A stretch of 31,482 nucleotides of DNA from Myxococcota bacterium (GTDB lineage: Bacteria; Myxococcota; XYA12-FULL-58-9; JALHOP01), in the NCBI GenBank assembly GCA_041288095.1, contig JBGGMJ010000166.1:1-31482 (forward strand), given 5' to 3'. Shown in pieces: positions 1 through 31,482 of this stretch (within the stretch, counting starts at the first letter, position 1; every line of letters begins with the position of its first letter). Both the position numbers and the translations under genes were made by a program. The notes beneath the pieces were generated by a model. The model made no database searches. It saw only the letters and a program-made list of their open reading frames with translations, and was not told where the DNA came from.

Positions 1-1977
1 GTCATCGACGGCGTCCCTGATTGGCGCTTCGACAGCCGCTCGACGACGTTGCCGGTCGAGCAGGAGAGCTGGACCTCGGTCAACGCCGCCACCGACCTCG
101 CGATGATCGCAGTCGACTATAGCGGCAACGCGCACATCACCCTGGATGGCGGCATCAACTGGACCCCCAATGCGATCGCCGGTGGCGTCAATCTCTTTGC
201 CATCGAGCGCATCGGCGCCTATATCCTCGCCGTCGGCAGCGGCGGTCAGATGCGCGCGACGGTGACCCCATTTGGCTCGTGGTCGTCACCCGCGAGCGGC
301 ACCGGCGTTCAGCTCAACGAAATTTGCCACGACGGCACGACGCTCTACGTTGTCGGCAATAGCGGTTATGTAGCGACCTCGGTGAACGGCACCGCCTTTT
401 TCAACACCACGGTCGCGGGCGTCGGCGATGTCCTTTCCTGCGCCGCGGTGCCCGGCGCGGGTGCCTACGCCGCGACCTCGACCGGCGCGGTGTTCAAGAT
501 CACCCACACGGGAGCGGCTCCGGCCATCTCCGAGAACACGGCGGTGGCGGGCAACGACCTCATGGCCATCGCTTATGTCGCCTCGCCGACGCCCAAGCTC
601 GTCACCGTCGGCATCAATTTGGCCTTCGAGCGCGCCATCGGCGCGAGCGCCTGGACCGCCATCGCTACGCCTGGAACGCTCACCCCCGAGCGCCTGCGGG
701 TCTTCGGCGATACGTTGTACGTTGTCGGCTATAACGGATTATTTTCGGGCACGCCGACGAGCTCGACCAACTGGACCAACTACGGCTCCGGTACCGGCAC
801 TCGCATCAGCGATCTCACGGTCACGGGCAAGGTGGCGATTCTCGTTGCCGACGGCGGTGTCGTCTTGCGCGTCGGCATTCCCGAGCTGGCCTTCGACGGC
901 GACAGCCTCACCGTGCCGCGAACCGCCCCCGGAGCCACCGGCCAGGCGACCATCGCCTTGCGCAACATCGGCAAGGGGCTTCTCTACACCAGCGCTCCGT
1001 CAGTAACGGCACCGTTCACCGCTGCCTACGATTGCGACGGCACCCTCGAGGAATCGGAAGAGTGCGAGGTCACCGTGTCGCTGAGCTCGACCACGCGCGG
1101 CGTTTACACGGGTACCCTCACCGTGCCGAGCAGCTCTCGCGTGCCGCGCAGCGTGACGGTCCAGGGCCTCGTCGGTAACGATGCCATGATCACCGCGACC
1201 CTGGACGGCACCACGCCGGTGTCCACGGTCGACTTCGGTAACGTCCCGGTCGGAGCTCCGGTGACGCGTACCGTGCTCGTTCGCAACGCCGGCGACGCGC
1301 CGCTGACCATCGCAACGGTTGCGCAGCTCGCGGTGCCGACCGCGCCGTTCGCCATCACGGACAACCAGTGCACCGGGCAGATCATCGCCGCCGGCGCCAC
1401 CTGTCCGATCACCGTCAGCTTCCGGCCCTTCGGTCAGGACGGCGCCGCACAGGCCTTCGACATCACCTCCAACGACAGCACCACCCCGCGTCTCTTGGTG
1501 CAGCTCGTCGGTGTCGGCACACCGCCGGCGGACATTCGCGTCGACGCCGCGCTCGCTTTCCCGGACACTCGGGTGCGCGACTCCGCCGAAGCGACATTGC
1601 TCATCCGCAACGTCGGCCGCGGGCCGCTCGACGTCCAGACCCTGGCGGTGACCGAGGGCGGGGACGAGTTCACGGTGGTGGATGCGGATCCGTTCACGGT
1701 CGCACCCGGTGAAAGCGCCGAGCGCAAGGTTCGCTTCGCTCCCGCGGTCGGCGGCGAGAAGACGGCGCGCTTGGTCGTCACCAGTAACGACCCCGATGCC
1801 GGAGACAAGGCCGTCACCATGACCGCCATCGCGCTTGCCGAAAGTGGCGGGGCAACCGAAGACGATGGTTGCGCGGCGACGAGCCCTCAGTGGCTCACGT
1901 TGCTCGCTATTTGCGCTTACGCCGCATGTCGATGTGCTCGACCCCGGCATCGTCGTACGGCTCCGAGTCGCGCTTGA
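1..1977 (+). CDS. Large secreted/surface protein (5'-truncated by window): BNR/Ycf48-like beta-propeller repeats, three choice-of-anchor D (ASH/Ig-like) domains and a Myxo-CTERM-like C-terminal anchor
   Basis: Frame is open from base 1 (VIDGVPDWRFDS...), so the start lies upstream. Repeats TLDGGINWT, WSSPASGTGVQL, WTNYGSGTGTRI. Ig-like units with RNxGxxxL (LRNIGKGLL, DFGNVPVG...VRNAGDAPLTI, IRNVGRGPLDV) and SNDP/SND motifs. Tail GG..DDGCAA-hydrophobic-basic. Confidence 0.8.
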   Translation, partial: VIDGVPDWRFDSRSTTLPVEQESWTSVNAATDLAMIAVDYSGNAHITLDGGINWTPNAIAGGVNLFAIERIGAYILAVGSGGQMRATVTPFGSWSSPASGTGVQLNEICHDGTTLYVVGNSGYVATSVNGTAFFNTTVAGVGDVLSCAAVPGAGAYAATSTGAVFKITHTGAAPAISENTAVAGNDLMAIAYVASPTPKLVTVGINLAFERAIGASAWTAIATPGTLTPERLRVFGDTLYVVGYNGLFSGTPTSSTNWTNYGSGTGTRISDLTVTGKVAILVADGGVVLRVGIPELAFDGDSLTVPRTAPGATGQATIALRNIGKGLLYTSAPSVTAPFTAAYDCDGTLEESEECEVTVSLSSTTRGVYTGTLTVPSSSRVPRSVTVQGLVGNDAMITATLDGTTPVSTVDFGNVPVGAPVTRTVLVRNAGDAPLTIATVAQLAVPTAPFAITDNQCTGQIIAAGATCPITVSFRPFGQDGAAQAFDITSNDSTTPRLLVQLVGVGTPPADIRVDAALAFPDTRVRDSAEATLLIRNVGRGPLDVQTLAVTEGGDEFTVVDADPFTVAPGESAERKVRFAPAVGGEKTARLVVTSNDPDAGDKAVTMTAIALAESGGATEDDGCAATSPQWLTLLAICAYAACRCARPRHRRTAPSRA

Positions 1978-2377
1978 AGCCCAAGGCTTCATAGAACGGC
2001 TCGAGGTACTGTTGTGCGCTGATGCGGATGTCGTGGCTCGGGAACTCCTCGTCCAGAACCTTGAGGCATTCCTTCATGATGGCGCGGCCGAGACCACGCT
2101 TGCGGCGCTCCGGGATGATCACCAGGCGTCCGAAAGTCGTGATTTCCTCGTCGAGATCGTCGCGATAGCGGGGACCGAAGAGGCGGGCGTAGCCCAGGAC
2201 CATGCCGGTCGGATCGACCGCGAGCAGATGACGCGCTTCGACATCACGGCCGTCGAGGTCCGCGTAGGGCGACTTTTGCTCGACGACGAGAATGGCCTGC
2301 CGCAGCTGGAGGAGCGCATAGAGGGTGCGGGGGTCGAGCTCCTCGAAAGTTCGCCAGACGAGCTTCACGTCTTCCAT
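1907..2377 (-). CDS. elaA: ElaA-family GNAT N-acetyltransferase
   Basis: LYALLQLRQAILVVEQKSPYADLDGRD, FGRLVIIPERRKRGLGR, ISAQQYLEPFYEALGF, PYDDAGVEHIDM are hallmark ElaA motifs. ATG at 2377 preferred over the 2395 ORF start. Confidence 0.88.
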   Translation of the reverse strand: MEDVKLVWRTFEELDPRTLYALLQLRQAILVVEQKSPYADLDGRDVEARHLLAVDPTGMVLGYARLFGPRYRDDLDEEITTFGRLVIIPERRKRGLGRAIMKECLKVLDEEFPSHDIRISAQQYLEPFYEALGFKRDSEPYDDAGVEHIDMRRKRK

Positions 2378-2384
2378 GGCGGCT

Positions 2385-2390
2385 ACCATA
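2385..2390 (-). promoter_or_regulatory. Putative -10 box (TATGGT) 7 nt upstream of the elaA ATG, leaderless-type
   Basis: Minus strand reads TATGGT-agccgcc-ATG; no Shine-Dalgarno sequence. Confidence 0.4.
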
Positions 2391-2415
2391 CGCAAGATCG
2401 TTAGCCCCTGTCGAC

Positions 2416-2472
2416 TTGACCAACGCGTGCCACCCGTCTATTCGTCGCCGCCACAAATCACGCTGGTAGGGT
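2416..2472 (+). promoter_or_regulatory. Putative sigma70-type promoter(s) for the 2480-degP-DUF1844 unit
   Basis: TTGACC(2416-2421)-N17-TATTCG(2439-2444); also TAGGGT(2467-2472)-N7-ATG(2480). Confidence 0.4.
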
Positions 2473-2479
2473 TCTATTC

Positions 2480-2674
2480 ATGGCGAAGCTTTCCGAAGAG
2501 ATCCTGTTCGATTCGCGCTTGGTCGAGCGCCACATCCGTCAGGGCCTGACGACCCGCGCCGAATACGACGCGTGGCTGAAGAAGCTGCCCGACTCCGAAG
2601 AGCACCGTGACGTCATCGACATGGACGTGCTCACCAACGGCCGTGGCCACGACGACGCCGATCAGCCGTCGTAA
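2480..2674 (+). CDS. Small hypothetical protein (64 aa)
   Basis: Good codon usage. FDSRLVERHIRQGLTTRAEYDAWLKKLPD resembles small proteins I recall from deltaproteobacteria. Ends 7 nt before the degP ATG. Confidence 0.7.
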   Translation: MAKLSEEILFDSRLVERHIRQGLTTRAEYDAWLKKLPDSEEHRDVIDMDVLTNGRGHDDADQPS

Positions 2675-2681
2675 TTCGTTT

Positions 2682-4001
2682 ATGCGCGGCCTGGCTTGCC
2701 TTGCCCTGATGCTCTGCATCGGTGGTGGCACGGCTCGCGCTGCCGCACCCGAGCCCGTGGAGCGCCGCTCCGCTATCGTGCGCGCTGTCGAGAGGGTGTC
2801 GCCGGCGGTCGTGAGTGTGCGCGTGACCATGGTGGTGACGCGTGCCGCATCTCCCTTCGGCTGGTTCTTCCGCGACTTTCGCGGGCCACAGCGCAAGCGC
2901 GAGGAAGCACAGGCGCAAGGCTCGGGCGTCGTCATCGATGACCGCGGCTACGTGTTGACCAACTATCACGTGGTGCAGGGCGCCGACCGCATCCTGCTCG
3001 ACGGAGTCGACGGCAAGAGCTACGAGGCGGACGTCGTCGGCACCGCGCCCGACCACGACCTCGCGGTGTTGCGCTGCCGGACCAAGACGGCGCTATCCCA
3101 CGTGCCCATCGGCACGAGCCGCGACCTGATGATTGGCGAGTCGGTGATCGCCATCGGTAATCCGTTCGGTCTCTCGCACACTGTCACGACGGGCGTCGTG
3201 AGCGCGTTGCACCGCACCATCCACACCGAAGAGCGCGACTACATCGACTTCATCCAGACGGACGCGTCGATCAACCCGGGTAACTCCGGTGGTCCGCTGC
3301 TCAACGTGAATGGCGAGCTGATCGGTGTGAACACCGCGATCTACGGCCACGCCCAGGGCATCGGCTTCGCAATTCCCATCGACAAGGCGAAGCGCATCGT
3401 CGACGACCTCATCGCCCATGGCGAGGTGCGGCGGCCGTTCTTCGGCTTCGACACGCAAGCGCTCACTCCCGAGCTCGCCACGAGCTTCGGTGTGACCGAC
3501 CCGGGTGGCGCGGTGGTGTCGCAGGTGGCCAAGGAGGGCCCCGCCACCGGCAAGCTCCGCGATGGCGACGTCATCCTCAGCATCGACGGCACGCGGGTCG
3601 TCGACGACGATGGTCTGCGTGCCATGCTGGGCGACTACACCGTCGGCAGCAACGTCAGCTTGAAGGTCATGCGCGAGACCAAGCCGGTCGACATCGTGGT
3701 GCAAGCGCAAGAGCTTTCAGTGGCGCAGGCCATGCAGCGTCTGCGCGAGCGTACCGGTCTCGAGATCGAACAAGCGGCCGCCCAGGGTGGGTCCGTCATC
3801 GCGGTCAAGCGTGTGCAGACTGGCTCGCCGGCGGCCCGTATCGGTCTGCAGCGTGGCGATGTGGTGCGAGCGGTCGACTCCCAACGCGTGGGTAACCTCG
3901 ACGCCTTCGGAAAGGCGCTGGCGCGCAGTTATTGGCGCGGTGAGGTCATTTTGATGATCTCGCGGGGCCGCGCCTGGCAGCAGCTCGCGTTCAAGCTTTA
4001 G
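2682..4001 (+). CDS. degP: HtrA/DegP-family periplasmic serine protease with two PDZ domains
   Basis: Signal peptide MRGLACLALMLCIGGGTARA. Catalytic triad motifs LTNYHVV, HDLAVLR, IQTDASINPGNSGGPL. PDZ motifs GPATGKLRDGDVI and GSPAARIGLQRGDVV. ATG 2682 preferred over 2607. Confidence 0.95.
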   Translation: MRGLACLALMLCIGGGTARAAAPEPVERRSAIVRAVERVSPAVVSVRVTMVVTRAASPFGWFFRDFRGPQRKREEAQAQGSGVVIDDRGYVLTNYHVVQGADRILLDGVDGKSYEADVVGTAPDHDLAVLRCRTKTALSHVPIGTSRDLMIGESVIAIGNPFGLSHTVTTGVVSALHRTIHTEERDYIDFIQTDASINPGNSGGPLLNVNGELIGVNTAIYGHAQGIGFAIPIDKAKRIVDDLIAHGEVRRPFFGFDTQALTPELATSFGVTDPGGAVVSQVAKEGPATGKLRDGDVILSIDGTRVVDDDGLRAMLGDYTVGSNVSLKVMRETKPVDIVVQAQELSVAQAMQRLRERTGLEIEQAAAQGGSVIAVKRVQTGSPAARIGLQRGDVVRAVDSQRVGNLDAFGKALARSYWRGEVILMISRGRAWQQLAFKL

Positions 4002-4049
4002 CCGGGCGTGCTTGATCCAACGCGGCCCATCGTGGCAGGTCATGCGGCA

Positions 4050-4550
4050 ATGAGCGAAGAAGAGCAGGAAAAAAAGGGCTTCCGCATCGTCGACAAGCGA
4101 CGTTTCAACTCGGAAGGCGAGACCCGCGCCGACGCCCCCGAGCGTCCCGAGCCACCGCCACAGCCGGCCGCGCCGCCGCGCCAAGCCCCACCAGCGCAGC
4201 GCACCGATGCGCGTGGTCCATCCGCGTCGCCGACCGACGACACCCAGCCCCGCCAGCAGCAGCAGCGCGGCGGCGGCATGGACTTCATTTCGTTCATCGC
4301 CTCGCTCGCGACTCAGGCCTTGGCGGCTCTCGGCGCCTTGCCCGAGGCGCGGGCTCAGGGCATGCCGGTCAGCATCGAGATGGCGCGCGAGTACATCGAG
4401 ATCATCGCCATGCTCCAGGACAAGACGCGCGGCAACTTGAGCCGCGAAGAAGACGCGGCCCTGCAGCGGGTCATGACCGAGCTGCGCATGGTCTACGTCG
4501 AGGTCACCCAGCGCGGCGCCAAGGCGCCGCAACCGCAGCCGAAGCGCTAA
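4050..4550 (+). CDS. DUF1844 domain protein
   Basis: KGFRIVDKRRF N-terminus, Pro/Gln linker, FISFIASLATQAL...AREYIEIIAMLQDKTRGNLSREE...LRMVYVE. ATG 4050 preferred. Confidence 0.85.
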   Translation: MSEEEQEKKGFRIVDKRRFNSEGETRADAPERPEPPPQPAAPPRQAPPAQRTDARGPSASPTDDTQPRQQQQRGGGMDFISFIASLATQALAALGALPEARAQGMPVSIEMAREYIEIIAMLQDKTRGNLSREEDAALQRVMTELRMVYVEVTQRGAKAPQPQPKR

Positions 4551-5083
4551 GGAGCCGGGCAGCCCACCGGGTCTTGCGTTAGGTTCTCGGGAGCGTGTCC
4601 AACGTTGGCGTCGTAGAACGACCGCAACGCCGCCGTGTCGACGCAGTCGCTGGTCATACGCACGCCCCAGGAGACGACGGCGACGCGGCTGTCCATTTCA
4701 GCGTACGGCGCCATCACGGCGCGGCCGGGCGGCAGGCTCTCCACGAAGGCGGTCAGCGCGGCGACGTCGTCATCGCAACCCTCAGGGCAGTCGTAGAGAA
4801 AGACCAAACCGCCGTGCTCGAGGTTGTGCACCCAGCGTTCGGTGCGGACCGCGTGATCGTAAATGCCCCACGGCACCCAGCACGGGTCGTGCTGTCCCCC
4901 GGACGGAGGCAGGGTTTCGTAGGCGACGTCGGAAAGCGTGTGCTGCCGGTTTCCGATCTCGAAGGTCTCGAGCAGGCAGTCACCGCCGCAAGCATCGCAG
5001 TTGTTGGTGTCTTTGAGCTCGGTTTTGTCGTTCCCGCAGGAGGTGACCGCGACCAAGGCGACGAGCACGACAAGTCGAAGCAT
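4547..5083 (-). CDS. DUF3105 domain lipoprotein
   Basis: Lipobox VTSC after a hydrophobic stretch. PPSGGQH..W..WGIY and WVHNLEHGGLVFLYDCP are typical of DUF3105. Confidence 0.85.
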   Translation of the reverse strand: MLRLVVLVALVAVTSCGNDKTELKDTNNCDACGGDCLLETFEIGNRQHTLSDVAYETLPPSGGQHDPCWVPWGIYDHAVRTERWVHNLEHGGLVFLYDCPEGCDDDVAALTAFVESLPPGRAVMAPYAEMDSRVAVVSWGVRMTSDCVDTAALRSFYDANVGHAPENLTQDPVGCPAP

Positions 5084-5142
5084 GGGCGCCCTCTAGCCGC
5101 TTTCACGAGGAACCAGCAAGACGTGATGCCGGCGCCTGCTGA

Positions 5143-5790
5143 TCAGAGCGTCTGTGCTCTGAGGCGCATGCTGCTCTCGGCGCCGCAGAGATCGCAGGTC
5201 ACATAGCGGCGCACGAAGCCCGGCTTGTCGGCGATCGCCTGATCACGCGAGCGCAAAATACCCTCCTTGCACTCGGGGCAGGTGATGATGGCGTACGGAT
5301 TTTCCGCCATCGCGTTCGCGACGCGCGTCCAGTGCTCGCGGGTCAGGGTCGGCTCGACGGGCGCGAGGTCGGGCGGAACGAAGGCCCGGCGCGCCGGCAC
5401 CGAAAAAAGCAGCTCGCGCGAGTAGAAACGCAGCGGCCATTCGCGCTCGCCTTCGGCGGAGACCAGCAGCGCGTTGACCTGGCTGACGATGGGCGAGGTG
5501 GAGCGCCGGCTCACGTGCCCGCGGATGCCGATGATGAAGCAGCGGGTGATGGTGTCGTGGTAGCCCGTGGTGTCGTCGTTCACGCCACCTGTGGCCTGGT
5601 TGTAGCCCGAGATGATGTCACGCACTTGCTCGTCGAGGTTGATGTCGGGCCGCTCGAGCAGGATCCACATGATGGCACCCAAGTGCGCCTCGTGCGTCCA
5701 CTCGGACTTCGGCAGCGTCCGGTCGAGGAGACCGCGTCCGACGCGACGAACGGCCTCGTCGTCGGCGAAAAGGCGGGGGGCGTGGGCCAT
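5143..5790 (-). CDS. Conserved hypothetical protein with C-terminal CxxC...CxxC (zinc-ribbon-like) extension
   Basis: LPKSEWTHEAHL, GYHDTITR, YSRELLFSVPARRAFVPPDLAP core, followed by CPECKEG...CDLCG. Confidence 0.75.
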   Translation of the reverse strand: MAHAPRLFADDEAVRRVGRGLLDRTLPKSEWTHEAHLGAIMWILLERPDINLDEQVRDIISGYNQATGGVNDDTTGYHDTITRCFIIGIRGHVSRRSTSPIVSQVNALLVSAEGEREWPLRFYSRELLFSVPARRAFVPPDLAPVEPTLTREHWTRVANAMAENPYAIITCPECKEGILRSRDQAIADKPGFVRRYVTCDLCGAESSMRLRAQTL

Positions 5791-5812
5791 CGGCGCCGAC
5801 TATATCTAAGTC

Positions 5813-7486
5813 GTGGCGTTTCTCATTCTGTTTCGCGAGGTCTGGCGGTACGCCGGCCGCGATCGCTGGAAGATCGTCGTCTACGTGTTGCTGCATCTCG
5901 TGGCCGCCGTGGGGCCGCTGGCGACGCCGCTCGTCTTCGCGCAGATCTTGAACAGCCTGCAGACCGAGACCGGTGAGCAGATGCTCGCCACGGTGGTGCG
6001 CTGGACCCTGGTCTGGGCGGCGCTGTTCGTCTGGTTCAACGTCTTCCATCGCATCGGGCGCTGGTTCGAATTCGACGTCGGCTATCGCCTGAAGCGCACC
6101 TATTTGAACCGCTACTATCGCATCGCGACCGACCTGCCTTTGGCGTGGCACACCGATCATCACTCCGGTGAGACCATCGACCGCATCAACCTCGCGGCCG
6201 GCGCCCTTCACGAATTCAGCCTGCGCCAGTTCGTCTACATCGACCAGCTGATGCGCTTTGGCGGAACGCTCATCGTGCTCGCGGTGATGTCGTGGCGCGT
6301 TGCCGTCGTTGCCATGGTGGTCTCGGTCGCGACCATCGTCATCGTGCAAGCGTTCGACAAGCGCTTGGTCGTCGCGTTCGCGCGCTTGAACGCGGTCAAC
6401 CACCGAACGCAGGCGACGTTCTTCGACTACGTCAGCAACATCAAGACGATCATCACGCTGCGTCTCGGTGAGCGCACCGCCAAGGAGCTCGACGCCCGCA
6501 TCGCCGACGGCTACGCGCCCTTCATGCGCGCCGAAACCTACCTGAACGCCATGAAGTGGGCGACGGTGACTGTTTGCATGATGGCGCTGCAGGTCGGCAC
6601 CATCTTCTATTACATCTGGCTCCGGCTGCGCGACGGCGGCGGCCTGCTCATCGGTAACGTCGCGGCGGTGTTGCAGTACCTCGAGCAGCTCAGCGGCACC
6701 TTCGGCGGCATTGCCGGCGAATATCAGCAGATCATCCACTGGCGGCAAAACTACAAGGCGGTGGCGGATCTCGAGGCGTCCATTCCGGCGGACGCACGGC
6801 TGGCCCACGAGGCGTTCGCATGGCGCGACATCGCGGTCGAGGGTTTGAGCTTCGGCTATGCGGACGGGGTCACGTTGCACGACGTGAGCCTTCGTCTTAC
6901 CCCCGGAGAGCGCGTCGCTCTCGTCGGCGAGAGCGGCTCGGGCAAGTCAACGCTGATGGCCTTGCTGCGCGGGCTCTACGAAGCACGCACTGTTCGCTTG
7001 AGCATCGACGGCAAGGCGTCCGGGACGCTCGCGCCGCTCGGCGGCATCACGACGCTCATTCCGCAGGAACCAGAGATCTTCGAGAACACCATCCGCTACA
7101 ACATCACCGTCGGCCTCGACTATCCCGACGCCGCGGTACAGGAGGCGCTGCGCTTGTCACGCTTCGACCGCGTCGTCGAGAAGCTGCCCAAGGGCCTCGA
7201 CGCCGACGTCCGCGAAAAAGGTGTGACGCTCTCCGGCGGTGAACGCCAGCGTCTGGCTCTCGCGCGCGGGATTCTGGCCGCCGCGAATAGCTCGCTGATC
7301 CTCATGGACGAGCCCACGAGCAGCGTCGACGAAGCCAACGAAGCCGCCATCTACGAGAACATCTTCACCAGGTTCCCCGACAGCGCCATCGTGGCCTCCG
7401 TTCATCGCCTGAGCCTGCTCGCCCGCTTCGACCGTGTCATCGTCATGGACAAAGGCCGCGTCGTGCGCGAGGAAAGGAAGACATGA
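5813..7486 (+). CDS. ABC exporter, fused permease + ATP-binding subunit
   Basis: N-terminal TM helices. Walker A GESGSGKST, Q-loop IPQEP, signature LSGGERQR, Walker B LILMDEPTS, H-loop SVHRL. GTG start. Confidence 0.93.
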   Translation: MAFLILFREVWRYAGRDRWKIVVYVLLHLVAAVGPLATPLVFAQILNSLQTETGEQMLATVVRWTLVWAALFVWFNVFHRIGRWFEFDVGYRLKRTYLNRYYRIATDLPLAWHTDHHSGETIDRINLAAGALHEFSLRQFVYIDQLMRFGGTLIVLAVMSWRVAVVAMVVSVATIVIVQAFDKRLVVAFARLNAVNHRTQATFFDYVSNIKTIITLRLGERTAKELDARIADGYAPFMRAETYLNAMKWATVTVCMMALQVGTIFYYIWLRLRDGGGLLIGNVAAVLQYLEQLSGTFGGIAGEYQQIIHWRQNYKAVADLEASIPADARLAHEAFAWRDIAVEGLSFGYADGVTLHDVSLRLTPGERVALVGESGSGKSTLMALLRGLYEARTVRLSIDGKASGTLAPLGGITTLIPQEPEIFENTIRYNITVGLDYPDAAVQEALRLSRFDRVVEKLPKGLDADVREKGVTLSGGERQRLALARGILAAANSSLILMDEPTSSVDEANEAAIYENIFTRFPDSAIVASVHRLSLLARFDRVIVMDKGRVVREERKT

Positions 7487-8997
7487 AGCGTGTCGCGCTG
7501 TTGGCGCTAACCATCGCCTGCGCGGCGAAGGGCCCACGGCCACATCGGGATGCCTTGGCGGACGTCGTGTTCGCGCGGGTCGTCGACGAAGCTCGCTCGC
7601 TCGCAAGTCACGAATTCGATCGCGGCGACAGCGACCCCATGCCCGAGACCCTCGCGAGCCTCGACTACCAAGGCTACGTCGGCATCCAGTTTCGGGCGGC
7701 GAAGAATATCCGCCTCGGCGATGGCTTCGCGGTGCAGCTTTTCCATCGCGGCGGAATCTACGATCGGCGCGTCGACATTTTCGTGCAGCCGCGAGACGGC
7801 GAGGCGCGCAAGGTCGCCTACGACGCGAGCCTCTTCGATCTCGGGCCGGCGCTGGCGGGGCAGTCTTTTCCTGCGGACTTGGGCTTCGCGGGGCTACGCG
7901 TCTACCACGGCACGCCGAAGGTCTCGCCGGAGTTTTTGGTCATGCAGGGCGCGTCGTACTTCCGGCTGGTCGGGGACGGCCAAAGCTACGGCGCCTCGGC
8001 GCGCGGCGTCGCCGTCGACACCGGGCTCCCGCATCCCGAGGAGTTTCCCGAGTTCTTCGCTTTCTGGTTGATCGAGCCCGAGGTCGGCTCGAAGCAGCTG
8101 CCGATCGTCGCGCTGCTCGATGGTCCGAGCGTCACCGGCGCCGTTCGCTTCGTGCTCGAGCCGGGAAAGACCACCGTGGTCGACGTCGAGGCCACTATCT
8201 TCGTGCGCAAGCCGGTGGAACGGCTAGGCCTCGCGCCGCTCACCAGCATGTTCTGGCACGGTAGCAACGGCCCCGCCGACCACAGCGACGACTATCGACC
8301 GCAGACTCACGATTCCGACGGTCTTTTATTGCGCACAAAAGACGAGGTCGGCGCCTACCGTCCCCTCGTCAACGGTCGCGACGCGCCGAGAACCTCGTCG
8401 TTTCGTGTGAAAGACTTGCACGCGTTCGGCTTGATGCAGCGTGAGCGAAACTTCGCCGTCTATCAAGACGTCGAGAGCCGCCAGGAAGCGCGACCCGGCT
8501 TGTTGATCGAGCTCGCCAAGCCCTGGAGCGGCGCGGTGCATCTCTACGAGATTCCAACGCGCAACGAGTACCTCGACAACATCGTCGCCTACCTGCAGCC
8601 GGATCCGCTGCCGCGCCAGGGAGAGCGCATCGACATTGCCTATCGCATCCGTACGGTGGGCGACGACGAGAGAGCTCCCATCGCGCGCGTCGTCGGCACC
8701 CACATTGGTCCCGTCGACCGCCTGCGACCGCCCGACGTGCCACAACCGACGTGGCGCATCTACGTCGTCGACTGGCGGGGCGACTCGCTGCCACGCGACC
8801 CCAAAGTGTCCGTTTCAGCGGTCGTGAGCGCGTCGAGCGGCGCCGTCGTCGACCCGGTGGTGCAATACGTGCCTCAGACCGGCGGTTGGCGCGTCTGGTT
8901 CGAGCATCGGCCGGACGGCGACAAGCCGCTGGAGTTTCGTGCTTACCTCGAGAGCGGCGGCCGCCAGGTCACCGAGACCTGGCTTTACGGTCCGTGA
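7483..8997 (+). CDS. opgG: Periplasmic glucan biosynthesis protein OpgG/OpgD (MdoG family)
   Basis: QGASYFR, YGASARGVAVDTG, EEFPEF, LGLAPLTSMF, RPQTHDSDGL, FGLMQRERNF, DNIVAY, ETWLY C-terminus. ATGA overlap with the ABC gene. OpgG versus OpgD not resolved. Confidence 0.92.
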   Translation: MKRVALLALTIACAAKGPRPHRDALADVVFARVVDEARSLASHEFDRGDSDPMPETLASLDYQGYVGIQFRAAKNIRLGDGFAVQLFHRGGIYDRRVDIFVQPRDGEARKVAYDASLFDLGPALAGQSFPADLGFAGLRVYHGTPKVSPEFLVMQGASYFRLVGDGQSYGASARGVAVDTGLPHPEEFPEFFAFWLIEPEVGSKQLPIVALLDGPSVTGAVRFVLEPGKTTVVDVEATIFVRKPVERLGLAPLTSMFWHGSNGPADHSDDYRPQTHDSDGLLLRTKDEVGAYRPLVNGRDAPRTSSFRVKDLHAFGLMQRERNFAVYQDVESRQEARPGLLIELAKPWSGAVHLYEIPTRNEYLDNIVAYLQPDPLPRQGERIDIAYRIRTVGDDERAPIARVVGTHIGPVDRLRPPDVPQPTWRIYVVDWRGDSLPRDPKVSVSAVVSASSGAVVDPVVQYVPQTGGWRVWFEHRPDGDKPLEFRAYLESGGRQVTETWLYGP

Positions 8998-10108
8998 CCT
9001 TGAAGGCGCCGATCGGCGTCGCGCTGCCGTTGACCAAGACGTCGACGGCGTGGACGCCGGGGTTGGGCTTGCGGGTCGTGTGCACCTTGAGTGAGACCCG
9101 TGCCTTGAGCGTGGCGCTCGCTCCGCCGGCCAGGGCCAGGCGCTGCACCTTGAAAACCTTCGGCGTCGCCTTGCCGTTTGCTTTGACGAAGTGAACCGCG
9201 AGGTCGACGAGTAGATCCTGGGGCCTGCGCGTCGTGTTGCGAACCGAGAAATGCACTTCGACGCCGTCACCGATGGCGACCTTCTTGGGCTCGAAGCGCA
9301 CGTCTTCGATGGCGACGGTCGCCTTCTTGCCGAAGCCAAGAATGGCAAGGGCTTCACGCTCACCGCGCTTCACGGCGCTGCGCAAGGCGTGCTCGACGAG
9401 AGCGCGACGCTCCGCGGAAGCGGACGCGCTCAACCAGGCGCGGCACGTGCGCGAGAGCAGAGGCGCATGGACCTTGCCCAGGTCGTTCAGGTTGTTGGCG
9501 ACACTGCGGCGGACCACGGTGCTCGGGTCGTCTTTCAAAAGCTCGAGTAGCTCGAGGACGCGCTCGGGATGCTCGTCGAGCCAAGCGACGCGCGGCGCCC
9601 ACGGCAAGCGCAGCCGCGTGCCCTCGGACACCAACCGCCGGACATGCGGTTTGCGGTCGCGCGCCCAACGGGCGAGCTGGGTAAAGACGCGTTCGGGGTC
9701 CTTGGCGATGTAGGGTCTGATGCTCGCCTCGCAGGTGAAGCGTTGCGTCAGCTCGTATTGCGCGCGCATCGACAAGTCGAAGTGGTCGAGGCCGCGTTCC
9801 GCCACGAAAAGCACGTGTGGCAGATAGAAGAAGGGCGCCATGCCGACGCCCATGAGCTCGTCGGTCGCGTGCACCGGCCCGAGCGAGCGCAAGATGACGT
9901 CGATGGCTTCGGGGTAGCTGCTCGGCAGGTGAGCGGCGAGGGCGCGTGAGATGTGCTTGCCACGATCGAGGAGCTCGAGGGCATCCAAGCCCGTGGTCGC
10001 TCGAGCGATGAAAGCGCGCGATGGGAACGCGGGCATGGCGCGGCTCATGTCCTCGGCGAGGCGACGCACGAGGTCCGGAGAGAAGAACGCCTTGAGCTCG
10101 CCCGCCAT
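8969..10108 (-). CDS. alkC: HEAT-like-repeat DNA alkylation repair glycosylase AlkC with C-terminal Ig-like domain
   Basis: ELTQRFTCEASIRPYI, VRRLVSEGTRLRLPW, DPSTVVRRSVANNLNDLGK, and C-terminal VDLAVHFVKANGKATPKVFK...TTRKPNPGVH. Start ATG 10108 overlaps the upstream TGA. Confidence 0.85.
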   Translation of the reverse strand: MAGELKAFFSPDLVRRLAEDMSRAMPAFPSRAFIARATTGLDALELLDRGKHISRALAAHLPSSYPEAIDVILRSLGPVHATDELMGVGMAPFFYLPHVLFVAERGLDHFDLSMRAQYELTQRFTCEASIRPYIAKDPERVFTQLARWARDRKPHVRRLVSEGTRLRLPWAPRVAWLDEHPERVLELLELLKDDPSTVVRRSVANNLNDLGKVHAPLLSRTCRAWLSASASAERRALVEHALRSAVKRGEREALAILGFGKKATVAIEDVRFEPKKVAIGDGVEVHFSVRNTTRRPQDLLVDLAVHFVKANGKATPKVFKVQRLALAGGASATLKARVSLKVHTTRKPNPGVHAVDVLVNGSATPIGAFKVTDRKARSR

Positions 10109-11019
10109 CAACGCACCGGGAGGAAGAGGGGAGCGTCGCGGCCCGCCACCTGCACCAGCACGAGCTCGGGATTGCTCGTGAGTATGTTGAGCCCCTTCCA
10201 GCTCTTGAGCTTGCCGAGCGTCGACTCCTTCACCTTGCCTCCGCTTTCGCGGATGACCTTGCCGCCGGCGACAGCCACCCAACCCTTGGGTGTAGCGACG
10301 ACGCCCAGCACCGGCGATGTGCTGCCGTCCTTTTGCGCCTTGGTGAAGACCGACTCGGCTTGTTGACCGCAGACGCGTGCGATGTAACCGCGTGGCGTCG
10401 GCGCCGTCTGCGCGACCGACACCAACACGCAATCGGGTTTCACCAGGTCGTTGCTCAAGGCGCTGACGTTGGTGATGGCTGCATCGGCGAGCTTCACCTC
10501 GCGCGTGAGACCGGTGAGCCTGTTGATGCTGTAGAGCGGGCCAGCCTCCGACCCTACGAGCACGCCGTCGCTGGTCTGTACGCCGTGAACGACACCCGCG
10601 AAGGCAACCGGAGTCGTGAGCCTCGCGGCCTGCCAGCTGCCTCTATCGATCGACATGATCGTTTTAGCGGTCACGACGCTGAGCGGCCCCTTGCCGGCGA
10701 CGATGGCGTGGCCCTTGTCATCCGTGAGATTGAAGCGCGCCGCGACGGCGGCCAGGGGCGCGATGTCACGGAACTCGTAGGTGCCGCTGCCGAGGCCGGC
10801 GTTCATCACCACGAAGATGAGCGCCATGACGCCGCCATCGGCCGCGCGGTCCATGGATAAGACGAGCTCGGCGGCGATGCTGCTGGCGCCGGTCTTGCGG
10901 TCGTAGACCGTGACGGTCCCTCGCTCGGCTCGCAACCAAAGGCGATCCTTGGCGGCTTCGCCGTCGACGATATCGGTTGGGGCGGATAAAAGTGCAGCAA
11001 GTACAAATAGATAGGTCAC
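10108..11019 (-). CDS. Hypothetical exported beta-rich (propeller-like) protein
   Basis: Short hydrophobic N-terminus MTYLFVLAALLSAP, beta-strand-rich sequence, translationally coupled to alkC (TGATG). Confidence 0.6.
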   Translation of the reverse strand: MTYLFVLAALLSAPTDIVDGEAAKDRLWLRAERGTVTVYDRKTGASSIAAELVLSMDRAADGGVMALIFVVMNAGLGSGTYEFRDIAPLAAVAARFNLTDDKGHAIVAGKGPLSVVTAKTIMSIDRGSWQAARLTTPVAFAGVVHGVQTSDGVLVGSEAGPLYSINRLTGLTREVKLADAAITNVSALSNDLVKPDCVLVSVAQTAPTPRGYIARVCGQQAESVFTKAQKDGSTSPVLGVVATPKGWVAVAGGKVIRESGGKVKESTLGKLKSWKGLNILTSNPELVLVQVAGRDAPLFLPVR

Positions 11020-11062
11020 GTGCGATCGGCCTGCTTAAGTTGATTATTGTCTTGTTTACTAG

Positions 11063-11090
11063 TTGACTAATCAAGCGAAGCGCCTAAATT
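11063..11090 (+). promoter_or_regulatory. Putative sigma70-type promoter of clpB
   Basis: TTGACT(11063-11068)-N16-TAAATT(11085-11090)-N7-ATG(11098) within a conspicuously AT-rich intergenic patch. Confidence 0.55.
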
Positions 11091-11097
11091 AGGGCGC

Positions 11098-13701
11098 ATG
11101 CGAATGGACAAGTTCACCCAAAAAGCGCGCGAAGGCATCCTTGGAGCACAGAGCATCGCCCAAGAGAACGGCCAGCAGTCGGTCGAGCTCGAGCACTTGC
11201 TCATGAGCCTCATCCGCCAGGAAGGCGGCATCATCGTGCCCCTGCTCGAGAAGCTCGGGGCGAGCCCGAGCGAGCTCGAGCAGAGCTTGGTCGCGCGTAC
11301 CGAAAAGATGCCGCGCGTCTCGGGGGGTGACCCGTACCTCGGCAGCTCCCTCAACACCGCGGTGCAGTCGGCGCAGAAATACGCCAAGCAGCTGAACGAC
11401 GACTACGTCTCGACCGAGCATCTGTTGCTCGCCGCCGCCGAGGCCAAGGGTGAGCTCGGCAAGGTGCTCAAGGAAGCCGGCGTCACCGTCGACGCAATCC
11501 TCGGCTCGCTGAAGCAGATTCGCGGCTCGCACCGCGTCACCGACGACAATCCTGAAAATCGCTATCAAGCGCTTGGACGCTACGCGCGCGATCTCACGGA
11601 GTCGGCCAAGAAGGGCAAGACCGACCCCGTCATAGGTCGCGACGACGAGATTCGCCGCGTGCTCCAAGTCCTCGCCCGCCGCACCAAGAACAACCCGGTG
11701 CTCATCGGTGAGCCCGGTGTCGGCAAGACCGCTATCGTGGAGGGCCTCGCTCGCCGCATCATCGACGGCGACGTGCCCATGGGCATGAAGAACAAGCGCA
11801 TCGTCGCGCTCGACCTGGGCGCGCTGGTGGCCGGCGCCAAGTACCGCGGTGAGTTCGAAGATCGCTTGAAGGCGGTGTTGAAAGAGGTCACCGACTCGCA
11901 AGGCGAGATCATTCTCTTCATCGACGAGCTGCATACGCTGGTCGGCGCGGGCGCCGCGGAAGGCGCCATGGACGCCGCCAACTTGCTCAAGCCAGCGCTG
12001 GCGCGCGGCGAGCTGCACTGCATTGGCGCGACTACCTTGGACGAGTACCGCAAGCACATCGAGAAGGACGCGGCGCTCGAGCGTCGCTTCCAGCCGGTCA
12101 TGGTTCATCCACCGAGCGTCGAGGACACCATCTCGATCTTGCGCGGCTTGAAGGAGCGCTACGAGATCCATCACGGCGTGCGCATCCAGGACGGCGCCAT
12201 CGTGGCGGCGGCGACGTTATCGAACCGCTACATCACCGACCGCTTCTTGCCGGACAAGGCGATCGACTTGATCGACGAAGCGGCCTCGCATCTGCGTTTG
12301 CAGATCGATTCGCTGCCGACGGAGATCGATCAGCTCCAGCGCAAGATCACGCAGCTCGAGATCGAGAAGCAGGCCCTGCTCAAGGAGAAGGACGACGGCT
12401 CGAAGGCGCGCCTCACGCGGATCGAGATTGAGCTCTCCGACTTGAAGGAGCAGGACGCGGGTCTGCGCGCGCAGTGGCAAAAAGAGGTGCAGCAGATCAA
12501 AGCCGCGCGCACCGGTAAGGAAGAGCTCGAGGGCCTGCGCAACGAGCAGGCCGACGCCGAGCGACGCGGTGACCTGACCAAGGCGGCCGAGCTCAAGTAC
12601 GGCAAGATCCCCGAGGCCGAGCGCAAGCTGAAAGACGCCGAGGGAGCCGTCGACGGGCAGAGCGGCCGGCGCATGCTCAACGAAGAGGTCACCACCGAGG
12701 AGATCGCGCAGATCGTCGCTCGCTGGACCGGCATCCCTGTCAGCAAGATGCTCGAGAGCGAAATCGAGAAGCTCGTGCGCATGGAGGACAACCTCCGCCA
12801 CCGCGTCGTCGGTCAAGACGAAGCTCTGGCCGCTGTAGCGGACGCGGTGCGTCGCTCTCGCGCGGGGCTCGCTGATCCCAAGCGGCCGGTGGGCAGCTTC
12901 TTGTTCATGGGCCCAACGGGTGTCGGTAAGACCGAGACGGCGCGGGCGCTCGCGGAGTTCATGTTCGATGACGAGCACGCGATGGTGCGTATCGACATGA
13001 GCGAATACATGGAGAAGCACGCGGTGTCGCGCTTGGTCGGCGCGCCTCCCGGCTATGTCGGCTATGACGAGGGCGGTCAGCTCACCGAGGCGGTGCGACG
13101 TCGGCCTTACAGCGTCATTCTCTTCGACGAGATCGAGAAGGCGCATAGCGACGTGTTCAACATCCTCCTACAGGTGCTCGAGGATGGGCGGCTCACGGAC
13201 GGGCAGGGGCGCACGGTCGACTTCCGCAACAGCATCGTCATCATGACGAGCAATGTCGGCAGCGATGCCATCCAGCAGTATGCGGGTCGGGATGATCAGC
13301 GGATGCGCGACCTTGCCATGGACGCGCTGCGCAAGAGCTTCCGGCCGGAGTTCTTGAATCGCATCGACGAGATCGTATTCTTCAAGGCGCTTGGCGAGGA
13401 GCAGATCGTGGGGATCCTCGAGATCCAGCTGCGCGGGCTCGAGAAGCTCCTGGAGGACCGGAACATTCGCATTCTCGTGACTGACGAGGCCAAGCACTAT
13501 TTGGCGCGTGAAGGGTATGACGCGGTCTATGGTGCCAGGCCGCTGAAGCGGACGATTCAGCGGGAGATTCAGAATCCGTTGGCGACGGCGATCCTGCGCG
13601 GGGAGTTCAAGGCGGGGGATACGGTGCGTGTCGGAGCGGACGCGAGTGGGCTTACGTTCAGCAAGGATGCTCAGGATTCGGCGGCGGCGACCGTTCACTG
13701 A
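11098..13701 (+). CDS. clpB: ATP-dependent disaggregase ClpB
   Basis: Clp N repeats; NBD1 GEPGVGKT and ILFIDELH; coiled-coil M domain ([12 protein letters not shown]); NBD2 [39 protein letters not shown]. Confidence 0.98.
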
Positions 13702-13730
13702 GGGTTCGGACGGGGCTTGATGACCCGCGA

Positions 13731-13756
13731 GGAAACTTTCCCCCACCCCACGCATG
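13731..13756 (+). promoter_or_regulatory. Candidate ECF-sigma promoter copy 1 (GGAAACTTTC-N10-CGCATG)
   Basis: Intergenic, 9 nt before ATG 13766; 15 nt identical with the same spacing to the copy upstream of the ECF sigma gene. Confidence 0.6.
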
Positions 13757-13765
13757 GTCCCCCAC

Positions 13766-15364
13766 ATGCGTCCGTACTTCGCGATCCCGGCCCTCCTATG
13801 CGCCTGCACCGGCCAGATCGATAATCCACCCCCCAACGACGAACCGGCGGAGCTCGCTTCTCTCTGCCCAACCACCACGCTCTCTGTCGCCAAAGCCCCC
13901 CTCCGCCACCTCACGCGCGATCAATACGACAACACCGTCCGCGATCTTCTAGGCGACACCACCACCCCAGCCCGCTCCTTTCCCCCCGACGAGCGCCTGG
14001 GCCACTTCGTCGCCGGTCTCGCAGTCTCGCCACTCCTCGCCGACAAATACATCGAGACCGCGGCCGCGCTCGCCGCCCGCGCCATGCCCCGTCTCGACCA
14101 GCTACTCGGCTGCAACCGCGACGACGCCTGCGCCCATCGCTTCATCGAAACCTTCGGCCTCAAAACGTACAGAAGACCGCTAGAGCGGACGGAAGTCGAC
14201 GCTCTCGCCACCTTCTACGACGAAGCCAAAGCCGCCCATGGCTTCGACACCGCCATGCGCATGCTGCTCGAACGCCTCCTCTCCTCGCCATTCTTCGTCT
14301 ACCGCGTCGAAAGCGGCGGGCCCGGCGACCCGCGCCCCCTCACCAGCTACGAGACCGCCTCGCGCCTCTCGTATTTCCTCTGGCGCACGATGCCGGACGA
14401 CGAGCTCTTTGCCCGTGCCGCGGCCGGTGACCTCGATACCCAAGCCGGCATCGAAGCCGCTGCCCGCGATATGCTCGAGGATCCAAAAGCACGCCCCATG
14501 GTGCGCGACTTCGTCACCCAGTGGCTCGGCCTCTCTCGCCTCGACGAGGTCGCGAAGGATCCCGCTTTCTATCCGCAATTCGACGAGCAGCTCCGCGACA
14601 CCATGCGCGCCGAGACCGAGCGCTTCATCGACTACGTGCTCTTCGAAGGCGACGGCAAGCTCGCGACTCTTCTCTCCGCCTCCTACAGCTTCGTCGACGC
14701 GCGCCTCGCCGAGCTCTACGGCGCGGCGCCAGTCGCCGGCACCGAGCTCAAGCTCCGCAACTTCGACCCCACGCAGCGCGCCGGCCTCCTCACGCAAGCG
14801 AGCGTTCTCTCCATGCTCGCCAAGAGCAACCAAACCTCGCCCGTCCACCGTGGCCTCTTCGTGCGTGAGCGCCTTCTCTGTCAGCCACTCCCGCCCCCGC
14901 CGCCCGACGTCGCCGCCGAAATCCCGAGCCCCGACCCCAACAGCACCGCGCGCCAACGCTTCGCCGCGCACACCGAGAATGCCTCATGCGCCGCCTGTCA
15001 CCGCCTCGTGGACCCGATCGGTTTCGGTTTCGAAAACTACGACGGTATCGGCCGCTATCGCACACAAGATGGAACCCATGCCGTCGACGCCTCCGGCGAG
15101 ATCATCGCCGCTGATGACCTGAGCGGCGTGTTCACCGGCGCCGTCGAGCTCGCCCACAAGCTCGCGCACAGCAAGCAAGTCGAAGCCTGCTTCACCGAGC
15201 AATGGATGCACTATGCCTTGGGCCGTGGTGACAGAGACGATGCTTGCTCGTCCGCTAAAGTGAACGAGCGGTTCGCGGCCACCGGCGGCGACCTCACGGA
15301 GCTCATCATCGCCATCACCACCAGCGATGCCTTCCGCTATCTCGCTGCCTCGGAGGCACCATGA
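13766..15364 (+). CDS. DUF1592-family (DUF1587/1595/1592/1588/1585) lipoprotein with single c-type heme motif
   Basis: Lipobox LLCAC; LRHLTRDQYDNTVRDLLG, LLSSPFFVYRVE, YETASRLSYFLW, RAGLLTQ, TSPVHRG, CAACH...DPIGFGFENYDGIGRYR, YALGR. ATG 13766 preferred over 13754. Confidence 0.92.
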   Translation: MRPYFAIPALLCACTGQIDNPPPNDEPAELASLCPTTTLSVAKAPLRHLTRDQYDNTVRDLLGDTTTPARSFPPDERLGHFVAGLAVSPLLADKYIETAAALAARAMPRLDQLLGCNRDDACAHRFIETFGLKTYRRPLERTEVDALATFYDEAKAAHGFDTAMRMLLERLLSSPFFVYRVESGGPGDPRPLTSYETASRLSYFLWRTMPDDELFARAAAGDLDTQAGIEAAARDMLEDPKARPMVRDFVTQWLGLSRLDEVAKDPAFYPQFDEQLRDTMRAETERFIDYVLFEGDGKLATLLSASYSFVDARLAELYGAAPVAGTELKLRNFDPTQRAGLLTQASVLSMLAKSNQTSPVHRGLFVRERLLCQPLPPPPPDVAAEIPSPDPNSTARQRFAAHTENASCAACHRLVDPIGFGFENYDGIGRYRTQDGTHAVDASGEIIAADDLSGVFTGAVELAHKLAHSKQVEACFTEQWMHYALGRGDRDDACSSAKVNERFAATGGDLTELIIAITTSDAFRYLAASEAP

Positions 15365-16656
15365 AGAGACAGTCGCGGCGTGCGTTCCTCGGTAGTCTCG
15401 GCGCCACCGCGGCGTTGCTGCCGTTCTTGAAGTCGGTCCCGGCTGCCGCGCAGACGACGGGCGCGCCCAAGCGTCTCGTTCTCTTCTACACCTCGAACGG
15501 CACTATCCACGACCGCTGGTTGCCCGCCGGCACCGCCACCGATTGGCGGCTCAGCGAGATCTTGAGCCCTCTCGTCGGCTACGAAAACCGTATCAACGTC
15601 ATCGACGGTATCGACATGGCATCCGCCGGCGTTGGCCCGGGCGACGACCACGCGCGCTGCATGGCGAACCTGTGGACGGGCACCGAGACCGTCGAGCTCG
15701 CGCCCATCGGCACCGTGCCGGTCTACTCGGGGGGCGGTATTTCCGTCGATCAGCACATCGCCAAAGCCATCGGCGGCGCGACGCGCTTCTCGTCTCTGGA
15801 GCTCGGTGTCGAGACCGGGAGCGGCATCTTCGGCGCGATGTCTTACGCCGGCCGCGCCCAGCCGGTGCCGTCCGAGCAGACGCCGGCCGCCGCCTTCGAC
15901 CGCGTCTTCTCCGGCCTCACGGGCACGACTCCGGACGCGACAGCGGTGCTTCGCGAGCAACGTCGCAGCGTCCTCGACAGCCTCACGAGCGACTTTACCC
16001 GCCTTCGCAATCGCATCTCGATCGACGACCGCCCGCAGCTCGACGCGCATCTCGAAGCCATCTTCGATATCGAGCGCCGGCTCGGCTTGCCCAACGACAG
16101 CGAGACGGCCGCCTGCGTGCCACCGCAGCTCATCGGCGACGACGGCGGCTTCGAAGCCGTTGGCCGCTTGCACACCGACATTCTGGTTGCGGCGCTCGCT
16201 TGCGATGCGACCCGTGTCGCGAGTCTCCAGTGGTCGCAGACCCTGAGCTACACGGTCTTCTCGTGGCTCGGGCTCTCCGAATCGCACCACGCGCTCGGTC
16301 ATAGCGGCAGCGCGGGCGAGCCCGGCGTCACCGCCATCAACCACTGGTATGCCGAGCGCTTCGCCTATCTGCTCGACAAGCTGGCCGGCGTCACCGAAGG
16401 CGACCGCAAGCTCCTCGACAATTGCCTCGTGGTTTGGGGCAACGACATGGGCTACGGCCACACCCACTCGCGCAGCAACGTGCCGTTCGTCCTCGCGGGC
16501 AGCGCCGGCGCCACCGTGCTGACCGGCAGATTACTCCGCTATGGCGGTAAGCCACACAACGACCTCTTGGTGTCGGTCTGCAACGCCATGGGGTTGTCGA
16601 CGACCACCTTCGGCGACCCCGAATTCTGCAATGGACCGCTTCCTGGGTTGGTGTAA
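15361..16656 (+). CDS. DUF1552 (HXXSHH) family protein, Tat-exported
   Basis: Twin-arginine SRRAFLGSLG; PKRLVLFYTSNG, SVDQHIA, SLELG, RRSVLD, ALACDATRV, HHALGH, LLDN, H...NVPFVLAG, FGDP. ATGA overlap with the DUF1592 gene. Confidence 0.92.
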   Translation: MKRQSRRAFLGSLGATAALLPFLKSVPAAAQTTGAPKRLVLFYTSNGTIHDRWLPAGTATDWRLSEILSPLVGYENRINVIDGIDMASAGVGPGDDHARCMANLWTGTETVELAPIGTVPVYSGGGISVDQHIAKAIGGATRFSSLELGVETGSGIFGAMSYAGRAQPVPSEQTPAAAFDRVFSGLTGTTPDATAVLREQRRSVLDSLTSDFTRLRNRISIDDRPQLDAHLEAIFDIERRLGLPNDSETAACVPPQLIGDDGGFEAVGRLHTDILVAALACDATRVASLQWSQTLSYTVFSWLGLSESHHALGHSGSAGEPGVTAINHWYAERFAYLLDKLAGVTEGDRKLLDNCLVVWGNDMGYGHTHSRSNVPFVLAGSAGATVLTGRLLRYGGKPHNDLLVSVCNAMGLSTTTFGDPEFCNGPLPGLV

Positions 16657-16679
16657 CGCCGTCGCCATGGGATAGTGCC

Positions 16680-16701
16680 TTGCCCGGATCCGGCCGGGCA
16701 A
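16680..16701. other. GC-rich inverted repeat (8-bp stem) between DUF1552 and the next gene
   Basis: TTGCCCGG-atccgg-CCGGGCAA; no U-tract, so not a canonical intrinsic terminator. Confidence 0.45.
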
Positions 16702-16709
16702 CGAGACCC

Positions 16710-17639
16710 GTGCGGCCCACACTTCTCATCGCGGCGATCATCGCCACCCCCTTGGCGTCTGCGAAAGCGACGCGACCAGTCGCGGTCGACTGGTCGGGTG
16801 TGTCCGACAAGACGATCGAGCAGTGCCGGCTCCGCGGCCTCGAGGGTTTGCTCATCCAATCGCTCATCGAGGAGCACTACGCCGTCGTCGATAGGGTCGA
16901 CGAGAACGGCATCAGCGTCGCCGTGACCGCCGGGCTCTCGAGCTTCGAGCTTCGCGTCGCGAGCCAGGGCGTCGTCCAGTTCGACTGGATCGACATCCCC
17001 AAGCCTTGCGACAGCTCCATCCAGCTCGACATCGTCCAACGCGTCACCTCGATGACCCGCGCCGTCGATGTGAAGACCGGAGGCGCGGCCCGCCCGAGCG
17101 ATGTCGACCTGTCGGCGCCCCCAGCGCAGACGGGGCGGCGAGCCCAGGAGGAGAAGCGCCCTCCCGCGGTTTCTCGCGCGCCCATCGAGATCGACTTCCA
17201 GATGGCATTTCCCGGTCACCTGACGCCGCTCCTCGGGGGCGCTATCCAACTTCACGTCGATCTCGGGGCCGCGTTCCTGACGATCGCGCCCGAATGCACG
17301 GTGCGCAAAGAGACCGATCTCACGCTCTTCGAGCCGGCGCTCGCGGTCGGCATCGGCAAAACCCTGGGTGGGGCGCATCCGTTCGCCTTCGATATCGGGC
17401 TCGAGGCCGCCGGCATCGTCCACCTCTACTCGAGCAAATTCGACGATGTCGCCGAGACCGGCGGGCACGTCGACGGGCGTATCGGCCTACCCCTGGCGGT
17501 GACCGGCGGTCGGGGTCGCGCCACCATCACCGTCATGCCCTACATGCGTTTCTTACGCCTCGAGCATTTCTTTGCTGACTCGCGCACTTATACCTCCGAG
17601 CGCTGGGGTATACTGGTGCGTGTGGGTGTTGGCCTGTAA
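16710..17639 (+). CDS. Hypothetical exported protein, possible C-terminal outer-membrane beta-barrel
   Basis: Signal peptide (V)RPTLLIAAIIATPLASA; N-domain with a Cys pair; Pro/Ala linker; amphipathic beta-strands ending WGILVRVGVGL. GTG 16710 preferred. Confidence 0.65.
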   Translation: MRPTLLIAAIIATPLASAKATRPVAVDWSGVSDKTIEQCRLRGLEGLLIQSLIEEHYAVVDRVDENGISVAVTAGLSSFELRVASQGVVQFDWIDIPKPCDSSIQLDIVQRVTSMTRAVDVKTGGAARPSDVDLSAPPAQTGRRAQEEKRPPAVSRAPIEIDFQMAFPGHLTPLLGGAIQLHVDLGAAFLTIAPECTVRKETDLTLFEPALAVGIGKTLGGAHPFAFDIGLEAAGIVHLYSSKFDDVAETGGHVDGRIGLPLAVTGGRGRATITVMPYMRFLRLEHFFADSRTYTSERWGILVRVGVGL

Positions 17640-17666
17640 GGGCCACGAACAGGCTATTAGCGGGCG

Positions 17667-17692
17667 AGAAACTTTCGCCGACGTCGCGCATG
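17667..17692 (+). promoter_or_regulatory. Candidate ECF-sigma autoregulatory promoter copy 2 (AGAAACTTTC-N10-CGCATG)
   Basis: Directly upstream of the ECF sigma gene. Implies the true start may be GTG 17705 rather than the ATG inside the motif. Confidence 0.6.
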
Positions 17693-18214
17693 AATTCAGA
17701 GAGCGTGGGTGGCCAGCAGTTTGACGCGCTTTACCGCAAACACCATGACGCGGTGTTTCGGGCATGCTTGCGTTTTGCCGCCGGGGATCGGGATTGGGCG
17801 ATGGATCGCGCGCACGATGTCTTCGTAATTTTGGCTCGCCGCATGGGGAAGCTTACCGACACCGACGACCTGGGCGGCTGGCTCTATCGCGTGGCCGTGA
17901 ACACCTGCCTCATGGACCTGCGGCGGGCGCGCGGCTGGCGCAAGGTGAAGGACCAGCTCTTCGGCTGGGTGAGCCCGTCCGCCTCGACCCCCGAGCGCAA
18001 CGCTCAAGCCAAACGCGACGTGTCGAAGCTCGAGCTCGCGGTGCGCGAGCTGCCGGTGAAGCAGCGCGCGCTCATGACCCTCATACACCTCGACGGTAAG
18101 ACCCAGTCCGAAGCGGCGCGCCTGTTGTCGCTGTCGGAGGGACAGGTCTCGAAGCTCTACAAGAAGGCCCTCGCCACGCTGCAAGCGAGCGACTGGGAGA
18201 TCGACCATGGCTAG
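17690..18214 (+). CDS. ECF-family (sigma-70 group 4) RNA polymerase sigma factor
   Basis: Region 2 FDALYRKH...AMDRAHDVF...GGWLYRVAVNTCLMDLRR; region 4 HTH LPVKQRALMTLIHLDGKTQSEAARLLSLSEGQV. Overlaps the FecR gene by 8 nt. Start ATG 17690 or GTG 17705. Confidence 0.92.
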   Translation: MNSESVGGQQFDALYRKHHDAVFRACLRFAAGDRDWAMDRAHDVFVILARRMGKLTDTDDLGGWLYRVAVNTCLMDLRRARGWRKVKDQLFGWVSPSASTPERNAQAKRDVSKLELAVRELPVKQRALMTLIHLDGKTQSEAARLLSLSEGQVSKLYKKALATLQASDWEIDHG

Positions 18215-19259
18215 CCGCTTGAACCTAGAGCGCGAAGCCGCGGCGGTGAGGTCGCGGATCGATGCCGAGCGCTTGAGCGGACGCGAGTCCGTTGAGCTCT
18301 CGCACCGCATCGAAGCCAGCTTGAGCGGCGAGCGCCAGGGGTGGCGCGTCGCGTTCGCGGCTAGCGGCGTTCTCTGCGTCATCGCCCTCTGGCTGGTCGT
18401 CGCCCTACGTCCGCCCCAGCGGAATGAGCAAGACTGCATGCGCGAGCACGCCGGCTTCATCGACATCGATCCCGCGTGCAGGGGGCCCGTCAGCATCGAG
18501 CGGGGCGGCGACGTCATCCTCGCTCACGCCGGCGCTCATCTCGAAGAGAGCGCGCAAGGCATGCGTGTCCGCCATGGCAAAGTGAGCTTCGTGGTGCAGA
18601 AGCGTGAGCGCGGCGCCACCATGCGCGTCCTGGTGTCGCACGGCGCCATCGAGGTGGTCGGCACCCGCTTCACCGTCACCCAGGAGGATCAGGGCGGCAA
18701 GGTGAAGCTCGAAGAGGGCAGCATCAAGTTCCACTGGCTCGGCGGCGACGAGAGCACCGTGGTGCCGGGTGAGGAGCTCGAATGGCCGCCGCGTCCCAAG
18801 CCTACGCCGGTGACCCTCGACGACATCCCGCTCGATGCACCGGTGGAGGTCGTGGCGCCGCCGAAGCCGCAAGCACCCGCGAAGGCGCCGCGGCCGACTC
18901 CGCCGAAACCGCCGGAGGCGCCGAAGGAAGAAAAGCCGGAAGAGCAGGCCGCCGAAGCGGACGAGCCGAGCGGACCGATGCTCATGGAAGACGTGCTCAA
19001 GAAGATGTCGACGCTGCGCAGCCAGCACCGCTATCGCGAAGCGGTCGAGTTGCTTCGAGCGCAGAGTGACCGCGGTGACTTCAGTGGTCTTCAGCAGGCG
19101 CGGTTGTCGTTCGAGATTGGTCTGCTCCTGCAAGATCGCATGGACGACAAAGCCGGCGCCTGCGCGCAATGGAAGCAGCACGCCCGCCGCTATCCCGATG
19201 ACGCGAGCCACGCCGACCGGGTGCAGGAGTACATCCGAGCTTGCGAGGAAGCTCCTTGA
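18207..19259 (+). CDS. FecR-domain transmembrane anti-sigma factor (copy 1) with C-terminal TPR-like helices
   Basis: Short cytoplasmic N-domain, one TM, FecR motifs VRHGKVSFVV, IEVVGTRFTV, VKLEEGSI, VVPGE; Pro/Glu linker; helical C-domain HARRYPD. Confidence 0.85.
   Translation: MASRLNLEREAAAVRSRIDAERLSGRESVELSHRIEASLSGERQGWRVAFAASGVLCVIALWLVVALRPPQRNEQDCMREHAGFIDIDPACRGPVSIERGGDVILAHAGAHLEESAQGMRVRHGKVSFVVQKRERGATMRVLVSHGAIEVVGTRFTVTQEDQGGKVKLEEGSIKFHWLGGDESTVVPGEELEWPPRPKPTPVTLDDIPLDAPVEVVAPPKPQAPAKAPRPTPPKPPEAPKEEKPEEQAAEADEPSGPMLMEDVLKKMSTLRSQHRYREAVELLRAQSDRGDFSGLQQARLSFEIGLLLQDRMDDKAGACAQWKQHARRYPDDASHADRVQEYIRACEEAP
18438..18467 (+). repeat. 30-bp exact repeat shared by the two FecR paralogs (second copy 21557-21586)
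   Basis: ATGCGCGAGCACGCCGGCTTCATCGACATC (MREHAGFIDI) occurs in both genes. Confidence 0.9.
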
Positions 19260-20524
19260 GGCGCGTCGCGCTGTTCGCCGTGCTCGCGTCGGCCTGCGGG
19301 ACCTATCGCTTCCAGCACGGGCCGGAAGACCAAGACGAGCTGGTCACTTGCCCACCATGCGCTCTTCCGGAGGTCTGCGACGAGTCGCGCCATGTTTGCA
19401 GCACCGCGACCCTCACCTGGGAGGAGCTCGGCGGGTCGGCGACGGGCAGCGGCGTCAGCGGCACGGGCGCGCAGGACGTCGCCGTCGCGGTCACGGCGGA
19501 AGGCAATCCCGTGGTTGCCTGGTCCGCGGGCGACGAGATCTTCGCGAGCCGATGGACCGGAGCCGCCTGGGAGCAGCTTGGCAGCGGCGTGAGCTTGAGC
19601 GCGGCGGTTTCCGAGGAACCGGCGATCGCAATCGACGGAGTGGGGCGCGTGCTCGTTGCCTGGACCGAAGGCAGCGACATGGCCAAGGACATCTATCTGC
19701 GCCGCTGGGATGGCAGCGCCTGGCAGGAGCTCGACGGCTCCGCGCAAGGCGCGGGCATCAGCGGAATCGGCCTGACCTCGATGCAGCCGCAGCTCGCGGT
19801 CACTCCGAGCGACGAGCCGGTCGTGGCGTGGCTCGAGGACACCGGCCCGACCGCTTGGGAGATCTACGCGCGACGTTTCGACGGCGCCGATTGGCGCGAA
19901 TATGACGGTTCGGCGCAGGGCGATGGCTTGAGCAAGGCATCGGTAACCGCCTGGAACCCGTCACTCGCAGTCCGCGATAGCGGTAATCCGTGCGTGGCTT
20001 GGAGCGCCGGCGACACGACCGTCGACATGCGTCTGCGCTGCTGGAATGGCACGACCTGGCTCGCGCTCGGGCCTTCGGCAGACCCCGGTGGCATTTCGCC
20101 GACGACCTCGCATGCCTTCAACTCATCGCTTGCTATCGACGGCCTGGGGCGCGCTTGGGTGTCGTGGCGCGGCAATGCCGAAGGTCGCTGGGAAGCCTAT
20201 CTGCGCTACTTCGAGAATGGTGCTTGGCGTGAGCTCGCGGGATCCGCTCAAGTGAGCGGTGACATCGCCGCGTCCGATCACGTCAAATTGGCCATGAGCT
20301 CGAGCGACCGTCCCGTCGTGGCGTGGTTGCAAGACACCGGCGTTGGCCGAACGGTCGCGATGCGCTTCTGGACGGGCGACGAGTGGGTCGACCTTGCGGA
20401 ACCCGGCAATGAAATCTCGGCGGTAGGCTCCATCGACGTCATGAAAGTCGCAGTCGCCTCCGGGGGTTCGGTGATCGCAACGTGGATCGACGGGGCCCGC
20501 GTGTACCTCAAGCGCCTGCGCTAG
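19256..20524 (+). CDS. Lipoprotein with Cys-rich N-module and seven ~50-58 aa Trp-rich repeats (probable 7-bladed beta-propeller)
   Basis: TTG start overlapping the FecR stop; lipobox ASAC; repeat consensus WxELxGSAxGxGIS...PxLA...GxPVVAW...IYxRRWxGxxW. Confidence 0.8.
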   Translation: MRRVALFAVLASACGTYRFQHGPEDQDELVTCPPCALPEVCDESRHVCSTATLTWEELGGSATGSGVSGTGAQDVAVAVTAEGNPVVAWSAGDEIFASRWTGAAWEQLGSGVSLSAAVSEEPAIAIDGVGRVLVAWTEGSDMAKDIYLRRWDGSAWQELDGSAQGAGISGIGLTSMQPQLAVTPSDEPVVAWLEDTGPTAWEIYARRFDGADWREYDGSAQGDGLSKASVTAWNPSLAVRDSGNPCVAWSAGDTTVDMRLRCWNGTTWLALGPSADPGGISPTTSHAFNSSLAIDGLGRAWVSWRGNAEGRWEAYLRYFENGAWRELAGSAQVSGDIAASDHVKLAMSSSDRPVVAWLQDTGVGRTVAMRFWTGDEWVDLAEPGNEISAVGSIDVMKVAVASGGSVIATWIDGARVYLKRLR

Positions 20525-20525
20525 A

Positions 20526-20551
20526 GGAAAGATCGCCGATGGCCGCGCATG
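20526..20551 (+). promoter_or_regulatory. Candidate ECF-sigma promoter copy 3 (GGAAAGATCG-N10-CGCATG)
   Basis: Intergenic, same GAAA-N15-CGCATG spacing, 11 nt before ATG 20563. Confidence 0.5.
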
Positions 20552-20562
20552 GAGGTGATGCC

Positions 20563-21378
20563 ATGCGCATCGCCCCCGTCCTCTTCCTCTCGTTGCTGCC
20601 ACGTATGTCCGCGGCGGCGGTCAATGAGCCGGGCTTCCTGCAGGAACGCTGGACCGGCATCGAGGGGCGCAACGTCGCCGATTTCACCGATGACGCATCG
20701 TTCGACGGGCCCCCGGACAGCACCGCCATTCTCTCCGACCTCGATACCGGCGCCGACACCGGCGACTACTTCGGTGAGCGCATCAGCGGGTATCTGCGGC
20801 CGACGGTCAGCGGCGACTACCGCTTTTGCGTCGCCGGCGACGACCAAGCAGTCTTGTACCTCTCGAGCGACGAGCAGCCGGCTAACGCCGTCGTCGTCGC
20901 CTCGCTCCCGCCTCTGGGCTACAGCAACCCAGGCGACTGTGACGCTTACCCAGAACAGCGATCACAGGCCGTCCGGCTCGAGGCGGGAGCGCCTTACTAC
21001 ATCATGGTTCTCCACAAGGAGAACTTCGGCGGCGATAACCTATCCGCGAAATGGTCGGGACCGGGCATCAGCGAGTCCGTGATCACGGATAGCCACGTCA
21101 CCGTGACCAACGACCAGGACGAGGCTCCCGAAGCGGAGACGCCCGAAGAGGACGACGAAGAGCCGCTCACACCGCCGAGCGCGCCGACGACGCGGCCGGC
21201 GACACCGGCTCCGGTCGATGAGGACAGCGCCGGCAAGCGGGTCGACGGCAACGTCCTCACCTGCGCGGCATGGCACCCCGATCCGTCTTGCATCGTCCTG
21301 CTCTTGGCGGCAGTGGGCCGAGTTTGTAGAAAGAGAGCCGATGGGCGACTTTCGACGCCAGGCAGACATCGCGACTAG
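20563..21378 (+). CDS. PA14-domain (carbohydrate-binding) surface protein with acidic/Pro linker and Myxo-CTERM-like tail
   Basis: GGAGG SD; signal peptide; FGERISGYLRPTVSGDYRFCVAGDDQAVLYLSSD, VRLEAGAPYYIMVLHKENFGGDNLSAKWSGPG; tail ...TCAA...IVLLLAAVGRVCRKR. Confidence 0.85.
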   Translation: MRIAPVLFLSLLPRMSAAAVNEPGFLQERWTGIEGRNVADFTDDASFDGPPDSTAILSDLDTGADTGDYFGERISGYLRPTVSGDYRFCVAGDDQAVLYLSSDEQPANAVVVASLPPLGYSNPGDCDAYPEQRSQAVRLEAGAPYYIMVLHKENFGGDNLSAKWSGPGISESVITDSHVTVTNDQDEAPEAETPEEDDEEPLTPPSAPTTRPATPAPVDEDSAGKRVDGNVLTCAAWHPDPSCIVLLLAAVGRVCRKRADGRLSTPGRHRD

Positions 21379-22369
21379 ACACGCGCGGAGCACGGACGAC
21401 GCTCTCCTCGAAGGGCTGCGTCACGAGAAGGCTGCTCTCCATGGCGCTCGCCGTGGCCTCGCCATCGGCCTGATTGCCGGCGGCATCGTCCTCGCGGCCG
21501 GCGTTTGGCTCTTCGTTGCCTTCCGGCCGTCGAACGCGGGCGATCCCAACGCATGTATGCGCGAGCACGCCGGCTTCATCGACATCAAGCCGTCCTGCGC
21601 CGCACCGGTCAGCATCGAGCGCGATGGCGATGTGATCTTGGCGCATCCCGGCGTTTCACTCGAAGAGCGCGGCAGCGGCTGGCGCGTCCGGCACGGCACG
21701 GCGAGCTTCGCCGCGCGAGCGCGCACCGATGGTAACGCGCTGCGCGTCTTGGTTTCCCACGGGGTCATCGCGATCACCGGGACGCGCTTCACCGTCGTTC
21801 AAGAAGAAGGCAAGGGCCGCGTGAAGGTCGACGAGGGAACCGTCGTCTTTCATGACGACGACGGTACCGATGTGCCGCTCACGGCGGGCTCCGAGCTCAC
21901 CTGGCCGCGCCCGCCGACCGCGGAGGTCGTGGTGCTGAACGCGATTCCTCTGACGGGGCCGAAGCCGCCCGCGGCGAGAGCGGGTGTACCGCGGGGTGCG
22001 GTGGCGAGGGCGAATGAAGCGGCGGCCGCCGACGAAGAAGAGGAAGACGAAGAAGAGGTCGAAGAAGAAGAAGCGCCGCCGACGGGCGTGCTGTCGATGG
22101 AAGACATCTTGAAGCGCATCTCGACGCTGCGCCGCCAGAAACGTCCACGCGAAGCGGTCGAGCTCTTGCTCTCCCAGAGCCAACGCGGCGACATCACTCC
22201 GGCGCAGATGGCGCGGCTCTCGTGGGAGATTGGCCTCTTCCTGCAGGACAGCGGTGAAAGAGCCGCGACGTGCAATCACTGGAAGAACCACGCGCGCAAG
22301 TATCCCGACGACGCCGCGCACTCCGACCGCGTGCGCGAGCTCATCAAGACGTGCGAAACGAGCCAGTGA
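21341..22369 (+). CDS. FecR-domain transmembrane anti-sigma factor (copy 2), paralog of 18207-19259
   Basis: One TM; CMREHAGFIDI, VSIERDGDVILAH, RVLVSHG, ITGTRFTV, VDEGTV; poly-Glu linker; MEDILKRISTLR...HARKYPDD. ATG 21341 preferred. Confidence 0.85.
   Translation: MGDFRRQADIATRHARSTDDALLEGLRHEKAALHGARRGLAIGLIAGGIVLAAGVWLFVAFRPSNAGDPNACMREHAGFIDIKPSCAAPVSIERDGDVILAHPGVSLEERGSGWRVRHGTASFAARARTDGNALRVLVSHGVIAITGTRFTVVQEEGKGRVKVDEGTVVFHDDDGTDVPLTAGSELTWPRPPTAEVVVLNAIPLTGPKPPAARAGVPRGAVARANEAAAADEEEEDEEEVEEEEAPPTGVLSMEDILKRISTLRRQKRPREAVELLLSQSQRGDITPAQMARLSWEIGLFLQDSGERAATCNHWKNHARKYPDDAAHSDRVRELIKTCETSQ
22031..22072 (+). repeat. Low-complexity GAA/GAG run encoding acidic linker DEEEEDEEEVEEEE
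   Basis: GACGAAGAAGAGG occurs twice, followed by (GAA)4. Confidence 0.7.
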
Positions 22370-22419
22370 CACAGCGGTTCGACTTCGTCTTGGAGTCGTG
22401 ATTAGCCTCGGGCCGCCGC

Positions 22420-24021
22420 ATGACACGCATCGAAAGCGCGCTCGATAAGGGCAGCAAGGACTTCGAAGGCAATCGCAAGGCGATGCTCGCGCTGCTCGAC
22501 GAGGTGCGCGAGGTCCATCGTCATATCGCGCTCGCGTCGGAGCGCAGCGCCGCCAAGTTCAAGGAGCGTGGGCAGTTGTTGCCGCGCGAGCGCCTGCAGG
22601 TGCTCCTCGATCCGGGCAGCGACTTCATCGAGCTCTGTCCGTTCGCCGGCTACGGCATGCACGATGACGACGGCAAGGAACGTCTCGAAGGCGGCAGCTC
22701 GATCACCGGCATTGGTTTCGTCGAAGGCGTGCGCTGCGCCATCTCCGTGTCCGACAGCGGCATCAAGGGCGGCGCCATCTCCCCGCAGGGGATGCGCAAG
22801 CTGCTGCGCATCCAAGAAGTGGCCGCCGACAACAAGCTACCGCTCGTGTCGCTCGTCGAGAGCGCGGGAGCGAACCTTCTGCATCAAGCCGAGATGTTCG
22901 TCGAAGGCGGGCGCACGTTCGCCAATCAAGCGCGTCTGTCAGCCGCGGGCATTCCGCAAATCACCGTGGTGCACGGTTCCTCGACGGCGGGCGGCGCGTA
23001 CATGCCCGGCCTCTCCGACGTGGTCATCGTGGTGCGCGAGCGCGCCAAGATCTTCCTCGCTGGTCCTCCGCTCTTGCGGGCAGCGACCGGAGAGATCGCG
23101 ACCGACGAAGAGCTGGGTGGCGCCGAGCTACACGCCGGTGTCACCGGGCTCGCCGAACATATCGCCGCCGACGATTACCAAGCGATCGTTTTGGCGCGCG
23201 AGGTCGTCAGCAAGCTCGGCTGGGACAAGGCGGCGCCGCTCGCCGACACGAAACCGCCGCGCTATCCGCCCGACGAGCTCGCTGGTCTCACGCCCGTTGA
23301 CTACAAGAAGCCGTACGACGCGCGCGAGCTCATCGCCCGCATCGTCGACGACTCGGATTTCCTCGAGGTCAAAGCCGCCTACGGCAGCGACACGGTGTGT
23401 GGACGGGCCTACGTCCATGGCGTTGCCTGTGGCTTCATCGGCAATAACGGACCGATCACGCCGGCCGGCGCCACCAAGGCGGCGCAATTCATCCAGCAGT
23501 GCAATCAAACGCGCACACCGATCTGCTTCCTGCAGAACACCACCGGCTACATGGTGGGCACCGAGGCGGAGCGTGCCGGCATCGTCAAGCACGGCTCGAA
23601 GATGATTCAGGCGGTCGCCTGCTCGCGCGTCCCGCACGTGACCTTCCTGGTGGGCGGTGCTTTCGGCGCTGGGAACTACGGCATGTGCGGCCGCGCCTAC
23701 GACCCGCGCTTCATCTTCGCCTGGCCGAACGCGCGCACCGCGGTCATGGGGCCCGAGCAAGCCGCGACCGTCATGGCGATCCTCGCCGAGGAACGGGCGC
23801 GCCGCACCGGCGAGAAGGTCGACGTCGAGGCCATCAAGTCGAACATCATCGGCGCCATGGAGCCGCAGACGCGGGCGCTCTTCGCGTCCGCTCGCTTGTG
23901 GGACGACGGCATCATCGACCCGCGCCACACTCGCTTCATCTTGGCATTCGCGCTCGCGACTTGCCGCGAGGCCGAGTCGCGCGTCTTGCAGCCGTCGACC
24001 TTCGGCGTGGCGAGGATGTGA
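22420..24021 (+). CDS. atuC: Acyl-CoA carboxylase carboxyltransferase (beta) subunit, geranyl-CoA carboxylase AtuC-like
   Basis: RGQLLPRERLQVLLDPGS, VESAGANL, HGSSTAGGAYMPGLSD, LQNTTGYMVG, GAGNYGMCGRAYDPRF, C-terminal FGVARM. Confidence 0.85.
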   Translation: MTRIESALDKGSKDFEGNRKAMLALLDEVREVHRHIALASERSAAKFKERGQLLPRERLQVLLDPGSDFIELCPFAGYGMHDDDGKERLEGGSSITGIGFVEGVRCAISVSDSGIKGGAISPQGMRKLLRIQEVAADNKLPLVSLVESAGANLLHQAEMFVEGGRTFANQARLSAAGIPQITVVHGSSTAGGAYMPGLSDVVIVVRERAKIFLAGPPLLRAATGEIATDEELGGAELHAGVTGLAEHIAADDYQAIVLAREVVSKLGWDKAAPLADTKPPRYPPDELAGLTPVDYKKPYDARELIARIVDDSDFLEVKAAYGSDTVCGRAYVHGVACGFIGNNGPITPAGATKAAQFIQQCNQTRTPICFLQNTTGYMVGTEAERAGIVKHGSKMIQAVACSRVPHVTFLVGGAFGAGNYGMCGRAYDPRFIFAWPNARTAVMGPEQAATVMAILAEERARRTGEKVDVEAIKSNIIGAMEPQTRALFASARLWDDGIIDPRHTRFILAFALATCREAESRVLQPSTFGVARM

Positions 24022-25889
24022 TGCATCGCTTGCTCATCGCCAATCGCGGCGAGATTGCCTGCCGCATCATTCGCACCGCGAAGCAGATGGGGCTGCACAC
24101 CATCGCCATCTTCAGCGACGCCGACGAAGGCGCGCTGCATACCCAGCTCGCCGACGAATCGATTCACCTGGGGTCCAGGGAAGGCGGGTACCTGGACATC
24201 GCGCGCATCGTCGAAGCAGCCGACTCGACACGCGCCGACGCCATTCATCCCGGCTACGGGTTCCTCTCGGAGAACGCCGAATTCGCGCGGGCCTGCGAAG
24301 AAGCCGACATGATCTTCGTCGGCCCACCTGCGTCCGCTATAGAGGTCATGGGCGGCAAGGTCGCCGCGAAGACCTCGGTCGCGAAGCTTGGCGTCCCGGT
24401 CTTGCCGTGGACGACCGCCGGCTCCATCGACGACCTTACGGCGCTCGCGGGCAGGGTCGGGTTCCCGATGATGATCAAGGCGTCGGCGGGCGGCGGCGGC
24501 CGCGGCTTGCGGCGCGTCGACGATCTCGAAGCCTTGAAGCGTGAGCTGCCGCGCGCCAAGAGCGAAGCCGAGCGAGCGTTCGCCGACGGCGAGCTCATGC
24601 TCGAGCGCGCCCTCGACGGCGCCAGACACGTCGAGATCCAGATCTTCGCCGACCGACATGGGAACGTCGTGCACCTGGGCGAGCGCGACTGTTCGCTGCA
24701 ACGCCGGCACCAGAAGGTCATCGAGGAAGCACCGGCGGTCGACGACGAGCTGCGCGCGGCCATGGGGAGCGCCGCGGTCGCGGCGGCCAAGGGCATCGGC
24801 TACGTGGGCGCGGGCACCGTCGAGTTCCTGCTCGCGGGACGCGAATTCTACTTCCTCGAGATGAACACGCGCTTGCAGGTCGAGCACCCAGTGACCGAGG
24901 AAATCACCGGCCTCGACCTCGTGGCGCTGCAGCTCGCGGTCGCGGCGGGTGAGCCGCTGCCGTTCGAACAGGACGATGTCAGCTACAACGGACACGCGAT
25001 CGAGGCGCGCCTCTACGCCGAAGACGCGAGCTTCGTGCCGCAAAGCGGCCGCATCACCCAGTGGATCCCTCCCCCCGGCGTGCGCGTCGACCATGGGATC
25101 GCCGTCGGACAGATGGTCACGACGGACTACGACGCCATGCTCGCGAAGATCATCGTGCACGCGCCGACACGGCCACACGCGCTCGCGAAGCTCCAGAATG
25201 CGCTGGCCGAGCTGGTCGTGCACGGCATCACCACGAATCGCGACTTTCTCTACGGGCTCGTGAGCAGCGATGTGATGCAGAACGCGCAGGCCACGACGCG
25301 GACCCTCGATGCGCTCGCGTTGCCCAAGTTTTCGGCCACCGACGACTTCAAGGCCGTCGCGGCCGCGTTGATCGCCGGCCGGCCCGCGGTTGGCTTCCGG
25401 GTGCTCGGCCGGGGAGTCGACCGCGTGCGCTTCGCCGTGGGCGACGAGGTCGTCGAGACCAAGGTCGTTGGCGACTACGTCTTCTTGGGCGACCAGGAGA
25501 TCGGCATCGATATCCTTCCGAGCAAGGTGCGCATCAGCGGCATCGAGCATCGCTTGTTCGTGACCCGGACCGCCGACCGTTTCGACCTCACTGTCGGCTA
25601 CGAAACCTACGTGGTGACGAAGCTGCCGCTCATCGAGCCCAAAGTGACCATGAACGCCGCGCGCCGCGAGGTGGTGGCGCCCATGAGCGGCAAGGTCATC
25701 AGCGTGGCCGCGAAGTCCGGTGACCGGGTCGCCGCTGGTGCCTTGTTGTTCGTGCTCGAGGCCATGAAGATGCAACACGAGGTGCGGGCGCCGCAGGCCT
25801 CGGTGGTCAGCTCGGTGCGGGCATCGCCGGGCGGTCAGGTCGCCGCGCGCAGCGTGCTCGCCATGCTCGAGCCGGAGGAGGCAACGTGA
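24021..25889 (+). CDS. Biotin carboxylase / biotin-carrier (alpha) subunit, AtuF/LiuD-like
   Basis: ATG 24021 overlapping the upstream TGA; LIANRGEIA, IHPGYGFLSEN, GGGGRG, ERDCSLQRRHQK, FLEMNTRLQVEHPVTE, biotinylation site EAMKM. Confidence 0.93.
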   Translation: MHRLLIANRGEIACRIIRTAKQMGLHTIAIFSDADEGALHTQLADESIHLGSREGGYLDIARIVEAADSTRADAIHPGYGFLSENAEFARACEEADMIFVGPPASAIEVMGGKVAAKTSVAKLGVPVLPWTTAGSIDDLTALAGRVGFPMMIKASAGGGGRGLRRVDDLEALKRELPRAKSEAERAFADGELMLERALDGARHVEIQIFADRHGNVVHLGERDCSLQRRHQKVIEEAPAVDDELRAAMGSAAVAAAKGIGYVGAGTVEFLLAGREFYFLEMNTRLQVEHPVTEEITGLDLVALQLAVAAGEPLPFEQDDVSYNGHAIEARLYAEDASFVPQSGRITQWIPPPGVRVDHGIAVGQMVTTDYDAMLAKIIVHAPTRPHALAKLQNALAELVVHGITTNRDFLYGLVSSDVMQNAQATTRTLDALALPKFSATDDFKAVAAALIAGRPAVGFRVLGRGVDRVRFAVGDEVVETKVVGDYVFLGDQEIGIDILPSKVRISGIEHRLFVTRTADRFDLTVGYETYVVTKLPLIEPKVTMNAARREVVAPMSGKVISVAAKSGDRVAAGALLFVLEAMKMQHEVRAPQASVVSSVRASPGGQVAARSVLAMLEPEEAT

Positions 25890-26749
25890 GCTACCGCTCG
25901 GTCTTCGCTCCCAATCTCTTCCAGGGTCAGGTCGTCATCATCACCGGCGGCGGCAGCGGCATCGGGCGTTGCACGGCGCACGAGCTCGCCGCCCTCGGGG
26001 CGAAGGTCGTGCTTGTCGGACGTGACGCCAAGAAGCTCGAGGGAGTGCGGCGGGAGATCGAAAGCGACGGCGGCGTCTGCGACAGCGAAGCCTTCGACAT
26101 CCGCGAGGAGCCGAACGTTCAAGCCGCTATCGCGAACATCCTGCGGCGTTGCGGCCGCATCGATGGCCTCGTGAACAACGCCGGCGGCCAGTTCGCGTCA
26201 CCCGCCGCGGCGATCGGCGCCAAGGGATTCGACGCGGTGGTGCGCACCAACCTCACCGGCGGCTTCCTCATGGCGCGCGAGTGCTTCACCCAGTGGATGG
26301 GCGAGCACGGTGGTGCCATCGTCAACATCGTCGCCGACATGTGGAACGGCATGCCCGGCATGGCGCACTCCGGCGCGGCGCGGGCCGGCATGGTGAACCT
26401 CACGGAGACCACGGCGTCGGAGTGGGGCGCCTTCAACGTGCGCGTCAACGCGGTAGCGCCGGGCTGGGTCGCCTCGTCGGGCCTCGATCGTTATCCGCCG
26501 GAGATGCGCGGCATCGTGCGCGGTCTGAAGGACAACGTGCCGCTGGGCAGGCTCGCGACCGAGGCCGAGATCTCGGCGGCCATCGTGTTTCTTTTGTCGC
26601 CAGCCGCGGCTTTCATCTCGGGTACGACGCTGCGGGTCGACGGAGCTGCTCCCAATTTCAAGAGCCACTGGCCACGCATGGAGCGCAGGACGCCGGCGCC
26701 GGTGTTCGACGGCTTCCACCGCTCGGTTACGCCAGAGGTCCTGAAGTGA
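25886..26749 (+). CDS. atuB: SDR oxidoreductase, AtuB (citronellol/citronellal dehydrogenase)/trans-2-enoyl-CoA reductase-like
   Basis: SVFAPNLFQGQVVIITGGGSGIGRCTAHELAALGA, VNNAGGQF, GMAHSGAARAG, FDGFHR C-terminus typical of AtuB-like proteins; GTGA overlap. Confidence 0.85.
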   Translation: MSYRSVFAPNLFQGQVVIITGGGSGIGRCTAHELAALGAKVVLVGRDAKKLEGVRREIESDGGVCDSEAFDIREEPNVQAAIANILRRCGRIDGLVNNAGGQFASPAAAIGAKGFDAVVRTNLTGGFLMARECFTQWMGEHGGAIVNIVADMWNGMPGMAHSGAARAGMVNLTETTASEWGAFNVRVNAVAPGWVASSGLDRYPPEMRGIVRGLKDNVPLGRLATEAEISAAIVFLLSPAAAFISGTTLRVDGAAPNFKSHWPRMERRTPAPVFDGFHRSVTPEVLK

Positions 26750-27609
26750 CCAAGGCCGTCATCACGTGCGCGCTCAACGGGGTGCTTACCGATCCGAAGG
26801 AGCACCCGGTGCCGGTGACGCCTGCCGAAATGGCTTCGGCCGCGAAGCGCGCCTACGACGCGGGCGCCGCTATCGTGCACATCCACTATCGGGAGCAGAC
26901 GGCGGGCAAGGCCCCCTCGTGGGACCCAGCAGTCGCAGCCGCCATCGCGGATGCCATTCGCGCGGCGTGTCCCGGCATCATCATCAACTCGACCTCGGGT
27001 GTCATAGGCGCCGACGTCAGTGGTCCGCTCGCGTGCCTCAGGGCCGTGCGGCCGGAGATCGCCGCCGCCAACGCCGGCACCCTCAACTATTTGAAGGCGA
27101 AGAAAGACGGGACCTGGGCCTGGCGCCCCATGGTCTTCGACAACCCGGTCGAGAAGCTGACGCAATATCTCGAGGTCATCCACGCCATCGCCGCGGTGCC
27201 AGAGCTCGAGTGCTTCGATGTCGGCATCGTGCGTTCGGTGGGCCTCTATAAAGACGTCGGTATGCTGAAGCGGACACCTCAGTACAACTTCGTCATGGGC
27301 GTCGCCTCGGGTATGCCCGCCGACGTCGAGCTCTTGCCGCTGCTCTTGCGCTACATCGTCCCGGGCTCACCGTGGCAGGCAACCTGTATCGGTCGCGCCG
27401 AGATCTGGCCGGTGCATCGCCGCGCCGCCGAGCTCGGCGGGCATCTGCGCAGCGGCCTCGAGGACACCTTCTATTTGCCCGGTGGTGAGCGTGCCGTGGA
27501 CAACGCGCAAACAGTCGAGGCCCTGGCGCGCATCGCCCGCGAAGTGGGCCGTGACGTCGCGTCGCCCGCCGAGGCGCGCGAGATGCTGGGGCTTTCTCCG
27601 CCTAGCTAG
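26746..27609 (+). CDS. Beta-keto acid cleavage enzyme (BKACE/DUF849, Kce family)
   Basis: GTG 26746 overlapping the SDR stop; KAVITCALNG, PVTPAEM, AGAAIVHIH, PELECFD, GGHLRSGLED, GRDVASPAEAREMLGL. Confidence 0.92.
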   Translation: MTKAVITCALNGVLTDPKEHPVPVTPAEMASAAKRAYDAGAAIVHIHYREQTAGKAPSWDPAVAAAIADAIRAACPGIIINSTSGVIGADVSGPLACLRAVRPEIAAANAGTLNYLKAKKDGTWAWRPMVFDNPVEKLTQYLEVIHAIAAVPELECFDVGIVRSVGLYKDVGMLKRTPQYNFVMGVASGMPADVELLPLLLRYIVPGSPWQATCIGRAEIWPVHRRAAELGGHLRSGLEDTFYLPGGERAVDNAQTVEALARIAREVGRDVASPAEAREMLGLSPPS

Positions 27610-27611
27610 CG

Positions 27612-27617
27612 TATTCT
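27612..27617 (+). promoter_or_regulatory. Putative -10 box (TATTCT) 7 nt upstream of the ilvA ATG, leaderless-type
   Basis: TATTCT-gtccgcc-ATG in a 15-nt intergenic gap with no SD. Confidence 0.45.
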
Positions 27618-27624
27618 GTCCGCC

Positions 27625-29130
27625 ATGGGCGGCGAAACGCTGGAAGGCTATTTGAAGCGCGCACTCTTGTCGCGCGTTTACGATGTGGCGCGTGAGACGG
27701 CTCTCGAGCTCGCGCATCGACTCTCTGCCCGCTTTGGCGGACAGGTTTGGCTCAAACGCGAAGACGAGCAGCCGGTCTTTTCGTTCAAGATCCGCGGGGC
27801 CTACAACAAGATGTCGCGCTTGTCGGCCGAGGCCCGCGACCGGGGCGTCATCGCCGCGTCCGCCGGCAATCACGCGCAAGGCGTCGCGTTGTCGGCACGT
27901 CATCTTGGCTGCCGCGCCGTCATCGTCATGCCGCGCACCACTCCGAGCATCAAGGTCGATGCGGTGCGTGGCTTGGGCGGTGATGTCGATTTACACGGTG
28001 ACGACTACGACACCGCGGCGCGCCACGCGCTGCAACGCGCGAGCGCCGAGGGCCTCACCTACGTGCATCCCTACGATGATCCGGATGTCATCGCGGGACA
28101 GGCAACCGTGGGAGTCGAGATCCTCCGGCAACACACCGGCAAGCTCGACGCCATCTTCGTCGCGGTCGGCGGCGGCGGCCTCATAGCGGGTGTCGGCGCG
28201 GTGGTGAAGAGCTTGCGGCCCGAAGTGAAAGTCATCGCCGTCGAGCCCGAGGACTCGGCCGCGATGACGGAATCGTTGCGTCGTGGCGAGCGCGTCACGC
28301 TCGAGCGGGTCGGACGCTTCGCCGATGGCGTGGCCGTGCGCTGCCCGGGCGAAGAGACCTTCCGTATCGCCCGCCAGGTCGTCGACGACTGTGTCGTGGT
28401 GTCGAACGACGCGATCTGCGCCGCCATCAAGGATGCCTTCGAGGACCGGCGCGCCGTGCTCGAGCCGGCGGGCGCCTTGGCTCTCGCGGGTCTCAAGAGC
28501 TACGCCGAGACGCGCGGAGCCGGGGTCTACGTGGCCATCGCCTGCGGCGCGAACCTCAACTTCGACTCACTTCGCCATGTGAGCGAGCGCGCCGAGATTG
28601 GTGAGCGTCGCGAGGTGATCTTGGCGGTCACCATTCCGGAGGAACCCGGCTCGTTCCGCCGCTTCTGCGGAGTGCTCGGCGCGCGTCCCGTAACCGAGTT
28701 CAACTATCGCTATGGTGGCGGGCGCGATGCACGCGTCTTCGTGGGCGTCAAAGTCGACGACAGTGCCCCAGTGCAGGCCGCGTTACGCGCCGCTGGTTAC
28801 GACGTCGTCGATCTCACCGACAACGAGATGGCGAAGCTCCACGTTCGCCACATGGTCGGCGGACGTGCCGATGCCGCCGACGAGCGGCTGGTTGCCTTCG
28901 AGTTTCCCGAGCGCAGCGGCGCGCTGGTCGACTTCCTCGAGGCTATGCACCACCCGTGGAACATCAGCTTGTTCCACTATCGCAATCACGGCTCCGATGT
29001 CGGGCGCGTGCTCGCCGGGATTCAAGTGCCGGGCAGCGACGCCAGCGAGTTCGCGGCTTTCCTGACGCGCTTGGGCTACGCCTCCGCCGAGGTCACGGAC
29101 GATCCCGCCTGCCGCATGTTCCTGCGCTAG
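27625..29130 (+). CDS. ilvA: Threonine ammonia-lyase, biosynthetic (with two C-terminal regulatory domains)
   Basis: LKREDEQPVFSFKIRGAYN (PLP Lys), SAGNHAQG, VGGGGL, GANLNF, IPEEPGSF, FEFPERSGAL, NISLFHYRNHG. Confidence 0.97.
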   Translation: MGGETLEGYLKRALLSRVYDVARETALELAHRLSARFGGQVWLKREDEQPVFSFKIRGAYNKMSRLSAEARDRGVIAASAGNHAQGVALSARHLGCRAVIVMPRTTPSIKVDAVRGLGGDVDLHGDDYDTAARHALQRASAEGLTYVHPYDDPDVIAGQATVGVEILRQHTGKLDAIFVAVGGGGLIAGVGAVVKSLRPEVKVIAVEPEDSAAMTESLRRGERVTLERVGRFADGVAVRCPGEETFRIARQVVDDCVVVSNDAICAAIKDAFEDRRAVLEPAGALALAGLKSYAETRGAGVYVAIACGANLNFDSLRHVSERAEIGERREVILAVTIPEEPGSFRRFCGVLGARPVTEFNYRYGGGRDARVFVGVKVDDSAPVQAALRAAGYDVVDLTDNEMAKLHVRHMVGGRADAADERLVAFEFPERSGALVDFLEAMHHPWNISLFHYRNHGSDVGRVLAGIQVPGSDASEFAAFLTRLGYASAEVTDDPACRMFLR

Positions 29131-30038
29131 CGCGGTTTGAAGGGGTCGGGGGGCAACGGGATGCGCTCTGTCTCGCCGGCGACCTTGGCGAAGCGCTCGG
29201 CGCGCCAGTCCTCCGCCGCCTGCTGGATGCGCTCGGGACTCGACGACACGAAGTTCCAGTAGATGTGCCGCTTCTCGCCGAGCGGCTCACCGCCGACGAC
29301 GATCAGACGCGCCTCGCCCGTGGCACGCAGCACGACTTCGGCGCCCGGGCGCATGACGACGAGCTGGTTGGTGTCGAACGTTCCCTCCTGGCCCTCCACC
29401 TGGACCGCGCCTTGGATGACGTAGACGGCGCGCTCGATGTGCTCGGGTGGTACGCGGTAGCGGGCACCGGCCCGCAGCTCGACATCGACGTACAGGGTGT
29501 CGCTGAACACCGTGACCGGTGAGCGCATGCCCTCGGCGGTGCCGGCGACGACGCGGAGCTTCGTGCCATCCGCTTCGGCGGACGGAATGGATCCGGCCGT
29601 ATAGTGAACGAAGCTCGGCGCGATTTCTTCCGAGGCCTTCGGAAGAGCGAGCCAGGTCTGTACCCCGAAGAGGGTATGGCCGGCGGCGCGCGTGTCCGGC
29701 GCCGTTCGCTCGGAGTGCACGATGCCGGAGCCCGCGATCATCCAGTTCACCGCGCCCGGGCGGATCGCCTGCGCCGAGCCGACGCTGTCGCGGTGCATGA
29801 TCTCGCCTTGCAACAGGTAGGTCAGCGTCGCCAGGCCGATGTGCGGGTGCGGCCGGACATCGAGGCCACGGCCGGCGTCGAAGACGACCTCGCCCATCTG
29901 ATCGAAGAACACGAAGGGCCCGACCATGCGCCGTTGCGCTGACGGGAGCGCCCGCCGTACCTTGAAGCCGTCACCCAGGTCGCGGGTTGGCGGCACGATG
30001 ACCATCTCGACTCCGGCTGCGGATGTGGCGAAGCTCAT
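29127..30038 (-). CDS. Pirin-family protein
   Basis: VRRALPS..RRMVGPFVFFDQMG, VRPHPHIGLATLTYL, HRDS, NWMIAGSGIVHSER, WNFVSS. ATG 30038 preferred, after AAGAAGGGG. Confidence 0.94.
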   Translation of the reverse strand: MSFATSAAGVEMVIVPPTRDLGDGFKVRRALPSAQRRMVGPFVFFDQMGEVVFDAGRGLDVRPHPHIGLATLTYLLQGEIMHRDSVGSAQAIRPGAVNWMIAGSGIVHSERTAPDTRAAGHTLFGVQTWLALPKASEEIAPSFVHYTAGSIPSAEADGTKLRVVAGTAEGMRSPVTVFSDTLYVDVELRAGARYRVPPEHIERAVYVIQGAVQVEGQEGTFDTNQLVVMRPGAEVVLRATGEARLIVVGGEPLGEKRHIYWNFVSSSPERIQQAAEDWRAERFAKVAGETERIPLPPDPFKPR

Positions 30039-30089
30039 GCCCCTTCTTACCCTTGCCGAGCCTGGCCCACACGTCATAGAGGCCGATCG

Positions 30090-31460
30090 ATGACCGACAA
30101 GAAGACGACGTTGTGGGGTGGCGCTTCCGTGATGCATCCGGCGCTAGCCGCGCTGTCGGAATCGCTGGCGCAAGACCTGCCGCTCGCCGACGCCGACCTG
30201 CGCGCCTCGGCGGCGTACGCGCGCGGCCTTGCCCGCTGCGGCGTACTCACCAAGGACGAAGGCGAGACGCTGGCGAACGGCCTAGTGGCGCTGCGGCAAG
30301 AGCTCGCCGACGGCAAGTGGTTGCCAACCGAGGTCGAGGACATCCACGCCGCCATCGAGAGCGAGCTCACCAAGCGTCACGGCGACGTCGGCGCGAAGCT
30401 CCACACCGGCCGTAGCCGCAATGACCAAGTCGCGACCGCGTTCCGCTTGGCCGCCCGCGAGCGCGTCGACGGGCTCATCGCCGGCATCAAGGCGGTGCAG
30501 ACCGCGCTGGTGTCGCGCGCCGAAGACGAGATCGACACCCTGATGCCTTCGTACACGCACATGCAACGGGCGCAACCGATTCGCCTCGCGCATTGGCTGA
30601 TGGCGCATTTCTTCATGCTCGAGCGTGACGTCGAGCGCATGCGGAACGCGCGGGCCATGGCCAACATCTTGCCGCTTGGCTCCGGCGCGGTGAGCGGCCA
30701 CCCGTTCGCGATCGACCGTGCCTGGCTCGCCCAGGAGCTCGGCTTCGCCCGCCCGACCGACAACAGCCTCGATGCCGTCGGCGACCGCGACTACGTCTGC
30801 GACGTCATCTACGCTTGCAGCATGGCGGCGCTGCACCTGTCGCGCCTCGCGGAAGAGATGGTGGTGTGGAGCACCGCCGAGTTTGGCTTCTTGCGCTGGC
30901 CCGATGCTCTCGCCACCGGCTCGTCGCTCATGCCGAACAAGAAGAACCCCGATCTCGCGGAGCTCGTGCGTGGCCAGGCGGGTCCGATGTTGGGCGACCT
31001 CACCAGCATCCTGGTGCTCGTGAAAGGGCTGCCGGTGAGCTATCAGCGCGATCTGCAAGAGGACAAACCGCCGCTATGGCGGGCAACCAGCCGCCTGGCG
31101 ACGAGCCTCCAGGCCATGGAAGCGGCCTGTCTGCACGTGGAGTTCGAGCGCCAGCGCATGACGTCCGCTTTATCGGACGACGTGCTCGCGACCGAGGTCG
31201 CCGACCGCATGGTGGCGCGCGGCATCCCTTTCCGCAAAGCGCATCACGCGGTGGCGGCGGTGATGGGCCGCGTGCGTGACGGCAAGGACGACTTCAAGTC
31301 CCTGGCGAAGGCAAAGGACCTTCCCGAGCCGCTCATCCAGGCGGATTTCGCGAACCTCGACATGCTGGCGGCCATCGAGCGGCGCACGGCCGTCGGGGGG
31401 ACCGCGAAGAGCGCGGTTCAGGCGCAGATCGAGCGGGCGCGGGCACTGCTCAAGGGGTAG
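30090..31460 (+). CDS. argH: Argininosuccinate lyase
   Basis: LWGG, EDIH, LHTGRSRNDQ, YTHMQRAQP, GSSLMPNKKNPD, YQRDLQEDK, GIPFRKAH. Confidence 0.96.
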   Translation: MTDKKTTLWGGASVMHPALAALSESLAQDLPLADADLRASAAYARGLARCGVLTKDEGETLANGLVALRQELADGKWLPTEVEDIHAAIESELTKRHGDVGAKLHTGRSRNDQVATAFRLAARERVDGLIAGIKAVQTALVSRAEDEIDTLMPSYTHMQRAQPIRLAHWLMAHFFMLERDVERMRNARAMANILPLGSGAVSGHPFAIDRAWLAQELGFARPTDNSLDAVGDRDYVCDVIYACSMAALHLSRLAEEMVVWSTAEFGFLRWPDALATGSSLMPNKKNPDLAELVRGQAGPMLGDLTSILVLVKGLPVSYQRDLQEDKPPLWRATSRLATSLQAMEAACLHVEFERQRMTSALSDDVLATEVADRMVARGIPFRKAHHAVAAVMGRVRDGKDDFKSLAKAKDLPEPLIQADFANLDMLAAIERRTAVGGTAKSAVQAQIERARALLKG

Positions 31461-31482
31461 GGACTCGCGGCTCGTCAGATTC

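Follow-up and report, generated by a model that had tools for sequence, protein, structure and literature searches.

A conserved bipartite motif at three gene boundaries of a Myxococcota locus, the probable promoter type of its ECF sigma factor

Genes and motif copies of the locus

The DNA analysed here (the window) is the whole 31,482-nucleotide stretch of contig JBGGMJ010000166.1 from a Myxococcota bacterium. It encodes an ECF sigma factor with an adjacent predicted FecR-type anti-sigma factor and carries three copies of a bipartite motif (sites 1–3); these features, their neighbours and two segments by which the window differs from its nearest relative (locus L001) are as follows:

13703..16702, segment present in the window only, delimited by a break in blastn colinearity with L001: site 1, DUF1592 gene, DUF1552 gene and a hairpin at 16680-16701
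13731..13756, + strand, site 1, predicted ECF promoter: -35 GGAAACT at 13731-13737, -10 CATG at 13753-13756
13766..15364, + strand, DUF1592-family gene (Pfam PSD3, PSD5, PSD4, PSCyt3 and PSD2)
15361..16656, + strand, DUF1552 (HXXSHH) gene (Pfam, E 9.5e-75), with a 4-nt overlap with the DUF1592 stop
16710..17639, + strand, conserved gene at -1 of the sigma gene, 309-aa secreted protein; start GTG 16710 from the L001 alignment
17667..17692, + strand, site 2, predicted autoregulatory promoter of the sigma gene: -35 AGAAACT, -10 CATG
17705..18214, + strand, ECF sigma factor gene (Pfam Sigma70_r2 and Sigma70_r4_2); GTG 17705 if transcribed from site 2
18207..19259, + strand, FecR-type anti-sigma factor gene (Pfam FecR, E 2.4e-7)
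19241..20524, + strand, BNR/sortilin-like repeat protein gene (weak BNR_4 match, below cut-off)
20526..20551, + strand, site 3, predicted internal promoter 5' of the PA14 gene: -35 GGAAAGA, -10 CATG
20528..21258, second segment present in the window only, from comparison with L001: site 3 and most of the PA14 gene
20563..21378, + strand, secreted PA14-domain protein gene (Pfam PA14); ATG 12 nt past the motif end
21341..22369, + strand, second FecR-like protein gene, anti-sigma paralog (Pfam FecR); start ATG 21341 from the L001 alignment

On the + strand site 1 reads 13731 GGAAACTTTC-ccccacccca-CGCATG 13756, site 2 reads 17667 AGAAACTTTC-gccgacgtcg-CGCATG 17692 and site 3 reads 20526 GGAAAGATCG-ccgatggccg-CGCATG 20551. 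The original prediction had described three motif copies at gene boundaries, beginning 35, 38 and 37 nt before likely start codons at 13766, 17705 and 20563, and the coordinates, strand and distances all proved right: site 1 starts 30 nt past the ClpB stop (13701), site 2 starts 28 nt past the stop of the preceding gene (17639) and site 3 starts 2 nt past the stop of the BNR-like gene (20524). A search of both strands with GAAA-N15-CGCATG gave these three matches, all on the + strand and at gene boundaries, whereas 100 dinucleotide shuffles averaged 0.07 matches and none had three; CGCATG by itself is not enriched in the window (42 observed, 37.1 expected). The exact sequence GAAACTTTC occurs in the window at sites 1 and 2 only, and these two are identical at 20 of 25 positions; what site 3 has in common with them is GAAA and CGCATG. 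The pattern was chosen post hoc, so the independent test is a matrix made from foreign loci (below) and not the shuffle count.

Several other origins for the sites were tried and rejected. No sigma-70-like promoter was predicted in the three gaps that carry them, and an Rfam search of the window, gaps included, gave 0 matches, by which a known RNA element in the gaps was rejected. A sigma-32 (heat-shock) element at site 1, 3' of ClpB, does not fit in spacing or sequence when inspected against the sigma-32 consensus. Hairpins of the type CGCAUG...CAUGCG can be drawn at site 1 (z -2.3) and site 3 (z -1.6) and are absent at site 2, and the relatives' sites that were inspected have no comparable repeat. 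Recent duplication does not explain the likeness of sites 1 and 2, as their flanks are unalignable and their spacers match at just 5 of 10 bases.

Comparison with L001, whose sigma factor is 91% identical, separates a conserved core from variable surroundings. By blastn colinearity sites 1 and 3 are absent from L001 together with their genes (the junctions of segment 13703..16702 were read in the sequence and its hairpin 16680-16701 was folded), and 39 codons of the C-terminus are what L001 retains of the PA14 gene; the genes of both segments are therefore accessory. Composition was not decisive for a foreign origin of the DUF1592 cassette (it has a third-position C bias only). Homologs of the -1 gene stand at -1 in L001–L004 and L013, the nearest Atlas clusters of its protein family are mostly from Myxococcota, and the C-terminal half of the protein looks, as a lead only, like an outer-membrane beta-barrel. 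The BNR-like gene probably shares a transcript with the sigma and anti-sigma genes, and the second FecR-like protein is 49–52% identical to the anti-sigma factor (tblastn).

Conservation of the motif and matrix scan

Phylogenetic footprinting, the check that the original prediction called for, showed the bipartite motif to be conserved: of 22 Myxococcota relatives, 17 have it upstream of the sigma gene. In the other five loci (L003, L005, L007, L009 and L019) no motif adjoins the sigma gene, which counts against the promoter reading. An unbiased two-block word count in the 160 nt upstream of 21 related Myxococcota sigma genes (window and L001 excluded) returned GGAAA-17-CGTG as the top word, present in 13 of the 21 loci, where the best word of 200 control draws, taken from other parts of the same loci, was found in 3.5 loci on average and never in more than 5. 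The -10 block of the 17 motif-bearing loci is CGTG in 13, AGTG in one, CATG in two and CATC in one, and it sorts by lineage: CATG at all three window sites, in L001 and in L002, CATC at both L004 sites, and CGTG in the 13 distant loci. The motif spans exactly 26 nt in 13/13 CGTG loci with free spacer sequence, and the invariant spacer length noted in the window thus holds across relatives as well. Site 2 occupies the place of the family motif, and L001 retains it with one change; identity between the two loci begins abruptly at GAGAAAC, and the sequence further upstream has diverged.

From these alignments the element is read as a -35 block GGAAA(C/G)T and a -10 block C(G/A)TG separated by a fixed 17-nt gap, and CGCATG as a lineage variant of a family -10 consensus CGCGTG. 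The original definition of the motif is therefore right as to a bipartite element and needs correction in its cores, and its CGCATG does not stand as the -10 of the family.

A matrix was built from the sites of 13 relatives, none of them from the window, and among ~63,000 window positions its top three were exactly the three sites: site 1 (22.2 bits), site 3 (17.8 bits) and site 2 (12.2 bits), followed by a next-best position of 11.1 bits. In Markov-shuffled windows 22.2 bits was attained in 0/300, 17.8 bits in 2% and 12.2 bits somewhere in 30%, and the third-best score averaged 7.5 bits with a maximum of 13.3; the score of site 2 is thus weak when taken alone, which counts against the promoter reading. 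When 80 loci (1.33 Mb) were scanned, 28 matches reached at least 16 bits, including the 13 training sites. Fourteen of the 15 non-training matches fall within the 22 Myxococcota loci, and by context ten lie upstream of genes, three inside coding sequence and two (L007 +6136 and L009 +8873) were unresolved. BNR_4 or sortilin-like genes carry the motif in L004, L013, L014 and L018. A DUF1592 gene near the sigma gene of L005 has no motif upstream, and none was seen at that of L019, where the upstream region is broken by Ns.

Taken together these results favour, with a probability of roughly 0.7, the reading that all three sites belong to the promoter type that the local ECF sigma factor (17690/17705-18214) recognises, as originally proposed; we infer their sigma dependence from motif, position and conservation. 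The proposed place of the DUF1592–DUF1552 pair in the regulon needs a correction: site 1 is its predicted promoter, through which the sigma factor would control it, and the pair is accessory, like the PA14 gene, and missing from the nearest relative.

Two narrower alternatives accept an ECF promoter type and differ as to which sites the local sigma factor uses. Sites 1 and/or 3 could be read by a paralogous sigma factor elsewhere in the genome, or there could be cross-talk: L004 lies in the same MAG as L001, and there a 47%-identical sigma paralog has an anti-sigma factor of its own that is FecR-like, plus a target promoter identical to window site 1 at 22 of 26 positions, C-rich spacer included. 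However, both L004 promoters end in CATC, whereas the three window sites end in CATG as does the local sigma factor's own promoter, and sites 1 and 3 lie at most 4 kb from the local sigma gene; we regard reading by a paralog as unlikely. Slightly less likely still is that only sites 1 and 2 function, site 3 being a match by chance or a vestige and the PA14 gene being expressed by read-through from the sigma operon with its own Shine-Dalgarno sequence. The small part that site 3 shares with the other two sites would fit this, as would the 2% of shuffled windows that attain its score and the 38-nt gap between the BNR-like and PA14 genes, in which there is no terminator-like site. Downstream of site 3 stands a canonical Shine-Dalgarno sequence, GGAGGTGAT (GGAGG at 20552-20556, at normal spacing to the PA14 ATG 20563), a point absent from the original prediction; it lies between the -10 block and the ATG, so a transcript starting there would lack it, which also speaks against a promoter at site 3. 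Nonetheless, site 3 is the second-best window match to a matrix made without the window, is closer than site 2 to the family -35 (GGAAAG), and has both the lineage-specific CATG and an ATG at +12, and we retain it as a predicted promoter.

Start codons and the geometry of transcripts

Of 13 relatives, 11 have an in-frame start codon 8–13 nt 3' of the motif; in the window it lies at +10 (site 1), +13 (site 2) and +12 (site 3). The near-leaderless geometry pointed out in the original prediction is thus a family trait, and such spacing implies, if the blocks are promoters, leaderless or near-leaderless mRNAs. Transcription is expected to start 9–10 nt past the flipped -10 base, and leaderless ECF promoters have been described, as have spacers of 16–18 bp (PMC7776599, from part of its text); leaderless mRNAs are defined by at most 5 nt between transcription start and start codon in the part of PMC12754779 used here.

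The same geometry admits a different explanation, in which the blocks are not a promoter: translation would begin at the ATG or GTG of the second block, and GGAAA would serve as a translation signal upstream of it or be bound by a different DNA-binding protein. At sites 1 (13754) and 2 (17690) no in-frame ATG of the ORF precedes the one within CGCATG, which the original prediction did not note; ATG 17690, an alternative annotatable start of the sigma gene, falls inside the -10 element of site 2, and the DUF1592 gene would start at 13754 if the motif ATG is used or else at ATG 13766, 10 nt past the motif end. Should a motif ATG be the true start, the -10 reading would fail for a transcript from that promoter. 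The motif [A/G]TG is in frame and open in nine of the 17 loci, including the window, L001 and L002, gene callers begin many homologs at the corresponding position, and a start at the ATG within the motif gives an N-terminus equal in length to that of many homologs, all of which runs against the promoter reading. L002 is awkward for that reading because its in-frame starts are the motif ATG and a TTG 4 nt past the motif, with no usable start further downstream, and a transcription start downstream of the -10 cannot serve them; the closest in-frame starts of L016 and L017 are the GTG within the motif (in L017 also an ATG right behind it) and a GTG at +31.

In seven of the 17 loci, however, the motif [A/G]TG is out of frame or leads to a stop, and there an in-frame ATG stands at +8 to +13; in the remaining locus, L004, the second block reads CATC. 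Two asymmetric blocks at a fixed 17-nt gap with a free spacer are moreover ECF geometry, and GGAAA lies at least 20 nt before the second-block codon, too distant for a ribosome site. There is also a precedent in Myxococcus xanthus, where an annotated ATG of the DdvS/DdvA system coincided with a mapped ECF transcription start and the true start codon was moved downstream (PMC6061681, in the part consulted). We therefore consider a translational or other non-promoter origin of the blocks very improbable and keep to the promoter reading. The start codons 13754, 17690, TTG 16680 and ATG 21218 are probable mis-annotations.

Sigma and anti-sigma factors, known systems and a possible mechanism

The sigma factor consists of sigma-2 and sigma-4 domains only and has the size of ECF group 4 (about 170–200 aa); it scores 84 bits against TIGR02937 (cut-off 42.9), ECF SigE, SigW and SigL lead a PDB profile search, and its closest protein relatives (P0003–P0013) are 45–81% identical. 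In 17 of the 22 Myxococcota loci the sigma gene is preceded by GGAAA-N17-C(G/A)TG, in keeping with the bipartite promoters of ECF factors, which have spacers of 16–18 bp and often stand before the sigma gene itself. Assignment to an ECF group failed, as the NCBIfam subfamily and equivalog models were all under their cut-offs (TIGR02989, the Rhodopirellula/Verrucomicrobium sigma family, gave 45.7 bits against 124.55). The divergent region 4.2 helix (GQVSKL) that the original prediction saw as atypical is indeed divergent, but a homolog alignment shows it to be common to the whole family and not a peculiarity of the local copy.

A homolog of the anti-sigma factor stands at +1 of the sigma gene in 17 relatives. 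In the predicted structure of the protein (pLDDT 81.5) a pair of short helices at the N-terminus is followed by a single transmembrane helix, a beta-sandwich of FecR type, a linker rich in Pro and a C-terminal domain that is TPR-like; in Foldseek the model matches 4m0h (BDI_1681, a putative anti-sigma factor; E 8e-7) and 6ovk_R (PupR C-terminal signalling domain; E 1.4e-5); the five-helix C-terminal domain matches TPR proteins weakly (E 0.03–0.1, TMt 0.56–0.73), and Pfam finds no TPR in it. A predicted complex of the two proteins scored 0.73 (best of three controls 0.00), a value attained by 116/157 solved complexes and 2/215 mismatched pairs that may reflect likeness to already solved complexes; the runs had at least 85% of contacts in common, with partner pLDDT of at least 73.

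The promoters resemble those of the autoregulated B. subtilis SigW/SigV-type groups, given as TGAAAC / CGTAT for ECF245 and TGAAACTTT / CGTC for ECF30 in the part of PMC7826278 used here: both consist of two short, asymmetric blocks, the -35 containing AAC and the -10 being of CGT type, and have a spacer of fixed length (~16–18 bp) and free sequence and a copy before the sigma gene itself, and the window -35 GAAACTTT is the same word as that of ECF30 (PMC7826278, same part). Unlike them, the family has the consensus GGAAA(G/C)T and (C)GCGTG(G), with A for G (CATG) in the window lineage, a start codon 8–13 nt past the -10, and an anti-sigma factor of FecR type. The single transmembrane helix and periplasmic FecR beta-sandwich of the latter recall FecI/FecR/FecA (ECF239–243 in the same part of PMC7826278). 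However, there is no adjacent TonB-dependent transducer in the window or loci examined (no TonB-dependent receptor domain in 24 window ORFs or 63 ORFs of eight related loci), the cytoplasmic part of the window anti-sigma factor is only ~45 residues long, a promoter motif stands before the sigma gene itself, and the conserved upstream neighbour is a ~310-aa protein that may be an outer-membrane barrel; unlike PupR, the anti-sigma factor continues beyond ~120 matching residues with the Pro-rich linker and TPR-like domain. [quoted passage not shown] For the myxobacterial ECF210, ECF216 and ECF267 the used part of the large ECF re-classification PMC7826278 reports no conserved promoter motif, and its supplementary text contains no GGAAA motif. 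DdvS/DdvA, another ECF pair from a myxobacterium, likewise has several cognate promoters grouped around the locus that encodes it; DdvS is a different sigma factor with different targets (CRISPR-Cas) (PMC6061681, in the part consulted).

If the sites are promoters of this sigma factor, the locus could work as follows. The adjacently encoded anti-sigma factor would hold the sigma factor at the membrane until an envelope signal frees it; free sigma–RNA polymerase would bind the -35 GGAAA(C/G)T and -10 C(A/G)TG with 17 nt between them (here a -10 region CGCATG), and transcription would start ~9–10 nt past the motif, at the start codon or at most 4 nt from it. Site 2 would give positive autoregulation of the sigma/anti-sigma/BNR-like operon, site 1 would drive DUF1592–DUF1552, possibly with read-through into the -1 gene and the sigma gene, and the PA14 gene and the second FecR-like gene would be transcribed from site 3 as an internal promoter.

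All of this is ECF biology of an ordinary kind. A wider reading, which we put forward tentatively and think rather doubtful as a whole, is that the locus represents an undescribed Myxococcota module of outer-membrane barrel, ECF sigma factor and FecR-TPR anti-sigma factor, a TonB-independent analogue of cell-surface signalling with leaderless promoters, a cassette-remodelled regulon and a shifted -10 specificity. If it were true, promoters of the form GGAAA(G/C)T-N15-GCGTG would be built for leaderless mRNAs, close relatives would come to differ in their regulon through gain or loss of promoter-bearing gene cassettes, the DUF1592–DUF1552 pair and the PA14 protein would be under envelope-stress control, and at the -10 a preference for G would have given way to A along with changes in sigma region 2. 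A literature search found no paper naming both DUF1592 and DUF1552, and a tie of this pair of unknown function to a regulator would offer a route to the condition of its expression. The alignments also supply a testable promoter consensus for a hitherto unstudied myxobacterial ECF family, and CATG and CGTG form a natural pair of -10 variants for studies of ECF specificity.

Three predicted promoters and their genes

The original prediction had described three forward-strand copies of the motif GAAA-N15-CGCATG at gene boundaries, and re-reading of the sequence found all three exactly where it had placed them. They are listed here as sites 1, 2 and 3 with the genes that surround them.

Predicted promoters (read from the sequence) and genes
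11098-13701: ClpB
13731 GGAAACTTTC-N10-CGCATG 13756, + strand: site 1, predicted promoter
13766 (or 13754)-15364: DUF1592-family protein
15361-16656: DUF1552
16710-17639: 309-aa secreted protein without a Pfam family (the "-1 gene", directly upstream of the sigma gene)
17667 AGAAACTTTC-N10-CGCATG 17692, + strand: site 2, predicted promoter
17705 (or 17690)-18214: ECF sigma (the local sigma)
18207-19259: FecR-domain membrane protein (putative anti-sigma factor)
19241-20524: BNR-like repeat protein
20526 GGAAAGATCG-N10-CGCATG 20551, + strand: site 3, predicted promoter
20563-21378: PA14 protein
21341-22369: second FecR-like protein
from 22420: acyl-CoA carboxylase cluster

The full pattern occurs 3 times where 0.07 occurrences are expected, and none of 100 shuffled sequences reached 3; CGCATG by itself is not enriched in the window (42 found, 37 expected), and exact GAAACTTTC was found in the window only at sites 1 and 2. 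Because the pattern was defined post hoc, after being seen in the window, a test independent of the window was sought. Sigma-70-like promoter prediction over 10500-23000 gave a single promoter, ahead of ClpB, and none elsewhere, and an Rfam search of the window returned no matches. The longest-ORF starts 16680, 21218 and 20482 of the ORF list are probably wrong: alignment with L001, a relative's locus (titled uncultured Bdellovibrionales MAG) whose sigma is 91% identical to the local one, supports GTG 16710 for the -1 gene and ATG 21341 for the second FecR-like gene, and ATG 20563 of the PA14 gene has a Shine-Dalgarno sequence ahead of it. Sites 1 and 3 also carry an inverted repeat, CGCATG-N8/10-CATGCG (13751-13770 and 20546-20567), in which the start codon (ATG CGN) is the pairing partner of the -10 block and whose fold z-scores are -2.3 and -1.6, respectively; it is missing at site 2, and nothing comparable was seen in the relatives' sites inspected.

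Conservation of the motif across the sigma family

Close relatives of the local sigma are few (25 proteins at E <= 1e-10, 16 of which form, with the local sigma, the 17-sequence alignment A1). A search of genome contigs with the sigma family gave 80 loci totaling 1,333,167 bases, of which 22 are Myxococcota relatives: L001; L004, which comes from the MAG of L001 and encodes a paralogous sigma with 47% identity; and L002, L003, L005-L021 and L077, whose sigmas are 36–52% identical and whose titles are mostly Myxococcota. The remaining 58 are more distant ECFs from other phyla. GGAAA(G/C)T...(C)GCGTG lies ahead of the sigma gene in 13 distant loci (L006, L008, L010-L018, L020 and L021), and the span from GGAAA to CGTG is exactly 26 nt in all 13. 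When every 5-mer/gap/4-mer word was counted in the 160 nt upstream of 21 sigma genes (window and L001 excluded), the top word was GGAAA-17-CGTG (13 of 21 loci); in 200 control draws taken from other parts of these loci, the best word reached a mean of 3.5 and a maximum of 5 loci. At equal spacing the -10 block reads AGTG in L077, CATG in L001 and L002, as at all three window sites, and CATC in L004. The conservation upstream of sigma relatives that the original prediction called for was thus found, in that the element (-35 GGAAA(C/G)T plus -10 C(G/A)TG, variants included) stands beside the sigma gene in 17 of the 22 Myxococcota loci; it is absent there in L003, L005, L007, L009 and L019. In L005 and L008 an element lies ~1.1 kb upstream, ahead of the -1 gene, and in L009 a divergent pair of elements lies ~1.1 kb upstream. 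The L007 sigma match, which has no promoter motif next to it, is directly preceded by short tandem repeats at ~7610-7700, three copies of a 12-nt unit followed by two of a 13-nt unit. Conservation between window and L001 sets in abruptly at GAGAAAC; upstream of that point the two cannot be aligned.

A position weight matrix trained on the 13 foreign sites, none from the window, ranked sites 1, 3 and 2 (22.2, 17.8 and 12.2 bits) as the top three window positions on both strands, the next match having 11.1 bits. Of 300 Markov shuffles, none had a maximum that reached 22.2, whereas 2% reached 17.8 and 30% reached 12.2; the third-best score in shuffles averaged 7.5 with a maximum of 13.3. Over the 80 loci there are 28 matches of at least 16 bits, including the 13 training sites; 14 of the 15 others are in the 22 Myxococcota loci and one (L037, 16.3 bits) is among the other 58. 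Ten of these 15 are upstream of genes, three are within coding sequence (L001 -14627, L005 +14881 and L037) and two (L007 and L009) are unclassified. The targets that recur are the -1 gene, genes for BNR_4 or sortilin-like proteins, and a flavin amine oxidase gene. Divergent motif pairs stand back to back in L013 (7758-7821), L014 (4758-4833) and L018 (4537-4618), fronting genes for the oxidase (start MTRPFRV...) and for a BNR_4 protein; they lie ~5 kb from the sigma gene in L014 and L018 and ~2 kb from it in L013.

The 17 of 22 conservation and the ranking by a matrix built from foreign sites support the proposal that the motif is the cognate promoter of the local sigma. The sequence comparisons support the three sites as a cognate ECF promoter set and the DUF1592-DUF1552 pair and the PA14 gene as accessory regulon members, and the local sigma is probably autoregulated. 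Such a promoter set is of a well-known kind; its value here is a usable promoter consensus for an unstudied sigma family and an entry point to the regulation of two domains whose function is unknown. In the portions available of the ECF re-classification (PMC7826278), no conserved promoter motif is reported for the myxobacterial groups ECF210, ECF216 and ECF267, and the GGAAA motif is not listed in the corresponding main and supplementary text. The FecI-type definition fails here, since no TonB-dependent transducer was found among the 24 window ORFs or the 63 ORFs of eight related loci, and our literature search found no paper naming both DUF1592 and DUF1552.

Geometry of the predicted promoters, start codons and the putative sigma/anti-sigma pair

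The GGAAA-N17-CGT arrangement agrees with the ECF spacer of 16–18 bp on which Todor et al. relied, as given in the part of that paper available (PMC7776599). Eleven of 13 relatives, all but L016 and L017, have an in-frame start 8–13 nt past the motif end (ATG in 10, GTG in 1), and the window starts lie at +10 (ATG 13766), +13 (GTG 17705) and +12 (ATG 20563). The flipped -10 base is presumably the base after GT; if so, the start site is 9–10 nt past the motif and leaders are 0–4 nt long. Judged from this spacing, transcripts from the three predicted promoters are probably near-leaderless, and leaderless ECF promoters starting with A are reported in the same part of PMC7776599. At sites 1 and 2 the first in-frame ATG is the one within CGCATG, and a sigma begun there would have an N-terminal length equal to that of many homologs. 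Of 17 loci, 9 have the motif (A/G)TG in an open frame with the gene, 7 have it out of frame or followed by a stop, and the 17th (L004) reads CATC; this is no more than chance, and it is therefore not a conserved start codon. Myxococcus xanthus offers a precedent: in the portion available of PMC6061681, the annotated MXAN_7283 ATG falls on the position where transcription from a DdvS-dependent promoter was mapped to begin, and the authors moved the start codon downstream. In L002 the sole downstream in-frame start is a TTG 4 nt past the motif, which a start site past the -10 element is unable to serve; the -1 gene stop abuts the motif there, and the L002 sigma may be translated from a -1 gene read-through transcript.

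Sigmas of the CATG/CATC and CGTG clades differ in region 2 (WAMDR versus WAEDL/V, and VAVNTCLM versus VTANLALS), and a co-variation by lineage of region 2 with the -10 block is suggestive only, comprising two or three independent lineages. CATC occurs at both L004 sites, the sigma promoter and a target promoter at 12030-12055 (minus strand) that fronts a sortilin/BNR-like gene. This target is identical to site 1 at 22 of 26 positions, C-rich spacer included, so site 1 could be read by a paralogous sigma; the differing last base (G/C) is a mild argument that the local sigma reads site 1. GQVSKLYKKA was confirmed in region 4.2 of the local sigma, where it aligns to GTVRSRIHRG of solved SigE. Its divergence, which the original prediction took to fit an atypical specificity, is real; it is not special to this copy, since S.G.VSKL is invariant or nearly so across A1, and it goes with a -35 reading GGAAA(G/C)T. 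Sigma-4 searched alone also matched FliA, SigF and WhiG.

In 17 relatives the gene next downstream of the sigma gene encodes a homolog of the anti-sigma factor. The structure model of the latter (pLDDT 81.5, pTM 0.43) has the following parts.

Parts of the anti-sigma factor in the structure model
Residues 2-40: two N-terminal helices
Residues 50-66: transmembrane helix
Residues 78-193: beta-sandwich
Between beta-sandwich and C-terminal domain: Pro-rich linker, disordered
Residues 260-348: C-terminal five-helix domain

Foldseek matched the beta-sandwich to the putative anti-sigma BDI_1681 (4m0h, E 8e-7) and to the signalling domain of PupR (6ovk_R, E 1.4e-5), and the five-helix domain weakly to TPR proteins (E 0.03–0.1). 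In that TPR-like domain C319, H325 and C346 are invariant among the 17 homologs and W322 is nearly so; these residues could form a disulfide or metal-sensing site. The predicted complex of the sigma with anti-sigma residues 1-50 scored 0.73 (best of three controls 0.00), passing a mark that 116 of 157 solved complexes attained, as did 2 of 215 mismatched pairs; at least 85% of contacts were common to the runs, and partner pLDDT was at least 73. This pass may reflect likeness to already solved sigma/anti-sigma complexes. The conserved -1 gene codes for a secreted protein, and most of the Atlas clusters closest to this protein's family are from Myxococcota. The C-terminal half of the protein is similar to small beta-barrels of the outer membrane (Atlas TM 0.44–0.46 by query), which is a lead only toward such a barrel. 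Together with the FecR-type anti-sigma factor it recalls cell-surface signalling, but without a TonB-dependent receptor.

Segments present in the window only

The window and L001 are colinear at 80–84% identity save for two window-only segments, each of which begins within ~30 nt of a motif copy.

Window-only segments
13703-16702, versus L001 9020-9027: site 1, DUF1592, DUF1552 and a hairpin
20528-21258, versus L001 12838: site 3 and most of the PA14 gene

Each extra gene set carries its own motif copy, which agrees with a role of the motif as their promoter. Close relatives therefore differ in regulon content by entire cassettes of promoter and gene, and sites 1 and 3, in segments missing from L001, have no counterpart there to compare with. 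In L001 only a few bases separate the ClpB stop from the GTG of the -1 gene, with a 3-nt GAG microhomology at the junction. At L001 12839-12949 (window 21259-21378) the last 39 PA14 codons survive, 72% identical and overlapping the start of the next gene; this C-terminal remnant favours gene loss and suggests that the PA14 gene was deleted in L001. The surviving tail has a Cys, a hydrophobic stretch and then basic residues and resembles a C-terminal sorting tail, and it had no matches among NCBIfam sorting-signal models. A perfect 8-bp stem, TTGCCCGG/CCGGGCAA, lies at 16680-16701, 3' of DUF1552 at the right edge of the first segment; the stem lacks a T run and folds with a z-score of -0.6. The DUF1592-DUF1552 pair lies less than 10 kb from a sigma of this family in 3 of 23 loci (the window, L005 14009-17106 and L019 2498-5470), and only the window copy has the motif ahead of it, the L019 upstream region being broken by Ns. 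The DUF1592 gene shows an unusually strong third-position bias of C over G, with a skew of -0.53 compared to -0.31 to +0.01 in 20 other window genes.
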